Assembly (NCBI GenBank): GCA_000092065.1
Contig: CP000591.1
Source of the DNA: Ostreococcus lucimarinus
Taxonomy: Eukaryota
DNA: 64,000 nt
Reading direction: 5' to 3' (one strand)
Shown here: piece after piece, positions 1-64,000 of the stretch
Layout of the letters: every line of letters starts with the position of its first letter
How positions within the stretch are numbered: the first letter of the stretch is position 1
Position numbers and translations under genes: made by a program
The notes under the pieces: generated by a model
What the model saw: only the letters and a program-made list of their open reading frames with translations
What the model was told of the DNA's origin: nothing
Databases searched by the model: none

Positions 1-214
1 ACCGTTCCATGTCGTTCATCAAATCCTCTCCATCGCTCTCGTCGTCGCTCCCGCGCGAGTCCTCGCTCGCGTCGCCGTCGCTCGCCCCGACGTCGTCGCG
101 CTGATCGTGATGCGGCACGAACGGATCGTCCGCGCCCGCGCGCTCGAACGCGTCCCGCGCGTCGTCGTACGCGTCCGAGGCGTCGTCGCGGTCATCGCTA
201 TCGCTCGTCGCCAT
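1..214 (-). CDS. N-terminal part of an acidic D/E/S-rich protein; the gene continues beyond the window start (5'-partial in window)
   Basis: Minus-strand ATG at 214..212 (plus-strand cat at 212-214) opens MATSDSDDRDDASDAYDDARDAFERAGADDPFVPHHDQRDD... with no stop before coordinate 1. It is absent from the ORF track because no stop lies in the window. Low-complexity composition, no recognisable domain. Confidence 0.3.
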   Translation of the reverse strand, partial: MATSDSDDRDDASDAYDDARDAFERAGADDPFVPHHDQRDDVGASDGDASEDSRGSDDESDGEDLMNDMER

Positions 215-454
215 CGCGGCGCGCGCGCGTCGTCGCGTCGCGTCGCGTCGCGCGTCGTCGAGTGTCGCGCGCGCGTTTGAATTCGCATCACAGCTCGACG
301 CGCGCGCGACGCGCCGGCGACGCGCCTTCGGCGAGCGCGCGCGCGGCGAGCGCGAGCGAGCGACGTCGCGCGCGCGCGCGCCGCGCGAGGACGAAACCGC
401 GCGCGAGGACGACGAGGCGCGCGATCGCGGATCGCGAATCGCGACGCGCGGGCG

Positions 455-1147
455 ATGGAAACGAAACGCGTCGTCTTCGTGTCGCTGAAACCGTCGTCGA
501 CGGCGAGCGATGATCAACACGCGTCGAGGAACGCGCGACGGAAGCGCGCGCTCGGGATCGAGGAGAGGGCGACGTGGGAGGAGTTTGTGAGCGCGGCGTG
601 CGCGCGGTTGCAAATCGCGGGCGCGCGGGCGGTGTATCACGCGAGCACGGGCGAACGCGTGCACGGGATAGAGGACGTGCAAGACATTGAAGATTTAATC
701 GTCGAGGAGGATGAGAGCGCGCGGATGATGACGAGCGGCGCGACGCCGGGGGTGAGCCCGTTGCGAACGCCGAACGGACGCGCGAACGGGGCGACCGCGC
801 GCGGAACGCCGGGAAGGGATTACGACGGTGATTACGACGACGACGATGGAAAGAGTAAACCGCGAAGGATGTCGGTGCTGTTGTCGAGCCTCGTACCGGG
901 ACTCGGCAGCGCGGTGGGCGACGGGGCGTTGAGGAAACTGGACAGCGCGTTGGACGCGGCGGAGCGCGGCGACGACGACGGCCGATCGAAGAATCATCGC
1001 GTGCCGACGCGCAAGCCCGTGGGCGCGCGAAAGACGTTGAAGCGAAAGAAGCGCTTGAATAGGCGCGCGGCGGCGTTGTTGCTGATCGTGTTCGTCGGTA
1101 CGTTGGTGTACGTCTTCGGTCGACGCTTTGAAGACGCGCCGTTCTAA
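455..1147 (+). CDS. Hypothetical tail-anchored protein with a possible N-terminal ubiquitin-like/PB1-like fold
   Basis: ATG verified at 455. The composition is not GC-artefact-like in the N-terminal 90 aa (KRVVFVSLKPS...WEEFVSAACARLQIAG...IEDLIVEE). A C-terminal hydrophobic anchor (LLLIVFVGTLVYVF) follows a basic KRKKR stretch. Confidence 0.5.
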   Translation: METKRVVFVSLKPSSTASDDQHASRNARRKRALGIEERATWEEFVSAACARLQIAGARAVYHASTGERVHGIEDVQDIEDLIVEEDESARMMTSGATPGVSPLRTPNGRANGATARGTPGRDYDGDYDDDDGKSKPRRMSVLLSSLVPGLGSAVGDGALRKLDSALDAAERGDDDGRSKNHRVPTRKPVGARKTLKRKKRLNRRAAALLLIVFVGTLVYVFGRRFEDAPF

Positions 1148-1245
1148 TAGTCTAGTTGTAAAACAGTCGTCATTGCGTCGCGTTCGCGACTTTGTCTCGG
1201 CGCCTCCGCGCGGTGCGCATCGCGCGAACGCGTAGCGCGCGACGC

Positions 1246-2175
1246 ATGCGCTCGTTCGGCGCGCCGTCGACGTCGGCGGCTCGTCCAACGCACGTCAGGA
1301 CGAAAAGTGCACCCAGACACAAATCCCGCTCGCGCGCCGCGCCGCGCGCCGCGGACGACCCGCAGGCGTGGGAACGGTTTTATCTCACGCACAGTAAAGA
1401 CGGCGCCAAAGGACACGACGTCGGGGCGTTCAAAGATCGGCATTACCTCCGGAAAGCGTTCGGGGAACTGGTGGACGAAGAAGCGCGCGCGGCGCCGGAG
1501 ACTTTTCGCCCGGCGCTTCGCCCGAGCGAGCTCCCAGACGTGGACGAAACGCGCAAAATCGATGTTTTGGAGCTCGGGTGTGGGGTCGGGAACTCGGTGT
1601 TTCCGCTTTTGAGGGCGAATTTAAACATGCGAGTCGTGGCGGTGGACTGTTCGCCGACGGCGATTGCGGCGGTTCGCGCGAACCCGGAGTTCGATGCGCG
1701 ACGACTTCGCACGCACGTCGTCGATGCGAGCGCGCGTCGTTCGATGGAGAGTTGCGTTGACGACGCATCGGTCGACGCCGTGACCGCGGTGTTCTTTCTT
1801 TCCGCGCTCACGGCGAACGGGTTGCGAAACGCCGCTGAGGAAATTCGGCGCGTGCTACGTCCGAATGGTGTACTTTTATTTCGAGATTACGCGAGAGGGG
1901 ACGTTAAGAACGCAGATGCGTCGTCGCAGTTTGTGCCGGGCGAACGCATCGATGAGAATGCGTCTTTGTCGTCGACGTCGAACGAGCAAACGTACCGCCG
2001 TTCCGACGGCACGCTCGCCGTCTTCTTCGACGAAGACGAGTTAAACGACGTGTTTGCATCCGTCGGGTTGGTGGGCGAGTGCGAAATAGTCACGCACTCA
2101 ATCACGAACCGCAAGCTAGGAGTGACGATGGATCGAAAGTTTGTGCAAGGGCGGTTCGTGAGGCTCGCAGGGTGA
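1246..2175 (+). CDS. METTL2/6/8-family SAM-dependent methyltransferase (tRNA m3C methyltransferase-like)
   Basis: WERFY...FKDRHYLRKAFGEL aligns to the METTL6 N-terminal motif WDLFY...FKDRHW..EFEEL. It has SAM motif I LELGCGVGNSVFPLL and post-I VLRPNGVLLFRDY. The ORF-track start at 1192 is TTG; the first in-frame ATG is at 1246. Confidence 0.75.
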   Translation: MRSFGAPSTSAARPTHVRTKSAPRHKSRSRAAPRAADDPQAWERFYLTHSKDGAKGHDVGAFKDRHYLRKAFGELVDEEARAAPETFRPALRPSELPDVDETRKIDVLELGCGVGNSVFPLLRANLNMRVVAVDCSPTAIAAVRANPEFDARRLRTHVVDASARRSMESCVDDASVDAVTAVFFLSALTANGLRNAAEEIRRVLRPNGVLLFRDYARGDVKNADASSQFVPGERIDENASLSSTSNEQTYRRSDGTLAVFFDEDELNDVFASVGLVGECEIVTHSITNRKLGVTMDRKFVQGRFVRLAG

Positions 2176-2222
2176 GTCGTTTGAATATAGATTTGTCATT
2201 TACATCTGTAGCGATCCCTATC

Positions 2223-3764
2223 TCACGCCGCAACCGATTGAGCGTTCGCGTCGCCGAGCACCGCCTCGCTCGCAGTCGGCGGGGCGAGGATCTTCCTGCT
2301 CTCGTGGAAGTATTGATGCGGCGTGTGCACGCCCGCCTCGATTTCGACGCCGTCGTGAATCGCCGCAAACGTCATACCGCACGCGATTTGGTAGTGCATA
2401 TTCGTCGCCTTCTCGACAATCGCGTGCGACTTAGCACCAGAGATTTTCAACGTACCGAGCAACTCGTGCAAACGTGCGCCGTTATCCTTGACGCCAGACG
2501 TGAGCGTCTTGAACGGACAACCGTGCGCGTCCTTCACGCCCGGATCCGCTGCGATGCACTGACCGCACGCGTGCGGGGTGTAGTTGACGCGCTTCCCTTC
2601 CTTACCGTACGCGTGTCTGATACCATACGCGTAATCTTTTTCAAACTTCTCCGCGGAGCATTTCGGGTGCTTTGTGAACTCTGTCTTCCAAAACACGAGC
2701 GCCTGGTCCAGAGGCAAGCCGATGCCCTTCAAATACAGTTGCAGTTGTCGTCGACCGCCGTGCGTCAGGTGATGATCTTTCTTGAGCGCCTTGTAAAGCT
2801 GGCGCATGCACAGCGGGAAAGACTCTTGCGTGGCTTCGATGCCGGCGATCGACATCGTGCCGTCTTCGCCTTGGAAATCGTACCCGCTTCCCGATCGACG
2901 GTTGTGCACAGATTTCAAAAGCGGCGTCAAACGGTGAGCCTCCTTCTTTTCAAACTTGTTGAAGAGCGTGATGGCTTCGGCGACCATCTTGTTCAGCATC
3001 GTCTTAAACCGACCGAACACGAGTTGATCGAGGGTTTCTTTACGAATCCACGCGTTTCCGCCGATCAAGTACGCCCGTCTCGACTTGACGAGCGGGCACA
3101 CCTCTTCGAAACCGACGACGAACCAACGCGACGCCTCGCTCGCCGCTTCCTCGCACATCCTCTGGTACTCCATCGTCCCGAGCTTACCATCTTTACTGAG
3201 ACTTCGACGCATCTGCCTATACTCGTGGTCCGCCATCAAGACGTCCCGCAAATCGTCCCGTCTCTCCCGCACTTCCTTCTCGCTCGCCCGCGCGTAATCG
3301 TTAAACCCATTCGTCCGCATAAACTCCATCTTCGCGTCCAAACTCAGCTCACCGTACCGATACTTGAACAACTCCAACTCGTTCTCCCGAAACCATCGCC
3401 TGTGTTCTTCGCTTCGACAGCTCGCCAACCTCAACAAAAAATGACTCGTCGCGTCTCTCGCCGCGCCCTCCGCGTCAAACGTCCCCCCCGTCGTCCGTCG
3501 CATGTTATATTCCTCCTCCGCGCTCGCGATCGCCCGTTTCAATTCCTCATCCTTCTTCCCACCGCTTCGCGCGTCGTCGATCGCCCGCAAGACGCCGTAC
3601 CGATCCATCGCCGCGCGCTCCAGGTACTCGATGGAGCGTTCGTCATCCGGCGCGGTGTTGTACGCGTCCAACCGCGCCGCGTTTCCGCCGTACTTTCGCT
3701 CGAGCGCGGTCTTGGCGCGCGCTTCCGCTTTCTCTCGATTCGTGCGCAGCGCGCCGAAGACCAT
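2223..3764 (-). CDS. PRIM2: DNA primase large subunit (PriL/PRIM2)
   Basis: The C-terminal Fe-S domain matches human PRIM2 closely: SFPLCMRQLYKALKKDHHLTHGGRRQLQLYLKGIGL...FWKTEF...YGIRHAYGKEGKRVNYTPHACGQ...HGCPF...HYQIAC. ATG verified at 3764..3762. Confidence 0.85.
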   Translation of the reverse strand: MVFGALRTNREKAEARAKTALERKYGGNAARLDAYNTAPDDERSIEYLERAAMDRYGVLRAIDDARSGGKKDEELKRAIASAEEEYNMRRTTGGTFDAEGAARDATSHFLLRLASCRSEEHRRWFRENELELFKYRYGELSLDAKMEFMRTNGFNDYARASEKEVRERRDDLRDVLMADHEYRQMRRSLSKDGKLGTMEYQRMCEEAASEASRWFVVGFEEVCPLVKSRRAYLIGGNAWIRKETLDQLVFGRFKTMLNKMVAEAITLFNKFEKKEAHRLTPLLKSVHNRRSGSGYDFQGEDGTMSIAGIEATQESFPLCMRQLYKALKKDHHLTHGGRRQLQLYLKGIGLPLDQALVFWKTEFTKHPKCSAEKFEKDYAYGIRHAYGKEGKRVNYTPHACGQCIAADPGVKDAHGCPFKTLTSGVKDNGARLHELLGTLKISGAKSHAIVEKATNMHYQIACGMTFAAIHDGVEIEAGVHTPHQYFHESRKILAPPTASEAVLGDANAQSVAA

Positions 3765-3824
3765 GGCGGCGTCGCCGCCGTCGTCGCGCGTCGCCGTGTC
3801 GCGCGATCGTCGAGCTGTCGCCGC

Positions 3825-4039
3825 GTCGCGATTTCAAATTTCGTGGCGTCGGCGCCGCGCGCGGTGCGATTTCGAGGGTCGGCCTCGCGCACCGCGCACT
3901 GTTTACCCATACGCGCGTCGCGATTTCAAATTTCGTGGCGTCGGCGCCGCGCGCGGTGCGATTTCGAGGCGTCGGCGCCGCGCGCGGTGCGATTTCGAGG
4001 GTCGGACCTCGCGCACCGCGCACTGTTTACCCATACGCG
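3825..4039. repeat. Tandem repeat of a roughly 92-bp unit, about 2.3 copies with an internal 32-bp re-duplication, in the bidirectional promoter between PRIM2 and the 4129 gene
   Basis: gtcgcgatttcaaatttcgtggcgtcggcgccgcgcgcggtgcgatttcgagggtcggcctcgcgcaccgcgcactgtttacccatacgcg occurs at 3825-3916 and again at 3917-4039. Each unit ends in cactgtttacccatacgcg. Confidence 0.7.
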
Positions 4040-4128
4040 TCAACGCGCGGACGCGGCGCGACGCGCGACGCGCGCGCGCACGTCGCGACGCGCGCGCGAC
4101 CGCGACCGCGACCGCGCGGCGACGCGCC

Positions 4129-5364
4129 ATGTCCGCGGCGCTGGCGGAGACGATCGCGCGCGACGCCGCGGACGGACGCGCGGGCGAGTACGACCTCGCG
4201 GGATTCGGCGAGGCGTGGGTCGACGCGCTCGTCGAGGCGGCGTTCGCGACGCCGACGCGCGCGAAAGGAGGGTTTTACGCGTCGTGCAAGTTCATCGTCG
4301 GCGGCGGGAAGAAGACGCGGGCGAAGTACGACGATGAGGTGGTGAAACACTTGACGGCGGCGCTGCGCGCGAGGGGGTTCGAGGACGACAGAGGCGCGAG
4401 CGCGTGCGAGGCGTGCCAAGGGACGTATAAGTACCAGCACGACACGGATAAGGATTTAAAATACTTGCACGTGTTTCCGAGGGTGACGCACGAGGCGGAG
4501 GGGGGGGAGGCGGCGGCGGCGGCGGGCGGGACGCAGTCGCCCGAGTATCGCGCGTGCGCGTGCGATTTGGAGGAGTTCGAGCGATTGGTGGAGATGTATT
4601 GTCCGAGCTTTTCGCAAAAGCGCGCGCTGTTGCGCAGGATGAAGGTGATGGAGCACGCGCTCGGGGCGCTGGAACAAAAGGTGATCGCGATGGAGAGCTT
4701 GAATGATCGCGAGCAGACGATGTACGACTCGATGGTTGAAGTCGCGGCGAAGATTGAGTTCTTACAACAGGCGCTGGACGACATGATCAAGAAGGGTCGA
4801 TTGACGAAAGGCGAACAAGGAGAAATCGTCGAAGATTTGGAGCTCAAGCTCGAAGATTTGAACCTGATGGTGAACGAGGCGAACGAGGAGGGGAAGCCGA
4901 AGCGCGCGGAGATGCTCGAGAGCAAGAAGGAAATCGTCGTCAAGAAGATTGACTCGGTGCGCGCGAAACCTCCAATCGTGTACACGGTGCCGCACGAACG
5001 CGAACTTTTGGACTTGAAGAAGGAGCTGAACTCGCTGAAAAAAATTGCCGCACAATCGAAAGGAAAGTTGATGAGCGGTGCGGACGCGGCGAAGTGCGCG
5101 AATATTCCCAAGCTCGAAGAGCGCATAGCGAATTTGGAAAACTCCGAGGAAAAAGGATGGTACGAGGACGAATGCCGAGCGCTTCTCTTTCCACCGGTCG
5201 CCGAAAAGAAAGCACCGGCGAAGGCCAAGGCGAGTGGCGCCAAAACCAATTCGGGATGGCTCACCAAGGCGGCAAAGGGCGGATCGCGCGGCGGAGGTGG
5301 ATCCGCGAAAGCTTCGTCGACTCGTGGTCCTTCCAACCCGTTCGCGATGCTCGGCGACGATTAG
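4129..5364 (+). CDS. Coiled-coil protein with a possible N-terminal Smr-like domain
   Basis: ATG at 4129. The N-terminal CKFIVGGGKKTRAKYDDEVVKHLTAAL resembles the Smr-domain signature. It is followed by a long K/E-rich heptad region and a G/S/K-rich tail. The upstream part of the 3502 ORF overlaps PRIM2 and is rejected. Confidence 0.5.
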   Translation: MSAALAETIARDAADGRAGEYDLAGFGEAWVDALVEAAFATPTRAKGGFYASCKFIVGGGKKTRAKYDDEVVKHLTAALRARGFEDDRGASACEACQGTYKYQHDTDKDLKYLHVFPRVTHEAEGGEAAAAAGGTQSPEYRACACDLEEFERLVEMYCPSFSQKRALLRRMKVMEHALGALEQKVIAMESLNDREQTMYDSMVEVAAKIEFLQQALDDMIKKGRLTKGEQGEIVEDLELKLEDLNLMVNEANEEGKPKRAEMLESKKEIVVKKIDSVRAKPPIVYTVPHERELLDLKKELNSLKKIAAQSKGKLMSGADAAKCANIPKLEERIANLENSEEKGWYEDECRALLFPPVAEKKAPAKAKASGAKTNSGWLTKAAKGGSRGGGGSAKASSTRGPSNPFAMLGDD

Positions 5365-5411
5365 CATATAGCGGGTGTTTATATATCACAACATTCATCA
5401 AAATGTGCGTA

Positions 5412-8400
5412 TCAACGTTCACTGTGGTGTCTGGGCGGTCGAAACGGCAAAGGTTCGACGTTCCAAATCTTCGCCGCGTACTCCCGAATCGTGCGATCGG
5501 ATGAAAACATCCACATCGAACACGCAGCTTCGATGCACTTTGCGGTCCACTTCTCTTCGTACTGATACGCCGCATCGGCTTCTGCAATCGCCCCTAGATA
5601 CGACGGAAAATCATGCGCGGTGAGGTAGACGTCTTTCCTCGGATCGATGGCGTCCAAGAGCTGGTTGTACGCTCCGTCGTCCGGCTTGCCGAAGATGCCG
5701 GCGCGAATCATTCCCATGGCGCGGTGAAGACGAGGATCAATTTTTGGTGGGTCGTGCGCCATCTTGCGTCGAATCGCCGCGACTTGATCCGCCTTCGCGC
5801 CAAACGTGAACATGTTATGCTCGCCAATCGCTTGTTCTATCTCGATGTTCGCCCCGTCCATTGTACCCACGATCAATCCGCCGTTCATGACGAACTTCAT
5901 GTTCCCGGTGCCGCTCGCCTCCATACCCGCAGTGGAGATGTGTTGCGAGATATCACTCGCGGGAATGAGAATCTCCGCTAGAGACACGTTGAAGTTGGGA
6001 ACGAACACCACCTTGAGTAAGTCACGACACGCCGCGTCGGAGTTCACGACTTCAGACACGGCGCATACGAGCATGACAAGATTTTTCGCCATGACGTATC
6101 CGGGCGCAGCTTTGCCGGCGATGATGTGCACGCGCGGCACCATTGTTTTGCGCTGTTCGGGCGTAGCCTGCGTGATTTCGGCGTAGCGGTGCACGATTCC
6201 AAGGACATTCAACAACTGGCGCTTGTATTCGTGTATGCGTTTGATTTGCATGTCGAACAAGGCGTTGGGATCGACGCGGATATTCATCGAACGGTACAGC
6301 CATTCCGCAAGCGCTTGCTTGTTCGTTTGCTTGGCCGCGCGCCAACGCTGTCGAAATTGCGGATCTTGCGCCATCGTCTTGATCGGCTCGAGTCGCTTGA
6401 GATCGTTTACCCACCCAGGGCCGACCATGCCCGTGTAAATGCTCGCGAGCGCTGGATTCGCTTGCAACAGCCATCGTCGCGGCGTGACACCATTCGTCAC
6501 GTTGATGAACTTTTCTGGCCACATCAACAAAAAGTCGGGGAATAGCAAAGACTTCAAAAGCTTGGTGTGGATCATCGCCACCCCGTTTACGGTGTGCGAC
6601 CCGATGACGGCTAAGTTGGACATGCGTACCATCTTGGGTGATGACTCTTCGATGATACTCATCGACGACATGCGCGCGGTGTCGTTTGGCCACATCTTTT
6701 GAACCTCAAGCAAAAACCGGTGGTTGATTTCGTAAATGATTTGCATGTGTCGCGGCAAGAGCTCGGTGATCATCGGCACCGGCCACTTCTCCAGTGCCTC
6801 CGGGAGAATGGTGTGGTTGGTGTACGCGAAGACTTTTCTCGTTATTTCCCACGCCTCGTCCCAAGGTAGACGCTCGATGTCGAGGAGCAAACGCATGAGT
6901 TCGGGAATAGCAATCGCCGGGTGCGTGTCGTTGAGCTGTATCGCCACCTTGTCCGGCATATTCTTCATCGTCGTAGACCCACGACCGACGTTCTTCTTGA
7001 AACGTCTATAGATGTCTTGTAAAGTCGCGCTGACGAAGAAGTATTGTTGCTTCAATCGCAAACGCTTACCTTCTTCCGTGGCGTCGTTCGGGTACAGCAC
7101 TGACGTGATACTCTCGCAACGTTCCTTCGCCTCGACCGCGCCGTAGTAATTACCGGCGTTAAACGAGGCGAGATTGAATTCGTGCGATGGCTTGCTACTC
7201 CACAGTCGCATATTGTTGGTGTTGTACGTACCGTAGCCTGGAATCGGGGTATCGTACGCCTGCGCCATGACGACTTCGCCGCCCTCCCACGCGTACAACG
7301 TGTTCCCGTCCGGATCTTGAAACTCTCGAACGTGGCCGAATAAACGAACCGGGTACTGCACGTCTAATCGTTCAACTTCCCACGGGTTCCCATCGGTAAG
7401 CCAATAATCTGGAAACTCCACTTGTTTACCATTCACGATTCTTTGCTCAAACATTCCGTACTTGTAGCGAATGCCGTACCCCCACGCGGGATAATTTTGC
7501 GTCGCGAGCGTGTCCAAGAAACAAGACGCCAAGCGCCCCAGACCCCCGTTCCCGAGCGCTGGCTCTTTTTCCTCTGACATGATATCTTCCAAATCGTATC
7601 CAATCTGCCGCAAAGCCTCGGCGTAGGCGCCTCGTAACCCGAGATTTGAGACGGCATTGCCGAGCGAGCGGCCGATTAAAAATTCGAGCGACAGATAGTA
7701 CACTTTCTTCGCCCCTTTCTTGGCCGAATACTGCTGCGTGTCCGTCCATCGCTCGATCAATCGATCTCGCACCGAGTGCGCGGTGGCTTGATAAAACGAG
7801 CTCGTATCGAGCTTGTACCTCCTTCGCGCGAGCGTATACTCCACGTGCCGCACCAACGATCGCTGCAAACTCGCCACGTCGTTTGGCAAGTACGTGCTCG
7901 ATAGCTTCCACAACAACTCCTTGTGCGCCAAGTGATCGACGCCCATCTCTGCATCGTCGACGTACTGACGCGGGCGATCGAGGATCGTCGTCGCGCTCTC
8001 CAAGAACGATGACTCGGTCACGTCCGCGCGATCGCTTTCCATATCCACGCTAAACGAATCCAGCTGCCCGAGCGAGTCTTTCCTCCGATGCTGCAACAAA
8101 GACGCTCCGCTCGACCGTGGACTGTGCAAGCTCACCGGCGGTCGCCCTCGATGATGATTCTGATGTTGTTGGTACTGATATCCACCCCTGTCGACGCCCA
8201 CGATCACGGGCATACCCGTCTCGTCGTCCCCTCGCGCGTACGATCCCGCGCCGCTCCTCGCCATCCGACCGCCGTACGCGCTCGACGTCGACGAGTCGTT
8301 CTCCTGCGCCAGATTCGCCCGCAAGCTCTGTTCGAGCCACGCGTCCACGCGCGTGTTTTGCCCGCTCGCCACGGACGAGCCCGGCTTCCGCCTCGCGCTC

Positions 8401-8792
8401 GTCGTCGTCGTCGTCGTCGCGTCTGGCTGTCGCGCCGCCAACCGCAGGCGCGTCATCAGCGTCAGCTCTTCGCTCGACCCCACGTCGCGCGTTCGCCCTC
8501 CCGCGAACGCCCCGCGCGCGAACGACGTATCCGCGGCGTCGTGCGCCGCGCCTTCGTCGTCGCCCGTCGCGTCGCGCCCCGTCGTCGTCGTCCCGTCGCG
8601 ATGCCGATGCGTCGGCGTCAACCTCTCCGGCGCGCTCCTCGCGAACGCCGCGTCCCAGAACGTCTTCGCGTCGCGCGGGCGCGCGTCGTCGTCGTCGAAC
8701 GCGACGTCATCGCGCGGCATCGCGTCGCGCGCGCGCGCGCCGTCGTCGCGCGCAGATCTCTGAAGAATTTGGATGACGGTAACCGTCGCCAT
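5412..8792 (-). CDS. Alpha-1,4-glucan (starch/glycogen) phosphorylase with a roughly 300-aa low-complexity N-terminal extension
   Basis: Canonical GT35 motifs are present: EFLIGRSLGNAVSNLGL, GNGGLGRLASCFLDTLAT, the PLP-site region EASGTGNMKFVMNGGLIVGTMDGANIE and the C-terminal REYA...IW. ATG verified at 8792. Whether the true start is this ATG or a downstream Met (MPVIVGV...) cannot be told. Confidence 0.9.
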   Translation of the reverse strand: MATVTVIQILQRSARDDGARARDAMPRDDVAFDDDDARPRDAKTFWDAAFARSAPERLTPTHRHRDGTTTTGRDATGDDEGAAHDAADTSFARGAFAGGRTRDVGSSEELTLMTRLRLAARQPDATTTTTTSARRKPGSSVASGQNTRVDAWLEQSLRANLAQENDSSTSSAYGGRMARSGAGSYARGDDETGMPVIVGVDRGGYQYQQHQNHHRGRPPVSLHSPRSSGASLLQHRRKDSLGQLDSFSVDMESDRADVTESSFLESATTILDRPRQYVDDAEMGVDHLAHKELLWKLSSTYLPNDVASLQRSLVRHVEYTLARRRYKLDTSSFYQATAHSVRDRLIERWTDTQQYSAKKGAKKVYYLSLEFLIGRSLGNAVSNLGLRGAYAEALRQIGYDLEDIMSEEKEPALGNGGLGRLASCFLDTLATQNYPAWGYGIRYKYGMFEQRIVNGKQVEFPDYWLTDGNPWEVERLDVQYPVRLFGHVREFQDPDGNTLYAWEGGEVVMAQAYDTPIPGYGTYNTNNMRLWSSKPSHEFNLASFNAGNYYGAVEAKERCESITSVLYPNDATEEGKRLRLKQQYFFVSATLQDIYRRFKKNVGRGSTTMKNMPDKVAIQLNDTHPAIAIPELMRLLLDIERLPWDEAWEITRKVFAYTNHTILPEALEKWPVPMITELLPRHMQIIYEINHRFLLEVQKMWPNDTARMSSMSIIEESSPKMVRMSNLAVIGSHTVNGVAMIHTKLLKSLLFPDFLLMWPEKFINVTNGVTPRRWLLQANPALASIYTGMVGPGWVNDLKRLEPIKTMAQDPQFRQRWRAAKQTNKQALAEWLYRSMNIRVDPNALFDMQIKRIHEYKRQLLNVLGIVHRYAEITQATPEQRKTMVPRVHIIAGKAAPGYVMAKNLVMLVCAVSEVVNSDAACRDLLKVVFVPNFNVSLAEILIPASDISQHISTAGMEASGTGNMKFVMNGGLIVGTMDGANIEIEQAIGEHNMFTFGAKADQVAAIRRKMAHDPPKIDPRLHRAMGMIRAGIFGKPDDGAYNQLLDAIDPRKDVYLTAHDFPSYLGAIAEADAAYQYEEKWTAKCIEAACSMWMFSSDRTIREYAAKIWNVEPLPFRPPRHHSER

Positions 8793-9069
8793 CTCGCGGC
8801 GCGATGTCGACGCGCGCGCCCGCGTTCGTCGCCGTCGTCGGCGCGGAGAGCGCGCCGGTGTTCGTCGCGTCGCTCGGCGCGCGCGAGGGCGCGAACGAAG
8901 CGTGCGTGACGCGCGCGAGCGCGGGATTTCGTCTCGACCGCGCGCGCGACGAGACGACGAGACGACGAGACGACGTCGACTGACGGCGAACTCGCGCGTT
9001 TCGTCGCGCAGCGCGCACGCGTCGCGCGCGCACGCCGCGCTGGACGCGATCGACGCGAAACTCGGCGCG

Positions 9070-9366
9070 ATGACGACGGAGAGCGCGACGAGGTACTTGG
9101 GGGAGTGTCACCGCGCGCACGACGGCGTGTGCTACGGGTACGCGACGCGGTCGAGGGCGAGGATGGTGCTCGCGTACGAGGAAGACGCGAGCGAGGAGAC
9201 GGTGAGGAAGGATTTTGATTATTTAGCGACGGCGTACGCGGAGGCGGCGTGCGATGCGTTCGGGGAGATTGGGGGGAGGACGACGAGCGAGCGGTTTCGC
9301 GAGCGATGCGAAGCGTTGGGATCGGACGCGCGGCGGCGCGAGGAGGGGACGGGCGGTGGTGGGTGA
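9070..9366 (+). CDS. Small hypothetical protein (99 aa)
   Basis: In-frame ATG at 9070 within the 8773 ORF. The C-terminal 90 aa (YLGECHRAHDGVCYGYATRSRARMVLAYEEDASEETVRKDFDYLATAYAEAACDAFGEIGG) have protein-like composition unlike flanking R-rich artefact frames. It lies in the divergent gap next to the phosphorylase start. No homology recognised. Confidence 0.25.
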   Translation: MTTESATRYLGECHRAHDGVCYGYATRSRARMVLAYEEDASEETVRKDFDYLATAYAEAACDAFGEIGGRTTSERFRERCEALGSDARRREEGTGGGG

Positions 9367-9567
9367 GCGTCGGCGCGACGCGCGTGGATTTCGCGTGATT
9401 TCGCGAATGGAGTGGTTTAGGAGTCAGCATGAAGACGGGGTTAGCGATTGTTTGACGCATGAGACCAGAGTTTAGTTTTGCGCAAGGGACGTTTTAGTGA
9501 GAAACCAAAGTTTAAAATGATTACATGTCGTAGCGCCGCTAAGAATATATATACTCTCGCGTATGAC

Positions 9568-11421
9568 TTACGAGTCTTGCTTCTTAAGAAGCGGGAACGC
9601 GATGACGTCGCGAATCGACGGCGAATTCGTGAGAAGCATGACGAGACGATCGACGCCGAGACCCATACCCGCGGTCGGGGGCATGCCGTACTCGAGCGCG
9701 GCGACGAAATCTTCATCCATTTCGACGTCGTACGCCTCGTCTTCGAGCGCTTTGAGTTCGTCTTTACCACTCGCCGCCGCCGCTTCGCGCTGCGCCGCGC
9801 TCGTTTTCGCGTGCGTCACCATCTGCGCCTCGAGGCGTTTACGTTGATCGATGGGATCGGTCAACTCGCTGAACGAGTTCGCGAGCTCGCGACCGACGAC
9901 GAAGAGCTCGAACCGTTCGGTGACTCCCGGTTTACTACGGTGCGGTTTCGCGAGAGGAGAAATCTCGAGCGGGTGGTCGAGAACGAACGTGGGCTGAATC
10001 AAATCGCTTTCGCACGCGGCTTCAAACATTTCGTTCAGCACGTGACCGACGCTCGCCGCCAACTTGACACCTTTGATGCCTTCCCCAGCTTTCTTAGAGT
10101 GCGCCTTGAGCGCGGGAATTGCCGCTGCCTTGGCTCCTTCCAAGTCATCCCCGAACGCCATGACGTCTACGCCCGTGGCTTCCTTGACTAGATCGTTCAT
10201 CGGCGCCCGGCGCCACGGGCGTTGGCTCAAATCAATCGTCACGTCGCCGTAAGGAATCGTCAGCGTCCCGCACGCCTTCATCGCGCATCGACAAATCATC
10301 TCTTCCGTGAGCTCCAACATGTCCGTGACGTCGGCGTACGCCTGATACACTTCTATGGACGTAAACTCCGGGTTGTGTCGCGTGCTCAAGCCTTCGTTGC
10401 GAAACACGCGTCCGAGCTCGTACACGCGTTCGAAACCGCCGACGACGAGTCGCTTGAGATGCAACTCGGTGGCGATACGAAGCGTGAGCTGCATGCCGAG
10501 CGCGTTGTGGAAGGTGTTGAAGGGCTTCGCGTCCGCGCCGCCCGCTTGCGTGTGCAGCACGGGCGTCTCCATCTCCAAAAACCCGTCGTCGTCGAGCATT
10601 CGACGAATGGTGGAGATGATGTTCGAGCGCGCCTTGAACGTGTTTCGCACCTCGGGCGACACGATCAAGTCCACGTATCGCTGCCGGTATCGCTTCTCCA
10701 CGTCCTGCAATCCGTGCCACTTATCCGGCAACGGCAGCAGCGCCTTTGTCAACATTTGCACCTTGGCCGGCACGATGGACAGCTCCCCCTTATCGCTCCT
10801 TTTCACGCTCCCGTGCACGCCGATGATGTCCCCGACGTCCACGAGTTCCGTGATCATCTCAAACGCCCCCGGGCTCGTCTCATCCAACCGTTTCTTATCG
10901 CAAAACAACTGCACGCTTCCCCGTTCGTCCACCAGCGACAAAAACGCCAACTTCCCGAACGACCGCTTCGCCATCACCCTTCCGCACACCGCCTCGCTCG
11001 AGCCCTCGATCTCGACCCCGTTCTCCAATCCTTCGTGTTCCCTCTGCAGCGCATCGCAATATTTCGTGCGATCGAACCGGTAATCGAATCCCCGCTGTCC
11101 GAGCGCGCCGAGCGCGTCCAGCTTTTGCGCGCGCAGCGCCTTGACCTCCTCGGGCGAGCTCGTCACCCCGCTCGCGTCTCGTCCGCCGCCCTCGCCGCGC
11201 TTTCGATTCCCCGCGCCGCCGTCGCGCTTTTTATTCGTTCCCGCGTCGCTCGCGCGCGCGCGCGTCCTCGTCGTCGCGCCTCGTCGTCGCGTCGTCGCCG
11301 CCGTCGCCGTCGCGCGCGCGCTCTCGCGCTCGCTCGCGCGCGTCGACGCCCGCGGGCGCGCCGCGAGCGACGCGCGCGGCGTCGAGACCGTCCTTCGCGC
11401 GAACGCGCGCGCGAGCAGCAT
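9568..11421 (-). CDS. Lysyl-tRNA synthetase, class II, with an N-terminal organellar presequence
   Basis: Class II LysRS core: [21 protein letters not shown] (motif 1), [32 protein letters not shown] (motif 2), [14 protein letters not shown] (motif 3) and an OB-fold anticodon domain ([17 protein letters not shown]). ATG verified at 11421. The R/A/T-rich first 60 aa look like a transit peptide. Confidence 0.9.
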
Positions 11422-11551
11422 GCTCCGCGTCGCGCTCTGCGCGCGGCGCCGCGACGGATTCGCGCGCGCTCGACTCGAGGTTTTCGGTGCGACGAATCGT
11501 CACACCGCGACGCGCGCGCGTCGCGAAAGCGCGCGCGAATCCGTCGAAACG

Positions 11552-12199
11552 ATGGCGCTCGTCACGCTGTCGGTGTACGACATCAAGCACGCGGAGAACG
11601 CGCGGATATCGAGCGCGGTGACGTCGCTGAACACGCTGACGAGAAACGCGCTCAACGTCGGTGGCATCTTCCACGGCGGCGTCGAGGTGTTCGGCGACGA
11701 GTGGAGCTTTGGGTACTGCCCGGAGGGCTCGGGCGTGTATCGATGCAACCCGCGGATGAATCCGATGTACGAATACCGCGAGTCGGTGCCGCTGGGGGTG
11801 ACGTCGCTGTCGCCGGCGCGCGCGAGCGCGGCGGTGGCGGCGCTGCGCGCGCAATGGCGAGGGAGCGATTACGAGGTGCTGGAGAGGAATTGTAATCACT
11901 TTTGTGAGGCGCTGTGCGAGGCGCTCGGGTGCGAGGGACCGCCGGAGTGGCTGAACGCGTTCGCGAATAACGCGAACAAGGCGCGAGGGGCGTACCAGAG
12001 CGCGGTGAGCGGGGTGGAGAGCGCGTACGAGAGCGCGGTGAGCGGCGTCGCGGGCGCGTGGGCGTGGCTCGCGAGCGGCGGGGGGACGTCGGCGTCGAGT
12101 TACGCGAGCGCGTTGGAGAGCGAGGGCGAGCGCGAGGGCGGCGTGGTGGACGGGCCGCGCGCGGACGACGACGACGCGCGGCGCGGCGCGCGAGAGTAG
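11552..12199 (+). CDS. PPPDE/DeSI-family (deSUMOylating isopeptidase-like) cysteine peptidase
   Basis: VYDIKH...GIFHGGVEVFGDEWSFGY...GSGVY.C.P...YRESVPLG...NCNHFCEALCEAL matches the PPPDE His/Cys dyad context (H...NCNHF). ATG at 11552. Upstream ORF residues overlap LysRS antisense and are rejected. Confidence 0.75.
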   Translation: MALVTLSVYDIKHAENARISSAVTSLNTLTRNALNVGGIFHGGVEVFGDEWSFGYCPEGSGVYRCNPRMNPMYEYRESVPLGVTSLSPARASAAVAALRAQWRGSDYEVLERNCNHFCEALCEALGCEGPPEWLNAFANNANKARGAYQSAVSGVESAYESAVSGVAGAWAWLASGGGTSASSYASALESEGEREGGVVDGPRADDDDARRGARE

Positions 12200-12378
12200 C
12201 GCGTCGCGGTCGTCGTCGATGCGTTCGAGCGCGTTCGAGCGCGACGCGGATGAAACATCGCGGTGGATGTATTTCTTGGTCGTCTCTTTCGCTCGCGCGT
12301 CGTCGGCAGTAGTCAGGGTTGAAGCGCTGTTATAGATAGATTTGGTAGTTCGGCGTCCCGCACAACGCGCCTCGCGTC

Positions 12379-13476
12379 ATGCTTTCGCGCGGTCTCGTCT
12401 CGACGTCTCGAGCGTCTGTCGCCCGCGCGCGCGCGCCTGCGAGACAACAGCGCGCGACGACGTCGCGCCGCGCGTCGATCGTCCGTCGAACCGCCGCGCG
12501 CGCGACGAACGACGACGATAAAGCGTCGTCTTCTCAAGATGTCCCGGACGACGAACCGACGCCCGCGGTCGGCGACACGGACGTCAACAGCGCGCTAGGC
12601 GACGTCATCAGCTCGCCGTTGTTTTACGTCACGTTCGGCGTCGCCGGCGGCGTCGGACTGGTGCGCGCGCTCGGGGAGAACGCGAGCTTTCTGCTGAGCG
12701 CGGCGCCGGTGGTCTTGCTCACGGTGATTTCGAAGACGTCGTTCGGCGAGTCGCTGATGAAGAATATCGACGACCAACGACCGGCGTTGGTGGCGGAGAA
12801 GGCGCGAAGGGAAAACGAACGCGCGCGAGCGCGGGAGAGAAGTTCGCTGTACGGCGCGCGGCGAGTGAAATTTTTGGGAGACGCGGAGTACGAGTATCCG
12901 GCGCACTTGGACGGCTCGCTGTGCGGCGACGCGGGATTCGATCCGCTCGGGCTCGGGAAAGATGATTTGCCGCGCATGCGCGAATTAGAACTCTTGCACG
13001 CGCGTTGGGCGATGTTGGGAATCGTTGGTGTGGCGGTGCCAGAGCTTTTAGAGCGCTACGGCGTGGCAGATTTGGGCGAGCCGGTGTGGTGGAAAGTCGG
13101 CGCGGCGAAGATGAATAGCGACGTCTCGCTCGATTACTTTGGCTTGCAAGGTTTTCATATCGCCGGCGGATCGGGGATAGCCATCATCGCGGCGTGCCAG
13201 GTTGTGTTGATGGGCGGTCCAGAGTACGCGCGGTACGTCGGGATCGACTCGCTCGAGCCGGTGGGCGTTTACCTCCCGGGCGACAAAGATTATCCTGGCG
13301 GCGCGCCGTTTGATCCGTTCAAGATTTCCGACGACGCCGACGAGTTCGAAAAACAAAAGGTCATGGAGATTAAGCACGGACGCTTAGCCATGATCGCCAT
13401 GCTCGGAGTCGCCGCGCAAGCATTCGTCACGCGCGCGGGGCCGATCGAAAACTTAGCGAGTGTGTTTAGCGGTTGA
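12379..13476 (+). CDS. Light-harvesting complex (chlorophyll a/b-binding, LHC superfamily) protein with an unusually long N-terminal extension
   Basis: The LHC helix-1 and helix-3 signatures are clear: GFDPLGLGKDD...ELLHARWAMLGIVG and PGGAPFDPF...EIKHGRLAMIAMLGVAAQAFVT. ATG verified at 12379. About 170 aa precede the LHC core, including a hydrophobic segment (LFYVTFGVAGGVGLV...APVVLLTVI). Confidence 0.8.
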   Translation: MLSRGLVSTSRASVARARAPARQQRATTSRRASIVRRTAARATNDDDKASSSQDVPDDEPTPAVGDTDVNSALGDVISSPLFYVTFGVAGGVGLVRALGENASFLLSAAPVVLLTVISKTSFGESLMKNIDDQRPALVAEKARRENERARARERSSLYGARRVKFLGDAEYEYPAHLDGSLCGDAGFDPLGLGKDDLPRMRELELLHARWAMLGIVGVAVPELLERYGVADLGEPVWWKVGAAKMNSDVSLDYFGLQGFHIAGGSGIAIIAACQVVLMGGPEYARYVGIDSLEPVGVYLPGDKDYPGGAPFDPFKISDDADEFEKQKVMEIKHGRLAMIAMLGVAAQAFVTRAGPIENLASVFSG

Positions 13477-13517
13477 AAATTGATTCTTGATTAAAAAGAC
13501 GAGAACGCGCGTTTCGG

Positions 13518-15146
13518 TTACACGCTCTCGACACCGAACGGCTCGTTCGCATCCGGTGCGGGGGGCTCATCGAACGCCGGCACCTCGGGCATCGCTTCGG
13601 GCGCCGGTATTTCTTCATCGGGCTCGTCCGCCTTGACTTTGACGTCCTCGTAACCCAAGTCAATCTTGCTGAACATGCCTCCGAAAATCTTCGCGTCCTT
13701 CTTCGCCTGATGCGCCTCGAGCGCTTTCAAGCGCGTCAACATTCGCGTGGCCTCGGCGTGCGATTCATCTGCTTCCAATATTTTCTTCAACGAACGACGT
13801 GATTCGTCGTACTCTTGTAACTCCATCGCCGCTTGCGCGAAGCGATAGAGCGCTTTTTCGTTCGACCCTTCAATCGCGAGCGCCTTTTCGCTTGACTTGC
13901 GAGCGCTCATCCACGACTTGGTTTTGATGGCCACCGCCGCGGAGTTCAAATTCAAGCTGAGCTTGAGCTTCTTGCTCGCTTGCTTCTCCTCATCAGAGAA
14001 CGACTCGTCCATTTCGACGAACTTCAACGCCGCGTCGTACTTCTTCGTAGCGCGCGCAAACTTACCACCCTTGTACGCGTCGTTCCCGCTCGTCTTGTAT
14101 TTTTCCGCCGCCTCAATCTTTTCCGCGTTGTTCATCGACCATTGCTCCTTGGCGCGCTCGAGTTTGGTCATTTTGACCGTGTACTCGGTCCCATCCGCCA
14201 GCTTCACCAGCGCCTTTTCGTTCAGCTTCATCATCGCGATCGCGCTCTCGAGCTCATCCGGGACGTGCTCGTCGCCGACGACGATTTCGTGCGCCGGCTT
14301 GGTCTCCGTCGTCGCGCCGCCGACGCGCTTTTCGTACTCAATCTCGCACTTCGCCCCATCGTTCGGCGTCTCGTACCCTTCACCTTCCTCCAAAATCTTT
14401 TTCGTCGCCCCCTCGACGCCGTTCACGGCGACCACCGCGTGAATCGCGTCGAGCATCAACTCCACCACCGCGCCGTCCTTCGCCGTCGTCAACCCCTCGG
14501 CGTACGCTTCGCTCAGCGTCACCCGCGCCGTCTCCCCCCGCTTCATCTTCAGCAGCGCCGCGCGCACGCCCTCGCACGGCGCGTCTCCATTCGCCGCCAA
14601 CGAAAACGTCCGCGTCGTCTTCGCCACGAGCGTCTCGTCTCCCGTCCTCGTCTTCGCCTCCATCGTCGCCGTCGCCTCGTCCTCCGCGCTCGGGCTCGCG
14701 TATCCCTCGCCCTCTCTCACCGTCTCCTTCATCACCCCCCCATCGCCGCACAGATCCCTGTGCGACTTGAACGACAGCAATTCCACGTCAAATATCAGCG
14801 TCGCGCCGCCGGGAATCTTCGGCGGCGCCCCTCGATCGCCGTACGCGTACTCCGGCGCGCACGTCAGCGTCGCCCGTTCGCCGACGCGCATCGTCGCCAC
14901 GCCGACGTCCCACGCGTCGATCACCTCGTGTTTTCCCAGCGTGAACGTGAACGCCTCGTCGCGCTCGCGCGAGGAATCGAACGTCTCGCCCGTCGCGAGC
15001 GAGCCGACGTAGTGCACGGTGACGGCGTCGCCCTTTTCGGGCGCGCGCGCGTCGGGCGGCGCGGGCGTCGCGATGCGTTTCGTGACGCCGCCGTCGCCGA
15101 CGGGCGAGACGTCGACGGCGTCGACGGCGTCGTCGGCGGTCGTCAT
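13518..15146 (-). CDS. FKBP-type peptidyl-prolyl isomerase with tandem FKBP domains and a C-terminal TPR domain (FKBP62/FKBP52-like)
   Basis: FKBP motifs (GDAVTVHYVGSLATGETFDSS...GKHEVIDAWDVGVATMRVGERATL...PPKIPGGATLIFDVELLSF) are repeated. The TPR/calmodulin-binding tail reads KYKTSGNDAYKGGKFARATKKYDAALKF...ALYRFAQAAMEL. ATG verified at 15146. Confidence 0.85.
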   Translation of the reverse strand: MTTADDAVDAVDVSPVGDGGVTKRIATPAPPDARAPEKGDAVTVHYVGSLATGETFDSSRERDEAFTFTLGKHEVIDAWDVGVATMRVGERATLTCAPEYAYGDRGAPPKIPGGATLIFDVELLSFKSHRDLCGDGGVMKETVREGEGYASPSAEDEATATMEAKTRTGDETLVAKTTRTFSLAANGDAPCEGVRAALLKMKRGETARVTLSEAYAEGLTTAKDGAVVELMLDAIHAVVAVNGVEGATKKILEEGEGYETPNDGAKCEIEYEKRVGGATTETKPAHEIVVGDEHVPDELESAIAMMKLNEKALVKLADGTEYTVKMTKLERAKEQWSMNNAEKIEAAEKYKTSGNDAYKGGKFARATKKYDAALKFVEMDESFSDEEKQASKKLKLSLNLNSAAVAIKTKSWMSARKSSEKALAIEGSNEKALYRFAQAAMELQEYDESRRSLKKILEADESHAEATRMLTRLKALEAHQAKKDAKIFGGMFSKIDLGYEDVKVKADEPDEEIPAPEAMPEVPAFDEPPAPDANEPFGVESV

Positions 15147-15277
15147 GTCGCGCGGCGTCGCGCGTTCGATCGAGTCGCGGGCGCGGGCGGGCGCGATCGC
15201 GCGTCGCGGTGTGCGGGGACGCGCGTCGGTCGATGTGATTAATCTTCTAGAAACATCCGCCGCGTCGGCGCGGCGGA

Positions 15278-17095
15278 TTAATTCGGGTCGTCGTCGTCGG
15301 CGGAGGGCGGTGATTCGGCGCGCGCGAGCTCGATGGCGTCCATGTCTTCGCTGACTCGGCGCAGGGCGGCGCGCATGCGCTCGGCGTAGGAGACGCCGGA
15401 ATCGTCGTCGGCGGCGTCGTCGTCGGCGGCGTCGTCGGCGGCGAAATCGTTCACGGCGAGCAAGACCTCGTCCACGGCGGTGGATTCGTCGATGTCTTTC
15501 ACGCGCTTGACCTTTCGAACGACGTCTTGGAATAAGACGTTGACGTCGCGCGATATCGATGGGTCGCGCCGCATGGCGTCGACGACGTCGCGACCCATGC
15601 GTCGCTTTTTCCTCGCCAACATGTTTTTAAACGCGGCGGCTTGCGCCCTGCGAACGGTGTCCGGATCGGGCGGGCCGGCGCCGCGCGCGGGCGCGGCGTC
15701 GCCGAGCGCGCGCTCGATGAAACGCGTCATCGTGTTCCGTTGATGGATGATGTACATGGCGTCCGCGACGTAGCCGCCGACGATCGGGGCGAACACGCCT
15801 CCGGTGACGACGAAGGCGAGCGATTGCGAGACGAAGAGCAATCGACTGCGGCTGCCGTCCAAAAAATCTTTCACGCTCTTTCCGCGCAGGATGTTTTCGA
15901 ACGCGCGCGTCTCCGCGACGTTCGGCGCTTCGTTTGCGGACAGCGGCGACGACGACTCGTCGTCCGCGGCGGCGTCGGGCTTCTTCTCCCAAAACTTGAG
16001 CGACGGTTTCTTCGTCTTTTCGGCGCTCGCCTTGATGTCGTCCTCGCTCACCGGCACCAACTTTTGTTTGCCCGTCACCTTGTTCCGCTCCACTCTGAAC
16101 GCCTGCACGCGCGTTTGTCTCTGCACGCGTCGCAAACGCGCCTCGAGGACGAGGTACACGCCGAACGCCGCCGCCGCCTTGGCCGGGGCGTCGACTTCGT
16201 ACGGCTCGAACCCCGCCTCGACGGCGCGGTCGGCGAGCCACTTGGCGAGCAAACCCAAAACCACTCCGCGCTCGAGCATCTCGTCCGCGACTCGCGCGGT
16301 GAGCGCGACGGACGCGTCCATCCAAAACGGCATGCTTCTGCACGGATTATTCAGCGTCTCCTCTTCCTGATACCTCGACAGCGGCTCAAAGTACCGCTCG
16401 AGCGCCGACGCCTCGCGAACCTCCCCCGACGCCTCCTCGCGCGCCTCGTTCGTCGCCTCCGCGCGCGCGGTCCAATCGACCCCCATCACCAACGCGTCGT
16501 AAATCGCCGTCGGCGCCGCGAACGCCAATCCGATCGACGCCGCGCGCGCGAAATCCATCGCCTCGCCCCCCGTCCCGGCGCCGAAATCGCCAAACGCGCT
16601 CGCGCCCGCGGCGTACGCCAAGCACACCGCCAGCGTCCCTTTCACCCCTCCCACGGCCACCAACAGCGACAGATACTCTCGCATCATCGCCTTCTCCGGC
16701 GTTTCCGACGACGACGCGTCCGCGCCGTCGGCATCCGATTCGCGCGGCGTCTCGCCGCGTCCCGACGCCGCCGTCGAATCCCCGCGCGCGCGCGTCGTCG
16801 ACCTTCGCGCCGCCGACGCCCGGTCCATCGCCTCGGTCGCGCCCGCGCTCGACGCGCGCGCGTCCTCGTCGCCCTCCGTCGCGTCGTCGTCGTCCAGCGA
16901 CTCGCCGAGGACGCTGCGCAGCGCGTCGAACGTCCCGCTCGGCGACGCCGACGCGAGCGACTCGTCCTCGTCGTCCTCGCGCGTCGCGCGCGCGCGCCGG
17001 TTCGCGACGCCGCGCGCGCGGCGCGCTCGACGCCGGCGCGCGCTCGGGCGTCGCGCGAGCGCGCGCGCGGGCGCGCGCGTCGCGCGCGGCGCCAT
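15278..17095 (-). CDS. Hypothetical polytopic membrane protein with an organellar-type presequence (weak CPBP/Abi-like motifs)
   Basis: ATG at 17095; the R-rich MAPRATRAPARALARRPSARRRR presequence is followed by hydrophobic helices. One EExxxRG-like motif (ADEMLERG) hints at the CAAX-protease/CPBP family, but motifs 2 and 3 are imperfect. The upstream part of the 18004 ORF is an artefact. Confidence 0.5.
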   Translation of the reverse strand: MAPRATRAPARALARRPSARRRRARRARGVANRRARATREDDEDESLASASPSGTFDALRSVLGESLDDDDATEGDEDARASSAGATEAMDRASAARRSTTRARGDSTAASGRGETPRESDADGADASSSETPEKAMMREYLSLLVAVGGVKGTLAVCLAYAAGASAFGDFGAGTGGEAMDFARAASIGLAFAAPTAIYDALVMGVDWTARAEATNEAREEASGEVREASALERYFEPLSRYQEEETLNNPCRSMPFWMDASVALTARVADEMLERGVVLGLLAKWLADRAVEAGFEPYEVDAPAKAAAAFGVYLVLEARLRRVQRQTRVQAFRVERNKVTGKQKLVPVSEDDIKASAEKTKKPSLKFWEKKPDAAADDESSSPLSANEAPNVAETRAFENILRGKSVKDFLDGSRSRLLFVSQSLAFVVTGGVFAPIVGGYVADAMYIIHQRNTMTRFIERALGDAAPARGAGPPDPDTVRRAQAAAFKNMLARKKRRMGRDVVDAMRRDPSISRDVNVLFQDVVRKVKRVKDIDESTAVDEVLLAVNDFAADDAADDDAADDDSGVSYAERMRAALRRVSEDMDAIELARAESPPSADDDDPN

Positions 17096-17119
17096 GATGT
17101 GACACCGCGACGCGGCAGC

Positions 17120-18328
17120 ATGGCGCCGACGCCGCGCGCGGGCGAGCGCGACGGCGCCGACGCGGCGCGCGACGACACCGCGCGCGCGCCGGCGCGCGAG
17201 AGGGAGACGGCGAAGCCGGCGCCGCGCGAGGAGGGCGCGAACGATGGCGTCGGTGCGATGCGCGAATTCAACGACGACGACGAGGACGCGACGACGACGG
17301 CGACGGCGGCGACGCGCGACGCGATCGAGCGCGAAACGACGGCGTCGACGACGCCGGTGACGCCGGAGACGCGCCTGCTGGGCGAACGCCTGGACGCGCT
17401 GGACGAAGAGGCGGAGCTGACGGTGGAGTCGTTTCTGAGGGCGAAGTTCGACGCGGCGACGACGACGACGACGGATTTCGAGAGCGCGTCCGGACGGTCG
17501 GAGAGCGATGCGGGCGGAAGAGGCGAACGCGTGGACGACGCGGAGACGCTGTACGCGCGAGATACGGATTTGGAGGAGGCGGAGGAGGTGGACCCGCGCG
17601 TGGGCGACGCGCTGGACGAGTTGAACGATTCCATGACGGAGTGCAACGGGTTGGAAAACGCGCTGCAAGAGGCGAGGAAGGCGCGCTCGAGGACGCAAAC
17701 GGTGGCGAGAAAGAGACTGGATTCGGTGGCGGCGAGGTTGTCGTCGAGCGTCATGACGGCGGTGCCTGTGTTTCACAAGCGAGCGTTGGCGCAGCTGTAT
17801 CAGGTGCGAAGCATCGAGGCGCTGCGGGCGTACGAGAGCGCGCACGACGCGCACGAACGCGCGAAGAAGCGGAACGATGAGCTCGAGCGCGAGCTCGTGG
17901 CGAGTAGCGGTAAAGTAGACATCGAGCTCATGGAGGTGTGCGCGGAGGCCATGCGCGAGGTTTCTGAGACGACGGCGGTGAAGCTCCGAGCGACCGAGGT
18001 GCACGAGCGCAACACGCGACGCGCCGTCGAGGCCACCGCCGAAGCGGCCGGTCTCGAGCGCGAGCGCACGAGCGCGGTGAAAAAGGCTCTCCCGTGGTTC
18101 AACGCTAAAGCTTTGGGCGAGGCGGAGTGCGCGCAGGCGGACGAACGCGTGAGCGAATTAAAACTCGCCGTTCGCCAAGCCAAGGCGAGATACGAAGCCG
18201 CGCTCCGCGCGTTGAACGAAATCAGCGAGGAAGTGCACGCCCGTCGCGAGGCGCGCAAGCTCGCGCGCGAGGCTTCAGCTCTAGATATCAGCGCCGTTCC
18301 CGAGATCGAACGGGAGGAAGGCGTGTAA
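17120..18328 (+). CDS. SH3BP5-like coiled-coil protein (SH3BP5 family, which includes Rab11 GEFs in animals)
   Basis: Colinear with the human SH3BP5 domain: LDELNDS.., VPVFHKRA (human KPYWEARR), ALPWFNAKA (human SKPYFELKA) and the terminal ALNEISEEVHARR (human NLEMISDEIHERR). ATG at 17120; an alternative start is at 17258 (MREFNDDDED). Confidence 0.65.
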   Translation: MAPTPRAGERDGADAARDDTARAPARERETAKPAPREEGANDGVGAMREFNDDDEDATTTATAATRDAIERETTASTTPVTPETRLLGERLDALDEEAELTVESFLRAKFDAATTTTTDFESASGRSESDAGGRGERVDDAETLYARDTDLEEAEEVDPRVGDALDELNDSMTECNGLENALQEARKARSRTQTVARKRLDSVAARLSSSVMTAVPVFHKRALAQLYQVRSIEALRAYESAHDAHERAKKRNDELERELVASSGKVDIELMEVCAEAMREVSETTAVKLRATEVHERNTRRAVEATAEAAGLERERTSAVKKALPWFNAKALGEAECAQADERVSELKLAVRQAKARYEAALRALNEISEEVHARREARKLAREASALDISAVPEIEREEGV

Positions 18329-18481
18329 ATTATTGTAGATAATCGTAGTTGCGAGTTGCGCGCCGAAAACCGTCGCGGAAAACCTGCTCGAGGTCAATGC
18401 GGCGATTTCCCGCACACGTCGTCGGCGCACGCGCGCGCGCGTCCGACACCGCTCGGACGCACGCCGGGCGTTCGAGCAAAC

Positions 18482-20440
18482 ATGCTCGCGCTTCCGCGCG
18501 CGAGCGTCATCGACGCGCGCGTCGCGCGGCGCGCGAACGCGCGGCGCGCGAACGCGCGGCGCAAACTTTCGGCGGCCCGCGGAGGAAACGCTGGGCCGTT
18601 ATCCGCGTCCCGCGACGCGCGCTCGACGCGCGCTCGAGGCGACGCGCGATGCGGCGACGCGCGCGCGAGCTTCTCGACGGCGTCGACGCCCGAAGCGGCG
18701 ATGCGCGGCGCGATGACGCGAGTGAGAGGCGATTTCGTCCTCGCGCGGGCGGAGAGCCGAGGCGTCCGCGGCGCGCCCGGCGGGTCGACGCACCAATCCG
18801 AGCGCTCGGCGCAAGGAAAAACGCAGAAAGAGACGAGAGTTGCCGTGAGGGTGGCCGCGCTCGTGTTTGGCGCGGTCGTGACGTCGGTGGCGTTCGCGGC
18901 TCGAGCGAGCGGAGCGTTGGCCAAGGTTGGCGCGCAGGTGGCGGCGGCGAACAAACAAGTCGGATCCATGGTGCTCACCGCGGGCGTGCTTTTGGTCATG
19001 TCGGCGTTTTTTTCGTTAGCGGAAACGTCCATCACGACGTTGTACCCTTGGAAAGTGCGAGAGTTGGCGGATCAGGAAGGTTCGACGGGCGGGGTGTTTC
19101 AGATTATGCGCAAGGACGTGACGAGATTTCTCACGACGATTTTGATAGGGACGACATTTTCTGGGATCATGGCCACCGCGCTCATTACGGAGGCTGCATT
19201 GATACTATATGGCGATGGTGCGACGACCGCGGTGACGGTGGCGCTGACGATCGTGATGCTGGTGTTTACAGAAATCGCTCCGAAGAGCGTGGCGGTGCAG
19301 CACGCCACGGTGATTGCACGCGTCATCGCGAAACCCATTTACTTGCTCTCCTTCGTCGTCTACCCGCTCGGTCGAACGTGTCAAATCGTTGTGAACGCCA
19401 TGTTTGCCCTTTTCGGTCTCAAAACTTCCGCTGAGCCGTTTGTGAGTGAAGAAGAGTTGAAACTCGTCCTCGCCGGGGCGACGAAGAGCGGCGAAGTGGA
19501 GAGCGCGGAGAAGGATATGATTCAAAATGTGTTGGATCTCGAAGAGACGGTCGTGAGAGATGTGATGACACCGCTCGTGCAAGTGCACGGCGTGCGAAGC
19601 GATGCCACATTGGCTGAATTTCGTACGGAATGGATCGAGCACAAGTACTCTCGCGTGCCGGCGTGGGAGGATCGCGTGGACAACATCGTGGGCATTGTTC
19701 GAGCGAATCAAATCATGCAGCTCGGAATAGAAAGAGATCTTCGCCCGGAGCAAAGTAAGGAACTCGAAGACGTCCTCGTCCAGGATGTCATGCTTCGTGA
19801 CACTTATTTTGTTCCCGAAAGCATGTCCGTGAGTAAACTCCTTCGCGAGCTCATGCAGCGCAAGTCTCACATGTGCGTCGTGGTGAATGAATTTGGCGGC
19901 ACTGTAGGTATCGCCACACTTGAGGATTGCGTGGAGGAGATCGTCGGTGAAATCTATGACGAAGAGGATAGTCAAAAGGCAAACGCGGATGAGGATGAGC
20001 AAGATGCGACGCCGTTCATTCGCGAGGTGGGACAGGGGGCGTATCTCGTAGACACTCGCGCGGCGCTATGGAAATTGGCGGATGAGTTGTCGCTGGACAT
20101 TCCCGAGTCGCCTCTGTACGAAACTGTGGGTGGTTTCGTGTGTGATTTATTCGGATCTATTCCCGACGTCGGGGCGTCGATCACGACAACGTTTGAGCAC
20201 GTCGAGGACGAGGACGCTAGTTCGGATGACGAGAGCGACGGCGAGACTGATGGGCTCGAATTCGACGGCATCACGCAGCGAGAAGTCGTGGTGACGGTCA
20301 CGGACGCGGATACGAGACGAGTTAATGAAATTCGTGTGCAAATAAAACGCTCTGGAAATTCTATACCCCCGGAAGATTCGGACGACGAAGAGTCGGGATG
20401 GGGCGATAGAAAACCAAAGTTCGCATCCCAGGCTGCGTAA
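18482..20440 (+). CDS. DUF21-CBS-CorC_HlyC (CNNM/CorC-family) divalent-metal transport protein with an N-terminal transit peptide
   Basis: DUF21 transmembrane core LLVMSAFFSLAETSIT...LIGTTFSGIMATAL, paired CBS domains (VRDVMTPLVQV..., LVQDVMLRDTYFV...) and a CorC C-terminal domain (FGGTVGIATLEDCVEEIVGEI). The ORF-track start at 18356 is TTG; the first ATG is at 18482. Confidence 0.8.
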   Translation: MLALPRASVIDARVARRANARRANARRKLSAARGGNAGPLSASRDARSTRARGDARCGDARASFSTASTPEAAMRGAMTRVRGDFVLARAESRGVRGAPGGSTHQSERSAQGKTQKETRVAVRVAALVFGAVVTSVAFAARASGALAKVGAQVAAANKQVGSMVLTAGVLLVMSAFFSLAETSITTLYPWKVRELADQEGSTGGVFQIMRKDVTRFLTTILIGTTFSGIMATALITEAALILYGDGATTAVTVALTIVMLVFTEIAPKSVAVQHATVIARVIAKPIYLLSFVVYPLGRTCQIVVNAMFALFGLKTSAEPFVSEEELKLVLAGATKSGEVESAEKDMIQNVLDLEETVVRDVMTPLVQVHGVRSDATLAEFRTEWIEHKYSRVPAWEDRVDNIVGIVRANQIMQLGIERDLRPEQSKELEDVLVQDVMLRDTYFVPESMSVSKLLRELMQRKSHMCVVVNEFGGTVGIATLEDCVEEIVGEIYDEEDSQKANADEDEQDATPFIREVGQGAYLVDTRAALWKLADELSLDIPESPLYETVGGFVCDLFGSIPDVGASITTTFEHVEDEDASSDDESDGETDGLEFDGITQREVVVTVTDADTRRVNEIRVQIKRSGNSIPPEDSDDEESGWGDRKPKFASQAA

Positions 20441-20505
20441 GCTCGACGAGCGTTCGCATTGTATAAGCGCTTTGTTGTAAAACCAAACAGGCGGCAGTAA
20501 AATCA

Positions 20506-21597
20506 TCAATCCAAGTCGTTCAACCACGTGACGACGTCGTAAAAAAGCGCTTCCGATGTCTCACGCTCGATGAAATGATCGACTCCGTTCAACTTCCATT
20601 GCTCGACATCGACGTTGTTCTCGCATCGGTCGTACTTCGCCTTGGCGACGCGCACTTCGACGCTGTTGCCATCCGCGGGCAGGGTGTCCATGCTCTTGGC
20701 GACGACGTTCGAGCAATCCATGGCCTTACCCAGCGTGCTGAACGAATCGTCCGCCGATGGAAACGGTATGCCTCGAGCGTTCACACCTCCATCGATAGGT
20801 ACAGTGTGATCGTCGGTGCCGTGCACGAGGAGCACGTTTGTTTCGCCGCTCTTTGGACGACATCTGGACGCATCAGAAAACGTACCACCCGCGAGAGACA
20901 CGACGCCGCGGAAGAGTTCGGGCTTTTCGCACGCCAAGCGGCTCGCCATGAAACCTCCAGTAGCGATTCCAACGACGTAAATGCGCTTTTCATCGACGTT
21001 GAATTCCTTCTTCGCGGCGGCGACGACTTCTAGAATGTACTTTACGTCGAGGTCGTCCGTCGCCGAGATCTCTGGCAGCGCTACGGCGTCACTTCCATCC
21101 CACGCGCGGCACTCAAACTCTGGACTGTCTCGTGCGAGGATTCCCGTGATCCACGATCCGAACAGTCTGTCTTGCGAATTCGGTGAACTTTCCTGAAGGT
21201 TACACAGTACACACTCGCGCGTCGTGCGGGGAGCTCGCGGCGCCAAGTAAATCCAATTACGGTCGAGCGCGGCTTCTCGTAGCCCGCTTTGGACGAGCGT
21301 TTGCTGCCGGCGACGGGCGATACCCAATCGGTTACGCACGGCTGGCACGTTTCGCATGGACTCGAGCTTGAGCGTTTGCTGCGCGTCGTCGGACAAGCAA
21401 TATCCGTGAAGGAAGACCAGCAAAGGCCTTGCTTCTGAGCCATCGTACCTCGAAGACGTCAACGCACGCACGTCCACGGTGGTGCTCAGTTGAGCCTTGA
21501 AGTCGGCGTCTCCCGCACGGCAGCTCGCGCACAGAGTGAGCAGTAAAGTGAGAATGAGAAACATTTGGAGGAGCGAACGTCGAAGAATGAAGTCCAT
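20506..21597 (-). CDS. Secreted alpha/beta-hydrolase esterase (PHB-depolymerase/feruloyl-esterase-like family)
   Basis: Signal peptide MDFILRRSLLQMFLILTLLLTLCASC, LLVFLHGYC and the nucleophile-elbow-like VVGIATGGFMASRLAC. The ORF-track start at 21606 is GTG; the ATG is at 21597. Confidence 0.7.
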   Translation of the reverse strand: MDFILRRSLLQMFLILTLLLTLCASCRAGDADFKAQLSTTVDVRALTSSRYDGSEARPLLVFLHGYCLSDDAQQTLKLESMRNVPAVRNRLGIARRRQQTLVQSGLREAALDRNWIYLAPRAPRTTRECVLCNLQESSPNSQDRLFGSWITGILARDSPEFECRAWDGSDAVALPEISATDDLDVKYILEVVAAAKKEFNVDEKRIYVVGIATGGFMASRLACEKPELFRGVVSLAGGTFSDASRCRPKSGETNVLLVHGTDDHTVPIDGGVNARGIPFPSADDSFSTLGKAMDCSNVVAKSMDTLPADGNSVEVRVAKAKYDRCENNVDVEQWKLNGVDHFIERETSEALFYDVVTWLNDLD

Positions 21598-21726
21598 CAC
21601 TATCACGAGCCGTCTCTTTCGTCGTCTCGAACAACCTCGTCCTCACGAACGCACTTGTTCTTTGGTAGTATTCCAACCCGCTAAAATCCCGCTAATTATT
21701 CGTGCATGTAATGACGCTCACTAAAA

Positions 21727-22686
21727 TCAATTCGAAGACGCGCACGGCGACTCGTCGCTCTCCAACGCGTTCCCGCACTCGGCGTCGCGCAGAGTCTCGC
21801 TCACCCCGCATTGACGAAAGCAAGGCGACGCAAACGCCGGATCAGCCTCCACCGAAGGCGGTGTCGCGCCGTACGTAAACTGGCATTCAAATGTCTCGTA
21901 ATTTGGTGTCAACGTCACCGGCAAGCCAATCTCTTCCGTAAAAAACTTTTGCGTCGGATGCTTGCAAACGTTCGCGCAAACCGCGGCGCACCCGGTTTCC
22001 TCGAGAACGCGACATCGTTTCAACAAAACGCCCTGCTTATACCCCGCCCGCACTTTCGGCGCACCGATCATCGCCGCGAAAACACTCGTCGACACGTCAT
22101 CGCTCACGTCTAGCGCGACATCCTCCGGCGCGTCGTTCACCTCCGCCTCGCCGACGAGCCACGGCAACAACATCGGAGTCACCGCCGCGGCGTGCCGAGC
22201 CGCGAACCATTTCGGGAACAACCGCAGAAATCCCCCGAACGCACCCGCAAAGCCGGGCGGCGCGCAATTTCGTATGATCATCAACCCCTTCGCTCGCGTC
22301 TCGCGCGCGCCCGAGCTCTCGCGCACTAATCGCAGGCACGCGTCCCGCACGTCCGCGAAGTCGTCGCCGTCGTCGCCGCGTGCTTTTCGTCCCGGCGTCA
22401 ACTCGCGCTCCATGACCGACGCGAACGCCCTGAGAAACGCCCTGTCGACGAACGAAGTCTTGTAGTCGGGTTTCGGCGTGCTCGGACCGGCGCGTTCGCG
22501 TCGAAGGTCTCTGGGCGTCGTCTCCGGGCCTCGGTCGGTAGATGACGCAGCCGGTGACGTCCGCGACGTTCGGCGACTATTTTCGGCGCGCGCGCGCGGG
22601 CTCGCGCGCGTGCGGCGACGCGAACGCGCGCATGCGTGACCGCCCGGCGCGGACGAGGACGCGGCGCGCGAGGACGCCGCGCGCAT
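21727..22686 (-). CDS. D27: D27-like beta-carotene isomerase family protein (DUF4033)
   Basis: CRVLEETGCAAVCANVCKHPTQKFFTEEIGLPVTLTPNYETFECQFTYGATPP matches the conserved D27/DUF4033 C-terminal block. ATG verified at 22686; an R/S-rich transit-like N-terminus precedes the domain. Confidence 0.75.
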   Translation of the reverse strand: MRAASSRAASSSAPGGHACARSRRRTRASPRARAENSRRTSRTSPAASSTDRGPETTPRDLRRERAGPSTPKPDYKTSFVDRAFLRAFASVMERELTPGRKARGDDGDDFADVRDACLRLVRESSGARETRAKGLMIIRNCAPPGFAGAFGGFLRLFPKWFAARHAAAVTPMLLPWLVGEAEVNDAPEDVALDVSDDVSTSVFAAMIGAPKVRAGYKQGVLLKRCRVLEETGCAAVCANVCKHPTQKFFTEEIGLPVTLTPNYETFECQFTYGATPPSVEADPAFASPCFRQCGVSETLRDAECGNALESDESPCASSN

Positions 22687-22761
22687 GGTGACGGTCGCGC
22701 GCGGGAATGTGAGGCGCCGTCCGCCCGTCTACAACGCTAAAGAGCCTAAAGAGCTATGTGT

Positions 22762-24594
22762 CTACTTACGGTCGTACGCAGTGCGCTCGAACTTGTTGCC
22801 GAGGACGGCGTACGCTTTTTGAGCGAGTTGAAACCGCTCGGCGGCGCGCTTCTTGGCCGAGGCGTCGCCGGCGACCTTGTCGGGATGCGTCTCGAGCGCG
22901 ACGAGCCGAAACGCGGCTTTAATTTCTTCCTCCGTCGCGTGCCCGAGCTTGGCGTCGAGGCGAAGGGTCTTGTAGAAGCCGTGGATGTCGCGAGAGAAAC
23001 CGGGATGGCGTCCGCTGGGGGCGCCGTGCGCGTCGTCGCCGCGCGAACGCTTCCAGTTGGCGCCGTACTTGCGCTCCATCTCCGCCTCGCGTCTCGCGGC
23101 TTCGTCCGCGAGGTGCGCGCGCTCTTCCATCTCGTGTCGCATCTCTTGACGCTCGCGGAATCGGAATATTTGTGTCTCTAGAATGCTGTACGCCCACGCG
23201 CGACGTTTATCCGGATCCCAGCGCATCTTGTCCGTCTCTCGCCATCGTCGCCATTCGGCGTCGTCGCGTCGTCGCTGGACGCTCTCGTCCATCCACTCGC
23301 TGTTCCCTACTGATCGCATCGCACGCGCAAACGCGCGTTCCTCGTCGTGCACGCGCACGGCGTCAATTTTATCTTGACGCATCTTCGGCACCTGACGCGC
23401 GAGCACCGCCGCGCCCGCCGCCGCGACGGCGGACGCCAACGCGCCTTGGCCGAGAAAAAAATACGCGCTCTCGGGCCACACGTACGCGGCGATACTGGCG
23501 GGAATCGCGACCGCGCTGAACGCGAGGGCGCGCGCCTTGTGGTCACAAATCAAATCATCGCTCACGACGAGGCCCGTGACGCCGCACACGACGGCTTCGC
23601 GCGGCTGTTGAATAATCTTGTTTGCGTTTTCGTCGACGACGTACCCGTGCTCGAAGGACACGTACCACACCGGATGATAGACCGCGTACACGTCTCTCGA
23701 CAGCGTCGTGAACTCGACGCATATGTCTCGCGTCGACGTCGCGCCCTTGTGTTTCTTCATCAGCTCCTCCGAGGCCTCCGCGCGCGCCACATCTCGCATG
23801 CGCGCCGCGGCGAGCGACAACGCCATGCTTCGCCTCATCTCAAACGGCTCGACCACCGTCCCTTCCGGCGCCTTCGCGCGCGCGCGCGCCCAATCCATCG
23901 CGTCGAAATCGTTCGGATCAAAGCTCACGCACGCCCCGGGCAGCAAACGATCCACGAAATCCCTCCTGTGCGCGAAACTCGCGCATATTTGACTCGCCCT
24001 CGTCGTCGCGTCGAACCGCGTCGTCTTCGCCGCCGTCCCGCTTCGCACCCAACTCCCCCCCACCTCCACCGATCCCGCGCACGACGTCTCCGCCGTGACG
24101 TCGAACACCCAATACGGCGCGTACGCCGCCCGAAACGTCGGTTCGCGCGCGCCGTCCCGGCCGCGAACGCGCCGCGGCCGCGCGCCTCGACTTCGCAACC
24201 ACCGCCGCAGGGCGTCCCGCGCGTCGCGCTCGTCGCGCTCGAACGCGCGCCCTCGCGCGCCGCGCGGTCCCGACGCGCGTCCCGCGCGCGCGTCGCGCGT
24301 CGCCGCCGTCGTCGAGTCGCGCGAGTCGTCGCGCGTCGCGCGGCCGCGCCGCGCGTCGAATCCCCATCGCGTCGCCGTCGTCGCGCGTTCGCGCGCGAGC
24401 GCGCGCGTCGCGGCGGCGGCGACGCGACGCGCGCGCGCCCGCATCGCGCGCCGTCGCCTGGCGCCGTCGCCGCGCCGCGCCGGCCGTCGCGCCGCGCGCG
24501 CGTCGCGCGCGGGCGTCGCGCGCGTCGGCACCGCCAACCCTCGCGTCACTACATACCGCGAAACACACGCTAAACACGCGCGCGCGACGCGCAT
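22762..24594 (-). CDS. DnaJ (J-domain) protein with a C-terminal J domain
   Basis: The C-terminal J domain reads DFYKTLRLDAKLGHATEEEIKAAFRLVALETHPDKV...AERFQLAQKAYAVLGNKFERTAYD with the HPD tripeptide. The ORF-track start at 24636 is GTG; the first ATG is at 24594. Another candidate start, MRARARR, is about 150 bp further in. Confidence 0.65.
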   Translation of the reverse strand: MRVARACLACVSRYVVTRGLAVPTRATPARDARAARRPARRGDGARRRRAMRARARRVAAAATRALARERATTATRWGFDARRGRATRDDSRDSTTAATRDARAGRASGPRGARGRAFERDERDARDALRRWLRSRGARPRRVRGRDGAREPTFRAAYAPYWVFDVTAETSCAGSVEVGGSWVRSGTAAKTTRFDATTRASQICASFAHRRDFVDRLLPGACVSFDPNDFDAMDWARARAKAPEGTVVEPFEMRRSMALSLAAARMRDVARAEASEELMKKHKGATSTRDICVEFTTLSRDVYAVYHPVWYVSFEHGYVVDENANKIIQQPREAVVCGVTGLVVSDDLICDHKARALAFSAVAIPASIAAYVWPESAYFFLGQGALASAVAAAGAAVLARQVPKMRQDKIDAVRVHDEERAFARAMRSVGNSEWMDESVQRRRDDAEWRRWRETDKMRWDPDKRRAWAYSILETQIFRFRERQEMRHEMEERAHLADEAARREAEMERKYGANWKRSRGDDAHGAPSGRHPGFSRDIHGFYKTLRLDAKLGHATEEEIKAAFRLVALETHPDKVAGDASAKKRAAERFQLAQKAYAVLGNKFERTAYDRK

Positions 24595-24671
24595 AAATCC
24601 AGTCCGACCGCGGTGATTCGTGACGCTCGACAACACCCTCGCGATTCCGCGACGCGACGCGGTTCGCCGAG

Positions 24672-26312
24672 ATGGCGCGACGACGCGGACCGCGACGCCG
24701 CGGGGACGGCGACGACGACGAGTCGACCCCGCTCGTCGCTCGCGGGCGCGGGTCGACGACGCCGGCGACGGTGACGCGGGTGACGCTTTTAGTGTTGGTC
24801 GCGATGGGCGTCGTCGGCGCGTCGACCGCGCCGCGTCGACGATTCTCGGCGCGAGTCGGCGTTTTCAAGAAGGGATTGAAAACGGTGACGAGCGCGGCGA
24901 GCGGGGTGGCGAGCGCGTGGTCGAAGACGGGCGACGCCGCGTGGACCAGGGCGGAAAATCTCTCTAAAAACGCGCGTAAAAAGGTTGGCGCCGAGTTGAC
25001 GGCGGCCATGCAATCCGGGCACCAAGAGATTTTTAAGCAATACGACGAGGCGTCGGGGTGGTCCCAGCAAGCGGCGAATCAAGTTGCGGGAGAGGCGACA
25101 GAACTCGGGGACGACGTCGAGAAGACGGCGAAGATGATTGCCGAGTTCCTCGACGGTTATAAATGCGACATCGGCGTCAAAGACTTGAAGAAGACCGTTG
25201 ACGATATTAAAAACGCGGTCGGCTCAAACTCTTTGAAATCCATGTACGACAAGGTGACGGGATCTCCGAATAGGTATTTCAAGAACATGGACGACTTGGC
25301 TTGCCAGATGATGTGGGATACGTCTGGATTCGCGCAAGCTGCATCCGTGATGGAGGCTTTCATCGAGTTGGCCAAGGATAAGTGTCCGCTCGTCGTCAAG
25401 GGTTCGAGTAAGCCCGCTTTCACCTATGGTTTCTCCGTCTCGGGTGACATTGTCGGCGTCGTACTCAGCGCCGGTCGCTCTGGCGAAGTCGGTCTCGGCA
25501 TCGACTTGTCTGGCCAAAAGTTTTGCTACGCTGGCCATTGCGTCTACTCGGGCTTCACCTTGGATGTACCTCAAGTGGGTGTGGACTTCAACGTCGTTGT
25601 CTCCGGTTGGAAGTCGATGTCAGACGTGTCTGGTCGGTCGAACATGATGGCTTTCGGCTTGAGTGGCGAGTTACCAGACTCCGCCATCCCAGATTTTGAC
25701 GTTGATCTCACGCTCGTCACCGGCGGCGCCAAGATGAGCAACATATTGGGCGTCTCCAAGGCGTTAGGCGTCGGTCAAGACGCGTCTGAGCTGCCGGTGA
25801 CGGGCAGCTTCGCCAAGGGTACGTGTATAACTCCTTGGTGCGTCACGTATGAAGGAGGTTCGTGCGCCGGTGATCCGGGAGAAGGGCGCGATTTCAAGTG
25901 CTATATCTCCAGACATTCGTCGTTCCGGCTTCCTGCTCCCTTTGCGGGTCAAACCGTTCAAGACCGATGGGATTACTACAATCGCAAATCGGAATCGGGC
26001 AAAAAGATGCGCAAAGAAATCGAATCGAATAATGACAAGTATCCGATTTACGAAGGGTGCGAGTTCGGCGACGCCGAGATGGAGTGTTACTACGACAAGT
26101 TCTACGCCAAGGCTCATCCAAAGGATTACGACGACATCGAGAAAAAAGTGAACAAAGAATCTTGCAACGGCTTCTCCTCTGACTCTGAATGCTCCAAGAA
26201 TCGCCGCGAGAGGATCATCGAGAAGAAGGTGAGCCGCGCCAAGGCTGATTTCTTCAAAGATAAGGGTGGCTGGAAAAACGAACCGACTTCTTACGCGAAG
26301 TGCGGCATTTAA
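24672..26312 (+). CDS. Hypothetical membrane-anchored protein with a Gly/Ser-rich beta-rich central region and a Cys-rich C-terminal domain
   Basis: ATG verified at 24672. Single TM anchor VTRVTLLVLVAMGVVGAST after a basic N-terminus. The central region has alternating polar/hydrophobic glycine-rich runs (FSVSGDIVGVVLSAGRSGEVGLGIDLSG). The C-terminal 150 aa contain at least 12 Cys. No homolog recognised. Confidence 0.5.
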   Translation: MARRRGPRRRGDGDDDESTPLVARGRGSTTPATVTRVTLLVLVAMGVVGASTAPRRRFSARVGVFKKGLKTVTSAASGVASAWSKTGDAAWTRAENLSKNARKKVGAELTAAMQSGHQEIFKQYDEASGWSQQAANQVAGEATELGDDVEKTAKMIAEFLDGYKCDIGVKDLKKTVDDIKNAVGSNSLKSMYDKVTGSPNRYFKNMDDLACQMMWDTSGFAQAASVMEAFIELAKDKCPLVVKGSSKPAFTYGFSVSGDIVGVVLSAGRSGEVGLGIDLSGQKFCYAGHCVYSGFTLDVPQVGVDFNVVVSGWKSMSDVSGRSNMMAFGLSGELPDSAIPDFDVDLTLVTGGAKMSNILGVSKALGVGQDASELPVTGSFAKGTCITPWCVTYEGGSCAGDPGEGRDFKCYISRHSSFRLPAPFAGQTVQDRWDYYNRKSESGKKMRKEIESNNDKYPIYEGCEFGDAEMECYYDKFYAKAHPKDYDDIEKKVNKESCNGFSSDSECSKNRRERIIEKKVSRAKADFFKDKGGWKNEPTSYAKCGI

Positions 26313-27078
26313 GACGCGCGTTCCACCGCGGGCGCGCGCGCCGCACGATTTTGCCGACGACGCTGTAAATAATATTGAAATCATCGCTCGCGTCCGCGCC
26401 CCCGTCGTCGTCGTCGTCGCCTTTCCCCGCGTCCGTCCGCGTCCATCCTTCGTCGCGGCGCGCCTGCATTCACAATAAATTCGTCATGATGCCGTTACGC
26501 ACAGTCAGAATACGCCATTTGACGCGTATAACGCGCATGTCCGCACATGGCGCAAACGCCGAGGCGATTAGGGCACGCGCGATCGACGCGAATTATGCGC
26601 ACCGCACATTCCCGCGCCGCGCGCGACGAACGCGCGGATTCGCGCGACGACGCCGTCGACGCGCGCGTTCGTGGGAGACGCCTCGCGGCCGGGCACCGTT
26701 CGAAACGATCGCGAACGCGCGACGCGAAAAACGGACGTCGATCGCGTTCGCGACGGCGGAATCATAAGAGTCGTTTGTTTGAATTTCGGATTCGAATCCG
26801 AGCGACGCGAGCGCGCGCTCTCGGCGAGCGGGAGCGGCGGGCGAGCGAGAGCGAATGGCGAGGAGTGCGTGGACGCGGCGAGGCGATGCGAGGCGCGCGA
26901 GAGCGAGGACGAGGGCGCGGGGGGGGAAGGACGGGGCGCGCGCGACGACGCGCGTCGCGCGCGACGCGCGCGAAGAAAGACGACGACGACGCGACGACGA
27001 CGACGCGACGACGACGACGATCGCGGGACTGACGAGGGCGTTGATGTGCGCGCGCGCGCAGGCGTCGGGAGCGGCGCG

Positions 27079-28023
27079 ATGCCGGCTTCGGCGGAAGATT
27101 CCATCGGGTGGTACCTGAGCTTGTACTGGCCGGCGATGAATAAGGAGTTCAAGGGCGTGGTGCAAAAGTACGATCACGATTCCAAGCATCACACGGTGAA
27201 GTGGGATAACGCGCCGAAAGGGAGCGATGGCGTGACCGAGGTTGATTTGACCGAGGGCGAGTTGACGTGGTTGAAGGCGCCGGAGAAGCCCGTGAAGAAG
27301 GCCGCGAAGGGCAAGCCGGCGGCGGCGAAAGCGAAACCCAAAGCGTACAAGGAGTACGATGCCTTGGAGACCATGGATGATTTGGAAGCGCGATTCACGG
27401 GCAAAACGACCAAGGCGGTGGCGTTTCAAGTGTTGAAGAACAGCGGCGTAAACGGGATGACGCTTCAAGAAATAGTCGACGAGTCGCAAAAGCTTGGGCT
27501 TCGGGACTGGACGCAGTGCAAACAGCCAAAGACGACCATCAACGTGTGCGTGAGTCAAGATTCGGCGTTTGTGAAGATTTCTCCCGGACGCGTGGGTTTG
27601 CGCATCAACGGCGCGCAAACGAGAGACGCTTCGCAAGAACCCAAGCACGTGAAGGCGTCGGGCGCTTCGAAAAAGCGTGGGCGTCCGCCGAAGACGGGCG
27701 AGGCCAAGCCGAAAAAAGTGCAACGTCAAGAACCGCAACACTGGGAGCGCAAGCCTCCGATTGATTTGTCGATTGAGGTGTACACGAGCAACAACACGCA
27801 CGTGACCAACGCGCCAATCTCAGTTGCGTACAACGTTACCATTAAGGCTTTGAAAAAGGCCATCTCGAATAACACCAAGGGCATGCTCAAGCCGCACTAT
27901 CAGCAACTTTACCACGATAACCGAAACATCGGTATGGATGAGGATGCGTTTTTGGTGCACGCGGTTCGCCCGCACAAATTTGAGCGCACGCTCGATTTGA
28001 AGCTCGTCATCAGCGATCAGTAG
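27079..28023 (+). CDS. Putative chromatin-associated protein: Tudor/PWWP-like N-terminus, HARE-HTH domain, AT-hook and C-terminal ubiquitin-like region
   Basis: IGWYLSLYWPAMNKEFKGVVQKYDHDSKHHTVKW is a Tudor-knot/PWWP-like aromatic cage. AVAFQVLKNSGVNGMTLQEIVDES...TINVCVSQDSAFVKISPGRVGLR is HARE-HTH-like. KKRGRPPKTG is an AT-hook. ATG at 27079; the ORF-track start at 26671 is GTG. Confidence 0.6.
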   Translation: MPASAEDSIGWYLSLYWPAMNKEFKGVVQKYDHDSKHHTVKWDNAPKGSDGVTEVDLTEGELTWLKAPEKPVKKAAKGKPAAAKAKPKAYKEYDALETMDDLEARFTGKTTKAVAFQVLKNSGVNGMTLQEIVDESQKLGLRDWTQCKQPKTTINVCVSQDSAFVKISPGRVGLRINGAQTRDASQEPKHVKASGASKKRGRPPKTGEAKPKKVQRQEPQHWERKPPIDLSIEVYTSNNTHVTNAPISVAYNVTIKALKKAISNNTKGMLKPHYQQLYHDNRNIGMDEDAFLVHAVRPHKFERTLDLKLVISDQ

Positions 28024-28166
28024 ACACTACAACAGTGACAGCGGTAACAGGCACATCATAGCCCGCGCGACAACACCAGGCGGAAATCTAATCATCGATC
28101 ATGTGTCGCGCGCGTTGTAAATCGAATATTCCATAAACGACTTCGTCTCGAGTTGAATTACAACGT

Positions 28167-29572
28167 CTACGCCGCGACAGCCATCATGCCGCGCAAAACG
28201 AGCTCGCGAAGCGCCCAAGTGGGCTTGGTGTACTTTCGCCCGTCTTTGGTGGTATACTCCTTATCCACCAACTGCATGGCCCAAAGGTAGTGGACGGATT
28301 GAATGTCGTCCTCGGCGCCCTCGACGACGGCGCCGGATTTGTCGCGAACGCAGTTGATTTGTTGGCAACTAAAAGTCAGCACGACGAGGGGCTCGTTTTC
28401 CATCAAACGAACTTCCATGAGCTCGACTTCACTTAAATCTAAGATCCTCGGATCCACGTGCTGTCCTTCGTGCTTCCAAAGGTTCATCTGCCCGGATAAC
28501 CGCTCGAGCATTTCGCTCGAAATATTCGTTTGCTTCAACGCCTCGACGTCGCCCTTGAGGTAGGCGCCGAGAACTTTGGGAATATCTCTGCGCACTTCGG
28601 CGATAAAATCGTTAATGTTAAACATCGGATCTCGCTGACGAATCATGCGATACGCCTCGCCTTGCTCGGTCTCGCTGAACAGGTTATCCTGAAAGTCTTG
28701 AATGCGGTGCACCACGGGCGAGTCGCTCGTCTCCCATCGTTCGCGCATATCCTCCGCCAGCTCCGCCCCCTTGGCGTACGGCGCGGTCTTCTTCAACCCC
28801 TCGAGCTTATCGAACGCGCTCGCGATCCCGAGCTTGGACTTCACCCCTCCCCACAACTTTCCGAACGCGCTCGGTTTCGGCGCCGCCGTCGTCGCCACCG
28901 CCGTCGTCCCGTCGTACGGTTCAAACATCGCCTCATCGTACCCCGCCGCCTTCCTTCGCTCCGCCGCCGCGTCCCCCGGATCCATCATCGCCAACCGATA
29001 CTCCTCCTTCACCGCATCGATCGCCATCGCCGCGAATCCGCTCGGCGTCGTCCACGACTTTTTCCCCCCCGCCCTCGCGTCGCCCGTCGCCGCCGCCGCC
29101 GCCCGTCGTCCCGCCTTCCGCGCCGCCTCGCCCGCCTCCCTCGCCGCGTCGTCCACCGCGTCGACGTCGATGCCCGACGCTCTCGCGCGCGCCCGCATCT
29201 CCGCCGCCGCCTCCGCCGCGTACGTCGTCGCCCGCGCGCGTAAATCATCGAATCCCCGCGCGTCCGATCGCGTCGACGTCTTCCCCGTCGCCTCGCTCGC
29301 CGCGTCGCGCGGCGCGCGCGAGCGGCGCGTCGCGTCGCCGTCGTCGCGCGTCGCGTCGCGCGCGCGCGCGTCGTCGCGCTTGAGCGCGCGCGCGGACGCG
29401 CGAAGCGACGACATCGCGCGCGCGCGCGTCGCGTCGGCGCGCGTCGTCGCGCTCGAACGCGGCGCGACGCGCGCGAGCGCGCTCGAGCGCGACGCGACGC
29501 GCGCGAGCGACGCGTCGCCGAGCGCGCGCGCGCTCAGGCGCGCGAGCGCGCGTCGCGCGCGCGTCGCCATGG
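28167..29572 (-). CDS. TIM44: Mitochondrial inner-membrane translocase subunit TIM44
   Basis: The Tim44 C-terminal domain is colinear with yeast/human TIM44: PVVHRIQDFQDNLFSETEQGEAYRMIRQRDP.FNINDFIAEVRRDIPKVLGAYLKGDVEAL...VHYLWAMQ. Start chosen at ATG 29572 (MATRARRALARLSARALG, a mitochondrial presequence; 467 aa versus 452 aa in human) rather than the ORF-track ATG at 29744, which would overlap the neighbouring SET gene. Confidence 0.8.
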
Positions 29573-29609
29573 CGGCTCGAAGTGACGCGGCGACGCGGCG
29601 CGCACTTCG

Positions 29610-31157
29610 ATGCGCGCGCGCGCCGTCGCGCGATGCGCGCGGCGCGTCGTCGGCGCGGACGCGCGACCGGACGCGCGACCGCGACCGCGCGCGGCGTCGC
29701 GTCCGCGCGCTCAAGCGCGACGACGACGCGACGAGGACGCGCATCGCGCGACGGCGCGCGGCGGCGACGCGCGCGCGCTCGGCGCGCTCATGCGCTGGCT
29801 GCGCGCGCGCGGCGTCGAAGCGTCGCGCAAGACGCAGTTCGCGCGCGGACGCATGGGCGTCGGCGGCGTCGCGATCGAGGACATGGCGCAGGGGGAGGTG
29901 ATTTTCTCGCTGCGAATGCGAGACGACGACGACGCGCCGATCGCGCTGACGACGACGGAGGTCGAGAACGAGCGCGGACCGCTGCGAACGCTGGCGAAGA
30001 TGGTGAACGCGACGAGGCTGACGAGTAGGTACGCTGGGGTGATCGAGGACGAGTGGGGATTTCCGTTGGATTCGACGCGCGCGGCGACGCTGGCGCTGGC
30101 GCTGGCGCGGGAAGTCGAGCTGGGGGACGACGCGTACTGGCGCGCGTACGTCGATTTGTTGCCTCGAGAGGTGGATAGCTTGCAGATGTGGGACGATGAC
30201 GAGCTCGAGGCGCTGCAGGGGTCGAGATTGATCGAAAGGGCGCGGCGAAGACGCGCGCTGGTGCGACGGGAATACGAAGCGACGCGCGAGGCGTTGGGGG
30301 CGACGGCGCCGTCGTACGAGTCGTTTCGATGGGCGTACGCCACCGTGCTCGCGCGCGCGTTCGTGCTTCCAGATTTGAACTGCATGGCGCTGTTGCCGGG
30401 ATTAGATTTGTACAATTCCGCGCGCGACGCGGAAAAGTGTACGGTGGAGCGACTCGGGCACGTCGAAGACGACGACGACGAAGACGACGACGAGGACGTC
30501 GCGTTCGCGAACGAGGGCGAAGCGCAAGTCACGCTTCGCGTCGGTATCGGTGGCGCGGCGGCGGGAACGCAGCTGTTTCACGATTACGCCGACCACACCT
30601 CGGGCGGGGCGTTGCTCGAATTCGGTTTCGTGTACCACGGCGAACGCGAGCGAGGCTCGGGCGTGGACGCCGTCGAGACGAGTCTTGTGCGCGCGTACGA
30701 CGCACTCGACGCGCGTTCGCGCGCGTTTCTCGCCGAACGCGTGTTCGGTGCGTTCAACGTGCGCACCAGCCTGACGTTTGAGCTCTCGAACGTGGGTGGC
30801 GTGTACAAACCCGCCCTTCGCGGCGCCGCGTGCGTTCCGCTCGAAATGTGGCGCGCCGCGAGGGCGTTGGCGCTCTCGCCCGAGCGCGCGCTCCCGGCGT
30901 CGTTAGACGACGTCTTGGACGAAGACACCGAAATTCGAGCGCGTCGCATCATCCTCGACGCTCTCAAAGCCGAGCGCGCGCGCTACGCCGCGACGTCGAT
31001 CGAGGAAGACGTCCGCGCGCTTCGCCTCGCGCTCGACGCCGGCGCCGCCGCGCGTCGAACCGCCGCCGCGCTCGACGTGCGCGTCGGCGAGAAATCCCTC
31101 CTCGACGACGTCATCACCGATTTAGAAACGAACGCGCGACGCGCACGGCGCGGATAG
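29610..31157 (+). CDS. SET-domain protein-lysine methyltransferase of the Rubisco-LSMT/SETD3-like class
   Basis: ALMRWLRARGVEAS.K..F.....GVGGVAIEDMAQGEVI is an LSMT-type N-terminus; the SET core ends LFHDYADHTSGGALLEFGFVY; a Rubisco-substrate-binding-like C-terminal domain follows. ATG verified at 29610. Confidence 0.75.
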   Translation: MRARAVARCARRVVGADARPDARPRPRAASRPRAQARRRRDEDAHRATARGGDARALGALMRWLRARGVEASRKTQFARGRMGVGGVAIEDMAQGEVIFSLRMRDDDDAPIALTTTEVENERGPLRTLAKMVNATRLTSRYAGVIEDEWGFPLDSTRAATLALALAREVELGDDAYWRAYVDLLPREVDSLQMWDDDELEALQGSRLIERARRRRALVRREYEATREALGATAPSYESFRWAYATVLARAFVLPDLNCMALLPGLDLYNSARDAEKCTVERLGHVEDDDDEDDDEDVAFANEGEAQVTLRVGIGGAAAGTQLFHDYADHTSGGALLEFGFVYHGERERGSGVDAVETSLVRAYDALDARSRAFLAERVFGAFNVRTSLTFELSNVGGVYKPALRGAACVPLEMWRAARALALSPERALPASLDDVLDEDTEIRARRIILDALKAERARYAATSIEEDVRALRLALDAGAAARRTAAALDVRVGEKSLLDDVITDLETNARRARRG

Positions 31158-31213
31158 CTCTCGACGTGGTAAACTAGTAAACATATTTATTCGTACATCG
31201 CTCGACGGCGTCG

Positions 31214-31549
31214 TCACGCGCGCGCGTCGTCGTCGTCGTCGTCCTTCGCCTCCCCCCTCCCCTCCTCCGGCTCGTACTCCACGCGCAGCAGCGCCTCCAG
31301 GCTCTCTCGCTTATACATCAGCGCGTCCCGTTCCTTATCGATGTCCCACGCCTCGCTCGGGTCGTCCGTCCGTCGCCATCGCTTATTCTCCTCGACCCGT
31401 CGTCGCTCATCCTCATCCCAGATCTCATCGTCGTCTTTCTTCGACCACGCGCGCGCGATCGTCGACGTCCCGGTCCCGCGCGCGCGCGCGATCCATCGCG
31501 GCGCGCGCGCGACGACGCGGCACCGCGGCTTCGTCGTCGTCGGCGGCAT
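31214..31549 (-). CDS. Small highly charged hypothetical protein (111 aa)
   Basis: ATG verified at 31549..31547. K/D/E/R/W-rich (KKDDDEIWDEDERRRVEENKRWRR...EAWDIDKERDALMYKRESLEALL), which does not look like a GC-frame artefact. No homology recognised. Confidence 0.35.
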   Translation of the reverse strand: MPPTTTKPRCRVVARAPRWIARARGTGTSTIARAWSKKDDDEIWDEDERRRVEENKRWRRTDDPSEAWDIDKERDALMYKRESLEALLRVEYEPEEGRGEAKDDDDDDARA

Positions 31550-31634
31550 CGACGAGTGCGGCGGCGTCGACGCGCGCGCGGATCGCGCGGCGCGCGTCGA
31601 AAATCGGTCGCGTACTGTTTGCCCACACGCGACG

Positions 31635-31647
31635 TTTTCGCGCCAAA
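31635..31647 (+). promoter_or_regulatory. E2F-like site TTTTCGCGCCAAA (copy 1)
   Basis: An exact match to the E2F consensus TTTSSCGC with a CCAAA flank, inside repeat unit 1. Confidence 0.4.
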
Positions 31648-31702
31648 TTCATTGACATGTCGCCTCGCACATCGGTCGCGGACTGTTTGCCCATACGCGA
31701 CG

Positions 31703-31715
31703 TTTTCGCGCCAAA
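31703..31715 (+). promoter_or_regulatory. E2F-like site TTTTCGCGCCAAA (copy 2)
   Basis: The identical 13-mer in repeat unit 2, 12 bp upstream of the 31727 ATG. Confidence 0.4.
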
Positions 31716-31726
31716 TTCATTGACAA

Positions 31727-32461
31727 ATGTCGCCTCGACGACGCGGACGCGCGACGACGACGCCGGCGCCGACGCGAGAGCGCGTCGCGACGACGGACGC
31801 GACGGCGCGACGGGAGGCGGCGATGACGGCGCGCGCGACGCGCGAGCGCGACGACGGCGCGCGGGCGACGACGGACGAGGGCGGCGCGCGGGCGACGACG
31901 GACGAGGATCGCGCGCGGCTGACAAAGTATTGGTTGCGACGACGGTGCTCGACGGGATCGCACGCGAGCGAGGCGACGGAGGTGGGGATGCTGACGGGAG
32001 GGGAGAGCAGCAACGAGAGCCATCAGGCGACGGGACGGCGAGCGCGACGGGGGGGGTCGGCGTCGGCGTCGACGCCGCCGGGCGCGGGGCGACGCGCGGA
32101 GAGAGGAGGGATCGATACGCCGGGACACTTCGCGTTCGCGACGCCGATGAGCGCGAGGGTGCGCGAGGAGGGGATGACGACGCCGAGAACGCCGACGCTG
32201 GCGAACGATAGTCCGGATCGAGCGCGGTTGGATGAGCTCTTGGCGGCGCCCGTGAAGCCGAATTTCGGTACGCGGGCGGCGATCGAGTGCACGCCGCGAC
32301 ACACGCCGTTGAAGCTGCGATTTGATGATAACGTGGACGTCGTCGTGAGTGGAACGCACGCGACGAGTAAGAAGCGCGCGCGTGGGAAGTTGAGCGATGT
32401 GTTCAAGGCGACCAAGTCGACGACGCCGAGGCTCACGCGCGCGCGAAAGGCGATGTTGTGA
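31727..32461 (+). CDS. Hypothetical S/T-P-rich basic protein, a possible cell-cycle (CDK-substrate-like) protein
   Basis: ATG at 31727 lies inside repeat unit 2. The N-terminal 120 aa are low complexity. The C-terminal half (DTPGHFAFATPMSARVREEGMTTPRTPTL...ECTPRHTPLKLRFDD...KKRARGKLSDVF) has multiple S/TP sites and a KRAR basic patch with protein-like composition. Confidence 0.4.
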   Translation: MSPRRRGRATTTPAPTRERVATTDATARREAAMTARATRERDDGARATTDEGGARATTDEDRARLTKYWLRRRCSTGSHASEATEVGMLTGGESSNESHQATGRRARRGGSASASTPPGAGRRAERGGIDTPGHFAFATPMSARVREEGMTTPRTPTLANDSPDRARLDELLAAPVKPNFGTRAAIECTPRHTPLKLRFDDNVDVVVSGTHATSKKRARGKLSDVFKATKSTTPRLTRARKAML

Positions 32462-32624
32462 GCGACGCGGCGGTTCGGCGCGCAGTAATAATTAATCACG
32501 AATGTAAAACAACGACGAGAGTACTTATTTGATTACAGGTCGTCGCGACGACGGACGTCGAAACGTCCGTCGTCTCGGGCAAAACACTCCAATGACACGA
32601 ACAAAGCGACAAAACTGTATATAT

Positions 32625-33584
32625 TTACTCGGAACCCGGCACGAGGTGCGGCTCGAGCGCGGCGCGAGCGAACTCGGGCAGCACGAACGCCGCGGCGTGC
32701 ACTTGCGGGTTATAATAGCGCATCGGTTTCAGCGCGCTTTCATCGGCGGGTCGCGGAAATCGCTTGGCCTTGGTGAAATCCACCGTCGACCCGTCCGCCG
32801 CGGGTTTGCTGCACATCATGAAACCGATTTGTCCGCTCGGGTAAGTCGGTATCGTGGTGTACCCGTACGCCATGGACCCACCGACGAAAATACCCTTGCA
32901 CATCTTCGCCAAGTCCTCGATCAAATCGATGTGCAACCACACGCACTCGGCTTGCGTGCACACGACGCCGCCGGGCTTGAGCGCGCGGTGCATCTTTTTA
33001 AAGAACGCCTCCTCGAACAAAACGCTCGCCGGTCCGATCGGATCGCTCGAGTCGACGATGATGGCGTCGTACGTCCCCTCCTCCGCGTCCCCGACGTACT
33101 TGATCCCATCGCAAATATTCACCTCCACTCGCGCGTCGTCGAACCCCACCGCCATCGACGGCAAGAATTTCTTCGACATCTCCACCACCATCCCATCGAT
33201 CTCCGCGATCTCGATCCTTTCGATCGATCCGTGTCGCGTCACCTCCCTGAGCACGCCTCCATCGCCGCCACCGACGACGAGCACGCGTTTCGGTTCCTCG
33301 TTCAGCGCGCACAGCGGCAGGTGCGTTATCATCTCCTGGTACGCGAACTCGTCCCGCTCCGTCGCCTGAATCACCCCGTCCAGCACCAGCACGTTCCCGT
33401 ACGCCGAGTTTTTAAACACGTACACGTCTTGAAACTCGCTCCGTCCGCGGAACAGCTCCTCGTCGATCTTCAGCGACATCGCCTGGCCTTTCCACATTTC
33501 GCTCACCTCGCACAACCATCCCTCACCGCACGCGCCGATGCACTTGTCCGCGCTCTGCGGCGCGTCGTCGGCGTATTTATTCAT
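32625..33584 (-). CDS. SPDS: Spermidine/spermine synthase (aminopropyltransferase)
   Basis: GWLCE...[54 protein letters not shown]...[17 protein letters not shown]...[11 protein letters not shown] is the canonical spermidine-synthase core. ATG at 33584; the upstream part of the 34289 ORF is an artefact. Confidence 0.9.
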
Positions 33585-33756
33585 CCCTCGCGCGGTCGTC
33601 GCGCGGCGACGCGGCGCGCGGACGCGGAGCGCGCGGACGCGGAGCGCGCGGAGCGAAATCGCGTCTCGGAGTGGCGGCGCCGCGCCGCACAGCTCGACGC
33701 CGCGTCCGCGTCGCGTCGCGTCGCGCGCTCGCGTCGCGACGCGCACCGCGCGCGCG

Positions 33757-35883
33757 ATGGCGCTCACGACGTCGGTCGCGAGGGCGCGCGACGCGCGCGC
33801 GAGCGCCGATCGCGTCGTCGGTTTGGTCGGCGGTCTTCGCGTCGTCGTCGACGCGCTGCGCGAGCACGCCGCGGATGGACTCGCGACGAACGTCGCGCAC
33901 GTGCGCGAGGACGCGATGTACGTCGTGTTTCTCGCGGCGAGCGTGATCGGGTTCGGGACGGTGGCGAGCGGGGAGATGATGAGCCTGCGGCGACGACGGG
34001 ACAGGGCGCGCGCGGCGCTCAAGGAGTGCGCGACGATGTTGGATCTGAAGAGCAAAGAGACGAGCGGCGCGGCGGCGACGGCGGCGGTGGGGCGGAAAAC
34101 GCGCGACGCGGGACGGGGGAAGCGGACGCGCGAGATCGGGGTCGGGAAAGACTTTTGGAACGAGTTGGGATATCTGTTAAAGGTGGCGTTTCCCACGGCG
34201 GGGAGCCGAGGAGGGCAGTTGTTGGGCGCGCAGTTCACGCTGCTCGTCATGCGCACGCTGTTGACGGTCAGGGCGAATAAGGTGAACACGTTCTATTTGA
34301 CCAAGGCCATCTCGAGCGCGTCGTGGAAGTTTTGGGTGCGGTGGTTTTTCAACTTTGGCGGTTGGATGGCGAGCGGCGTGGTGGTGAACAGCGGGCTGCG
34401 ATACACCGAGAGTTTGATCACGATCGAACTCAGAGCGGCGTTGACGAAGAAGGCGCATAAGATGTACATGGAAAACAATAACTTTTACAAGACGGCGGTT
34501 TTGCGTCAAGGCGGGTTGGATAACGTCGATCAACGCATCGTGGCGGACATCGACGCCTTCGCCAAGGAGACGGCTTTCCTGTACGGGCACTCGTTCAAGC
34601 CCATTTTGGAGTTCACGCTGAGCTTGACCGAAGCCGCGAAGGAGTTGGGCTATTCTCGCCCGCTCGCGCTTTTCGCGTCACAAATCATCATCACCGGCGT
34701 TTTGCGATCCATCGCCCCGCGACTCGGACCGATGGTCGCTCGCGAAGCCGCGCTCGAGGGCGGTTTCCGCCACACGCACGCGCGCTTGATCGCTCACGCG
34801 GAGGAAATCGCCTTATTAGACGGGGGCAAACGCGAGATTGAGATTTTAGATGAAGGCTTGGATAATTTGGTCGTCACGCAGCGCTGGCATGCGCTGCAGC
34901 GTATTCGCAAGAGCGTCGCCGACAACGTATCCAAGTTCCAAGGCTTGCTCGTGGGCAGTATTTTCGTACACGTCCCGTTCATGATGAAGGCATCAGTGTC
35001 CGAAGGCGAGCGCATTTCATCCTTCCGAGCCACCGAGGAGCTCATGCTTCGATGCGGCGGCGCGTTCACCGAAGTGTTGCTTCTCGGCAAAAATCTCGAC
35101 GAACTCGCCGGATACACGCACCGGCTTTCGCAACTGTTCAAAACGTTGGATCTCGCGAGCAAGGAAGCGCGCGAAGACAAGGCTAAACTGGCTTCGGCAG
35201 GCGCTGACCACGCCGAAGGCTCGCCGATCGTGTTCGATAAAGTCACCGTAGGAGCGCCCGAGCCGGATGGCTCGCAACGCGTGTTGGTGAAGGACTTGAC
35301 GCTCGCCGTGGCGTCGGGTCAACACTTGTTGATAACTGGTCCGAATGGATGCGGAAAAACGTCATTGCTTCGCGTGTTGGCTGGATTATGGGCGCCCGTG
35401 TCCGGCACCGTCACCAGACCGTCTGGCGTATCCAGCATCATGTGGTTGCCGCAACGGCCGTACTTGTTGCAAGGATCGTTGCGCGATCAAGTCGTGTACC
35501 CGCGCGACGCGCGCACGGAGAAGATCGTCGACGCGCGCGTGAAGGAGTGTCTGATGATGGCTGGCCTGGCCAAATTCGTGGACGGCTCCATGAACGTTGG
35601 ATTAAACACGCGGCACTTGGAGTGGAACGATGTGTTGTCCGGCGGCGAGCGTCAGAGAATCGGTTTCGCCCGCCTTTACTATCACGCGCCAAAGTTTGCC
35701 ATTCTTGACGAAGCGACGAGCGCAATCAATCCAGACGAAGAGTCCAAGCTGTACGAACGTCTCATCGAAACCGACACCACCGTCGTGAGCATCGCGCACA
35801 GGCTCGAGCTTAGAAAATTCCACAAGTTGGAACTCAAAATCGCGGGCGACGGCGAAGGCGGTTTTCGAATCCTCAAACTTTAG
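33757..35883 (+). CDS. ABC transporter subfamily D half-transporter (peroxisomal ALDP/PMP70/PXA1-type)
   Basis: ABCD TMD signature ([27 protein letters not shown]...[13 protein letters not shown]) plus an NBD with Walker [17 protein letters not shown], signature [14 protein letters not shown] and Walker [15 protein letters not shown] at 33757. Confidence 0.9.
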
Positions 35884-35910
35884 ATTACTTGTGATAGCAC
35901 GTATATTACA

Positions 35911-36984
35911 TTAATGCGTCGACGTCGTCAAGTATGCGAACAACAGCATGGGCGCGCCGAAGAGGCCGACCATGGTGAGCATCGCCTGCGTGTTCAGCGC
36001 CTTGACTTCTTCTTCGTCGATTTCGCCCGCAAACTTTTCGTTCGCCATCTTGATCAGGTACTCGTCGTACGCGTCTAGTTTTGCGGCGTCCATGTAATCG
36101 AATAAGTCCGATTTCATCTTCTTGGAAGCCGTCGTCATCCCCCAAATCATTCGATCCGCTTGCTTGGACACGTTTCCGTACTGGTTTCCGATGCACCGAC
36201 GATACTGCTTCAACGCCTCATCTCGGCGCTGCAAGTTGTCCAGACAGATGGCGTAGTTGAAGATTATCCTCCCGCCCATCTCCGTCTTTTGCCCGATGCG
36301 ATCGAGCGCCCACGGCTCGAGCAAATCGAGCGCGTCTTGCATGTATCCTCGCTTCATCGCCTCGCCCGAACGCTCCAAAACCTCCCGCACCTCCGCGTAC
36401 TCCGCGTTCGTCAGCGTCATCCCCTGATCCTCGCGATATTTCGCCAATTTCTTCGCCACTCTCGCCCTTCGCGCCGCGATCGCCTCCTCGTCCTCCAACT
36501 CCTCCCGTTTAACGGTTCGTCCGCCGCCGTACGTCTTCGATATATCCGGCGGTCGCTCGAACACCCCCCACGTGCTCACCGACGGTTTATACACCGCGTC
36601 CTCCACGTCGTACCCCACCGCCTTCTCGTCCGCGTCGAACGGGTCGTAATCCCGGTCCCGCGTCAAGATGCGCACCGTCACCTCCCGTTTGCGCGTCGCC
36701 CCCGTCGCGCCGTCGCTCGCCGTCTCGCTCGCGAACGTCCCGTCCGTCGTCGACGCCTCCATCGCGTCGTCCCGATCGCCTCCGTCGCCCTCCGCGCGCG
36801 CGCGCTCCATCGCCGCCGCGTACTCGCGCGCCTTTTTCACGCGATCCTCCACCGACGCGCGCAGATCGATCCTCGCGTCCGCGTCCTCGCGCGGCGCCGC
36901 GCGCGCGCGAGAGCGACGCCGTCGCGCGACGCGCGTCGGCGCCCGCGGCCGCGCGACGCGCGCGACGCGCGCCGCGCGCGCCAT
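35911..36984 (-). CDS. Hypothetical protein with a C-terminal transmembrane anchor
   Basis: ATG verified at 36984. The R-rich presequence-like N-terminus is followed by about 250 aa of normal composition (VTVRILTRDRDYDPFD...RIIFNYAICLDNLQRRDEALKQYRRCIGNQYG...) and the terminal TM segment MLTMVGLFGAPMLLFAYL. No family recognised. Confidence 0.5.
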   Translation of the reverse strand: MARAARVARVARPRAPTRVARRRRSRARAAPREDADARIDLRASVEDRVKKAREYAAAMERARAEGDGGDRDDAMEASTTDGTFASETASDGATGATRKREVTVRILTRDRDYDPFDADEKAVGYDVEDAVYKPSVSTWGVFERPPDISKTYGGGRTVKREELEDEEAIAARRARVAKKLAKYREDQGMTLTNAEYAEVREVLERSGEAMKRGYMQDALDLLEPWALDRIGQKTEMGGRIIFNYAICLDNLQRRDEALKQYRRCIGNQYGNVSKQADRMIWGMTTASKKMKSDLFDYMDAAKLDAYDEYLIKMANEKFAGEIDEEEVKALNTQAMLTMVGLFGAPMLLFAYLTTSTH

Positions 36985-37138
36985 CGCGCGCGCCGCTCTC
37001 GCGCGATCGCGCGCGCGCGACCGCGCGACGTTCGCGTCTCGAGGTTCGACGTCGAAACCGACGCGAGGTTCGATCGCGCGCGCTCGAACCTCGCGATCGC
37101 GGGTTCGATCGCGCGCGCGCCGACGTCACTGCGCGTCG

Positions 37139-37432
37139 ATGCCCGCGACCGGGACGGCGTCGTCGCGCGACGAGATCGTGCCCCCGCGACGAGGCGCGCG
37201 AAATCCATGGGTGCTCGTCGGTGCGGGCGCCACGGCGGCGGTGTTGCTCGCGGGATTCGTCGCGTTCAGGGCTGGGGACGCGCGCGCGTCGCAGCGGATG
37301 ATGCGCGCGCGAGTGCTCGCGCAGGGCGCGACGGTGGCGCTGATGGTGGCGACGTCCGCGGGAGGACTGTCGAGCGCGACGTCTTGGACGCTCGCGCGTC
37401 CCGGCGCGGGCGGGACGGCGGGCGAGGGGTGA
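37139..37432 (+). CDS. HIG1 (hypoxia-induced gene 1 / Rcf1-like) domain protein, 97 aa
   Basis: NPWVLVGAGATAAVLLAGFVAFRAGDARASQRMMRARVLAQGATVALMV matches the HIG_1_N consensus (P..Ig...ta.vl..Gl..frrGn...sq.lMr.RvaaQg.Tv.alv). ATG at 37139, TGA at 37430-37432. Confidence 0.7.
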   Translation: MPATGTASSRDEIVPPRRGARNPWVLVGAGATAAVLLAGFVAFRAGDARASQRMMRARVLAQGATVALMVATSAGGLSSATSWTLARPGAGGTAGEG

Positions 37433-37434
37433 CG

Positions 37435-38424
37435 GACGCGCGGGCGAACGCGCGCGGGTTCGCGGCGAGCGCGACGACGACGCGCGGCGACGACGACGCG
37501 TCGACGTCGCGCGACGGAGGCGCGAGCGATGGTGGGGAGCGCGGGCGCGACGGTGACGCGAGAGACGCGCGCGCGAGGCGGGACGAGGAGTCGCGCGCGG
37601 TGCTGCGCGAACGCGCGCTGCGAGCGGCGTTGAAGCGCGTGCGCGAGCTGGGATGGACGGACGCCGCCGTCGACGCGGGATTGAGGGATTTGAATTTGTC
37701 GCCCGCGATGCGCGCGATCGTTCGCGGCGACGCGGGGGCGGGCGCGAGGGACTCGGGACCGGGCGACGGGCTCGCGGGGGAGTTGGCGGGATACTTTGAG
37801 GAGTGCGCGGACGCGGCGTTTCACGCGAAGGTCGTCGCCGAGGGCGAGACGCTGCGCGCGATGAAGTCGCGCGAGCGCGTGAAGTGGCTGATGCGCGCGC
37901 GTTTGGAGATGATCGAGTCCAAGCTCGATTCGTGGCCGCGCGCGCTCGCCGCGATGGCGACGCCGCGGTACGCGATGACGACGCTTCGGCGTCGCGCCGC
38001 GCTCGCGGATTTCATCGCCGACGCCGCGGACGTCGACGCCTTGGACGTGCTTCCGGATTCGTTGGATACGTTTCGTTGGCACGCCGAACGCGCCGCGATG
38101 CTCGCGCTGTACGCCGCCACCGAGTTACGCTTGTTGACGGATTCGAGCAAGGATCGTCGCAAGACGTGGGCCTTTCTCGACGCCCGCGTCGACGACATCG
38201 CGCGATCCCGCGTCGACGTCCTCGAGCTCAAGTCGTACATCGACGTCTTCGCGCGCGACGCCGACTTGACGACGCTCGGCGCGTCGTTCGCGAGCAAAGA
38301 CGCGCTCGCCGCGGCGTTCGCGCCCGTCGCCGACGTCTTCGCTCGCGCGTCTCGCGCCGTCTTCTCGACCCCTTCGCGCGACGCGTCCGAGCGCGACCCG
38401 CCGCGCGACTCGCCCGATCGATAG
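37435..38424 (+). CDS. COQ9: Ubiquinone biosynthesis protein COQ9; the start codon is unresolved and coordinates begin immediately after the HIG1 stop in the COQ9 frame
   Basis: RAVLRERALRAALKRVRELGWT...SWPRALAAMATP...TWAFLDARVDD is colinear with human COQ9 (ILAAALEFVPAHGWT...HWPRALSILMLP...TWRFLENRVND). The only upstream in-frame ATG (37205) overlaps the HIG1 CDS in another frame. Confidence 0.7.
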   Translation, partial: DARANARGFAASATTTRGDDDASTSRDGGASDGGERGRDGDARDARARRDEESRAVLRERALRAALKRVRELGWTDAAVDAGLRDLNLSPAMRAIVRGDAGAGARDSGPGDGLAGELAGYFEECADAAFHAKVVAEGETLRAMKSRERVKWLMRARLEMIESKLDSWPRALAAMATPRYAMTTLRRRAALADFIADAADVDALDVLPDSLDTFRWHAERAAMLALYAATELRLLTDSSKDRRKTWAFLDARVDDIARSRVDVLELKSYIDVFARDADLTTLGASFASKDALAAAFAPVADVFARASRAVFSTPSRDASERDPPRDSPDR

Positions 38425-38583
38425 TTTACCCGGTAGTCTTAATGCTCACGCGCGCGCCTTTAACCGACTTCGCGCGCGCTCGCCGTCGCGTTTTGTGTCG
38501 CTTCGGTCGCTCCACTCCCGGGTGTTTCACGCCCGAATCGTCGCGCCGCCGCGCGCCGCGCGTCACGCGCGCGCGCTCGAGCG

Positions 38584-41500
38584 ATGTCGTTCGACCTGCG
38601 CTGCGCCGTCCTGTGCTACGCCCTCGCCGGCGTCGCGCACGAGCTCGCGCACGTCCTCGCGCACGCCGCGCTCGCGCTCGCGAAGCGTCGCGGGTCGGTC
38701 GCCGTCTTCGACGCGTGCGCCGCGCTCGACGCGCGCGCGTCGCCGTCGTCGCTCGCGGCGACGCTCGCGCGCGCGCTCGGACGGTGGAGCGCGTTCGCGG
38801 ACGCGCTCGACGACGCGTCGTGCGCGAACGCGCGCGCGATCGTGCGATGGGCGGGCGCGCTGGCGAGCCTGGGCGCGGCGGCGGCGGCGACGACGCGAAC
38901 GCGAGGCGACAAAAGCGGAACGAGCGCGGCGCTGCGAGTCGCGTGCTGGGCGACGGTCCTGGACGCGGTGTGCACGGACGTGCTGGACGCGCTGCCGCGC
39001 GCGCGAGGGACGGTGCTGTGCGGGAACTTTGGGATTATTTTGATAAACGCGGCGTGGTGCGAGAGCGAACGCGGGAAGCGGGCGTTTGATTTGTTGGAGA
39101 AGATGGTGTACGTGACGATGATGCGAGGGGCGCAGAGCGGTGGAGTCGTGACGTTCGACGAGTGCCGTGAGAAGGCGCGAGGGGAGGGTGCGGCTGTGGC
39201 GCTGCGCGGCGCGAGAAGTCGCGTGGTGAACATGAAGCGCACGGATTTGAGCAAGCTCGTGCGAGCAAAGGCGGAACGCGACTGCGGAGGGGCGAAGATG
39301 GGTCGACAAAACGTCACGCGCATGATCGTCGGCCACACGCGGTTCGCGACGACGTCCAAGGCTACGTTTGACGGCACGCATCCGCATCAGTGGTCGCCGC
39401 CGCAGCAGTGTCTCGTGTACGGGCAAAAACAGAAAACGCCCGGGCCGACGCGCGTCGGCGTGGAGAATTACATCACGCACAACGGCGATTTCGACTTTTA
39501 CCAAATCAACAAAAACTGGTACGAGCTCGGTGAGATGCAGCGGTGGTTAGAAATCGCCACGGGACATCCCATGCCGAGCGTGGTGGATTCTGCCGCCATC
39601 GCTGGCGTTATCGATTTACTCAGAGCGCAGGGGAGCTTCGCGCTCGCCGCGAGATTTGCGGTGTGCGTGGGGCTGAACACGAGCGACGCGTCGAAGGACG
39701 CCCCCGTGCCAACGCTCGCGAAATTCGAAGAAATCGCGCGGTATTTTGAAAACGCTTTGGATGCGTCGCTGAGTGCAGGTAAACATACCGTTCGCGAGCT
39801 CGGCTTTCAGGCGAGCACGCGCGAGTTGCTCACGGAAAAGGTCGTATCCGCGCTCGAGGGCGAAGGCAAAGCAGCGATCGAGTGCATCAACTATTACATC
39901 GATGAAGAAATGGGATCGAGTCTACGACACTTTGTGCGATCGACGATCGATGCATTCTTCGACAACGATAGCTTATTCGTGACGAAGACATTTCTCGCCA
40001 ACGCGAAAGGTTCGTTTGGTTTGATGGTGACAAACTCTTTAGATGCGCATCGGCAGCTTTGCGTCGCCGCGCGGGGGCAAACTATAAGCATCGCGTTCTA
40101 CCCGAAGAAGGGTTTGATTTGTTACGGCTCTGAACAAGCCGCCGTTAAAGCGGGTTTGTCGATCCCGACACCAGGTGGTGACGTGTTGGCGAGCGTTCAC
40201 GGCGGTGAATTCGGCGACGACAACGCCGCCGTGCGTCTCGACTTGGACGATTTGAATGGCGAAATTTGTTTGTTAGATTGGGAAGACGGCGACGAACCCG
40301 CGGTGTCGTTCCCGAACTCGCACTTGGAGCAATACCCACTCATGGGTGGCAAAGTTACCGTCGTCCTCGCCGCTGAAGGTACATCTGGCGTGAGCAAGTC
40401 AACCATCGGAACGCCTGCGCAGAGTCTCGTCATGCGCAAGCCGAGCCTACACGTGGGCGTTAGCGTGGACAAGAAGCTGTTTCGCCGAATGACTCGACTC
40501 GAAGGGAACGACCTCATCAAGCCGCTTTTACCCGATCGAGAGGACTTGGTGCTGCACGATATTCACGATATTCCCAAAATTTTGCGAAACATTCAGGAAG
40601 ACTGGCAAAATCGCCCACAGGCCACGATTAGTCTCAATCGACTCACGGCTTGGAACCTTGCGCGTTGTTTGCGGCGACGTCTCGATCGCCGACTCAACAG
40701 TACGACAAAGTCATCGCGTTCAATAGATGTCGTCGTCACCGGTTGTGAAGTGTCGCTTTGGCTAGCCGAACAATTTGCGGCTGATTTACAGCAAGCGTTC
40801 CCCCGGCTGACGGTGAAAGCTGTGAGCTCGAATAAAATACTCGGTTTGTTCGGCCAAGACATTCCCATCCCAACAGTGGGATTCCCAGACTCAAAGAAGA
40901 ACGATGACTTTACGGACTCTGTCGTCATTGTCGTCAGTCACTCTGGCGGGACGTTTGCGCCACTCGCGACTTCGAATCTCCTCGTGAGCTCCACGAGCTC
41001 CATCTTCGTCGTCGCCAGCGAATGGGACACACAAATCGGCAAACAACTCAGAGCGATCAAGTCTGATGGGGCCTTCTGCAGCCGTATCTTTAGCACAGAT
41101 GTTGGCGTCCGACCAGCTGAGCCGTGTTCGGTGAGCGTTGCGGCGACGCAGCAACTTTTGACGCAAATTTTCATGCACATGTCACTCGTGATTCTCGGTA
41201 ACGCCGATTACCGCAAGTACGCGGGCGCCGTGGTTACGAAGCACGACTTGGCGGAACTCGAAAGGTGCAATCAAATGAACATCACCGCGCTGGAAGAAAT
41301 AGTGGGAGTGAAAGCGACGGGCGAAAAGGTCGACTCGTCGACGGAGCGTAGTCTTCGAGCGCAAGGCGACGAGTGGTCCGATCACGTTCTCGAAGGCGTC
41401 AAGGGGTGGATGATGTCGTTTGCATACATCGTCGGCACCGTAACGGCGGGATACCCGCTCATCACCGGCGTTGCCGCCGCTTGTGGACTCGCGGCGACTT

Positions 41501-42900
41501 GGGCGTTTTACCTCACACGATTCTTCGACGCGTTGATTTACGTGTTTCTTCCTCAAATCAACATAACCATTATTCGTTTGGTGCAAGGACGAAACTTGCG
41601 TCATCGCATGACGGGTCGAACGGTTGTCATCGGCGACGTTCCGTGGGTCGCACAGGCTGCAGATGCGTTTCTGTCAAAGATTTTTGCATGCTCGTACTCT
41701 GCCGCTGGGTTGAACGTTCTCAGTGGTAATCCAAACGATCATCTCGTGCACCGACACACGCACCGCGTCGTTCGCGGCGCATTGCTCGTGGTCGGTCGTC
41801 CCGACGGTAGGCTCGCCGCGCTAACGTCCGCTGAGGCGACGACATCGCTCTCGCTCGCCCAAGCAAGTTCTATCCAAAGTTACGGCGGAACGTGCGAATC
41901 GATCACGATCGGGCACTCACCGTATAAGCTTCCACTATCAAAGAATGGTATCTTCCTCAAACGACACCGCCCGATGTACTTGTGCGAGAAGCTCGTGCTC
42001 GAGCGCGAGGGGGAAAAGAGTTTAGACGGTCGCTCGCCCGGCTCCTTGCTCGGCGTGTACAACAAGTATCACGAGGAAGGGGCGGAACTCTCTGTACATT
42101 CGCTTTCGCGTCGAAACGCGGTGCAAGTTCTCACAGCTTCGAGGATTAAGGCGGATAGACAGAAGGGTAATTTGCGCTCGGTGTTCGACGAAATCGACGT
42201 CAACCGCGACGGCAAACTATGCCTCGCTGAGTTCACGCAAGCGTACAAGAAAGTGGACGAATCGCTCACAGACGCACAAATAGCGAAGCTTTTCCGCGAT
42301 GCAGACGTTGACAACAGCGGTACATTGGACTACGATGAGTTTTGCGAAGTCATGAACCTTCCCGAAATGGACATGTTGAACATTCTCGAGGCAGATGCTC
42401 GAAACGAGGAAGGTTTGCTCATGGTGGAGCCGTCGCACGAAGATTATTTCGGGCAATCCATTCGACGAAGCGCACCGAAAAAGATCAAGGCGTACACTCT
42501 GGTGGAGTCTCAAGAGTTCAGCATGAGCTTGTACGAATCACGAATCGCGTCTTTGCAGCGCTTCGTCTCCATGACGGTGATGTTTCACCAAATGGGTGAC
42601 CGGGCTCAAAAGTTTTGGCGAAACGTCTCTTTCGGATATCTGGGATATCGCATGGATCGCACGCACAGTATCATGCGTATCGCCACCACGGCCTCACCCG
42701 TGAGCGGCGCTGAAGTGCGCGACCGGCGTCATTTTATCGCCCTCGTCACCGCGTTCAACAACGCGCTCGGCGTCATCGACAACTCCGGCCACATTCTTCT
42801 CTCTCGAAGACGCACGGAAAGCTACCGCCTCACATCGCGGCAAAAGTCCGCCGCGAGGCTTTCGCGTCAGAGCTCCGTCGCTAGCGCCACTGGCGCGTGA
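38584..42900 (+). CDS. Large multidomain protein: class-II glutamine amidotransferase (Ntn) domain, two SIS domains (GlmS/GFAT-like architecture), an EF-hand pair and a C-terminal extension
   Basis: GATase II: LCGNFGIIL...LLEKMVYVTMMRGAQSGGVVTFD...VGHTRFATTSKATFDGTHPHQW...YITHNGDFDFY. SIS: IDVVVTGCEVSLWLAEQF...VVIVVSHSGGTFAPLATS, with a second SIS-like block. EF-hands: DEIDVNRDGKLCLAEF and DADVDNSGTLDYDEF. ATG verified at 38584. The catalytic Cys lies about 150 aa from the N-terminus. Confidence 0.8.
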   Translation: MSFDLRCAVLCYALAGVAHELAHVLAHAALALAKRRGSVAVFDACAALDARASPSSLAATLARALGRWSAFADALDDASCANARAIVRWAGALASLGAAAAATTRTRGDKSGTSAALRVACWATVLDAVCTDVLDALPRARGTVLCGNFGIILINAAWCESERGKRAFDLLEKMVYVTMMRGAQSGGVVTFDECREKARGEGAAVALRGARSRVVNMKRTDLSKLVRAKAERDCGGAKMGRQNVTRMIVGHTRFATTSKATFDGTHPHQWSPPQQCLVYGQKQKTPGPTRVGVENYITHNGDFDFYQINKNWYELGEMQRWLEIATGHPMPSVVDSAAIAGVIDLLRAQGSFALAARFAVCVGLNTSDASKDAPVPTLAKFEEIARYFENALDASLSAGKHTVRELGFQASTRELLTEKVVSALEGEGKAAIECINYYIDEEMGSSLRHFVRSTIDAFFDNDSLFVTKTFLANAKGSFGLMVTNSLDAHRQLCVAARGQTISIAFYPKKGLICYGSEQAAVKAGLSIPTPGGDVLASVHGGEFGDDNAAVRLDLDDLNGEICLLDWEDGDEPAVSFPNSHLEQYPLMGGKVTVVLAAEGTSGVSKSTIGTPAQSLVMRKPSLHVGVSVDKKLFRRMTRLEGNDLIKPLLPDREDLVLHDIHDIPKILRNIQEDWQNRPQATISLNRLTAWNLARCLRRRLDRRLNSTTKSSRSIDVVVTGCEVSLWLAEQFAADLQQAFPRLTVKAVSSNKILGLFGQDIPIPTVGFPDSKKNDDFTDSVVIVVSHSGGTFAPLATSNLLVSSTSSIFVVASEWDTQIGKQLRAIKSDGAFCSRIFSTDVGVRPAEPCSVSVAATQQLLTQIFMHMSLVILGNADYRKYAGAVVTKHDLAELERCNQMNITALEEIVGVKATGEKVDSSTERSLRAQGDEWSDHVLEGVKGWMMSFAYIVGTVTAGYPLITGVAAACGLAATWAFYLTRFFDALIYVFLPQINITIIRLVQGRNLRHRMTGRTVVIGDVPWVAQAADAFLSKIFACSYSAAGLNVLSGNPNDHLVHRHTHRVVRGALLVVGRPDGRLAALTSAEATTSLSLAQASSIQSYGGTCESITIGHSPYKLPLSKNGIFLKRHRPMYLCEKLVLEREGEKSLDGRSPGSLLGVYNKYHEEGAELSVHSLSRRNAVQVLTASRIKADRQKGNLRSVFDEIDVNRDGKLCLAEFTQAYKKVDESLTDAQIAKLFRDADVDNSGTLDYDEFCEVMNLPEMDMLNILEADARNEEGLLMVEPSHEDYFGQSIRRSAPKKIKAYTLVESQEFSMSLYESRIASLQRFVSMTVMFHQMGDRAQKFWRNVSFGYLGYRMDRTHSIMRIATTASPVSGAEVRDRRHFIALVTAFNNALGVIDNSGHILLSRRRTESYRLTSRQKSAARLSRQSSVASATGA

Positions 42901-42990
42901 ATCTAGCGCATCTCGCGCCCATTTGTTTTAATACCGAAGCGCCGTCGCGTCTCGCTCTCGTCCCGCCCTCGCCCCAGACCTCGCCGCGCG

Positions 42991-44370
42991 ATGCGCCGCC
43001 GCGCCCTCGCGCGCGCGCTCGCGCGCTGGTGCGACGCGCCGTTGTCGTCGTCTCGTCCGTCGCCTCGCGCGCGAACGATCGCCCGCGCGTCGTCGACGAA
43101 GCCAAACGACGACGACGAAAACTTTGTCCCGAGCGCCAAAGCGCGCGCCTTCATGCGCGCGTTAAACCTTCGCGACGACGATCTCACGACCGCTCGCGAC
43201 GAGGTGCGACCGAGGGACAAAGCTTACGTCGATCGGCGTCGCGTGCGCGCGGAGGGAGGACGCGGCGGCGGCGGGGTGGCGTCGTTCGCGATGGATGGCG
43301 GTTCGCGGCGGCGACGCGGCGCCGACGGCGGCGACGGCGGTAAGGGCGGCGACGTCGTTCTCGTGGCATGCGCGCGGACGAAAGGGCTGGGAGACGTGAA
43401 GAATTTATTGCGAGGCGCGACGGGAGGTGCGGGAGGGGCGCAGGGACGGATCGGGAGTCGAGGCGCGGACGCGCGCGCGCGCGTGCCGCTAGGGACCATC
43501 GTGTGGCGCGAACTCGCGGACGGCGACGACGACGGCGGCGGCGGCGCGATCGATTTCACGCACTGGGGCACGGATTCACCGGTATCGTCGACGGCGGACG
43601 CGTCGGAAAGCGACGATGAATCGCGAGTGAATGAGAATGGTTGGACGCGGCCGCGCGGGCTCAGTAGAGGCGAATGGCTCGTCGTCGCCGACTTGACGCG
43701 CGACGGACAAACGTGCGTGCTCGCCCGAGGCGGGAAGGGAGGTAAAGGGAATAAACGCATGCCCGTTGGACGCGAAGCCGGGACGCGCGAGCCGGGCGCT
43801 CCGGGTGAAGAAGGTAAATTCGTGTTGGAGTTGAAAACCGTCGCCGACGTCGGGCTGGTGGGACTGCCGAACGCGGGAAAAAGCACGCTCTTGCGCGCTT
43901 TGTCCAACGCGACGCCGCGCGTCGGGTCTTACGCGTTCACCACGATGCAACCACAACTTGGCGCGGTATCGGCAACGGACGGCGAGACGATCACGCTGGC
44001 AGACATTCCCGGCTTGATCAAAGGGGCACACGAAAACAAAGGGTTGGGGCATAATTTCTTGCGACACGTCGAGCGATGCGAGGCGTTGGCGTACGTGGTA
44101 GATTTATCGAGCGGCGACGGCGTCAAACCTTGGGATGCGTTGGATATCCTCAAGCGCGAGTTGGAGGAGTACTTACCAGGACTTTCTAAACGCCCTGGGT
44201 TCATCGTCGCGACGAAGACGGATTTGCCGCACACGGCGCGGACGTTGAAGGCGCTTCGAGCGCGCACGGCGCCTACGCCCGTCTTTGCTGTGTCAGCGGC
44301 GAATCGCGAAGGCACGGACGAGGTTCTTCGCGTGTTTGAGAACGAAATCATAGGAAATAGACGAGTGTAG
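42991..44370 (+). CDS. OBG: Obg/CgtA-family GTPase (organellar, with presequence)
   Basis: Obg glycine-rich N-terminal fold (GGRGGGGVASFAMDGGSRRRRGADGGDGGKGGDVVLV) and the G domain with G1 GLVGLPNAGKSTLL, G2 T and G3 ADIPGLI. ATG verified at 42991. Confidence 0.9.
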   Translation: MRRRALARALARWCDAPLSSSRPSPRARTIARASSTKPNDDDENFVPSAKARAFMRALNLRDDDLTTARDEVRPRDKAYVDRRRVRAEGGRGGGGVASFAMDGGSRRRRGADGGDGGKGGDVVLVACARTKGLGDVKNLLRGATGGAGGAQGRIGSRGADARARVPLGTIVWRELADGDDDGGGGAIDFTHWGTDSPVSSTADASESDDESRVNENGWTRPRGLSRGEWLVVADLTRDGQTCVLARGGKGGKGNKRMPVGREAGTREPGAPGEEGKFVLELKTVADVGLVGLPNAGKSTLLRALSNATPRVGSYAFTTMQPQLGAVSATDGETITLADIPGLIKGAHENKGLGHNFLRHVERCEALAYVVDLSSGDGVKPWDALDILKRELEEYLPGLSKRPGFIVATKTDLPHTARTLKALRARTAPTPVFAVSAANREGTDEVLRVFENEIIGNRRV

Positions 44371-44421
44371 CGATTTAGCGACAGATGTAGATAACTAACA
44401 AGAACTAGAGGTGCAGTAAGT

Positions 44422-45798
44422 TTACGCCGATTGCCGCGTTGGACGCGCGCTTCGCGCATTGGGCGCGCGCTCCTTTTTCGACGACGATTTCCGAGCGGGC
44501 GCGCGCGCCTTACTCTCACGAGTACTCCCTTCCAATGGCGAAAGCTCAGCATCTCGTTCTCGCTCTGCCGCCGCGTTCAGCTTGCGTTGCCACGAAATCA
44601 AGTACGCCGCCGTCGTCGTGACGGCGACGATCCACGCGATGACTACGTGACGAGGCCAAGGAGCGGTGAATTTACCGCGACCGTTTTTCACGACGACCAA
44701 AAATTCAACGATGAGCACCGCGAGCGCTAACCACGCGTTCGGGCCGAGCTTGGCCTCCCCCACGTCCGGGGTTTCGATGAAGACGTAATATTCGCGAATC
44801 GCGATGTTAGACATGGCGAACCACAACCCGAGACGGTACAAGCAAAAGTTGTGCGACGGCGGCACGTGCAAGACGAACTTCATGAAGAACAGGTTCAAGT
44901 CAAACACCAACCCACAAAACACGAGAAACGCGCACTTCAAGAACCGACTGGGCGATCCGGTGGGACGCCACGTGTAGTGATCGACGCTCGCCGGCGTGAG
45001 CGACGTCAAAACCGTCTTCAGCGCTCCGCGCACCGGCGAACGCGGCGGCTCCTTCGCCGCCGCCGATCGAGACGACGCCTTCTTCCCGCTCCAATCGTGA
45101 AATTTCCCACGCATGAACTTCACGAGCCACATTCCCGCACAGATGCCCAACAAGTTACAAATCATCACGTCCCACACCCACATGTCCCACCAGCACTCGT
45201 TAAAATTGGGTTGCCAGTGCTCAAACGTCAGCTCGCACAGCTCGAACGCGATTGAATACGCCCACAACAACCCCCAATCCCTGATCGCCACCGCCTTACC
45301 GAACCATCCCAGCACGTGAGCCACGGTAAACTCATCGAACAGCGTTTCGTACACGATTCCAAACGATCCGCTTCGATGTCCCGGCGTGTACACGCGGCAA
45401 TCGCCGCCGTAGCTCCTCGTCGGCAGCGGCGTCCCCAAGTCGTCCCAAAAGAATTTCAGCATCTTTTGCGCGTCCGCGGGCGTTTGAAACAGCAGCACTA
45501 TCAACGCCAGAAGGTACATCGTGAACGCCGCGTGCACCACCTTCCACACCGCCGCGTGCGGTCGCGTCATGTGCGTCGCCGGTCCCTGCAGCGCGCCGTA
45601 CGCCAGGTACGCGCCCAGCGCGCCCGTCGCGCCTCGACGGATCCCGTCCTCCGTCGTCCATCGCGCGTCGTTCGCGTCGTTCGCGAACGCGTGCGTGGCG
45701 ACCGCCAGCGCGACCGCGCCGCACGCGAGCATCGTGAGCGTGTGCGGCGAGCGCGCGAGTCGCGCGACCGTCGACGTGCTATTCTCGGCCCATCGCAT
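44422..45798 (-). CDS. PSS: Phosphatidylserine synthase, base-exchange type (PTDSS1/2-like)
   Basis: The PSS family block YSIAFELCELTFEHWQPNFNECWWDMWVWDVMICNLLGICAGMW matches the PTDSS signature (ELTF.H.LPNF.ECWWD), and the protein is polytopic. ATG at 45798; the upstream 285 codons of the 46653 ORF are an artefact. Confidence 0.85.
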   Translation of the reverse strand: MRWAENSTSTVARLARSPHTLTMLACGAVALAVATHAFANDANDARWTTEDGIRRGATGALGAYLAYGALQGPATHMTRPHAAVWKVVHAAFTMYLLALIVLLFQTPADAQKMLKFFWDDLGTPLPTRSYGGDCRVYTPGHRSGSFGIVYETLFDEFTVAHVLGWFGKAVAIRDWGLLWAYSIAFELCELTFEHWQPNFNECWWDMWVWDVMICNLLGICAGMWLVKFMRGKFHDWSGKKASSRSAAAKEPPRSPVRGALKTVLTSLTPASVDHYTWRPTGSPSRFLKCAFLVFCGLVFDLNLFFMKFVLHVPPSHNFCLYRLGLWFAMSNIAIREYYVFIETPDVGEAKLGPNAWLALAVLIVEFLVVVKNGRGKFTAPWPRHVVIAWIVAVTTTAAYLISWQRKLNAAAERERDAELSPLEGSTRESKARAPARKSSSKKERAPNARSARPTRQSA

Positions 45799-46015
45799 CT
45801 TCGCGCGCGCGTCGCGTCGAGCGCGTCGCGCGCCCGGCGCGGCGCGCGGTGCGTTCGCGCGCGGCGCGCGGTGCGTTCGCGCGCGCGGTGCGCGTCGAGC
45901 GTTCGCGCGCGTCGGCCGTCGCGCGTCTCGAAGTGAAGATTTGTCGTCGACGGTGCATCGCGTCCACGCGCGCGCGAACGCGACCGCCACACGCGCGCGC
46001 GCGCGCGACGACGCG

Positions 46016-48295
46016 ATGCACCGCGCGCGCGACGACGCGCGCGACGACGCGCGCGACGACGGCGACGACGCGCGCGACGACGCGCGCGACGGCGCGAACG
46101 ATTGGATGCGAGCGATTGAAAATCTCCAACCGACGACGCCGCGCGGCTGCGCCGCGTGCGCGGTGCTGGTCGCGATCGCGCTCAAGGCGACGACGGCGAA
46201 CGAGTCGTCGTTCGCGCTCGGCGCGCTCGTCGGGTGCGCGGGAACGCTCGCGGCGCAGGTGGCGGCGGTGACGCGCGCGGTGCGAGCGAACGCGGCGGCG
46301 ACGGCGGCGCGAGAGGTCGCGGACGCGGCGGCGCGGGAGGAGTTCGATCGCGGGCGCGACGACGACGCGAGAAACGGGGACGAGGGGCGGAACGCGGGCG
46401 TCGGGGCGACGACGAGCGTCGGGGAGGCGCCGCATTCGGGATGGATCGTGGTCGCGCGAGCGAACGCGAAGAGCGCGAAGGGCGCGGCGGCGAGCGGCGA
46501 GAAGAAGTTTGCGCGATTGACGCGCGATGGGAGGTTGCAGCTCGCGAATGAGCGCGGTGGAGAGGTGGTGGACGTGATCGATCTGTGCGGGTGCGATGTG
46601 GCGTTGACGAAGTTTCCGGGATTGGAAAAGCCGACGGAGTTGCGATGGCACAAGTCGACGCCGATGGTGGTGCGTCACGGCGATCGCGCGGTGTATCGAT
46701 CGATGAAGACGGTGTGGCTGTTTGCGTTGTCGTCACCGGCAAAAGAGGCGTGGTTCGTGGCGCTGATGACGTGCGTGGAGCGTTTGCGCGCGGAGAGTGG
46801 CGGCGCCGAAGCGGACGCGCGCGCGCTCGACCGCATGCGCGTCGAGGCGGATGATTTCGCAAAGTTTACGCAAGAGACGAAGAAATACAAGGAAGAATCC
46901 GCGCGGCGAGACGCACACGCGCAAGGCACGCACTCTGCGGGCGCGGGTACGGCTGGGGCGACGATAAACGCTCTTGGATCGAGGCTGCTATTCGACATGT
47001 TTCGCGACGAGCGTTGGCAACTCGAGCAAAAGGAAAAGTTGGTCAACAAGATGAATAACGCTCCGGGCACGCCCAAGTTTGTCGGTACGTTTGAGATCAC
47101 GCATATCGACTTCGGATCAACGGTGCCGCACATCATTAGCGCTCGCGTGCCGAGCTTTAGCTCGTCGAGCGCGCCCTGGGATGGCGCCTCTATGCCGGGG
47201 CGCGGCTTCTCGCACGCGCTCGAACTCGACGTCGAGTACGTTGGTCGGGCGACAATGACCGTGCAGACGCGCGTGGATTTGTCCAAGTACGCGCAAGACA
47301 TGGAGAGTGAGGCGAATAACGTGTCGAACGCGGAGTCCGTCGACGAAATCGCGCGGAGTTTTTCGAGTATAAAAAAGGCGGCGGCTCGCGAGGCGGCGAG
47401 AGTTGTCACCTCGCTTTCTGATACACTTAGCGCGACGCCGTTGCGCTTCACGCTAACCCTGAAGAAGTGTCAGGGCGTCATGCGTCTGTGGATTCCACCG
47501 CCCCCGGGCGATCGTTTGTGGTGGGGGTTGATCAAGGAGCCGGACATCGATCTTGAAATCATCCCCGAGCTCGGCGCCGCGGCGATCTCTCATGAGGGTA
47601 TCGCCTCGCGTGTCTCGCAATTCCTTCGCAACCTATTCGTTGCCGACATGCACTCCCAACTTCTGCTGCCGAACTGCGTCGCTGAGCCTTGGAAGGAGCT
47701 TCGACCGTTCGTAAGCGCGATGGAGTTGTCGCTCGCCGAGGCGGCGACGGAGGAGTTCTCGGCCTTGCAGCCGCCTTCGCCTTCGCCCTCACCAATCAAC
47801 ACTGAACGTGAACGTCCAGCTGAACGTGACCGTCCAGCAGTATCGAACGTGACGACGCCAGCGTCGACTCCCAGACCCTCGTTCGACACCCCCACGTCAC
47901 CACCGCCCGAGCAAGTGATGGAGAGTCCACCTGTGTCGCCGAAAGCGTCCGTCGCGCCCATCGCCGCCGTGAGCGCGTCGCTCCCATCCTCCCCCACCGC
48001 CACCATCACCGGTCTCGCGACGACGACATCTACCGAGCCGCCACCCAAACGTCCAGCATCCGAAGACATCCAAGCCAAGCCAACGTCGTCTTTCTTCGCC
48101 CAGGCGAAATCGTTCACGCAAAAGCTCGAACGTTCCTTCGGCGACGACTTCAAGGATTTCACCGCCGCCGTCAAAGACGCCGGCGTCGCCGGCGGATTGA
48201 AGCACGTCTCCAAGAACATCGAAAAAGTTATCGCGCCGACGTCAAGCAAAGATCCCGCGCAACCATCCTCTTCGAATGTGTTAAAGAACGATTAG
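46016..48295 (+). CDS. PH-like plus SMP (synaptotagmin-like mitochondrial lipid-binding) domain lipid-transfer protein (TEX2/Nvj2-like)
   Basis: PH-like: GWIVVARANAKS...KKFARLTRDGRLQLANERGGEVVDVIDLCGCDV...RAVYRSMKTVWLFALSSPAKEAWFVAL. SMP: INALGSRLLFDMFRDERWQLEQKEKLVNKMN...PKFVGTFEITHIDFGSTVPHI...LELDVEYVG. ATG at 46016; a (DDAR)n repeat follows at the N-terminus. Confidence 0.65.
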   Translation: MHRARDDARDDARDDGDDARDDARDGANDWMRAIENLQPTTPRGCAACAVLVAIALKATTANESSFALGALVGCAGTLAAQVAAVTRAVRANAAATAAREVADAAAREEFDRGRDDDARNGDEGRNAGVGATTSVGEAPHSGWIVVARANAKSAKGAAASGEKKFARLTRDGRLQLANERGGEVVDVIDLCGCDVALTKFPGLEKPTELRWHKSTPMVVRHGDRAVYRSMKTVWLFALSSPAKEAWFVALMTCVERLRAESGGAEADARALDRMRVEADDFAKFTQETKKYKEESARRDAHAQGTHSAGAGTAGATINALGSRLLFDMFRDERWQLEQKEKLVNKMNNAPGTPKFVGTFEITHIDFGSTVPHIISARVPSFSSSSAPWDGASMPGRGFSHALELDVEYVGRATMTVQTRVDLSKYAQDMESEANNVSNAESVDEIARSFSSIKKAAAREAARVVTSLSDTLSATPLRFTLTLKKCQGVMRLWIPPPPGDRLWWGLIKEPDIDLEIIPELGAAAISHEGIASRVSQFLRNLFVADMHSQLLLPNCVAEPWKELRPFVSAMELSLAEAATEEFSALQPPSPSPSPINTERERPAERDRPAVSNVTTPASTPRPSFDTPTSPPPEQVMESPPVSPKASVAPIAAVSASLPSSPTATITGLATTTSTEPPPKRPASEDIQAKPTSSFFAQAKSFTQKLERSFGDDFKDFTAAVKDAGVAGGLKHVSKNIEKVIAPTSSKDPAQPSSSNVLKND
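46031..46095. repeat. Coding microsatellite (GACGACGCGCGC)n encoding (DDAR)n
   Basis: gacgacgcgcgcgacgacgcgcgcgacgacggcgacgacgcgcgcgacgacgcgcgcgac; the same 12-mer repeat recurs at 56143-56180 in an unrelated gene. Confidence 0.6.
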
Positions 48296-48477
48296 CCCGT
48301 CGCCGCGCTCAAAAATTTGAAATTTCAAACCAGCTGTCGCAACTTCACGTCGACGTCCCCACACCGCGACGCTCGTCGCGCGTCCGACGGACGACGACGC
48401 GAACCGCGCGCAAACCCTGCGCGTGCTGCGCCCCCGGCTCGTCGTTCAATCGCTTCGCCTGCGCGCTCGCCGACGCC

Positions 48478-49494
48478 ATGGCTGCGGCGAAACGAAAACC
48501 ATCCGCGAGCGCCGCGTCGATGAAATCCTTCGACGACGACGTGCCGAGCGAGCGCGACGCGCTGAAAACGTGGAACGACATGGACGACGCCGCGCTCGAG
48601 GTCGAGATCGCGAAATATCGCGACGCGGTGGCGCGGTTGAAGGCGGAGATCGTCGCGAAGGATGGCGATCGCGCGATCGATGGGGTGGACTGGTTCGAGT
48701 ACGAACGAGACGCGACGACGACGGTCGACGGCGCCGATGGCGGCGCCGCGGGAGGTGAGAACGACGACGAGGATGAAGAGCTTGGAAATATCGATGACAT
48801 CGATCCGCGGGAGTGGATGGTGCCGAAACAGTGCATCCCGGTGCACGCAAACGTGACGACGTACGACTGGAAGCCGATGTACGAACACGAACAGTTCGAC
48901 GTCATCATGATGGACCCGCCGTGGCAGTTGGCCACGGCGAATCCGACGCGCGGGGTGAGTTTGGGATACTCGCAATTGACGGATCAGCACATCGCAGACT
49001 TGCCGTTGCCGCAATTGCAAAAGAATGGGTTGTTGTTCGTGTGGGTGATCAACGCGAAGTATCAGTGGTGCCTCAATCAGTTTAAAAAATGGGGCTACGA
49101 ATTCGTGGACGAGATCGTGTGGGTGAAGGTGACGAAAACGAGACGACTGGCGAAGTCACACGGCTTTTATTTGCAGCACGCGAAGGAAGTGTGCCTGGTC
49201 GCCCGTCGAGGAGACGCGCCGCCGGGATTGAAGAACAGAGCCATCGGGAGCGATATCATCTTCGCTCCTCGTCGCGGGCAATCGCAAAAGCCGACGGAGA
49301 TTTACGAGCTCATCGAAGAGCTCGTGCCGAACGGGCGGTACTTGGAGATTTTTGCGCGTAAGAACAACCTGCGCGACTATTGGGTGTCCGTCGGGAACGA
49401 GGTCACGGGGACTGGTTTGCCTCCGGACGACGTCAAGGCGTTCGAAGAGCGCGGGCACATTCCGTCCGCGAAATACGGCGCGTCTAATCGATAG
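48478..49494 (+). CDS. METTL3: MT-A70 family N6-adenosine methyltransferase, METTL3-like catalytic subunit (minimal form, 338 aa)
   Basis: FDVIMMDPPWQ (the DPPW catalytic motif), LLFVWVINAKYQW...WGYEFVDEIVWVKVTKT...HAKEVCLVARRG and QSQKPTEIYELIEELVPNGRYLEIFARKNN (human QSQKPDEIYGMIERLSPGTRKIELFGRPHN). ATG verified at 48478. Confidence 0.8.
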   Translation: MAAAKRKPSASAASMKSFDDDVPSERDALKTWNDMDDAALEVEIAKYRDAVARLKAEIVAKDGDRAIDGVDWFEYERDATTTVDGADGGAAGGENDDEDEELGNIDDIDPREWMVPKQCIPVHANVTTYDWKPMYEHEQFDVIMMDPPWQLATANPTRGVSLGYSQLTDQHIADLPLPQLQKNGLLFVWVINAKYQWCLNQFKKWGYEFVDEIVWVKVTKTRRLAKSHGFYLQHAKEVCLVARRGDAPPGLKNRAIGSDIIFAPRRGQSQKPTEIYELIEELVPNGRYLEIFARKNNLRDYWVSVGNEVTGTGLPPDDVKAFEERGHIPSAKYGASNR

Positions 49495-49563
49495 TCGCGT
49501 CTTCTTAGCTCTCATTGTGATTGGTGATTTCCTGTGTGACTTAAATAACTACTGAAAAGTGAC

Positions 49564-50277
49564 TCAGAACCGCGTCACGTCCCAAAGCACCCCCCGCGTC
49601 GTCGTCGCGAGCACGGTGATAACCAACGGCACCACGATCGCCACCGCCAACCCCACGGTGAGTTCATTCCAGAACCCTTTACCCACGAATTGATCGCCCT
49701 CCCAATTTTCCGTGTACAAATCCGGCCGATCTTCGATCCTTTTCCCGTTCGCGTCTCTCGATCGCGTCGGCGTTTCGTTCTTCGCCTTGGCTCTCGCCTC
49801 GCGCGCCTCTTCCTCCGCCCTCTCCTCCTCGCTCATCGCCGCGGCGACCATCTCCTGCGTCACCGTTATTTCCTTCTCCAGCACGAACGTGATCTCTTCC
49901 GCTCGCGTCGACCGTATGGCATCCTTCACGAACGCCAAGCGTTCCGTATCCGAAATTATCCAAAGCTTGTCCGCGTCCCCCACCGGCGACGTCAACGCGC
50001 GCAGTCTTTGTCCCGGCACCACCCCCGCGCGCTCGCAATCGCTCTCGCGCGCGACGCCAGCGACGAATATCGCTCGTTCGTTGTCGCCGACGACGAGGGC
50101 ATCCCATTTGATGCACTTTCGCGCTTCTTCCGTCGTCATCCTGATGGTGTACTCGGTGCTCTGGTCCGTCGAGTCGAGGAGTTGTGCGCGGCGCGCGTGA
50201 TGCGCGCGGCGCGCGCGCGACGCGAGCGCGCGCGACATCGGCGCGTTCGCGCGATGGGCGCGCGCGGAGGCGAGCAT
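49564..50277 (-). CDS. Hypothetical tail-anchored protein with a PDZ-like domain and an organellar-type presequence
   Basis: ATG verified at 50277. YTIRMTTEEARKCIKWDALVVGDNERAIFVAGVARESDCERAGVVPGQRLRAL is a PDZ-like fold. It is followed by an acidic/K-rich stretch and the terminal TM segment LTVGLAVAIVVPLVITVLA. Confidence 0.45.
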   Translation of the reverse strand: MLASARAHRANAPMSRALASRARRAHHARRAQLLDSTDQSTEYTIRMTTEEARKCIKWDALVVGDNERAIFVAGVARESDCERAGVVPGQRLRALTSPVGDADKLWIISDTERLAFVKDAIRSTRAEEITFVLEKEITVTQEMVAAAMSEEERAEEEAREARAKAKNETPTRSRDANGKRIEDRPDLYTENWEGDQFVGKGFWNELTVGLAVAIVVPLVITVLATTTRGVLWDVTRF

Positions 50278-50396
50278 GACGGCGGAAAGACGCGCGGCGC
50301 GGCGTTGTGAGGGCTCTATCCACTCGGCGAGCGGGACGACGAAGCCGAGCGTCGTCGCTCGATTGAAAATAAGCTATGGGCTACCGCTCCGACGCG

Positions 50397-51761
50397 TCAG
50401 TGTTTTGGTTTAGTGTTGCGGCGTGACGCTCGACGTGTCGTCGTCTGCGTCGTCGCTTCGCCGACTTGCGCGTGTGACTTATCGCCGCCGTGCAGGAACT
50501 CCTCGAGGACGCTTTCCTTCGGCGGACATGTCGGCGCGTTGTTGACGGCGACGCGTTCGCCCTTGGGCAAACGCTCGGCGAGTTGGCCGAGGGTGAGACC
50601 TATCAATTCCTTCGGCACCGTCTGTGAGGGCGCGCCCAGGTTCGCCGCGCTGCGCATGATGTCGTAACCTAAATGTTCGAAATCGCCGCCGTAGAACGTG
50701 TTGAAGAGATTCAAAAGCTCCGGATCAAAGCGCGACCAGCACGAGTGCAAGTCGGGCTTGGGGACATCCTTGTGCCACGCGTTCGTCACGACCATTTCGA
50801 TCTTTTTGTGATATCGATGGTGAATGAAACTAATGATGTTTTCCTCCTTTACGGACGCGCCCCCATGTCGTTTAGACCACGGCGTCAGCGGACACTCGCC
50901 TTCCTCCGCGCCGAAGCACTCTTCGATTCGAAAAAGATTTTCGGCGCGCGACGCCATGAGCATCTGCGGCGCCCAGTGAGACAACGAGGCGACGCCTCCG
51001 TTTATTTCATCCTCGCACTTCTTCTGCGCTCTCAACTCCCATCCACCCGCTTCGTAGCACGCTCGAATTTTTGAATCGTGCACGTTGAGCGTCAGGTGCG
51101 CGGCGAACTTTTCGCAATTCCCCTCGTCGTACCCAACCTTCAGGCTGTCGAACAACTTTCTATCGTACGTCCCGGTCCAGTACAAAAACTCTGACTCCGC
51201 GCGTTCGTACGGATTCCTCACGATCGCCCACGACTTTCGCACGTAATCCTTCGGAATCGAGTGCCAATTTTCCCAGCCGCGGTACCTCGGGTGCAGCTCG
51301 TACGCGCGATCCTCGCGCTTGATGCAGTACCCTTCCGCGATCCCCGACACCCCGAGCGAGGTCTCGATCGTCGTCCCGCCCGTCTTCGGGATGTGCAAAA
51401 ATATCGGAAATCCGTGGCCGGATCGTTTGTCGCCGATCGAGCGCCGCACGTCCAGCGCGCGCGCCTTTTCCGCGTCGGTGTACCCGAGGCGCGCGCGCGT
51501 CGCCGCGGCGTCGCTCGCGTCGCCCGATCGTCCCGCGATCGCGATCGCCACGCTCGCGGCGCCGAGCAGCGCGATGGCGGCGGCGCCAGCGGCGACGCGC
51601 GACCGGGACGGCGACGGTGACGGCGCGAAGCGCGAGCGAACGTCGTCGTCGCGACGGGTGTTGACGCCGATCGCGTCGACGTCGACGACGATGGCGTCGT
51701 CCGCGAGCGCGCGCGGGGGCGAGAACGCGGAGATGAGGCGCTCGCGTTCGTTGAGCGTCAT
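50397..51761 (-). CDS. Type II membrane carbohydrate sulfotransferase (Sulfotransfer_2-like)
   Basis: The N-terminal signal-anchor (VAAGAAAIALLGAASVAIAIAG), the 5'-PSB motif FPIFLHIPKTGGTTIETSLG and the 3'-PB-like AIVRNPYERAESEF. ATG verified at 51761. Confidence 0.65.
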   Translation of the reverse strand: MTLNERERLISAFSPPRALADDAIVVDVDAIGVNTRRDDDVRSRFAPSPSPSRSRVAAGAAAIALLGAASVAIAIAGRSGDASDAAATRARLGYTDAEKARALDVRRSIGDKRSGHGFPIFLHIPKTGGTTIETSLGVSGIAEGYCIKREDRAYELHPRYRGWENWHSIPKDYVRKSWAIVRNPYERAESEFLYWTGTYDRKLFDSLKVGYDEGNCEKFAAHLTLNVHDSKIRACYEAGGWELRAQKKCEDEINGGVASLSHWAPQMLMASRAENLFRIEECFGAEEGECPLTPWSKRHGGASVKEENIISFIHHRYHKKIEMVVTNAWHKDVPKPDLHSCWSRFDPELLNLFNTFYGGDFEHLGYDIMRSAANLGAPSQTVPKELIGLTLGQLAERLPKGERVAVNNAPTCPPKESVLEEFLHGGDKSHAQVGEATTQTTTRRASRRNTKPKH

Positions 51762-51870
51762 GGCGCCGCGCGCCGAGGGCGGTGCGACGCGGTGGGCGCG
51801 AGCCGAAGTGAAGTTACGCAGACCGCGTCGCGGCGGAGCTAACGCTAGAAGACTAGAAATCTACTGGGAA

Positions 51871-53535
51871 TCAATCGTCGACGGCGAACGCCGAGCCGCG
51901 AAGACGAATGATGAAATCGTCGGTGAACGCGCACCAGTCGCTCCACGCGCGGAGCGTGGCGAGGACGTCGCGCTTGAAGGCGCGCCGCGAGGCTGAGGAC
52001 GAAGCGGCCTCGAGGTACAGCTCGAGGCGCTCGAAGACGCTCGGAAGCGCGCTGATGAAGAGCGCGCGGTACGCTTGCACGCCCTTGACCGGTGCGGCAC
52101 AGTTATGAAGTAAATCTGAAACGACGTACAGGCGTGCGGTCATCGTTTGACGAGGGGTTTCGAGGTTGCAAAGCGACGTCGCGATGACGTCGACGACATC
52201 GGCGGCGCACTCGGCGCGCTCGACGGCGAACTCCATCGCATCGCGAATGTCGTCCCGTGCGACGGTGATGTGCTGAAGTATCTCAACCAGACTCTTGCGA
52301 TCCGCCGTAGAGAGCTTCATCGCCGCGCGTTTCGACGATCGACCAACACGATTCTCTAGTCGCGAGGCTTGCGTCTCGTCCAGGGGCGGCGGGATCCATC
52401 GCGCACCGTCACGAATCATCACGAACGGCTCGGTTCGCCACGTCTCTAACGCGTCGCTCTGTGCAAACGCGAACACGCGCCACGCGTAGTACGCGTGGGC
52501 TTGGGAACATTCGTCGAACAAAAACCGATACTCTTCGTTCGTAGCCTCTCGAGCCTTTAAAGCGCGCTCAAATACTTCGCCATCCTCTGCGACGTACGCC
52601 GCAGTTATGTCTATGCGCCTCTTGAGATCTTCATCATCTGGAATTTGCACGACAACGTCCGCTTCGTCCGACGTATCACTCGTCGCCGTCGGCGCCACGC
52701 TCCACGGAATGTCACCAAGCACTTCCGCGGGCGCGCGGGCCAAAAGTTCCGCCGCCTCATTCGCGTGCAACGTCGTCGGCCACATCGCGTGTTGTGGAAT
52801 CCTCATCGCCATGGATATGACAACATTTACCGTGTTGCCGAAAAGTAGCGCGTCGTGCATCTCGTCCACCGCGCGCTCCGCGCTCGTTCGCGACATGAAG
52901 CACACGTATCCGCTATTCGACGTCTCGCGGCTCTCCTTACTCGGCCGCCAAATTTTTACGCTCGCGATCGGGCCGTACCGCTCAAACGCTCGCGCCAGGT
53001 CAACGGCGGCGACGTCTACGGGTAGATTTGTGATTCGCACGTTTGAGCTTCGCGAGGCGTCCGTCGCCGTCGCCGGTTCGACGCGCTCCGACGTCGACGC
53101 CGGCTCCGAGCGCGCCGACGCTTCCGGCACCACCGGCGCCTTGGCCGCGAATTCCTCCAGCATCGCATCGATCGCTTTGAGCTTCTTCTTCCCGCGCGGC
53201 GCGCTCGGTCCGGCTTCGACGTCGTTCTCGGCGTCGGCGCCTTTGCGTTTCGCCGCCGGCGCCGGTCCGTCGCGAGCGCCGAGCGCGTACACCTCCCCGA
53301 CGCCCTCGTCGTCGACGCCGTCGCGCGCGTCCGGTCGTTGTAACCCTCCGCGCACGAAAGTCACGGCGTTCGCTCGTCCATCCTCGTCGTCGTCGTCGCC
53401 GTCGCCGAATTCGTTCTGAAACGTCTCGAGCACGGCTTCGACTTCCGCGGCGTCGCGCGCGGCTTTGCGGGCGTCGCGCGCGCGCTGCAGCGCGAGACGA
53501 TTGCCCTTGCGCGGATTGTTCAGGGAGAAGTGCAT
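51871..53535 (-). CDS. U2SURP: U2 snRNP-associated SURP-motif protein (U2SURP/SR140 homolog): RRM, SURP and CID domains
   Basis: EAVLETFQNEFGDG...ANAVTFVRGG (human [25 protein letters not shown]); the RRM NVRITNLPVDV...YGPIASVKIWRP...GYVCFMSRTSAERA; SURP YRFLFD...AHAYYAWRV; CID-like DIRDAMEFAVERAECAADVVDVI...ARLYVVSDLLHN. The ORF-track start at 53637 is TTG; the first ATG is at 53535. Confidence 0.8.
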   Translation of the reverse strand: MHFSLNNPRKGNRLALQRARDARKAARDAAEVEAVLETFQNEFGDGDDDDEDGRANAVTFVRGGLQRPDARDGVDDEGVGEVYALGARDGPAPAAKRKGADAENDVEAGPSAPRGKKKLKAIDAMLEEFAAKAPVVPEASARSEPASTSERVEPATATDASRSSNVRITNLPVDVAAVDLARAFERYGPIASVKIWRPSKESRETSNSGYVCFMSRTSAERAVDEMHDALLFGNTVNVVISMAMRIPQHAMWPTTLHANEAAELLARAPAEVLGDIPWSVAPTATSDTSDEADVVVQIPDDEDLKRRIDITAAYVAEDGEVFERALKAREATNEEYRFLFDECSQAHAYYAWRVFAFAQSDALETWRTEPFVMIRDGARWIPPPLDETQASRLENRVGRSSKRAAMKLSTADRKSLVEILQHITVARDDIRDAMEFAVERAECAADVVDVIATSLCNLETPRQTMTARLYVVSDLLHNCAAPVKGVQAYRALFISALPSVFERLELYLEAASSSASRRAFKRDVLATLRAWSDWCAFTDDFIIRLRGSAFAVDD

Positions 53536-53633
53536 CGCGGCGCGCGCGGCGCGCGCGCGCGCGAGAGTGAGGCGCGGGGGCGACGGGGGCGACGCCGAGA
53601 AGGCCGAGCGCGCGCGCCGTCGCGATGGTATTA

Positions 53634-55007
53634 TCAACGTCTTCTAGATCGCTTACGACGCCTGTCCCTGGAGCGCGAGCGCGAGGACGATGAACTATGC
53701 GAGCTCGATCCACTGGATGAACTCGACGAACTACGCGACCCGGAGGTCGAACTCGACGAACTGGAGCTCGAGCTCGACGAACTGGAGCTTGAACTCGACG
53801 AACTCGACGAGCTCCTAGAGCGCTTCGGCACCGTCTTGGGAGCTGTTTTCAACCACTCACGCATGTCCTCAGTAAGCGCACCAAGAGAGATGGAGGTGAA
53901 AAAGTTGATGCTAAACCGCGTGTTGCGAGGCTCGTCCTTGGGCATGATGCCTTGGAAGTACTCACGCATTTCAGGATTTTGCATCTTTTCGTTGAGCTGC
54001 TTCAAACCGAGCGCCTCTGCGAGTTCTTGGAACAGAATCTTGATAAAAATTCGTGAACTTGACGTCGTAGCTTCCTCGGTGAGTTGGATGTATGCCAGAC
54101 ACGTCCACGACATGGCGTCGGTGGCGAGTAAGTGCGCAAAGAATTTTGCCACGTTGCGAAGCTTGTTTGTCTCCAAACGGTGAATCGTACTGTACTGCTT
54201 CATGAAAACTTCGTCGAACAGTTGCGGGTAGATTTTGTGGATGAAACAAAACCGTTGCGCGAGCAAACCGTAGTACCGCAAGTAGGTGCGCTCCTGCGAC
54301 GCACATTCAACGAGCATCGTGCACAACTCTACTTCGGCGCCCGGCGGAATGTTGAGCTTCATCAATTTATGCCCAGCTTCTTCGAAATCTAACGAAGACA
54401 TGATGGTGAGATAAATCGTCCTTCGGAGGTTTACGAGATTTGTCTCCGTGAGATCCGCGATTTCGACCTTGCCATCGCCTCGGCTCGCCACAATGGCGCC
54501 CGCGCCCTCGTCGTCGCTCGACGAAGAACTCGACGACGAACCACTGTCGCTGTCGCTGTCGCTATCGCTCGAGCTCGAGCTCGATTCACCGAGAATTTCC
54601 TTGCGAATGTCTGCATATCGACGCTCGTTTTCCTCAAACTCGGGATCTTCTTTGAACACATCCAAACCAGGCTGCGCTTGCATCTCGTCGTCCAAGCCGA
54701 TTTCGTGCACGATTTGGTCGTCCTCGTCGACCAAATCTAGCTCGGGAGAGACCCCCTTTTTCCCCTCGAATCCACCTTTTCGAAACGCGAACAACCCTTC
54801 GATCATAAACTGAACGCGCTTGTCGATCTCACCTTCGTGTAAAATTCCTCTAAATCGCTCAAAGATGCCGTGCAAACCTTGCGGCGTGAGCTCTTGGAGC
54901 GTGAAGCCGCACTCCTTGACAAAATCAATCGCAACCTCTACGCTGTCGTCCGTGGGAGTGCCTAGCAACACAGTCAATAACTCTAGTGCTATCAACTCGT
55001 GAATGAT
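53634..55007 (-). CDS. CWC22: Pre-mRNA-splicing factor CWC22, exon 2 (end of MIF4G, MA3 domain, RS/poly-Ser tail)
   Basis: [34 protein letters not shown] (human [32 protein letters not shown]) and the MA3 block [26 protein letters not shown]...[21 protein letters not shown]...[15 protein letters not shown]...[14 protein letters not shown], nearly identical to human. The minus-strand exon begins after the acceptor ttttttctcgacag|atc (exon 2 begins at 55007). Confidence 0.85.
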   Translation of the reverse strand: [457 protein letters not shown]

Positions 55008-55219
55008 CTGTCGAGAAAAAAGGTAAACGGTCAATCACCCGCGCTGGAGAAGCGCCCCGTCGCGTCGGCGACCGCGTCGGCGGCGGCGTGACATCAGTGT
55101 TAAAAAGCTCGATATGATTTTGATCCTCACGGGAATCAGTGAGTGTTGCGTGATCATAATTCATCCTCTGTCACATCGCGCGCACCGCGTCGCATCGCGT
55201 CGTCCATCGAGCATCGTAC
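55008..55219 (-). other. CWC22: Spliceosomal intron (212 nt, phase 0, GT-AG) of CWC22
   Basis: Donor caacag|gtacga (minus sense; the exon ends at 55220) and acceptor ccttttttctcgacag| (the exon begins at 55007). The intron joins ...AALINQQ to IIHELIAL..., restoring colinearity with human CWC22 ([15 protein letters not shown]). The unspliced frame hits a stop at 55154. Confidence 0.8.
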
Positions 55220-55930
55220 CTGTTGATTAATCAGCGCCGCCAAAAACCTCGTCGCCGCCACGCACACCGGCTTATCGTTCCTCTTATACGCCCGTCTAAA
55301 CTGCAAAACGCATCTCTTCGCGATCAACTCGCCGATTTCAGGAAACTTCGTGTTCACCACCGCCACCAGCGCGGCGAACACACCACTAAACTGCGGCGAC
55401 GCCATCTGAGACTTCATCACGCTCCTCGCGAACAATCCCCGCCCGCGTATCAAATTCTCCTGAAACAGCTCCGGCACCACGTGTTGCACGTTCGACGCGT
55501 TCACCTTATTCACCAATCCATTGATCGATTTCTTCAGCGCGTCCCACGACATGCGTTGATACTCGACGCTCGTCTTATCGTTCGTCTCGCGCATCATCTG
55601 CGCCAGCTTGAACGGCGGCACGTACGCGCCCCCCGTCCTCGTCCCTCTCGCCGCCGTCCCGCGGCTCGCGCTCGGCGCCGTCGCCGTCGCCCTCGCGCGC
55701 GCGTCCGCATCGTTCGCGTCCGGCGCGATCTCTCCTCGTTCGAGCGTCGCGCCGTCGTCGCCGTCGGCGTTCGCGCCGTCCGAGGATCGCCGCCGCCGCG
55801 CGCGATTCGTCGTCGCCTCGCCGCGCGCCGCGTCGCCGCGCGTCGCGCGCGGCGAGCCGTCGCGGCGCGCGTCGCCGTCGCCGTCGTCGTCGTCGCGACC
55901 GCGCGAGCGCGAGCGGCTTCGCGTGCGCAT
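55220..55930 (-). CDS. CWC22: Pre-mRNA-splicing factor CWC22, exon 1 (MIF4G N-terminal part)
   Basis: GGAYVPPFKLAQMMRETNDKTSVEYQRMSWDALKKSINGLVNKVNASNVQHVVPELFQENLIRGRGLFARSVMKSQMASPQFSGVFAALVAVVNTKFPEIGELIAKR matches human CWC22 residues about 130-240 almost residue-for-residue. ATG verified at 55930..55928; 711 nt = 237 codons. Confidence 0.85.
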
Positions 55931-55983
55931 CGCGCGCGCGTCGACGAGTGGCGACGCTTTACCGCGACGCGCGCGTCGTCGCG

Positions 55984-56811
55984 ATGCGACGCGTCGCCGT
56001 CGCGCGCGCCGCGTTTTCCGGCGCCGCGCGCGGACGCGGACGACCGAGCGCGCGCGCGCGCGCGGACGCGCGGCGCGACGGGCGCGGACGCGCGCGCGGA
56101 CGCGACGTCGCGCGCGCGTCGACGACGGGGACGACGCGCGAGGACGACGCGCGCGACGACGCGCGCGACGACGCGCGGGCGGCGTACGACGCGACGTACG
56201 AGGGGCTCGATCGCGACGCGGGACTGGCGATCGCCGAGCGCGCGGACCGCGGGAAGACGCGAGAGGACGAGTGGTTCTACGGCGAGTTGGAGTTCGCGGC
56301 GGCGCGAGACGCGCTGCGAAGAGTGTGCCCGAACGCGGGAGAAGGGCGAGAGTTCGTCGATTTGGGAAGCGGACTCGGGAAAATGGTGATCGTGGCGGCG
56401 CTGAGCGGGCTGTTTGAACGCGCGCGAGGGGTGGAGTTGTTGACGGAGCTGCACGAGGCGGCGACGAGCGCGAGAGCGGCGTTCGACGACGCGTTGGCGC
56501 GAGGGGATGGTGAAGTGATCGAAGGCGCGCGCGCGTGCGAGGTGACGCTGGATGAGGGCGATTTGCTGAATTACGACGTGTCGAGCGCGGACGTGGTGTA
56601 CATTCACGCGACTTGTTTCACGCCGCAGTTGCTGAGCGCGTTGGCGTTGAAGTTGGCGAGCGAGTTGAAAACGGGCGCGCGGGTGATGATCATGAGTAAA
56701 CAATTCCCGGAAGGTTGGGTGTTCAAACCATTCGACGGCGGTTACGCCGCGTTGGCTCAACCGCAGAGCAAATGGAAGCTCGATTGCTTTTTGTACGAAA
56801 TATCGAGGTGA
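55984..56811 (+). CDS. Small DOT1-like SAM-dependent methyltransferase
   Basis: YGELEFAAARDAL...GREFVDLGSGLGKMVIVAAL....GVELL...DLL..DVSSADVVYIHATCFTPQL...LKTGARVMIMSK parallels the DOT1 motifs YGETSF / FVDLGSGVGQVV / GVE / DFL / VIFVNNFAF / LKEGGRIVSSK. The ORF-track start at 55948 is GTG; the first ATG is at 55984. A (DDAR)n repeat sits at 56143-56180. Confidence 0.65.
   Translation: MRRVAVARAAFSGAARGRGRPSARARADARRDGRGRARGRDVARASTTGTTREDDARDDARDDARAAYDATYEGLDRDAGLAIAERADRGKTREDEWFYGELEFAAARDALRRVCPNAGEGREFVDLGSGLGKMVIVAALSGLFERARGVELLTELHEAATSARAAFDDALARGDGEVIEGARACEVTLDEGDLLNYDVSSADVVYIHATCFTPQLLSALALKLASELKTGARVMIMSKQFPEGWVFKPFDGGYAALAQPQSKWKLDCFLYEISR
56143..56180. repeat. Coding microsatellite (GACGACGCGCGC)n encoding (DDAR)n, second locus
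   Basis: gacgacgcgcgcgacgacgcgcgcgacgacgcgcgggc; the same unit as at 46031-46095. Confidence 0.55.
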
Positions 56812-56869
56812 GAGCCCGCTCGTCGAGCGCCGGCTCGCTCGAGGTGTAAATTACAATTATAATACTTCT

Positions 56870-57751
56870 TCACGAACTCGATGAGCTCGAACTCGAATCG
56901 TCCCTGCGAGAGCGTTTCTTTTCCCTCTTCTTGCGCTTCTTGCGCTCCTTCTTGCGCTCCTTCTTCCGCTTTCGCTCTCGACGGCTTCGCGCGTCTACGC
57001 CGTCGTCGTCGTCGCCGAGCTCCATCTCGTACGTCTTCGTCGCCCCGTGCGATCTCGACAGCGCGTCGAGCCCGCGCGCGGGATTCAACACGCGCGCGCG
57101 TAAACTATCCAAATCCTCCGTCGTCGCGCGCGCGCCGACGTTCGCGCCGCTCCGCGCGCGCTCGAGCCTTCGCGCCTTTTCCTCGACCGCCGCCTTGTAC
57201 GCCTTCGCCGCGCCGTCGTTCGGATCAATCTTCAACGCCCGATCGAAATCCCGAATCGCCTCGGCGTACATCCTTCGATTCGCATAACACGCCCCTCGCG
57301 CGGCGTACGCCCTGACGTGCTCTGGATCGAGTTCCAGCGCCTGCGCGAAGCACCGCTCCGCCTCCTCCCATCGCTCCGCCTTCGTCGCCAGCGCGCCCCG
57401 CAGCGCGCTCTCCTTCGCCCACCCCCATCGCACCCTCGCCCGCGCGCGCTCCATGATCTTCGCCCTCGCCATCTCATCTCGCACCCGTTCCGCGCTTCGC
57501 GCGTCCGGGATCGCGACGCGCGTCACCGCCCGCGCCGCGCCGTGCGCGTCGCACAGCGTTCGCGCCGCGCCGCCGACGCCGAACCCTCTCGACGCGCGCG
57601 CGTCCGCGACGAACGTCGACGCCTCGCCGAGGCGCGCCGCCTCGGCGTACGCTTCGAACGTTTTCGCGTCGCCGTGCGCGTGCGCGCGCGCCGCGCGTCG
57701 TCGCGCGCGCGTCGCGTCGTCCTCGTCCTCGTCGTCCTCGTCGCGCGGCAT
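56870..57751 (-). CDS. TPR-repeat protein with a highly basic (KRKKERKK) C-terminal tail
   Basis: TPR units ([14 protein letters not shown]..., [64 protein letters not shown]) and the tail [27 protein letters not shown]. ATG at 57751..57749; the upstream part of the 58273 ORF is an artefact. Confidence 0.6.
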   Translation of the reverse strand: [293 protein letters not shown]

Positions 57752-57907
57752 CGTCCTCGCCGTCGCGTCGCGCGCGCGCCGCGACGCCGTCGCGCGCGCC
57801 GACCGGGTCGGCGCCGTCGCGTCGCCGCGGCCGTCACCGTCGCCGCGCGCGCGCGCGTGTGCGGCGCGGCGCCGTCGGCCGACGCCAGACGGCGACGCGG
57901 CGACATC

Positions 57908-57973
57908 ATGCCCGGCGCGCGCGACGGCGGCGCCGAGGCCGCGGCGCGGTACCGACAGTACGAGTACAAGGCG
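57908..57973 (+). CDS. BRR2: U5 snRNP 200-kDa helicase BRR2 (SNRNP200), exon 1
   Basis: MPGARDGGAEAAARYRQYEYKA aligns with the human SNRNP200 N-terminus (MADVTARSLQYEYKA). ATG at 57908; the exon ends before the donor gcg|gtgcgt. Confidence 0.8.
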
Positions 57974-58217
57974 GTGCGTGACGACGACGACGCGCGCGCG
58001 CGACGACCGACCGACGCGACGCGCGCGACGACCGCGCGACGACCGAGGGCGCGGCGATCGAGGACGGCGGCGGCGGGCGAACGAATGCGCGACGAAATCG
58101 ACGTCGCCGAGCGCGGACGCGGCGATGAAACGCGCGGTGACCGAAGCGAACGCGCGCGATGTAAACGCGGCGCGACGCGCGAGCGCGGACTGACGAAGAG
58201 GCACGCGCGCGCGACAG
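57974..58217 (+). other. BRR2: Spliceosomal intron (244 nt, phase 0, GT-AG) of BRR2
   Basis: Donor GTGCGT at 57974 and acceptor cgcgcgacag| ending at 58217. Splicing joins YEYKA to NASLVLESDRRGRPRGEPTGAPESLEGKIDASRFGDRA (human [41 protein letters not shown]). The downstream frame has a TGA at 58191, so it cannot be read through. Confidence 0.8.
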
Positions 58218-61200
58218 AACGCGTCGTTGGTGCTGGAGAGCGATCGACGCGGGCGACCGCGGGGCGAACCCACGGGCGCGCCGGAGTCGCTCGAGGGAAA
58301 GATCGACGCGTCGCGGTTCGGAGATCGAGCGCGAGGCGGGACGGACGGTGATTTCGCGGAAAAACGGGAGCGAGCGGCGAGACGAAGGGCGGAAAAACGA
58401 GCGAGAGGGGACGCGGGGGAGGCGGAGGCGTTCGGGAAGCGCGGCCGAGCGACGAAGGGGGCGAGCGTTCTGGGAGGGAGTGAGTATGGGTTGTATAAAC
58501 CGAAGACGCGGGAAACGCGGGCGGCGTACGAGGGGTTGTTGAGCGTGTTGCAGGGAGTGTTCGGAGATCAACCGCAGGACGTCATGCGCGGCGCGGCGGA
58601 TGAGGTTTTGGCGGCGCTGAAGGAGGAGGGGAAGACGGAACGCGCGAAACAAAAGGACGTCGAGGCGTTGATGGGGACTTTAACTTCGGAGAGATTCGCG
58701 CAAATTACCGCCATCGGGAAGCTGATCACGGATTTCTCTATTCCAGGTGAAGGTGGCGAAGGCGCGGGCGAGGAGTTGGACGACGACATCGGCGTCGCCG
58801 TGGAGTTTGAAGAGGAAGAAGAGGAAGACTCGGACGTGGACGAGGTGTTAGAGGCGTCCGACGTAGACGACGACGACGAAGGCGACGAAGGCGCGTACGA
58901 CGGCGCCGTGGGCGCGAGAGCAGTCGAGGATGAGTACACGCCGAACGCGGACCACGGGTTGAATCCGGCGGACATCGACGCGCACTGGTTGCAGCGCGCC
59001 ATCTCGAAAGCGTTCGGGTTTACGGACTCTGACGCCGCGGAGAGCTTGAAGCTGTCCGAAGACGTATATCAGGTGTTGTCCACCGAAGATGACCGCGAGT
59101 GCGAAAATGCGCTCGTGTCAATGCTCGATTACGACAAGTTTGATTTGATCAAAGTGCTGTTGAAGAACCGACTCAAGGTGTTTTGGTGCACAAGACTCGC
59201 TCGATCCGCGAGCGAGGAAGAAACCGCGAACATCGAGGCGCAAATGAAAGCCGATCCGGCCGCTGCTGGGATTTTAGCGTCCATGCGCGCGACGCGCGCG
59301 TCCGCACGCGATCGACAGACGGCGACGGAGCAAAAGATTCGCGAAGAGGCTCGCAAGCTTCGCGGCGAAGTCGCGGAGATGCGAACTCAAGGCGGCGCCG
59401 CTGCGGCTGGACGTCAGCTTTTGGAGCTCGACGCGCTTGCCTTCGTGCAAGGTTCGCATTTTATGAGCAACAAGCGATGCGAGCTTCCGCCCGGTTCGTT
59501 TAGAAGCGCCAAAAAGGGTTACGAAGAAGTACACATACCGGCGCTCAAACAGCCACCGTTCAACGACGACGAAGCGCTCCGTGCGATTGAAGAAATGCCA
59601 GAGTGGGCGCAACCTGCGTTTGAGGGCATGAAGACGTTGAATCGCATTCAGAGTCGCGTGTACGAATGCGCATTGCTTTCGCCAGAGAACATGCTTCTCT
59701 GCGCGCCGACGGGCGCGGGTAAGACGAACTGTGCGATGTTGACTATTTTACATGAAGTTGGTCTTCACCGTCGTCGTGACGGGAGCGTCGATACGTCTGC
59801 GTTTAAGATCGTGTATGTTGCGCCGATGAAAGCTCTCGTCGCAGAAATTGTGGGCAACTTGAGTAATCGTTTGAAGACCTTTGGGATCCAAGTGCGAGAA
59901 TTGACGGGCGACGTTTCGCTGAGTAAGGCTGAAATTGAAGCCACGCAAATCATCGTTACCACGCCAGAAAAATGGGATATTATCACTCGAAAGTCTGGTG
60001 ATCGCGTGTACACGCAGCTCGTCAAGCTTATCATCATCGATGAAGTCCATCTCTTGCACGACGACCGCGGTCCCGTGCTCGAATCCATCATCGCGAGAAC
60101 GGTGCGACAAGTTGAGACGACGCAAGAAATGGTCCGTTTAGTCGGTCTTTCTGCAACGCTGCCAAACTTCGAGGACGTTGCGACGTTTATGCGAGTAAAC
60201 CCTGAGAAGGGGTTGCACGTTTTTGACAACTCGTACCGCCCGTGTCCTTTGCAGCAGCAATACATCGGCGTCACGGTGAAGAAGCCGTTGCAGCGAATGC
60301 AACTCATGAATGAAATTTGCTACGAAAAGGTGATGGAAAGTGCGGGCAAGAGTCAAGTACTCGTATTCGTACACAGTCGTAAGGATACGGCGAAAACCGC
60401 GAAAGCTCTTAGAGATTTGGCGATGGAGAACGAGACTCTAGGAAAGTTGATGCGTGACGATTCGGCGAGTCGTGAAATTTTACTCACCGAAGCCGAGACG
60501 GTGAAGAGCTCCGAGCTGCGTGATTTGCTCCCGTACGGGTTCGCCATACACCACGCCGGTATGAGTCGCGCTGATCGTACATTAGTAGAGGAGCTCTTCG
60601 GCGACGGTCACGTGCAAGTGCTCGTCTCCACGGCGACGCTCGCGTGGGGGGTCAACCTGCCCGCGCACACCGTGATCATCAAGGGCACGCAAGTGTACAA
60701 CCCCGAAAAGGGTGGTTGGGACGAGCTTAGTTTCCAAGACGTCATGCAAATGATGGGTCGTGCGGGTCGGCCGCAGTTTGACACGTTCGGCGAAGGTATC
60801 ATCATCACGCAACACTCCGAGTTGCAGTACTACCTGTCGCTGTTCAACCAACAGCTCCCCATCGAATCTCAATTCGTCAAGCAGCTCGCCGACGCTTTGA
60901 ACGCCGAAATTATTCTCGGTACGATTCAAAACGTTCGTGACGCGGTGATTTGGTTAGGGTACACGTATTTGTTTGTTCGCATGTTGCGAAACCCAACGTT
61001 GTATGGCGTGTCGGTGGATGCTGTCGAGGACGACCCCGTGCTCGAACAGCGAAGGTCAGATTTGATTCATACTGCTGCGGCGCAACTAGATAAGAGTGGC
61101 CTTATTCGCTACGATAGGCGAAGCGGTGCATTACAAGGCACTGACTTAGGTAGAATTGCTTCAACGTACTACGTCTCTCATGGCACGCTCATGGCATTCA

Positions 61201-64000
61201 ATCAACACTTGAAGCCTACGATGGGCGACATCGAGCTGTGTCGTCTATTCTCTCTCGCCGAGGAGTTCAAGTATATTAGTGTGCGGGAGGAAGAAAAGAT
61301 GGAGCTGTCAAAGCTCGCTGAGCGAGTGCCAATTCCAGTGAAAGAGTCGATCGAGGAACCGACGGCGAAGATAAACATTCTTCTCCAGGCGTACATCAGT
61401 AACATGCGCCTCGATGGGTTTGCGCTCATGTCCGACATGGTTTACGTGACGCAGAGCGCAGGTCGCATCTTGCGTTGTATTTTCGAAATCGTACTCAAGA
61501 AGGGTTGGTCGCAACTCGCTGAGAAGTCATTGGCGCTGTGTAAGATGTGTGCTCGCAGAACGTGGGCTTCACAAACGCCGCTGCGTCAGTTCTCCGCTAT
61601 ACCTGTGGACGTCTTGCAAAAGATTGAACGAAAAGATTTAGCGTGGGATAGGTATTACGACTTAAGTAGTCAAGAAATTGGCGAGCTTATGCGAGCGCCA
61701 AAGCTCAGTAAGGCTTTGCATAGATTCATTCATCAGGTTCCTCGATTAGAGCTCTCGGCGCACGTGCAGCCGATCACGCGAAGCGTGCTCAAGGTGGATT
61801 TGAACATCCAACCGGACTTCATTTGGGACGAATCTGTACATGGGTACGTCCAGGGCTTCTGGATCATTGTGGAAGATAACGATGGCGAAAATATCTTACA
61901 TCACGAGTACTTCTTACTCAAGGGGCATAACGCGGAAGAAGAGCACGGAGTGTCATTCACGGTGCCTTTGTCCGATCCACTGCCACCGCAGTATTTCATT
62001 CGCGTCGTCAGCGACAATTGGTTGGGAAGCGACACGGTGATTCCGGTTTCGTTCAAGCACTTGATGTTACCCGAGAAGAATCCACCGCCAACGGAGCTTC
62101 TGGACTTGCAGCCCTTACTCGTGAGCACTCTCAAAGCAGATGGCTACGACGAGCTTTACGCCGGTCGGTTCACGCACTTTAACCCGATTCAAACCCAAGT
62201 CTTCCAATGCCTGTACAACACAGATGAAAACGCCCTCGTTGGTGCACCGACGGGGAGCGGGAAGACGGTATGCGCGGAGTTTGCGATCATGCGATCACTT
62301 ATGACGAATCAGGATGGACGTTCCGTGTACATGGCGCCGACGGCGACGCTTGCTGATGAACGATACGACGACTGGAGCTCGAGATTTGGGGCGCTTGGCG
62401 TCTCCGTCACCAAGCTCACGGGTGATACGACGGCGGATCTGAAATTGTTAGAAAAGGGACAAATCGTCATCACCACACCGCAACAGTGGGACGTCATAAG
62501 TCGTCGATGGAAACAGCGAAAGAACGTACAAACGGTGTCGCTGTTTATTGCGGATGAACTTCAGCTCATAGGCGGTTCCAACGGTCCGACGATCGAAGTC
62601 GTCGTCTCGCGTATGCGTTACATGTCGAGTCAACTGGCGAAACCTGTCAGAGTGTTGGGTTTGTGTACCTCGTTAGCAAACGCTCGCGACTTGGGCGAAT
62701 GGATCGGTGCGAGTTCTCACGGCACGTTCAACTTTTCTCCGGGCGTTCGCCCAGTGCCACTCGAGATCCACTTCCAAGGCGTAGATATCATCAACTTTGA
62801 GGCGCGAATGCAGGCCATGGCGAGACCAGTGTATGGGGCGATTGCGAATCATTGTCGTCGATCGGAGCCGTCGATTGTCTTCGTGCCTACGCGTAAGCAC
62901 GCGAAGTTGGCGTCTCTCGACTTGCTCGCGTTTGCCGCTGCGGAGGGCGAGCCGGGTCGGTTCTTACAAGTTGAAGAAGGTGATCTCGAGCCTTACTTGG
63001 CGCAAATATCTGATGAGTCTGTACGCCATGCCCTGACGTTTGGCGTCGCGCTTATTCACGAAGCCATGAGCGAAAAGGAGCGAAAGGTTGTCGAACGAGT
63101 GTTCGCCGTCGGTGCGGCGTCTGTGCTCGTCGCCACTGCGCCCCTGGCTTGGGGACTCACGACTCCCTGCAAGCTCGTGGTCATCATGGGGACGCAGTAC
63201 TACGACGCCGGGGGTGCTGGTGCGGCGGATTATCCAGTGACGGATCTTCTTCAAATGATGGGCCGTGCATCCAGACCTGGCATCGACGATGCCGGTGTGT
63301 GTTTACTCTTGTGTCACGCGCCGAGGAAGGAATACTACAAGAAGTTCCTCTTCGAACCGTTCCCTGTCGAGTCGCACCTCGATCACTTCTTGCACGATCC
63401 CATGGTGGCTGAAATTGTCACGCGCACGATCGAAACGAAGCAAGACGCCGTGGACTACATCACGTGGAGCTTCTACTACAGGCGACTGACGCAGAACCCG
63501 AACTACTACAATCTCACCGGCGTTTCGCACCGCCATCTTTCCGACGCTCTTTCCGAGCTCGTCGAAACGACTTTGGGTGACTTGGAGGCGAGCAAATGTA
63601 TCAGCATCGAGGACGATATGGATTGCGCTCCACTGAACCTCGGGATGATTTCCGCGTACTACTACATCACGTACACGACGATTGAACTCTTCGCCGCTTC
63701 GCTCACGGCGAAGACCAAACTGAAGGGTTTACTTGAAATCGTTGCCGGTGCGACTGAATTCGAGTCCTTTGCCGTCAGACCGGGCGAGGCAGATATGCTT
63801 CGACGCATACTCAACCACGCGCCGATCACGTTATCAAGCAATAAAACCACGGATCCGCATGTCAAGGTCGCCGCTCTTCTCCAGGCATACTTTGGCCGAA
63901 CGAGCATTCACGGCGACTTTACGCAAGACTTGCAAAAGATTTTGCCCGACGCAACGCGCCTGCTCCAAGCTATGGTCGATGTCATCTCATCTAACGGATG
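58218..64000 (+). CDS. BRR2: BRR2 (SNRNP200) exon 2, 3'-partial; it runs off the window end
   Basis: A continuous open frame of about 1927 codons is colinear with human SNRNP200: YKPKTRETRAAYEGLL, HWLQRAISKAF, DRECENALV, NKRCELPPGSFR, NRIQSRVYE, LLCAPTGAGKTN, IIIDEVHLLHDDRGPVLE, GLSATLPNFEDVA, LVSTATLAWGVNLPAHTVIIKGTQVY, two Sec63 modules, the second helicase cassette APTGSGKT ... DELQLIGG. It is absent from the ORF track because no stop occurs before 64000. Confidence 0.9.

Follow-up and report, generated by a model that had tools for sequence, protein, structure and literature searches.

Long promoter-proximal sites include those of vertebrate ZNF143/Staf (about 18 bp), the Drosophila DRE/DREF and BEAF-32 sites, and the Reb1/Abf1 sites of yeast. 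Here we describe a 16-mer from a 64-kb stretch of the Ostreococcus lucimarinus genome, which is referred to below as the window. Like the sites named above, the 16-mer is long, specific, and stand-alone, lies within approximately 100-250 bp of start codons, favours divergent gene pairs, is free in its orientation, and accompanies unrelated genes. Unlike them, it turns over fast between species, and the likeness would be one of function, with no homology implied. The core of the Reb1 site is TTACCCG; the substring TTACCCA of the 16-mer resembles it, but a critical base differs, and the commoner G variant, TTGCCCA, also fails. When the motif was compared with forkhead-type sites (RYAAAYA; core TRTTTRY), TGTTTGC and TGTTTAC were found to fit, with the G/A variation falling on R, but the frequent and mostly intronic form TGATTGC (T5-to-A) breaks the core.

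Binding sites can also be amplified by transposons, as in the case of CTCF sites spread by SINEs. For plants, the spread of E2F sites by MITEs is reported by Morata et al. 2018 (PMC5950925). The 16-mer resembles these two cases in its many copies, its lineage-specific gain at promoters, and its carriage on a repeated element, whereas its promoter copies are devoid of transposon hallmarks. E2F sites (TTTSSCGC) also adjoin each 16-mer at 31.6 kb and are duplicated together with it; they differ from the 16-mer in sequence, and they are conserved at orthologous promoters where the 16-mer is not. Finally, the E2-IE introner families of the polar Micromonas clade are treated in Simmons et al. 2015 (PMC4540971) and van Baren et al. 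2016 (PMC4815162). The identical 16-mer core is present in introns on Micromonas-like contigs, whereas the copies in the window are intergenic and carry no splice signals.

Four copies of the 18-mer ACTGTTTRCCCAYACGCG, all on the plus strand, are present in the window (Table 1), and the same four were the only ones recovered from the whole window when up to three mismatches were allowed. Dinucleotide-preserving shuffles contained 0.19 copies on average, and none of 100 shuffles reached four. These shuffles, together with a reversed-motif control that was near zero (see below), rule out a chance or low-complexity origin, and an earlier note on this DNA was right that two divergent promoters share a core which is unlikely to recur by chance (4 copies versus 0.19 expected). 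Local duplication at two independent loci accounts for the four copies. Both loci sit between divergent start codons, according to a codon-usage ORF caller that was trained on the window (coding share about 89%) and may err in single distances or gene-pair classes. One of the promoters does belong to a core S-phase replication gene, as had been claimed: the identity of PRIM2 was confirmed by Pfam (PF04104/PF26466), and its protein shares 69% identity with that of O. tauri; a 99% match was found in JGI, ENA, and Logan data alone. A spermidine synthase encoded nearby has 100% identity to a UniRef entry of Ostreococcus sp. 'lucimarinus', in line with an origin of the window in that species or a very close relative. 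The 111-aa ORF on the left of the second promoter was not called in every orthologous locus.

Table 1. Features of the two motif-bearing promoters in the 64-kb window.
Feature	Position	Strand	Remark
PRIM2 (DNA primase large subunit)	2223..3764	-	left of first divergent promoter
PRIM2-promoter tandem duplication	3826..4039	+	90-bp unit 3826-3915, 124-bp unit 3916-4039
PRIM2-promoter palindrome GATTTCAAATTTCGTGGCG	3830..3848	+	again at 3922-3940
18-mer ACTGTTTACCCATACGCG	3898-3915 and 4022-4039	+	
16-mer copy 1 ACTGTTTACCCATACG	3898..3913	+	closes first PRIM2-promoter repeat unit
16-mer copy 2 ACTGTTTACCCATACG	4022..4037	+	closes second PRIM2-promoter repeat unit
411-aa gene, no Pfam domain	4129..5364	+	conserved divergent partner of PRIM2
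111-aa ORF, no Pfam domain	31214..31549	-	left of second divergent promoter
Second-locus tandem units, 2 x 68 bp	31605..31740	+	
18-mer ACTGTTTGCCCACACGCG	31614-31631	+	
16-mer copy 3 ACTGTTTGCCCACACG	31614..31629	+	
Palindromic E2F-type site TTTCGCGCCAAA	31636..31647		6 bp past 16-mer (3 bp past 18-mer)
18-mer ACTGTTTGCCCATACGCG	31682-31699	+	
16-mer copy 4 ACTGTTTGCCCATACG	31682..31697	+	
Second E2F-type palindrome TTTCGCGCCAAA	31704..31715		second 68-bp unit
244-aa gene, no Pfam domain	31727..32461	+	right of second promoter

The repeat in the PRIM2 promoter had been described as two units of about 92 bp; by measurement the units are 90 and 124 bp long, and the longer one holds an extra internal duplication of 31 bp. 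The right-hand junction of this duplication lies 2 bp past the 16-mer. At the second locus, the 68-bp unit begins 9 bp upstream of the motif and consists, in order, of cggtcgcgN, the 16-mer, CG, ACG, the E2F palindrome, and attcattgaca; at each of the two loci, one duplication junction is found within 10 bp of the motif. The earlier statement that the motif is tandemly duplicated each time is correct for this strain but does not extend to other contigs of the same species, among which copy number varies. A single unit with one motif, the counterpart of copy 2 in the window, was found at the PRIM2 promoter in all nine informative contigs of the same-species set L177-L186, which come from several assemblers. 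Two of these nine carry a T13C variant, which is the sole polymorphism within the motif among them and affects a position where change is permitted. The same-species contigs of the second locus (L187-L190) include two with two units and one with a single unit, and three of the contigs terminate in or beside the repeat; at the position of copy 3, the same-species contigs read CCCATACG. Some single-unit calls could be explained by the collapse of short reads, and three contigs of the type 'contig_NNNN', a naming that may indicate a long-read assembler, likewise show one unit. The promoter tandem duplications are strain-level polymorphisms. Several metagenome contigs stop, or have an N gap, exactly at these promoter repeats, including one (L180) with an assembly gap at the PRIM2-promoter repeat.

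An exact-match scan of public metagenome contigs with the query ACTGTTTRCCCAYACG returned at least 120 loci. Among the matches listed, 107 of the 128 analysable ones are located on contigs with a GC content of at least 0.54 and with neighbouring genes typical of green algae, such as glucan-water dikinase, histidine-kinase rhodopsin, and FBPase. The other matches, on low-GC contigs, appear to be due to chance, and the 51 matches on viral contigs were judged to be at about chance level. The flanks of the motif are unrelated among the matches listed, with weak preferences at positions -4, -2, -1, and +16. Because the bases past ...ACG are not conserved across about 100 other loci listed, the core comprises 15-16 nt and not 18. 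The conserved unit is the stand-alone 15-16-mer ACTGTTTRCCCAYAC(G/A), which excludes the final CG of the 18-nt core that had been proposed.

In 819 kb of alga-like DNA, we counted 70, 69, 36, and 39 copies at 0, 1, 2, and 3 mismatches, respectively, compared with 0, 0, 0, and 1 copies for the reversed motif. The near-matches give a less biased view, because they were not selected by the exact scan. Positions 2-4, 6-7, 11-12, and 14-15 are near-invariant, and positions 8 (G/A), 13 (T/C), and 16 (G/A) vary freely; most substitutions affect position 16 (G>A), 8 (G>A), 13 (T>C), 5 (T>A), or 9-10 (C>T). On one contig with 68% GC (L051), the motif faces a UPF1 gene whose nearest named relative is that of Mamiellaceae sp. 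RCC2288 (66% identity), indicating that the element reaches beyond Ostreococcus within the Mamiellophyceae. The lineages with the motif are Ostreococcus 'lucimarinus', one that is nearest to RCC2288, and the introner-bearing Micromonas-like contigs. In two orthologous sets (L034/L068/L073 and L012/L076) the motif is kept and the immediate flanks have diverged, although this evidence is biased because the sets were found via the motif. No paper was found that gives the 13-mers of the motif for an alga, and no prior description of the motif was found in the literature searched, although Piganeau et al. 2009 (J Mol Evol 69:249) may already list it.

The genomic position of the motif was analysed in the window and 80 further loci, together 608 kb with a coding share of 77%; intron-rich contigs were excluded. 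In this set 69 matches are intergenic, and 15 fall within sequence called as coding (p about 1e-30, binomial test). Where a gene was called on both sides, 25, 15, and 1 matches lie between divergent, tandem, and convergent pairs, respectively, whereas 15.5, 18.7, and 6.7 would be expected from the intergenic lengths (p = 0.003). The distance from the motif to the nearest facing ATG has a median of 130 bp (interquartile range 86-246). Between tandem genes the motif occurs in either orientation (roughly 7 versus 9). In divergent promoters, the nearer gene sees the reverse complement in about 16 of 22 cases, a bias that is taken as not significant because neither the tandem pairs nor the window follow it. 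At least about 100 GC-rich Mamiellophyceae-like contigs carry the motif, mostly in intergenic DNA and with a preference for divergent pairs, in agreement with the suggestion of a promoter-resident, lineage-specific element. The reverse complement of the motif, CGTATGGGCAAACAGT, contains ATG and reads GT...AG. The upstream ATGs that the earlier note pointed out on the minus strand do exist in the sequence, but they are incidental, since the motif has both orientations relative to genes.

Among 56 non-redundant promoter copies, we found no convincing target-site duplication (no offset/k-mer combination clearly above the permutation expectation), no flanking stem or hairpin, and no partner 6-mer that survived multiple testing. 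A transposon end or MITE was rejected, as there is no target-site duplication, no terminal inverted repeat, no likeness of the flanks, and no inverted partner nearby. The search of 20 motif-bearing loci (68.5 kb) returned no Rfam family at gathering score, which speaks against a nearby snRNA or other RNA gene; with no snRNA genes found at these loci, a plant-type snRNA upstream element (TCCCACATCG-like) was rejected as well. Plant-type telomere-box sequences (AAACCCTA/TAGGGTTT) were observed within about 100 bp of the motif on L010, L024, L045, L068, L073, L099, and L116, but a frequency of 3 among the 56 non-redundant copies does not clearly exceed the background.

Several further arrangements of the motif were observed. 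In apparently orthologous, gene-poor loci (L033, 96-275; L041, L050, L061 (about 4490-4660)), a 10-bp word forms a tandem array next to the motif; in L033 the word is CTCGTACCAG, repeated seven times. On the other side are inverted copies of the word and the short palindromes GTACCAGGAA/TTCCTGGTAC; the repeat word varies by locus (GTACCAG, GTCCCAG, GTATCAG) and the layout is constant. Other tandem arrays include the motif in their unit (L105, 1-200 and 5900-6092; L082, 1363-1560; L044, about 7060-7130). L105 carries two motif units at either end, and its ends are inverted copies of each other; this arrangement may be a genuine terminal structure or a product of the assembly. The 2.7-kb contig L045 encodes a Harbinger/PIF-type DDE protein (854-2449; Pfam Plant_tran, DDE_Tnp_4), the motif lies at 2538-2553, 88 bp upstream of its ATG, and the contig has no second motif copy and no terminal repeat. 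In L023, a Myb-domain gene faces the motif. At about position 1950 of L089, a reverse-oriented copy comes right after GTAAGT, which resembles a donor site, so that this copy could be part of a very short intron.

It had been proposed that the motif is linked to S-phase and replication genes. PRIM2 is indeed one bearer, and the second promoter has E2F-type sites, so that it is probably cell-cycle regulated. However, the 30 motif-facing genes that were annotated with Pfam have unrelated functions, in metabolism, translation, transport, and signalling, and one of them is DNA-related (an organelle-type PolA); the predicted enrichment among replication or cell-cycle genes is not seen. They include genes for an rRNA methyltransferase, ankyrin proteins, Band 7, RRM, and Myb proteins, PurF, a sulfate symporter, FBPase, UPF1, MBOAT, a Glu/Gln-tRNA synthetase, an amine oxidase, glucan-water dikinase, Utp12, SecY, an eIF4G-like protein, dymeclin, a histidine-kinase rhodopsin, and the Harbinger-type DDE protein. 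Moreover, the motif is absent, at up to three mismatches, from all four PRIM2 loci (L122-L125; 9.5 kb each) examined in O. tauri and in three further species; the gene order of phosphorylase, partner gene, PRIM2, methyltransferase, and further on MCM2 is kept in these four species. At four orthologues of the second locus (L191-L194), the motif is missing from three and degraded in one (L192), where ACTATTTGTCCATACA stands 19 bp upstream of the E2F site. These orthologue comparisons at the two loci are the sole unbiased tests of conservation, and the result fits a weak or dispensable function, or a recent insertion.

Instead of the motif, the orthologous promoters conserve its neighbours, namely the E2F palindrome and a TTTGAAA..TTTCAAA element. 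The palindrome TTTCGCGCCAAA, which within the window is limited to the second promoter, is matched by E2F-type sites (TTTTCCCGCCAAA, TTTGGCGCCAAA, TTTGGCGGGAAA) that are kept at all four orthologous second promoters, and a TTTGAAA(A)TTTTCAAA-like core of GATTTCAAATTTCGTGGCG is common to the PRIM2 promoters of five species (the window plus four). The E2F core TTTSSCGC is absent from the 16/18-mer itself, and E2F-like sites stand beside just 5 of the 56 promoter copies. Since the neighbour elements are conserved and the 16-mer is not, the cell-cycle signals are the neighbour elements, and we consider it very improbable that the 16-mer is a cis-element controlling S-phase, DNA-replication, or cell-cycle genes. 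It is a separate, evolutionarily labile addition beside elements that look gene-specific, namely the E2F palindrome at 31.6 kb and the TTTCAAATTTC element at PRIM2. Judging from its sequence conservation, the palindrome GATTTCAAATTTCGTGGCG is a candidate for a real control element of PRIM2; one same-species T/C polymorphism falls within it. Because its orthologues in four other species also have E2F-like sites upstream, the 244-aa gene is probably a target of E2F in S phase that has so far escaped annotation.

The motif also occurs in a family of repeated introns. The 91 independent, unselected motif copies cluster on about 20 contigs with a GC content of 0.55-0.60 (among them L011, L013, L020, L021, L024, L025, L030, L040, L047, L058, L060, L089, L095, L102, L107, L113, and L119 as contigs of the intron family). 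In the introns, the motif is in the sense orientation relative to the gene and directly 5' of the branch point AGACTGAC, within the layout GTAAGTATTTCCCA..., ACTG(T/A)TTGCCCATAC(G/A), AGACTGAC, a T-rich stretch, and CAG. The short introns are about 80-95 nt long, longer modular forms contain two or three motif-like copies, and many introns are present per contig. The introns on L011, L013, L020, L021, and others have, in sense, GT/GC as the donor, CTGAC as the branch point, and AG as the acceptor. The copies in the window have no donor, CTGAC branch box, or acceptor; located between divergent start codons, they are not introns. The intron-family contigs were also observed to contain bare motif copies, of which several lie in antisense within regions called as coding.

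According to the definition published for Micromonas (PMC4540971), an E2-IE consists of G[CT]N2-7, a 50-nt motif, N7-37, and AG. Matched by this published layout and not by a consensus, the intron family is probably, and provisionally, that of the polar Micromonas introners E2-IEt1/E2-IEt2. The motif string does not appear in the supplement of Verhelst 2013, which covers CCMP1545 and RCC299 introners. Simmons et al. (PMC4540971) note that each introner has a segment complementary to the donor site. Pairing between donor and motif was found in one of four folded introns, and no fold was better than its shuffles (z about 0), so that donor-motif RNA pairing was rejected for the introns.

According to the main rival explanation, the motif is all or part of what remains of a small mobile element akin to the repeated introns; it would land preferentially in open promoter DNA and be largely neutral there, and its apparent conservation would reflect young copies. 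A multi-copy intron family has the identical 16-mer as its fixed core, and the promoter copies could therefore be passengers of sequences that look mobile. The absence of the motif from orthologous promoters of sister species, the mostly perfect and not decayed state of the promoter copies, the polymorphic copy number, and the small likelihood that a motif of about 28-30 bits would recur by point mutation are all in line with such an origin. However, the 56 promoter copies lack target-site duplications, inverted partners, and flank similarity, those in the window lack a GT donor context and a CTGAC branch box, and the copy next to a transposase gene has no second end. In addition, the presence of the bare 16-mer in lineages as far apart as Ostreococcus and the RCC2288 relative would be difficult to account for if the sequence itself were under no constraint. 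On balance, we regard this explanation as unlikely, but as the one that deserves most attention beside the preferred reading.

A replication-related site, either an origin-recognition site or a protein-bound fork barrier, appears much less probable. The density of about one locus per 30-70 kb is similar to the spacing of origins in yeasts, and a duplication junction within 10 bp of the motif at each locus is what fork stalling might leave behind; but two junctions are an anecdote, and a transcription-type factor would explain the promoter bias and the orientation independence equally well. Slightly lower still do we rate a signal at the RNA level, such as a 5'UTR/uORF element, a splice-site mimic, or a pairing partner of intron donors. 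The intron copies are always in sense and beside the branch point, CCCATACG pairs with the donor GTACGTATTGGG in one folded example, and the reverse complement has the ATG and GT...AG features mentioned above. These points are countered by promoter copies that show both orientations without bias relative to the nearest gene, by donor pairing in one of four introns with folds no better than shuffles, and by the absence of Rfam families near the motif at the 20 loci.

The preferred reading, to which we assign a probability of about 0.5, is that the 16-mer is recognised by a sequence-specific DNA-binding protein that is conserved across the Mamiellophyceae and acts at promoters. A protein site at the DNA level is suggested because the motif is long and constrained, its flanks are unconserved, it is independent of orientation, it prefers shared promoters, it accompanies unrelated genes, and it occurs in several lineages. 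The putative factor would act in either orientation at promoters of functionally unrelated genes, chiefly divergent ones, and a general promoter, architectural, or nucleosome-excluding factor would fit better than a pathway-specific regulator. The features of a general promoter factor, that is, promoter-proximal location, enrichment at divergent pairs, orientation independence, and diversity of genes, were all found for the motif. New sites probably arise by copying, through duplication or insertion, because turnover at orthologous promoters is fast and a site of about 28-30 bits is improbable by point mutation. Local tandem duplication would be one route of copying, and the copy-number polymorphism of this species shows it directly; small mobile sequences that carry the site may provide a second route, as suggested by the 16-mer being the core of the intron family. 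A bolder and rather doubtful version, which we consider less probable than the mobile-relic origin discussed above, holds that one protein, possibly derived from a transposase, serves the promoters and also mobilises or targets the repeated introns of polar Micromonas. If this were true, the promoter sites of Ostreococcus and the intron-generating elements of Micromonas would be two outputs of one protein-DNA system, and the defined site could be used to fish for the protein, giving a molecular handle on the spread of introners.

With regard to annotation, the gene-specific signals (E2F and the PRIM2 palindrome) are now separated from the general element, and it should be noted that some assemblies break or end in promoter tandem repeats. 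Cis-regulation is little known in the Mamiellophyceae, picoalgae that are ecologically dominant and have tiny genomes densely packed with genes. An element of 16 bp that is highly specific, shared across genera, linked to shared promoters, and easily mutated in transformable Ostreococcus offers a practical entry to a major putative DNA-binding factor, and its reuse as the core of an intron family ties promoter architecture to the unsolved origin and spread of introners.

Follow-up and report, generated by a model that had tools for sequence, protein, structure and literature searches.

The 64-kb stretch of the Ostreococcus lucimarinus CCE9901 genome analyzed here (contig CP000591.1), which will be referred to as the window, carries a plus-strand gene with a probable coding sequence of 212 amino acids (31823-32461) that shares its upstream intergenic region with a small divergent gene of 111 amino acids on the minus strand (31214-31549). 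The assignment to CCE9901 agrees with the LHC and FKBP proteins of the window, which match XP_001420273.1 and XP_001420445.1 of this strain exactly. The divergent reading frame, listed as a gene in the first-pass annotation, exists and is conserved in some Ostreococcus lineages but has been deleted in others, including a sister lineage in which the protein of the plus-strand gene is 95-96% identical. Between the two genes lies a tandem repeat, reported by Tandem Repeats Finder (TRF) at 31603-31737 with 2.0 copies and a period of 68 (94% matches, 2% indels, score 240), in agreement with the tandemly duplicated promoter module of ~68 bp that had been proposed for this site. With low-complexity repeats set aside, the duplication at 3838-4079 alone reached a higher score in the 64-kb window. 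A repeat search extended the similarity by ~10 nt to the left (31593-31657 versus 31661-31725, 92%). Copy 1 of the unit (31603-31670, plus strand), delimited by both searches together with a strain alignment and a haplotype table, is missing from most conspecific haplotypes. Copy 2 (31671-31740, plus strand; TRF and strain alignment) is the counterpart of the single copy in other strains and is 70 nt long because an AA is inserted before its ATG. The indel between the copies measures 2 nt (GACATGT versus GACAAATGT) and not the single A originally described, and the spacing from ATG to ATG is 70 nt compared to a unit length of 68 nt; two substitutions also separate copy 1 from copy 2.

Each copy of the unit holds the palindrome TTTCGCGCCAAA, located at 31636-31647 and 31704-31715, and both sites are proximal to the conserved ATG at 31823 (187 and 119 nt upstream, respectively). 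The textbook E2F motif noted earlier in each copy was thereby confirmed, as these are the same 12 nt as in the E2F site of the mammalian DHFR promoter, and the sequences at 31636 and 31704 match the E2F consensus TTTSSCGC in the form of a double palindromic site. The strict palindrome TTTSGCGCSAAA was restricted to these two positions in the window, and exact matches to TTTTCGCGCCAAA were found only at 31635 and 31703. Relaxing TTTTCGCGCCAAA to two or fewer mismatches yielded four matches in the window versus 4.7 expected, which is chance level.

Conservation of the site was evaluated in the orthologous promoters of nine Ostreococcus lineages. The palindrome TTTSSCGSSAAA was present with at most one mismatch in seven of the nine, and the octamer alone was kept in an eighth. 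The sequences read TTTCGCGCCAAA in two promoters (L014 and L021), TTTGGCGGGAAA in two others (L015 and L017), TTTCCCGCCAAA in L024, TTTGGCGGGAGA in L028, TTTGGCGCCAAA in the RCC789-like lineage (L030) and TTTCCCGC in L012. Variation between lineages was limited to the degenerate S positions of TTTSSCGSSAAA, with T run, CG core and A run all retained. The palindrome is located 106-187 nt upstream of the conserved ATG in the seven lineages, and the sequences listed for the orthologous promoters are 75-152 nt upstream of it; the promoter around the site was otherwise unalignable. In O. tauri RCC1115 the equivalent position holds a degenerate sequence, TTTCTCGC, and the E2F-type site is therefore not universal in the genus. 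Within the species, TTTCGCGCCAAATTCATTGAC was unchanged in 22 of 22 module copies from 19 haplotypes, with variable flanks. The background in 110 kb amounted to five matches with at most one mismatch and no exact match (P ~0.011 per 250 bp), so that the E2F-type site is conserved in the orthologous Ostreococcus promoters above the background rate, although the footprint probabilities overstate independence because the lineages have common ancestry. Judged by its sequence, the element is of the E2F type, belongs to the proximal promoter, is conserved and shows a natural copy-number polymorphism.

Two further elements accompany the palindrome in each unit. A TTGACA element is located on the plus strand 4 nt 3′ of each site (31652-31657 and 31720-31725), and TTCATTGAC is invariant within the species. 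TTGWCA was detected 4-15 nt downstream of an E2F-like site in six of nine lineages, where the background predicts 0.005 per lineage, corresponding to P ~1e-12 when lineages are treated as independent. On the 5′ side, the unit carries the conserved motif ACTGTTTGCCCACACG in copy 1 (31614-31629, plus strand) and ACTGTTTGCCCATACG in copy 2 (31682-31697, plus strand), the latter also being present in the orthologous promoters of L012 and L024, whose conserved regions are 91% and 52% identical, respectively. Four matches to the 5′ motif were obtained in the window versus 0.07 expected. Part of the module, 16-18 nt long (ACTGTTTRCCCAYACG), is found again at 3898 and 4022, within an intergenic region that is likewise tandemly duplicated. 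ACTGTTTRCCCAYACG was considered as a common S-phase element and rejected for primase: it occurs in the O. lucimarinus primase/gene-4 intergenic region but is missing from the primase promoters of four other lineages. The motif is retained only as a conserved part of the promoter of the 212-aa gene.

The palindrome might be functional and yet be read by a factor other than E2F, or it might serve as a bidirectional core promoter together with the divergent small gene. An occurrence of the module upstream of S-phase genes had been suggested as a means of examining E2F control, and two replication genes are in reach, encoding MCM2 and the primase large subunit. No match to WTTSSCSS or TTTSSCGS was found in the MCM2 5′ region (1-454) or in the promoter of the primase large subunit (3765-4128), and in four further lineages of the genus the primase promoter likewise had no strict TTTSSCGS match. 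Since both replication-gene promoters are without an E2F-like site, no obvious association of E2F sites with replication genes is seen here and the idea of an S-phase regulon is not supported at this locus, the comparison being underpowered at n = 2 genes. The lack of the canonical site in O. tauri likewise speaks for a different factor, as does the fact that conservation of the unit is not limited to the E2F consensus but includes TTCATTGAC and ACTGTTTGCCCA, which match no nameable factor. However, an E2F site would be expected to be degenerate in just this way, with lineage variation confined to the S positions of TTTSSCGSSAAA. Moreover, the palindrome persists in lineages in which the divergent small gene has been lost (L007-L009, L024, L028, L030), which argues that the site belongs to the 212-aa gene. 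Taken together, a non-E2F reader or a bidirectional function appears rather unlikely.

The first-pass annotation had placed the start of the gene at the ATG supplied by copy 2 and had proposed the out-of-frame ATG of copy 1 as a regulatory upstream ORF (uORF). On the plus strand, the only ATGs between 31550 and 31822 are indeed those at 31657 and 31727. The latter (31727-31729) is in frame in CCE9901, with no intervening stop and an A at position -3, and opens a 244-codon ORF (31727-32461) that gene callers picked on four contigs. Nevertheless, most conspecific haplotypes (at least ten; L005, L006, L052-L056, L058-L060 and copy 2 of L061) do not have the module ATG, nor does the sister lineage L012 (conserved region 91% identical), and in L007 a 1-nt insertion shifts it into a different frame. 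The patch that holds it is more variable than any other in the promoter, and residues 1-32 of the 244-aa form showed no conservation in any ortholog. The ATG at 31823, in contrast, was found in all strains with sequence resolved there; the 212-aa form (P0025) is encoded on 42 contigs versus four for the 244-aa form, and the annotated or transcript starts of the O. tauri ortholog (RefSeq XP_003081921.2; CEF99585.1) and of RCC789 (transcript MMETSP0937) align with 31823. A further contig considered as transcript evidence for the 5′ end (Logan contig L044) turned out to be genomic and was discarded. The conserved start of the gene is the ATG at 31823 and not that at 31727, which is probably not a physiological start, and the gene model should be corrected in this respect.

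As described before, the ATG of copy 1 lies in another frame, where it opens a 184-codon ORF (31657-32211, plus strand), and in the duplication alleles the arrangement resembles known regulatory uORFs in that an out-of-frame ATG precedes the main ORF. In contrast to such uORFs, this ATG is unconserved, falls in the hypervariable patch, is confined to the duplication alleles and opens an overlapping ORF of 184 codons instead of a short one; the ORF is probably untranslated. Because the duplication and the upstream ATG represent a minority polymorphism and not a conserved design, a dedicated uORF function is unsupported, and a start at copy 2 combined with a regulatory uORF at copy 1 is considered improbable.

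That the module might be a dispersed repeat or small mobile element unrelated to promoter function, as the recurrence of ACTGTTTRCCCAYACG in another tandemly duplicated intergenic region could suggest, is highly improbable: this short motif is the only part that recurs, at one other promoter, neither the E2F 13-mer nor the whole unit occurs off the orthologous position in the 64 kb of the window and ~300 kb of related loci, no inverted repeats were found flanking the 68-bp unit, and the position of the element is conserved across the genus.

The number of unit copies differs between strains. Two copies are present on four contigs (the window itself, L001, L002 and L061) and a single copy on ten (L003, L005, L006, L052, L053, L055, L056, L058, L059, L060), as well as in the sister lineage L007-L009. 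One- and two-copy contigs come from independent assemblies with distinct SNPs, and the duplication is a minority strain polymorphism segregating among conspecific haplotypes. Two metagenomic scaffolds (L054 and L057) have N gaps at the duplication spot, indicating that assemblers struggle there, but an assembly artefact has next to no probability as the four two-copy assemblies are independent, with their own SNPs or indels and a common junction. At this junction the sequence, CGCACATCGG, is identical to an allelic form of the upstream flank that occurs in five single-copy haplotypes (L052, L053, L056, L059 and L060). The likely cause of the duplication would be an unequal exchange between two haplotypes at the short microhomology CGCNTCG.

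We propose that the 68-bp unit represents the proximal promoter core of the 212-aa gene starting at ATG 31823. This core would be composed of three parts, the upstream ACTGTTTGCCCAYACG motif, the palindromic double E2F site TTTCGCGCCAAA and TTGACA 4 nt downstream, and it has been duplicated in tandem in CCE9901 and in a few wild haplotypes that form a minority, doubling the E2F sites. The most likely binder of the palindrome is the E2F/DP or a DEL-type factor of the alga; such binding would place the gene under RB-E2F control and might confer cell-cycle expression. The ATG that lies at the 3′ end of the unit, in a hypervariable patch, would be incidental. For both module ATGs, either transcription probably begins at or downstream of them or leaky scanning makes them tolerable. 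For this reading as a whole, comprising a duplicated E2F-type promoter core, incidental module ATGs, a start at 31823 and control by E2F/DP or a DEL-type factor, we estimate a probability of about 0.65. Consistent with such control, E2F, DP and RB are encoded in O. tauri, for which the literature describes an RB-E2F pathway as well as a cyclin B promoter containing an E2F motif (PMC2873908; PMC3224931), and S-phase commitment in the genus uses the RB pathway (PMC2873908).

The earlier description of a protein rich in S/T-P with a KRAR patch holds for the 212-aa form, which is S/T-P-rich with conserved S/T-P sites and a KKRAR patch. Conserved motifs are KYWLRRR, FAFATP, TPRTP, LLAAPxKPN and TPLKLRF, followed by the C-terminal motif KKRxR-x2-3-[LVM]SD[VH]F-x3-K, which presumably resembles a nuclear localization signal plus a PIP-degron-like box. 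Pfam searches with the window protein and all 12 members of the alignment yielded nothing meaningful up to E=10, and a PDB profile search with the 212-aa protein gave no match. A profile search of 1.84 billion representative proteins returned eight sequences, all of them close relatives, and by these searches the protein is apparently restricted to Ostreococcus and close relatives. The protein is predicted to be disordered, its AlphaFold model having a mean pLDDT of 49 and a single 8-residue helix. A literature search by O. tauri ortholog accessions found nothing. The 212-aa protein could act as a so far unrecognised regulator of the cell cycle, itself controlled by RB-E2F, with the one- versus two-copy E2F module as a natural cis-regulatory dosage variant; we consider this distinctly unlikely, although, if true, the copy number of the E2F module would tune commitment, or the timing of S phase, in natural populations of O. 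lucimarinus.

Among known systems, the mammalian DHFR promoter offers a close parallel in its E2F sites, which overlap in inverted orientation: they too form a palindrome flanked by T and A runs and lie in the proximal promoter, ~100-200 nt from the start codon. The locus described here differs in belonging to a green picoalga and a lineage-restricted gene and in having two copies of the site in some strains. With plant and green-algal RB-E2F/DP target promoters, including that of O. tauri cyclin B, it has in common the consensus TTTSSCGC and an evolutionarily conserved site, whereas here neighbouring MCM2 and the primase large subunit are without sites and the O. tauri ortholog is degenerate. 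The polymorphism also resembles natural cis-regulatory tandem duplications, in which head-to-tail, microhomology-flanked binding-site modules segregate among conspecific haplotypes.

The plant-type RB-E2F cell-cycle switch has a minimal model in Ostreococcus, for which few E2F targets have, to our knowledge, been defined. The locus supplies a cleanly footprinted E2F-type site together with a candidate new target gene. Since alleles with one site and alleles with two occur side by side in the wild, it also constitutes a natural experiment on E2F-site dosage, in which copy number may affect expression. The promoters of the two nearby replication genes, MCM2 and the primase large subunit, share a different conserved element, TTTGAA plus GAGCTGTC, which bears on the wiring of S-phase transcription in this lineage. 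A like duplication polymorphism in CCE9901 was also observed at the second promoter in the window (3838-4079).

The region at 31603-31737 is a head-to-tail duplication (period 68, 2.0 copies, 94% matches, score 240; Tandem Repeats Finder), exceeded in score among the non-low-complexity repeats of the window only by a duplication at 3838-4079. Both copies contain TTTTCGCGCCAAA, and within the 64 kb the exact 13-mer was found only at 31635 and 31703, with no more relaxed matches elsewhere than expected by chance. The tandem duplication with an E2F-like motif per copy proposed by the first-pass annotation was consequently confirmed. The single-A insertion it had described between the copies proved to be a 2-nt AA insertion (GACATGT versus GACAAATGT) accompanied by two substitutions, so that the ATGs at 31657 and 31727, the sole plus-strand ATGs from 31550 to 31822, lie at a distance of 70 nt and differ in frame.

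The mammalian DHFR promoter has TTTCGCGCCAAA as its E2F site (Transfac R01928, quoted in PMC2784457), and the sequence has served as an EMSA probe (PMC3205837). Orthologous loci of nine lineages, obtained from a metagenome scan and from O. tauri, were compared (percentages are protein identities to the window ORF, distances are 5′ of the conserved ATG). TTTCGCGCCAAA was detected in O. lucimarinus (119 and 187 nt), L014 (84%, 106 nt) and L021 (54%, 150 nt). The corresponding sequences were TTTCCCGC, the octamer only, in L012 (91% over the conserved region, 75 nt), TTTGGCGGGAAA in L015/L017 (61%, 152 nt), TTTCCCGCCAAA in L024 (52%, 140 nt), TTTGGCGGGAGA in L028 (50%, 127 nt), TTTGGCGCCAAA in the RCC789-like L030 (45%, 127 nt) and a degenerate TTTCTCGC in O. 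tauri RCC1115 (156-195 nt), the ortholog promoter of O. tauri being without a canonical E2F site. Between lineages, only the S positions in the E2F consensus varied, and the rest of the promoter was unalignable between distant lineages. Allowing one mismatch, TTTSSCGSSAAA occurred 5 times in 110 kb outside these promoters, never exactly (~0.011 per 250 bp). Among conspecific haplotypes, TTTCGCGCCAAATTCATTGAC was invariant in 22 copies (19 haplotypes) with varying flanks. TTGWCA was present 4-15 nt 3′ of the E2F-like site in six of the nine lineages against a background of 0.005 per lineage (binomial P ~1e-12, lineages treated as independent), and three lineages keep the motif ACTGTTTRCCCAYACG 5′ of the palindrome. 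The proximal promoter contains a conserved composite element consisting of ACTGTTTGCCCAYACG, the E2F palindrome and TTGACA. By sequence, position and conservation this element resembles a classical E2F site; the O. lucimarinus site is identical in sequence to that of mammalian DHFR.

The 5′ neighbour of the repeat is a small divergent gene on the minus strand (31214-31549, 111 aa, no Pfam). In the sister lineage (L007-L009) and in L024, L028 and L030 the E2F-like site is retained and the small gene lost, with the 3′ end of a SET/LSMT-like gene directly 5′ of the site. Since the site persists where the small gene is lost, it belongs to the 212-aa gene (31823-32461). The small gene is conserved in L014 and L021 and precisely deleted in the sister lineage (window 31200-31612 versus L007:255-300, L008 and L009), whose target protein is 95-96% identical and in which L009 carries TCGGCGGCATC as a remnant of the small-gene start; it is also missing from L024, L028, O. 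tauri and L030.

The RB pathway works in Ostreococcus, and an E2F motif has been reported for its cyclin B promoter (PMC2873908; PMC3224931). E2F/DP, or a DEL-type factor favouring double sites, would bind the palindrome and thereby place the 212-aa gene under RB control, and the duplication, providing twice the sites, may alter expression level or timing. That a non-E2F factor reads the palindrome is unlikely but deserves some weight: the O. tauri ortholog has no canonical site, and the motif enrichment at replication genes that the first-pass annotation had called for was not observed (0/2), which speaks against a simple S-phase regulon. Neither of the two replication genes in reach, that for the large subunit of DNA primase (minus strand, 2223-3764; identified by Pfam) and MCM2 (first exon on the minus strand at 1-215, where it runs past the left end of the window), showed an E2F-like site in its promoter, even with the pattern WTTSSCSS. 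With two genes (n=2) this does not disprove that E2F controls the 212-aa gene. TTTGAA, often as the palindrome TTTGAAAATTTTCAAA and followed by GAGCTGTCG or CGACAGCTC, is common to the MCM2 5′ region and the primase promoters of five Ostreococcus lineages. This composite (AAATTTGAAA, CHR-like TTTGAA, then within ~5-20 nt GAGCTGTCG or its reverse complement) is located at 3826-3850, 3918-3945 and 1-454 (reverse strand), and in relatives at L048:1440-1470, L049:1320-1365, L050:1350-1395, L051:1215-1245 and L034:6300-6345. These promoters carry no canonical E2F site, and the composite is a candidate S-phase cis-module other than E2F.

Copy 2 had been assumed to supply the start codon of the 244-aa ORF. 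Comparing the TTGAC-adjacent sequence across conspecific contigs argued against this, as TTGAC is followed by AAATG in copy 2 of the window, L003 and L007-L009, by ATG in L001 and by GAATG in L002, but by sequences without ATG in L005, L055 and L058 (ATC), L006, L052, L053, L059 and copy 2 of L061 (ATCTC), L056 (AAGCG) and L060 (ACTCG). Another sister lineage, L012 (conserved region 91% identical), has TTGACATCG, likewise without ATG, and the module ATG of L007 is out of frame owing to a 1-nt insertion. No aligned ortholog conserves residues 1-32 of the 244-aa ORF. The ATG at 31823 is kept in all strains with resolved sequence there, the 212-aa product (P0025) was found on 42 contigs versus 4 for the 244-aa form, and the start of both the O. 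tauri RefSeq model (MDAAFERLEDD...) and the RCC789 transcript aligns with this ATG, immediately ahead of the conserved (R)AF(D/E)D block. The true start is therefore most likely 31823, and the module ATGs are most likely incidental, probably lying upstream of or at the transcription start, or being bypassed. That start-codon duplication created a uORF, as the differing frames had suggested, is improbable in view of the many alleles without a module ATG and the frame shift in L007. The N-terminal coding/leader region at 31746-31918 itself consists of 27-33-nt tandem repeats encoding ARATTDEGG-like units; indels that keep the frame distinguish strains here, such as the loss of 15 nt in L008 and L009.

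Most haplotypes carry a single module, whereas CCE9901 and a minority of others carry two. Two copies were found in CCE9901 (the window), L001, L002 and L061, one copy in L003, L005, L006, L052, L053, L055, L056, L058, L059 and L060 as well as in the sister lineage (L007-L009); scaffolds L054 and L057 have N gaps at this position. Cis-elements with polymorphic tandem duplications are already known. Several single-copy haplotypes carry an allelic form of the upstream flank (GTCGCACATCG...) identical to the junction CGCACATCGG, and CGC[G/C]TCG is common to both unit ends, a pattern suggesting that haplotypes underwent unequal exchange at a microhomology. A dispersed repeat is a very remote alternative; in the window the strict palindrome TTTSGCGCSAAA is confined to the two copies. 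An assembly artefact can practically be dismissed, since the two-copy alleles were assembled independently and are distinguished from one another by SNPs and indels.

Pfam scans of long ORFs gave a compact, green-algal gene map, and the LHC and FKBP proteins encoded in the window match XP_001420273.1 and XP_001420445.1 of O. lucimarinus CCE9901 exactly. The 244-aa ORF has no relative in Pfam or PDB, and among 1.84 billion representative proteins a profile search returned eight, every one a close relative. Named family members are XP_003081921.2 / CEF99585.1 and OUS43611.1 of O. tauri and the RCC789 transcript (MMETSP0937). AlphaFold predicts a disordered protein (mean pLDDT 49, one short helix). 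The alignment revealed the conserved short motifs KYWLRRR, FAFATP, TPRTP, ARLxxLLAAPxKPN, TPLKLRF and KKRxR...SD[VH]F...K...TPR.TRARK. An S/T-P-rich protein with a basic KRAR-type patch, as originally described, is borne out by the KKRxR motif and seven conserved S/T-P sites (nine in the 212-aa form), which would fit a proline-directed kinase substrate. The tail may resemble a PIP degron, a lead only. A more speculative reading, with a probability of roughly 0.15, is that the target is an unrecognised E2F-controlled cell-cycle regulator with a PIP-degron-like tail and that the copy-number polymorphism is a natural dosage variant. In 40 of the 71 members of the 90% cluster, the NCBI-sourced entries include no product of this gene (31727-32461), whether of 244 or of 212 aa, so the gene may be unannotated in the CCE9901 reference; its O. 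tauri ortholog is annotated merely as 'unnamed product'.

The promoter duplication at 3838-4079 (period ~123 bp) is situated between the primase gene and a plus-strand ORF (4129-5364), includes a nested 31-bp repeat (ATTTCGAGGCGTCGGCGCCGCGCGCGGTGCG) and also carries ACTGTTTACCCATACG. It is strain-polymorphic: CCE9901 has two copies in an intergenic region of 364 nt, and nine metagenomic contigs (L034-L036, L038-L043) have one copy in 234-242 nt. The first exon of MCM2 is acidic (MATSDSDDRDD...) and also present at L034:6053-6542; an intron apparently follows it, and gene callers split MCM2 into a '133-aa' ORF and the MCM body. An imperfect (CG)n tract of great length (29301-29811, ~120 dinucleotide units, 60-69% matches) is located where the N-terminal coding regions of divergent Tim44-like and SET/LSMT-like genes meet, and CG-rich low-complexity tracts of a similar kind occur in many intergenic regions of the window.

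Follow-up and report, generated by a model that had tools for sequence, protein, structure and literature searches.

A probable start codon of Ostreococcus lucimarinus COQ9 within the adjacent HIG1 gene, in a different reading frame

The window analyzed, a 64,000-nt stretch of the Ostreococcus lucimarinus genome (contig CP000591.1), contains a HIG1/Rcf1-type gene directly followed by COQ9. Judged from the DNA sequence and its orthologs, COQ9 most likely starts at an ATG located inside HIG1 and in a different frame. For the expression of the two genes we moderately favor a bicistronic HIG1-COQ9 unit with 226 nt of dual coding, which would be translated by leaky scanning. The relevant features are as follows.

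37121..37128, plus strand: CRE-like motif CGACGTCA, which precedes the HIG1 ATG by 18 nt
37207..38424, plus strand: proposed full COQ9 coding sequence (405-aa precursor plus TAG) from a putative start, the only ATG giving complete COQ9
37207..37432, plus strand: predicted dual-coded overlap of 226 nt, HIG1 codons 23-97 corresponding to COQ9 precursor codons 1-75
37429..37432, plus strand: GTGA, a COQ9-frame GTG overlapping the HIG1 TGA; rival restart site and the start taken by prokaryote-style gene callers
37453..37470, plus strand: RGFAAS motif, conserved in the COQ9 frame; proposed R-3-type processing site at the end of the presequence
37570..38211, plus strand: conserved COQ9 fold, with a helix-turn-helix-like part at the N-terminus and then the lipid-binding domain
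37708..37710, plus strand: ATG of the RefSeq model XP_001420281.1 (238 aa), inside the conserved fold

The HIG1 ORF occupies positions 37139-37432 of the plus strand (97 codons plus TGA). Residues 22-71 of its product match Pfam HIG_1_N (PF04588) with E=1.2e-18 and 67.5 bits (curated cut-off 22.4), which bears out the initial annotation of a HIG1-type ORF of 97 aa abutting the COQ9 frame. The HIG1/Rcf1/HIGD family motif is (Q/I)X3(R/H)XRX3Q, and the translation carries QRMMRARVLAQ, which is kept in all orthologs. Two hydrophobic stretches, WVLVGAGATAAVLLAGFVAF and GATVALMVATSAGGL, are visible on reading the translation and are candidate transmembrane helices. The exact protein is present in 401 indexed blocks of a public collection, and no RefSeq accession for the gene was found in the collection searched. 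The start context of HIG1, gcgtcgATGccc, is weak, with U at -3; a purine occupies this position in 21 of the 24 other first-ATG contexts of the window. The CRE-like motif is a probable promoter element, and its location 18 nt before the HIG1 ATG would imply a very short 5′ leader. Among the 11 loci scanned, 8 have TGACGTCA-like 8-mers 18-31 nt upstream of the HIG1 ATG; in lineages L015 and L042 they are more distant, and L017 has none. HIG1 is separated from the divergent gene upstream of it by 154 nt, and a scan of the 150 nt preceding its ATG revealed no ATG on the plus strand. Given this short intergenic region and the missing ATG, a COQ9 5′ exon located elsewhere, which had been considered previously, is unlikely, and an upstream exon was rejected as a candidate.

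The COQ9 frame ends at the TAG at 38422-38424 of the plus strand and is offset by -1 (equivalently +2) with respect to HIG1, not by +1 as initially annotated. It also does not resume after HIG1, as had been stated, but is already open since position 36160, which is a by-product of the high GC content. In this DNA, long open frames often arise spuriously. The ATG that had been noticed inside HIG1 does exist, but at 37207-37209 and not at 37205. It is the only COQ9-frame ATG upstream of the conserved fold and at the same time the first ATG of any frame downstream of the HIG1 ATG, 68 nt past it, with no ATG between 37139 and 37207. Its context, aaatccATGggt, has a U at -3, too. The next ATG of the COQ9 frame is located at 37708.

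The COQ9 product matches Pfam COQ9 (PF08511) with E ~1e-13 and ~51 bits (curated cut-off 20.5) over ~37975-38205. A phmmer search against the human COQ9 structures 4RHP, 6DEW, and 6AWL extended the similarity to human residues 88-283 (E ~2e-15), with the alignment starting near 37570, i.e., ~46 codons past the HIG1 stop, close to the ~50 codons first estimated. In the translation from 37435, this alignment begins at residue 46-48, whereas Met37708 is residue 92; the first Met within COQ9 thus lies ~45 residues inside the conserved fold, in agreement with the earlier description. XP_001420281.1 (Ostreococcus lucimarinus CCE9901) is 100% identical to window positions 37708-38421. According to the alignment, this public model is truncated and lacks both ~45 residues of the fold and the targeting sequence; the full TetR-like fold including the N-terminal helices is obtained only if translation begins upstream of Met37708. 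That the RefSeq model is right, with a 238-aa COQ9 starting at Met37708 and the upstream frame being untranslated GC-rich sequence, would fit the frequency of long spurious open frames in this DNA. We regard it as very unlikely, because the protein would lose any targeting sequence and ~45 residues that have aligned counterparts in the structured N-terminal region of human COQ9, because the upstream residues including RGFAAS are conserved as protein in all lineages, and because upstream indels occur only in multiples of three.

The frame offset between HIG1 and COQ9 is real, since 12 independent metagenome assemblies align collinearly with window positions 37100-37720 and show 2-6 substitutions but no indel. 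The check for a 1-nt indel or assembly artefact that had been proposed thus excluded this idea. Apart from the missing ATG nothing speaks for an assembly error or a pseudogene, and with collinear assemblies and with both domains intact and conserved across clades such an explanation is hardly conceivable.

In all related lineages retrieved, COQ9 is immediately preceded by HIG1, so that the comparison of orthologous loci suggested initially confirmed the adjacency in all lineages sampled. Where the available flanks suffice, the gene order is spermine synthase / ABC / unknown (minus strand) / HIG1 / COQ9. All Ostreococcus-like lineages share the -1 offset of the COQ9 frame from HIG1, and both frames are open over the equivalent of 37207..37432 in 10 of 10 Ostreococcus-like sequences checked. 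The distance between 'MRARV' of HIG1 and 'RGF' of COQ9 takes six values between 125 and 200 nt, every one of which is 2 mod 3, which leaves no place for an untranslated spacer; length changes between the two conserved domains are always multiples of three in the Ostreococcus-like lineages. The more distant lineage L017 has a 97-nt spacer between HIG1 and COQ9 with stops in all frames between the ORFs, a COQ9 with its own ATG, and several ATGs inside HIG1.

The ATG that comes next after that of HIG1 belongs to the COQ9 frame in five of six clades, and two different sites are used. The window and L021, L009/L011, and L013/L040 form this ATG from a Pro codon CCA followed by the Trp codon TGG, and L014/L036 and L042 from an A-ending codon followed by the Cys codon TGC. 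The codons CCA and ATA are uncommon, accounting for 13% of the Pro codons and 9.5% of the Ile codons, respectively. In the L007/L015 clade, the Pro-Trp site reads CTG, with an ATG 145 nt upstream in L007, and L015 lacks any COQ9-frame ATG. The position of the ATG varies with the start context of HIG1: every lineage with the CCA-TGG site has U at -3 of the HIG1 ATG, and L007 and L042, with A at -3, have a COQ9-frame ATG that precedes the HIG1 ATG instead. The clades are incompletely independent, as synonymous sites are unsaturated.

We compared these patterns with chance expectation by synonymous resampling of HIG1. A first downstream ATG in the COQ9 frame was obtained in 0.8-7% of the trials per lineage. 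An open -1 frame arose in 34-54% of the resamplings per lineage and is by itself weak evidence. No extra synonymous constraint was detected in the overlap. The conservation of four-fold sites exceeded the null by +0.085 for HIG1 as compared to +0.09 for COQ9 and +0.107 for the neighbouring ABC gene. The four-fold sites of HIG1 are thus not more conserved than those of the other two genes and give no signal of selection on the overlapping peptide. The predicted RNA structure around the two AUGs was not unusual (z=+0.7).

The N-terminus read from ATG 37207 may serve as a mitochondrial presequence. Its first 30 residues include 8 basic and no acidic ones, a composition largely forced by HIG1; when the constraint from the HIG1 amino-acid sequence was taken into account, the presequence-like composition had P=0.04-0.14, which is weak evidence for selection. 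RGFAAS is conserved in most lineages, including L017 with its separate COQ9 ORF. Processing sites of the R-3 type are known from mitochondrial precursors, and on this basis cleavage between RGF and AAS is proposed. Starting from ATG 37207, 84 residues precede the F of RGF, compared to 82 in L017 and 75-94 in the other lineages.

An ORF from a culture transcriptome of another clade bears on the same start. The MMETSP ORF P0124 of the L014 clade ('type:complete', 412 aa) begins with MPSATRFTQSLGARRRR, i.e., at the equivalent ATG inside HIG1, and shows only that RNA reaches this ATG. The HIG1 cluster of this clade contains no MMETSP HIG1 ORF, so the P0124 transcript may not reach the HIG1 ATG. 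This would suit two transcripts, with a second transcription start between 37139 and 37207 giving a monocistronic COQ9 mRNA from ATG 37207, so that the DNA is dual-coded and no AUG has to be skipped. The evidence for ATG 37207 as a start applies equally to this arrangement, but the spacing of the two AUGs is only 56-83 nt, and the arrangement would not explain why the HIG1 context is weak and varies along with where the COQ9-frame ATG lies. We therefore consider a second transcription start unlikely.

Another rival is stop-start coupling, in which ribosomes terminate HIG1 translation at the TGA at 37430-37432 and restart at the GUG at 37429 or nearby, yielding a COQ9 of ~331 aa with a very short leader. 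Most lineages have a COQ9-frame purine-TG codon that overlaps the HIG1 stop, and the several ATGs inside the HIG1 of L017 would make leaky scanning hard there. However, the window has GUG instead of AUG at this position, and the junction varies: it is GTGA in five lineages, ATGA in L011, TGATG in L040, and GTAG/GTAA in L014/L036. An AUG at the junction was found only in L011, L040, and L032, sporadically and not in sister lineages (present in L011 but not L009, in L040 but not L013), and L014/L036 have GTA. Furthermore, just 10 residues, one of them Asp, would precede the F of RGF, which is too short for an ordinary presequence and compares to 82 residues in L017. Ribosomes that have translated an ORF of 97 codons restart inefficiently unless special signals are present, and visual inspection of the sequence before the HIG1 stop revealed no conserved or 18S-complementary motif. 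Overlapping stop and start codons of ORF1 and ORF2 have been reported for some bicistronic loci of Auxenochlorella (PMC11291117). On balance, stop-start coupling appears improbable.

A single HIG1-COQ9 fusion protein, generated by splicing or -1 ribosomal frameshifting as contemplated in the initial annotation, would be in line with the constant -1 offset, and 80 mechanical GT-AG pairs could join the frames. Yet none of these 80 candidates has a pyrimidine tract at the acceptor, and an acceptor beyond 37452 would remove the conserved RGFAAS. A classical slippery heptamer X_XXY_YYZ (Y = A/U) is present in no lineage; the window lacks either heptamer type, and the other lineages have only non-classical G/C-run heptamers, which are not conserved. 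The HIG1 stop is kept in all lineages, the ORFs of L017 are split by stops in all frames, and no homolog with both Pfam domains was found among those retrieved. In the topology of Rcf1/HIGD proteins, the C-terminus of HIG1 is located in the intermembrane space, and COQ9 acts on the matrix side, so that a fusion would probably misplace COQ9 across the inner membrane. Taken together, these points make a fusion protein highly improbable.

Among the options named at the outset, the comparative evidence favors overlapping frames with dual coding, based on the recurrent COQ9-frame ATG, the weak HIG1 context, the multiple-of-three indels, the ortholog-like presequence length, and the transcriptome ORF. 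We infer co-transcription of HIG1 and COQ9 in O. lucimarinus, initiation at 37207, and leaky scanning rather than a second transcription start between both AUGs. According to this model, a short promoter region 5′ of HIG1 would drive both genes as a single compact expression unit. Due to the poor context of the HIG1 AUG with U at -3, some scanning 40S subunits would probably bypass it and initiate in the -1 frame at AUG 37207, which follows after 68 nt, giving the 405-aa COQ9 precursor. The arginine-rich and acid-poor 75-codon overlap and the next 9 residues would serve as mitochondrial presequence, which would be removed at the conserved site between RGF and AAS.

Exclusively polycistronic nuclear genes have been described in green algae, and leaky scanning was proposed for their translation (Gallaher et al., 2021, PMC7896298; Duenas et al., 2024, PMC11291117). 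In these studies, Mamiellophyceae were examined for collinearity only, not for RNA. The HIG1-COQ9 locus resembles the reported loci in the small ORF1 (294 nt compared to medians of 291-357 nt; PMC7896298, PMC11291117), the weak start context of ORF1, the absence of an AUG before the proposed ORF2 start, the collinearity kept between species, and the enrichment of mitochondrial respiratory-chain factors. Unlike the published loci, whose ORFs are separated by a spacer or at most overlap in their stop and start codons, the proposed ORF2 begins 226 nt before the end of ORF1 and 75 codons would be read in both frames. No inter-ORF spacer is found at the window locus, where the rival restart codon also overlaps the stop, and a spacer, of 97 nt, is present only in L017. 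Neither the main text of either paper (PMC7896298, PMC11291117) nor the supplements examined for the 2024 paper mention a HIG1-COQ9 pair. Our literature search did not retrieve any mention of the pair either.

Cellular mRNAs with overlapping out-of-frame ORFs encoding two related proteins include that of MOCS2 (MOCS2A/MOCS2B) and similar bicistronic mRNAs. As in MOCS2, the downstream ORF would begin within the upstream one and the two proteins are plausibly related in function; the genes and the pathway differ, and here the overlapping part of ORF2 would comprise a targeting sequence only, superimposed on a conserved transmembrane domain. Termination-reinitiation at AUGA or UAAUG stop-start overlaps is used by caliciviruses and influenza B. 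The four-base GTGA/ATGA overlap at the HIG1 stop is similar, but it has GUG in the window, is not universal, and is absent in L014/L036. Alternative-frame ORFs translated by leaky scanning or from near-cognate starts are known from POLG/POLGARF (10.1101/2020.03.06.980391), the triple-coding SRD5A1 (PMC13352861), and coronavirus N/ORF9b. In these cases, as proposed here, the second frame opens shortly past the first start and the start-codon context sets the output ratio. POLGARF is initiated at a CUG, of which the CTG at the ATG site in the clades of L007, L015, and L014 is reminiscent. In contrast to these systems, whose second product is usually a novel protein, the alternative frame would here encode the N-terminus of an ancient conserved enzyme-cofactor protein.

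As a tentative evolutionary scenario, the targeting sequence of COQ9 may have been re-created by overprinting. The COQ9 start would have moved into HIG1 as the Ostreococcus genome shrank, and the -1 reading of the HIG1 transmembrane segment, which is intrinsically arginine-rich and acid-poor, would have been recruited as presequence. The leaky-scanning bicistron would then have been kept across clades, with the order of the AUGs swapping with the strength of the start contexts. If true, synthesis of a respiratory supercomplex factor would be coupled to coenzyme-Q biosynthesis, and the locus would be a concrete example of a conserved membrane-protein gene supplying a ready-made mitochondrial presequence in another frame. 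With its 75 dual-coded codons, the locus would be an extreme case of bicistronic expression in green algae and would add the Mamiellophyceae to the lineages that show it. The O. lucimarinus reference annotation is corrected for a COQ9 model that lacks the targeting sequence and part of the fold. The relative O. tauri is genetically tractable, and HIG1-COQ9 represents a compact natural test case for leaky scanning in this species. The linkage of HIG1 and COQ9 is common to Ostreococcus and a Micromonas-like relative, which suggests co-regulation of complex III/IV organisation and coenzyme-Q supply, and a functional link of the two proteins via the respiratory chain is plausible.

The HIG1 gene of the window is an ORF at 37139-37432 whose 97-aa product matches Pfam HIG_1_N over residues 22-71 (E = 1.2e-18) and carries the motif QRMMRARVLAQ. 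Directly downstream, a frame ending with TAG at 38422-38424 matches Pfam COQ9 and aligns from about 37570 on to the human COQ9 structures 4RHP and 6AWL (residues 88-283). The region is nuclear DNA with a high local GC content (65-70%). In the initial annotation, HIG1 was described as abutting a COQ9 gene without a usable start codon of its own. This observation was accurate except that the upstream ATG in the COQ9 frame lies at 37207 instead of 37205 and that this frame is -1, not +1, relative to HIG1. The COQ9 frame is open from 36160 to 38424 (754 codons), antisense through the upstream gene, and its opening since 36160 is a side effect of base composition. Upstream of the end of the domain it contains only two in-frame ATGs, at 37207 and 37708. 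The RefSeq protein XP_001420281.1 (238 aa, O. lucimarinus CCE9901) is 100% identical to translated 37708-38421, which identifies the window as this genome or one identical to it. Since the part aligning to the human structure begins about 45 residues before Met37708, the RefSeq model is N-terminally truncated. HIG1 is probably absent from the reference annotation; it apparently has no RefSeq or UniProt accession, and the exact protein is listed from metagenome sources only. Long spurious ORFs abound in this GC-rich DNA and have misled prokaryote-style gene callers, whose products include metagenome "COQ9" calls of 331 aa and 467 aa.

A 1-nt indel at the junction had been considered as an artefact, but across 37100-37720 the window was collinear with 12 independent metagenome contigs, which differed from it by 2-6 substitutions and contained no indel. 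Among public assemblies, 401 indexed blocks include the identical HIG1 protein. The observation holds, and this locus is out of the ordinary. At 37312 the window has A where all 12 environmental copies have G, and at 37384 it differs from one copy (L001). Both changes are synonymous in HIG1 and alter the overlapping COQ9-frame residue, which agrees with the overlapped peptide being weakly constrained. A 258-aa relative of the window COQ9 from a Logan assembly (P0004) showed systematic changes, e.g., A to V and R to C. Because this pattern is that of C-to-T conversion, its source run was probably bisulfite-treated O. lucimarinus DNA and the protein not a real variant.

Related loci were retrieved via the COQ9 and HIG1 proteins and comprised six Ostreococcus-like clades: the window with L021/L022, L007 with L015, L009 with L011, L013 with L040, L014 with L036, and L042. 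COQ9 identity to the window was 52-59% across clades and 87% for the close relative L021/L022. Wherever the flanks sufficed, the gene order was spermine synthase, ABC transporter, an uncharacterised gene on the opposite strand, HIG1 and COQ9. All six clades have COQ9 in the -1 frame relative to HIG1, and this frame contains no stop within HIG1. In the more distant locus L017, which is probably Micromonas-like (66% GC, HIG1 with NPLVLVG), a spacer of 97 nt, containing stops in every frame, lies between HIG1 and COQ9, which starts from an ATG of its own. Hence, HIG1 and COQ9 have long been linked, and their overlap is specific to Ostreococcus-like lineages. Compared to all Ostreococcus-like sequences, the L017 COQ9 (5503-6804) contains an insertion of about 58 residues, acidic and Ala/Thr-rich, inside the conserved domain.

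The spacing between the two genes could be followed by means of a motif in the COQ9 frame:
37453-37470, RGFAAS motif, kept in most lineages including L017
This motif resembles an R-3 mitochondrial processing site. Depending on the lineage, the distance from MRARV of HIG1 to RGF of COQ9 was 125, 140, 152, 155, 182, or 200 nt, in every case 2 mod 3, and the stretch between the HIG1 stop and RGF measured between 17 and 86 nt, differing by multiples of three. The reading frame is under constraint across the whole HIG1/COQ9 junction; an untranslated spacer or intron would not be expected to preserve such a periodicity. Among the possibilities raised initially, overlapping frames with dual coding are favoured by the comparison of related loci. 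A fusion of HIG1 to COQ9 by frameshift or splicing is very improbable: no slippery site and no credible splice signals were found, the retrieved homologs include no fusion, and the L017 arrangement conflicts with it.

On an RNA starting in the 154-nt intergenic region, the first ATG is that of HIG1 (37139) and the second is 37207 in the COQ9 frame; next come three Met codons internal to HIG1, two short ORFs in other frames and then 37708. ATG 37207 is formed by Pro CCA and Trp TGG, as also in L021/L022, L009/L011, and L013/L040. A COQ9-frame ATG located 56 nt past the HIG1 ATG arises in L014/L036 and L042 from an A-ending codon and Cys TGC. In the genome, CCA accounts for 13% of Pro and ATA for 9.5% of Ile codons. 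We resampled synonymous codons of HIG1 and scored whether the first downstream ATG fell in the -1 frame, open to the HIG1 stop. This pattern appeared in 0.8-7% of trials per lineage and was observed in 5/6 clades. As four-fold sites are unsaturated, the clades are not fully independent, and instead of taking the naive product we estimate the combined chance probability at about 1e-3. The remaining clade (L007/L015) lacks the COQ9-frame ATG inside HIG1, which weakens the model. In L007, a COQ9-frame ATG precedes that of HIG1 by 145 nt (4001-4146) and opens a 467-aa ORF that encloses all of HIG1 and has a strongly presequence-like N-terminus, MATLSRVRWSTSASRRR (MATLSRVRWSTSASRRRVAVAVAVR). Variants of this ORF with 444-469 aa recur in the clade; L015 lacks its ATG and has no COQ9-frame ATG anywhere, the Pro-Trp site being CTG. 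Upstream of its HIG1 ATG, L015 contains two tiny ORFs (3687-3730); the second of them (ATG 3697, 10 codons) has a stop overlapping the HIG1 start as AATGA.

Position -3 of the HIG1 start is U in the window, L021, L009, L011, L013, and L040, and a purine occupies this position in 21/24 other first-ATG contexts of the window. L007, L015, and L042 have A at -3, and among these a COQ9-frame ATG precedes that of HIG1 in L042 (-13) and L007 (-145). These contexts fit leaky scanning. On balance, the most likely mechanism is an overlapping bicistronic unit in which COQ9 would be initiated at 37207 by leaky scanning past the HIG1 ATG. Two further observations weaken this model: ATG 37207 itself also has a U at -3, and 34-54% of the resampled sequences per lineage already have a -1 frame that is open across HIG1. 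Moreover, four-fold sites of HIG1 are no more conserved (excess over a shuffled null +0.085) than those of COQ9 (+0.09) or the ABC gene (+0.107), so that the overlapping peptide shows no sign of purifying selection.

Starting from 37207, 84 residues precede the F of RGF, similar to the 82 residues in L017 with its independent start and the 75-94 in other lineages. The first 30 residues contain eight basic and no acidic ones; only 4.9% of 30-residue stretches in the -1 frame of other window genes are acid-free. Once the HIG1 protein is taken into account, however, such a composition comes as no great surprise (P = 0.04-0.14), and the acid-poor extension looks like what results when the HIG1 transmembrane segment is read in another frame, not like the outcome of strong selection. 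We consider it unlikely that COQ9 translation instead restarts at an overlap of the HIG1 stop with a COQ9-frame start. At the junction, the window and four other lineages have GTGA, L011 has ATGA, and L040 has TGATG, in agreement with the overlapping stop and start codons of some Auxenochlorella bicistrons (PMC11291117). However, AUG occurs there sporadically and not in sister lineages, the motif is missing from L014 and L036, and too short a leader would result, as a start at the junction GTG leaves just 10 residues before the F of RGF, one of them Asp.

P0124, a 412-aa ORF of the L014 clade from a culture transcriptome (MMETSP), labelled "type:complete", begins with MPSATRFTQSLGARRRR, corresponding to the ATG 56 nt inside HIG1. 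In this clade, the COQ9 RNA extends into the HIG1 coding sequence; P0124 is silent on the HIG1 ATG, and no MMETSP member of the matching HIG1 cluster was found. A second transcription start between ATGs 37139 and 37207, to which we give little probability, would leave the start codon and dual coding unchanged.

Nuclear polycistronic genes are established in green algae, with experimental support for leaky scanning (PMC7896298, PMC11291117). Their first ORFs have a median length of 291-357 nt and weak start contexts, ATGs are depleted before ORF2, and mitochondrial respiratory-assembly factors are over-represented (PMC7896298, PMC11291117). The HIG1-COQ9 unit is in line with all these features. 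Whereas the ORFs of those loci are described as having a spacer between them, ORF2 would here start 226 nt before the end of ORF1. Overlapping bicistronic mRNAs such as the one proposed are known for POLG/POLGARF and SRD5A1, and that of MOCS2 is a further case. The HIG1-COQ9 pair is not named in the literature and supplements searched, and its degree of overlap is unusual.

Upstream of HIG1, the window contains the following features:
35911-36984, minus strand, divergent gene of 357 aa, no Pfam match, conserved in place wherever a related locus includes flanks
37035-37127, three GGTTCGATCGCGCGCGC-like copies in the short region common to the divergent upstream gene and HIG1
37062-37095, 20-nt palindrome CGCGAGGTTCGATCGCGCGC in the same intergenic region
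The GGTTCGATCGCGCGCGC-like copies and the palindrome are possibly elements of a bidirectional promoter.

Follow-up and report, generated by a model that had tools for sequence, protein, structure and literature searches.

Gene structure and distribution of the family

The window analyzed here, a 64,000-nucleotide stretch of the Ostreococcus lucimarinus contig CP000591.1, carries on its plus strand at positions 38584..42900 a single open reading frame (ORF) of 1,438 amino acids that starts with ATG and has an in-frame stop about 125 nt on its 5' side. This ORF is genuine and represents one gene encoding one polypeptide; the record already holds the exact protein as a 1,438-aa gene call, and 292 homologues, mostly full length and 40–74% identical, were found. 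Its parts follow the order given in a preliminary description of this DNA, namely a class-II glutaminase, two sugar isomerase (SIS) domains, an EF-hand pair, and a tail of roughly 200 aa, and the motif LCGNFGIIL does place the Cys at residue 146, some 145 aa from the N-terminus.

That description had also raised a tiny first exon spliced directly onto the Cys codon and a merger of two genes, GlmS-like and EF-hand, through a missed stop. The former is refuted by a leader contiguous with CGNFG in 92 sequences and present in six complete MMETSP transcriptome ORFs (P0031, P0037, P0045, P0062, P0068, and P0111), while no family member starts with Met-Cys; M1 is the sole Met ahead of Cys146 in the 1,438-aa ORF. 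The latter is likewise refuted, the ORF being continuous in the window as well as in over 100 homologues. Members in which the leader is apparently absent have 5'-truncated gene models, and in Pycnococcus the missing HExxH helix was located some 120 nt to the 5' side of the annotated start. Given an unbroken frame with an upstream stop and an architecture shared by more than 100 sequences, transcript-derived complete ORFs among them, a gene-model artefact of either kind has next to no probability; no support for it was found, the sole oddity being the 90%-cluster representative P0001, whose N-terminus is longer by 48 aa that fall in a different frame in the present window.

Relatives occur in prasinophytes, diatoms, pelagophytes, and dinoflagellates (coral symbionts included), with an overall identity of 40–50% between lineages, and the family appears restricted to eukaryotic algae and protists. 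Scanning bacterial and archaeal genomes with two peptide patterns revealed no true prokaryotic member; the one match lies in a MAG on a contig that carries introns and is therefore probably eukaryotic. Searched exhaustively with HMMER, the N-domain profile returned 435 matches, and all those inspected were fragments of the same family, with no stand-alone homologue and no other architecture among them. A literature search found no account of the family or its architecture, in agreement with the initial impression that it was undescribed. In L001, a type III glutamine synthetase gene adjoins the gene; this adjacency did not recur in three other genomes, and a conserved gene neighborhood was rejected.

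A highly divergent glutaminase and SIS core

The core is not recognized by standard sequence models. Searches of Pfam and NCBIfam with the whole protein and six sub-regions returned the EF-hand as their sole match and did not detect the class-II glutaminase or the two SIS domains; Pfam GATase_2/6/7 gave no match at E ≤ 10, and the SIS and GlmS models likewise failed, with TIGR01135 (10.3 bits against a cut-off of 418) and PRK00331 (11.8 against 381) both below their curated cut-offs. Using the glutaminase and SIS regions as phmmer queries against the PDB returned nothing, and with the full-family profile the list was swamped by EF-hand matches. The only sequence-level signal in the core was a Q-loop motif, GHTRFATTSKATFDGTHPH, resembling AHTRWATHGEPSEVNAHPH of GlmS.

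At the level of predicted structure, the picture is different. An AlphaFold2 model covering aa 1–1180 (pLDDT 84.4, pTM 0.75) was matched by Foldseek to full-length E. coli GlmS (2j6h_A, E = 1.3e-13, target-normalised TM 0.66, 1,033 columns) and, end to end, to human GFAT-1, with SIS-only proteins ranking next. Alignments spanned 1,030–1,080 columns on full-length 2j6h, 1jxa, and 6r4e, and the GlmS/GFAT matches ranged from 1e-13 to 1e-10 in E-value and from 0.57 to 0.66 in target-normalised TM, at an identity of about 10%. The modeled fold therefore bears out a glutaminase followed by two SIS domains in the GlmS order, as first proposed, but the divergence is far greater than the original wording implied. 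Within the full-length match, aa 146 to about 530 of the model (39019..40173, plus strand) superpose on the four-layer alpha-beta-beta-alpha Ntn glutaminase of GlmS/GFAT.

To find residue equivalences, the family profile was aligned with hhalign to verified E. coli GlmS. Local mode yielded the Q-loop only; global mode gave a sensible alignment of the first SIS domain, pairing VIVVSHSGGTFAPLA with GlmS MITLSQSGETADTLA, and misaligned the glutaminase and second SIS regions, so that, the Q-loop aside, mapping in these two regions is at motif level only. Across 89 sequences, the glutaminase domain keeps C146-G-N-F-G, R181-G182, G250-H-T-R-F-A-T256, H299-N-G-D302, and D335-S336 invariant; R181, R253, N300, G301, and D335 occur in the same order as GlmS Arg26, Arg73, Asn98, Gly99, and Asp123 and, with Cys146 for Cys1, form a set of equivalents shared with GlmS/GFAT (EC 2.6.1.16). 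In the first SIS domain (aa ~655–910, 40546..41313, plus strand), delimited by Foldseek, global hhalign, and conservation, the conserved S785-H-S-G-G-T790 was paired by hhalign with the GlmS sugar-phosphate loop S347-Q-S-G-E-T352, an SxSGxT signature common to both.

The second SIS domain and a segment resembling the GlmS C-tail (aa 1005–1140, 41596..42003, plus strand), located by Foldseek and conservation, contain invariant K1032, D1052, H1053, H1056, T1059, R1061, GRPDGRL, R1129, and E1135, with H1060 kept in 88 of 89 sequences. Motif pairing, used here since profile alignment of this domain failed, would set invariant K1032 against Lys485, A1035 against Glu488, H1053 or H1056 against His504, and either invariant E1135 or the variable K/R/Q1136 against Lys603, so that the Glu488 and Lys603 equivalents appear to have been replaced.

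Despite sharing its overall fold and domain order with GlmS/GFAT, the algal protein differs in several respects. It adds a helical insertion of about 110 aa in the glutaminase (aa ~360–473) and, at the start of the second SIS domain, a hydrophobic helical hairpin (aa 941–1000, 41404..41583, plus strand) for which inspection revealed no counterpart in the GlmS sequence. Averaged over the family, hydropathy reaches its maximum for the protein here (1.65 and 1.39), and the hairpin, which lies among model helices 919–955, 959–966, 972–987, and 989–1001, is a possible second membrane anchor. The chain also extends beyond the GlmS-equivalent C-terminus by the EF-hand pair and 180 aa of conserved tail and, whereas GlmS and GFAT begin with Met-Cys, places a structured 145-aa leader before the Cys.

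A conserved helical module precedes the Cys

Rather than the featureless pro-sequence initially envisaged, the leader forms a conserved domain (aa 1–136, 38584..38991, plus strand) built of helices 5–35, 54–66, 78–105, and 112–133. Helix 1 carries HELAH, a putative zinc-binding and catalytic HExxH motif (38638..38652, plus strand) invariant in 89 of 89 sequences, and the C-terminal end of helix 4 carries D132 (38977..38979, plus strand; also 89 of 89), a candidate third zinc ligand comparable to the Asp of the site-2 protease (S2P) LDG motif. H19, E20, H23, and D132 are thus all invariant, and the residues before D132 are conserved as well (T124, E/D127, A128, and T/S131). This arrangement, an HExxH in a hydrophobic helix and the candidate Asp ligand in a helix further along the chain, fits the S2P/M50 pattern. 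The Asp context differs, being T/S-D-L/F instead of the LDG of MjS2P, RseP, and SpoIVFB, and the module would correspond to a minimal three-helix core, lacking PDZ or CBS domains and fused to its presumed substrate. No significant sequence match to S2P and no Foldseek match were obtained for the module; Pfam PF02163 matched 3 of 34 N-domains with a best E-value of 0.13, short of significance. A site-2-protease-like fold is suggested for the leader, and the assignment to S2P by Foldseek and Pfam is weak.

Between this module and the glutaminase lies a flexible linker (aa 134–145, 38983..39018, plus strand) that ends in a putative cleavage site, T-V-L|C; its pLDDT is low (below 50 at residues 137–146 in the full model). 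Linker length ranges between 11 and 47 aa among family members, with the residues next to the Cys conserved: P1 is F, L, or Y in 89 of 105 sequences and P2 is F or L in 81 of 105, giving a [FL][FLY]|CGNFG junction.

EF-hand pair and C-terminal tail

The EF-hand pair (aa 1197–1257, 42172..42354, plus strand) was readily detected by Pfam EF-hand_7 (E = 2.6e-16, 60 bits; cut-off 30) and by calmodulin and CDPK matches in the PDB. Its loops, DVNRDGKLCLAE (aa 1205–1216, 42196–42231) and DVDNSGTLDYDE (aa 1241–1252, 42304–42339), are both canonical, as previously stated, with D/N/D or D/D/S at positions 1/3/5, G at 6, a hydrophobic residue at 8, and E at 12. Among 82 scorable homologues, 47 have two canonical loops, 23 have one, and 10 have none. 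The conserved tail (aa ~1284–1380, 42433..42723, plus strand), defined by alignment A3 (mean column identity 55%, 27 invariant columns), contains the ultra-conserved YRMDRTHSIMRIATTASPVSG at 42646–42708 (plus strand), is kept by members that lack EF-hands, and as a profile had no match in the PDB or Pfam. A canonical EF-hand pair and a catalytic domain in one chain recall CDPKs and calmodulin-fused enzymes; here, a single pair is set between the SIS domain and the tail. To our knowledge, no amidotransferase with EF-hand-type regulation has been described.

Proposed maturation of a possible self-activating enzyme

Class-II glutaminases rely on the free alpha-amine of Cys1, and the enzyme would therefore become active only on cleavage of the bond preceding Cys146. 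Proteolytic maturation that exposes Cys146 is our working hypothesis, and the family may represent a so far uncharacterized group of self-activating enzymes. Our leading interpretation, advanced tentatively and judged somewhat short of probable, is a membrane-anchored, Ca2+-responsive zymogen of a highly divergent GlmS/GFAT-like amidotransferase in which the built-in S2P-like module cuts before Cys146. The N-terminal module would act as a minimal zinc metalloprotease on the polypeptide it belongs to, either in cis or between dimer partners, with the P3–P1 residues docking as a beta-strand onto the loop after the HExxH helix. Once the chain is cut, ammonia released by the glutaminase would travel to a phosphorylated acceptor bound at the SIS site. 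With the phosphate loop kept but Glu488 and Lys603 apparently replaced, the ketose-aldose chemistry of GlmS seems improbable, and the product would probably be made otherwise. The EF-hand pair, lying between the SIS core and the tail, could make activity Ca2+-responsive as an accessory module lost by some lineages. That an intramembrane-type metalloprotease cuts its own chain specifically at [FL][FLY]|Cys, with EF-hand Ca2+ timing the amidotransferase, is a bolder and more doubtful proposition.

Classical Ntn autoproteolysis offers another, rather unlikely route, in which Cys146 itself would attack the peptide bond on its N-terminal side. The leader module would then serve to anchor the protein in the membrane or to inhibit it as a pro-domain, and metal at the HExxH...D site would have some other role, for instance a structural or regulatory one. 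Removable leaders occur in the B. subtilis PurF propeptide and the glutamate synthase (GltS) presequence, where proteolysis exposes the catalytic Cys; as in these class-II amidotransferases (MEROPS C44), translation of the algal gene does not place the Cys at residue 2. Their leaders are short and unstructured; the algal one, with 110 aa or more, forms a conserved helical domain and has a metalloprotease-like motif of its own. Autocatalytic leader removal exposing the Cys has been reported for class-II amidotransferases and other Ntn hydrolases (PMC9140057), and this route also agrees with the completely conserved glutaminase active site and the weak S2P assignment.

Less probable still, the protein could be an S2P-type intramembrane protease for other substrates, whose GlmS-like and EF-hand parts form a large cytosolic sensor of glutamine, sugar-phosphate, and Ca2+ gating proteolysis, as PDZ or CBS domains do in other S2Ps; Cys146 would then never become N-terminal. 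A ligand sensor would not need the nucleophile C146 or the oxyanion-hole residues N300 and G301, yet all are invariant; the hydrophobic P2–P1 junction conserved directly before the Cys points to a processing site, and the module is far smaller than characterized S2Ps.

Very unlikely is a pseudo-enzyme or scaffold that is never cleaved, in which a membrane protein binds Ca2+ and retains a GlmS-like shape without amidotransferase chemistry. The failure of the GATase_2/6/7, SIS, and GlmS models to recognize it, along with the seeming replacement of Glu488 and Lys603 by Ala1035 and Glu1135 in the motif alignment, would suit such a protein. However, the SIS phosphate loop and every glutaminase catalytic equivalent, Cys146 included, are invariant at 40–50% between-lineage identity, a pattern that would be expected of an active enzyme and that makes the catalytically dead protein first considered unlikely.

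Glutamine amidotransferases bring nitrogen into biosynthesis. If active, a Ca2+-tuned, membrane-bound member would represent an unrecognized nitrogen-transfer step and perhaps a new pathway to amino sugars or amino metabolites. If the protease-armed zymogen holds, this marine phytoplankton family would make an amino compound and would provide two firsts: an Ntn enzyme that has its own dedicated metalloprotease for maturation, and an S2P-like domain whose obligate cis substrate is part of the same chain. A working S2P-like leader would provide a minimal, genetically tractable model of an intramembrane-type metalloprotease joined to the protein it cuts, together with a new route of Ntn enzyme maturation. 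Standard domain models miss the core of this family in major marine phytoplankton groups, and its members carry no annotation beyond "EF-hand protein" or "hypothetical."

A leader domain ahead of the predicted catalytic cysteine

The reading of the window reveals an unbroken ORF of 1438 codons on the plus strand (38584-42900), in which the sequence LCGNFGIIL, present as the preliminary description had quoted it, places the predicted catalytic cysteine of a class-II glutaminase domain at residue 146. In this frame a stop codon lies about 125 nt before the ATG at 38584, with no earlier start in between; no further Met codon was found from M1 to Cys146 in the ORF translation, and the preceding COQ9-like gene ends at 38424. 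The identical protein has been called as a gene of 1438 aa on several contigs; its sister 90% cluster carries the name Bathycoccus prasinos, which places the source of the window among GC-rich Mamiellophyceae green algae. The 90%-cluster representative, P0001 (1486 aa), begins 48 codons earlier (MLTRAPL...), corresponding to window 38440-38583. Its extension peptide sits in a different frame in the window, the gene's own frame having upstream stops. The extra length is therefore due to an indel, to variation between strains, or to a gene call carried too far; most members of the same cluster are called at 1438 aa.

The main new result is that the region before the cysteine, as judged from its conservation, is a domain. 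The CGNFG motif is present in 105 of 121 sequences, the remainder being N-terminally truncated, and 92 of these 105 carry HExxH 82-230 residues upstream of it. In the family alignment, H19, E20, H23, S95, and D132 show no variation, and conservation reaches at least 90% at G16, G91, and T124, while a dedicated alignment of the N-domain likewise finds R67 invariant. All 13 that lack HExxH are either 5'-truncated or wrongly modelled, and they still show the downstream motifs (LGR, H-x-G-W-x-x-S, and E-A-x-x-T-D). The annotated Pycnococcus provasolii protein (P0108) is without the HExxH helix (FGALHEMAHVLAA), whose coding sequence lies in a different frame some 120 nt before the annotated start (peptide SYVAFGALHEMAHVLAALL at ~9790-9950 of the CP150564.1 locus, annotated start 10001); the public gene model therefore misses the first exon. 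HExxH and CGNFG occur together in six complete ORFs from MMETSP transcriptomes, and thus the leader belongs to the mature mRNA. Together with the finding that no family member has a Met-Cys start, these ORFs speak against the earlier suggestion of a tiny first exon joined to the cysteine codon. The assignment of the N-module as site-2 protease (S2P)-like (peptidase M50, PF02163) is a candidate one that rests on one structure-comparison method and on motifs. Whereas the leaders of PurF and GltS, which are leader-bearing class-II amidotransferases, are short and unstructured, the 1438-aa protein has a 145-residue leader domain, and we know of no S2P fused to an Ntn enzyme.

Junction and proposed maturation

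The linker from the invariant Asp to the Cys, with a median length of 20 residues and a range of 11-47, is not conserved in composition. The residues immediately before the Cys are conserved: at P1, 89/105 sequences have F, L, or Y; at P2, 81/105 have F or L; and P3 is occupied by T, V, I, L, or W. In the full-length model, confidence within the N-terminal 250 residues is low only in linker 137-146. The isolated-domain model contains just two beta segments, 68-70 and 143-145 (P3-P1), both at low pLDDT, and since there are no others these are predicted to pair with each other. Segment 68-70 directly follows R67, within the loop after the HExxH helix, and S2P substrate is thought to bind by strand addition at the loop after this helix.

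Class-II amidotransferases are Ntn hydrolases whose N-terminal Cys normally lies behind a few residues that are later removed (PMC9140057). With a 145-residue domain ahead of the Cys, the translation product should therefore be an inactive zymogen, in which the HExxH...D module would cut the conserved hydrophobic-hydrophobic/Cys junction 11-47 residues away. Such self-cutting would be the simplest account of a tethered module and a conserved junction, and it is the reading that we tentatively favor. Its main rival is classical Ntn autoproteolysis, with the N-module serving as anchor or regulator, which we regard as less likely. We place the family among the GlmS-type amidotransferases, and its maturation may follow a new principle.

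A GlmS-like core recognized by fold

The preliminary description proposed a core of one class-II glutaminase and two sugar-isomerase (SIS) domains, a proposal upheld by structure comparison and missed by sequence models. In Pfam and NCBIfam, the EF-hand pair alone was recognized (EF-hand_7, E 2.6e-16), and no GATase or SIS model matched at E<=10, whether the whole protein or six pieces were searched. The putative glutaminase and SIS regions had zero phmmer matches among all PDB sequences, and the sole sequence link to GlmS was a 20-residue Q-loop stretch (GHTRFATTSKATFDGTHPH against AHTRWATHGEPSEVNAHPH, the GlmS sequence being checked against 4amv_A). The original perception of a GlmS-like core was thus at motif level and called for an independent test.

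An AlphaFold2 model of aa 1-1180, built from an alignment of 88 homologues, reached pLDDT 84.4 and pTM 0.75. By Foldseek against the PDB it matched full-length E. coli GlmS (2j6h_A, E 1.3e-13, 1033 columns, target-normalised TM 0.66) and about 25 human GFAT-1 chains, followed by SIS-only proteins (AgaS-like isomerases and isolated GlmS isomerase domains), with identities of 9-13% throughout. These full-length matches confirm, at the level of the predicted model, a glutaminase followed by two SIS domains in GlmS order. GlmS/GFAT is the closest known system, sharing fold, domain order, and glutaminase residues, but the GlmS sequence models do not recognize the protein, which carries four additional modules. 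With scores of 10-12 bits against GlmS cut-offs of 381-418, it is a very distant branch and not a GFAT orthologue. Inside its glutaminase domain lies a helical insertion of about 110 residues (window 39660-40000, aa ~360-473; six helices at high pLDDT), to which nothing in the 240-residue domain of GlmS corresponds.

Across 89 aligned sequences, C146-G-N-F-G, R181-G182, G250-H-T-R-F-A-T256, H299-N-G-D302, and D335-S336 are invariant. By order and motif, these correspond to GlmS Cys1, Arg26-Gly27, the His71-Thr76 Q-loop with Arg73, His97-Asn98-Gly99 (the oxyanion hole), and Asp123, residues whose roles are established; the Q-loop equivalence rests on alignment and the others on motif. Such invariance despite 40-50% overall identity across lineages argues against the dead pseudo-enzyme that had been offered as an option. 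In the SIS part, where equivalences with GlmS are motif-based, hhalign pairs the conserved phosphate-loop motif S785-H-S-G-G-T790 with S347-Q-S-G-E-T352 of GlmS, and the invariant K1032 resembles Lys485. On motif matching, the Glu488 position is taken by a near-invariant Ala1035, the Lys603 region reads R1129-P-x-[FY]-L-C-E1135, and a new invariant cluster appears at D1052-H1053-x-x-H1056-R-x-T1059-H-R1061 (H1060 in 88/89). Two GlmS isomerase catalytic residues are probably missing, and we infer a retained phospho-ligand site with altered chemistry. With the glutaminase site so strictly kept, it seems improbable that the S2P-like module does the main work and that the GlmS-like body serves it as a sensor.

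Hydrophobic hairpin, EF-hands, and conserved tail

The hairpin at aa 941-1000, the most hydrophobic stretch of the protein, has no visible counterpart in the GlmS sequence and would hold the processed enzyme at the membrane. Both canonical EF loops stand as quoted earlier, DVNRDGKLCLAE at aa 1205-1216 and DVDNSGTLDYDE at aa 1241-1252, and most members share the canonical pair: among 82 scorable homologues two loops were found in 47, one in 23, and none in 10. Because the pair is lost in some homologues, including a 30%-identical freshwater relative that keeps all else, it is likely an accessory Ca2+ input. It is flanked on one side by the GlmS-equivalent C-terminus and on the other by the tail motif DRTHSIMRIATTASPVSG (aa 1355-1375), the segment in which the family is most conserved. 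The tail alignment has a mean column identity of 55%, and searches of PDB and Pfam with the tail profile returned no known relative. In GlmS, the C-terminal tail closes the sugar site; we speculate that, in a similar way, the conserved tail could fold back against the SIS domains, with Ca2+ as the switch.

Family distribution and gene neighborhoods

The conservation of the fusion in algae, suggested as a check, was borne out by 292 detectable homologues, mostly full length at 40-74% identity, from prasinophytes (Bathycoccus and Pycnococcus), many diatoms, one pelagophyte, and Symbiodiniaceae. Their database names are "hypothetical," "EF-hand domain-containing," and, for some UniRef entries, "Glutamine amidotransferase type-2 domain-containing," and full-text literature searches found no description of the family, in keeping with the initial impression of an undescribed architecture.

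When 185,579 prokaryotic species genomes were scanned by pattern, a single match came up, in a Verrucomicrobiaceae-labelled MAG (JAIYDP010000129.1, 1-9362). The gene there is split across frames, with the SIS2 motif GRPDGR (~6243) and the tail RIATTAAPVS (~6865) outside the frame of the main ORF (2689-6300). Given this intron-like look, the contig is most likely eukaryotic and mis-binned into a bacterial MAG, and the family appears to be eukaryotic. On this contig, a type III glutamine synthetase (GSIII_N, Gln-synt_C-ter; 69-2420, minus strand), itself fragmented, is transcribed divergently from the amidotransferase-like gene at 2689 (+), with about 270 bp separating the two, so that a glutamine maker adjoins a glutamine user; this adjacency was not seen in the Cylindrotheca, pelagophyte, and Pycnococcus loci.

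In the window, the neighbors at 33538-38424 and 42991-55034 are tightly packed ordinary eukaryotic housekeeping genes, comprising an ABCD-type ABC half-transporter, COQ9, an Obg GTPase, a SURP/RRM protein, an MA3-domain protein, and, on the minus strand, phosphatidylserine synthase. Many long opposite-strand or other-frame ORFs overlap them and are by-products of the ~63% GC, not genes. In Pelagophyceae sp. CCMP2097, a GFO/IDH/MocA-type sugar oxidoreductase and an acetyl-CoA transporter (Acatn) lie directly downstream of the family member (locus L003, 15778-19385), and the Cylindrotheca member has a nucleotide-sugar transporter and G6PD less than 10 kb away. Such neighbors hint at sugar metabolism, but conservation of these neighborhoods is lacking.
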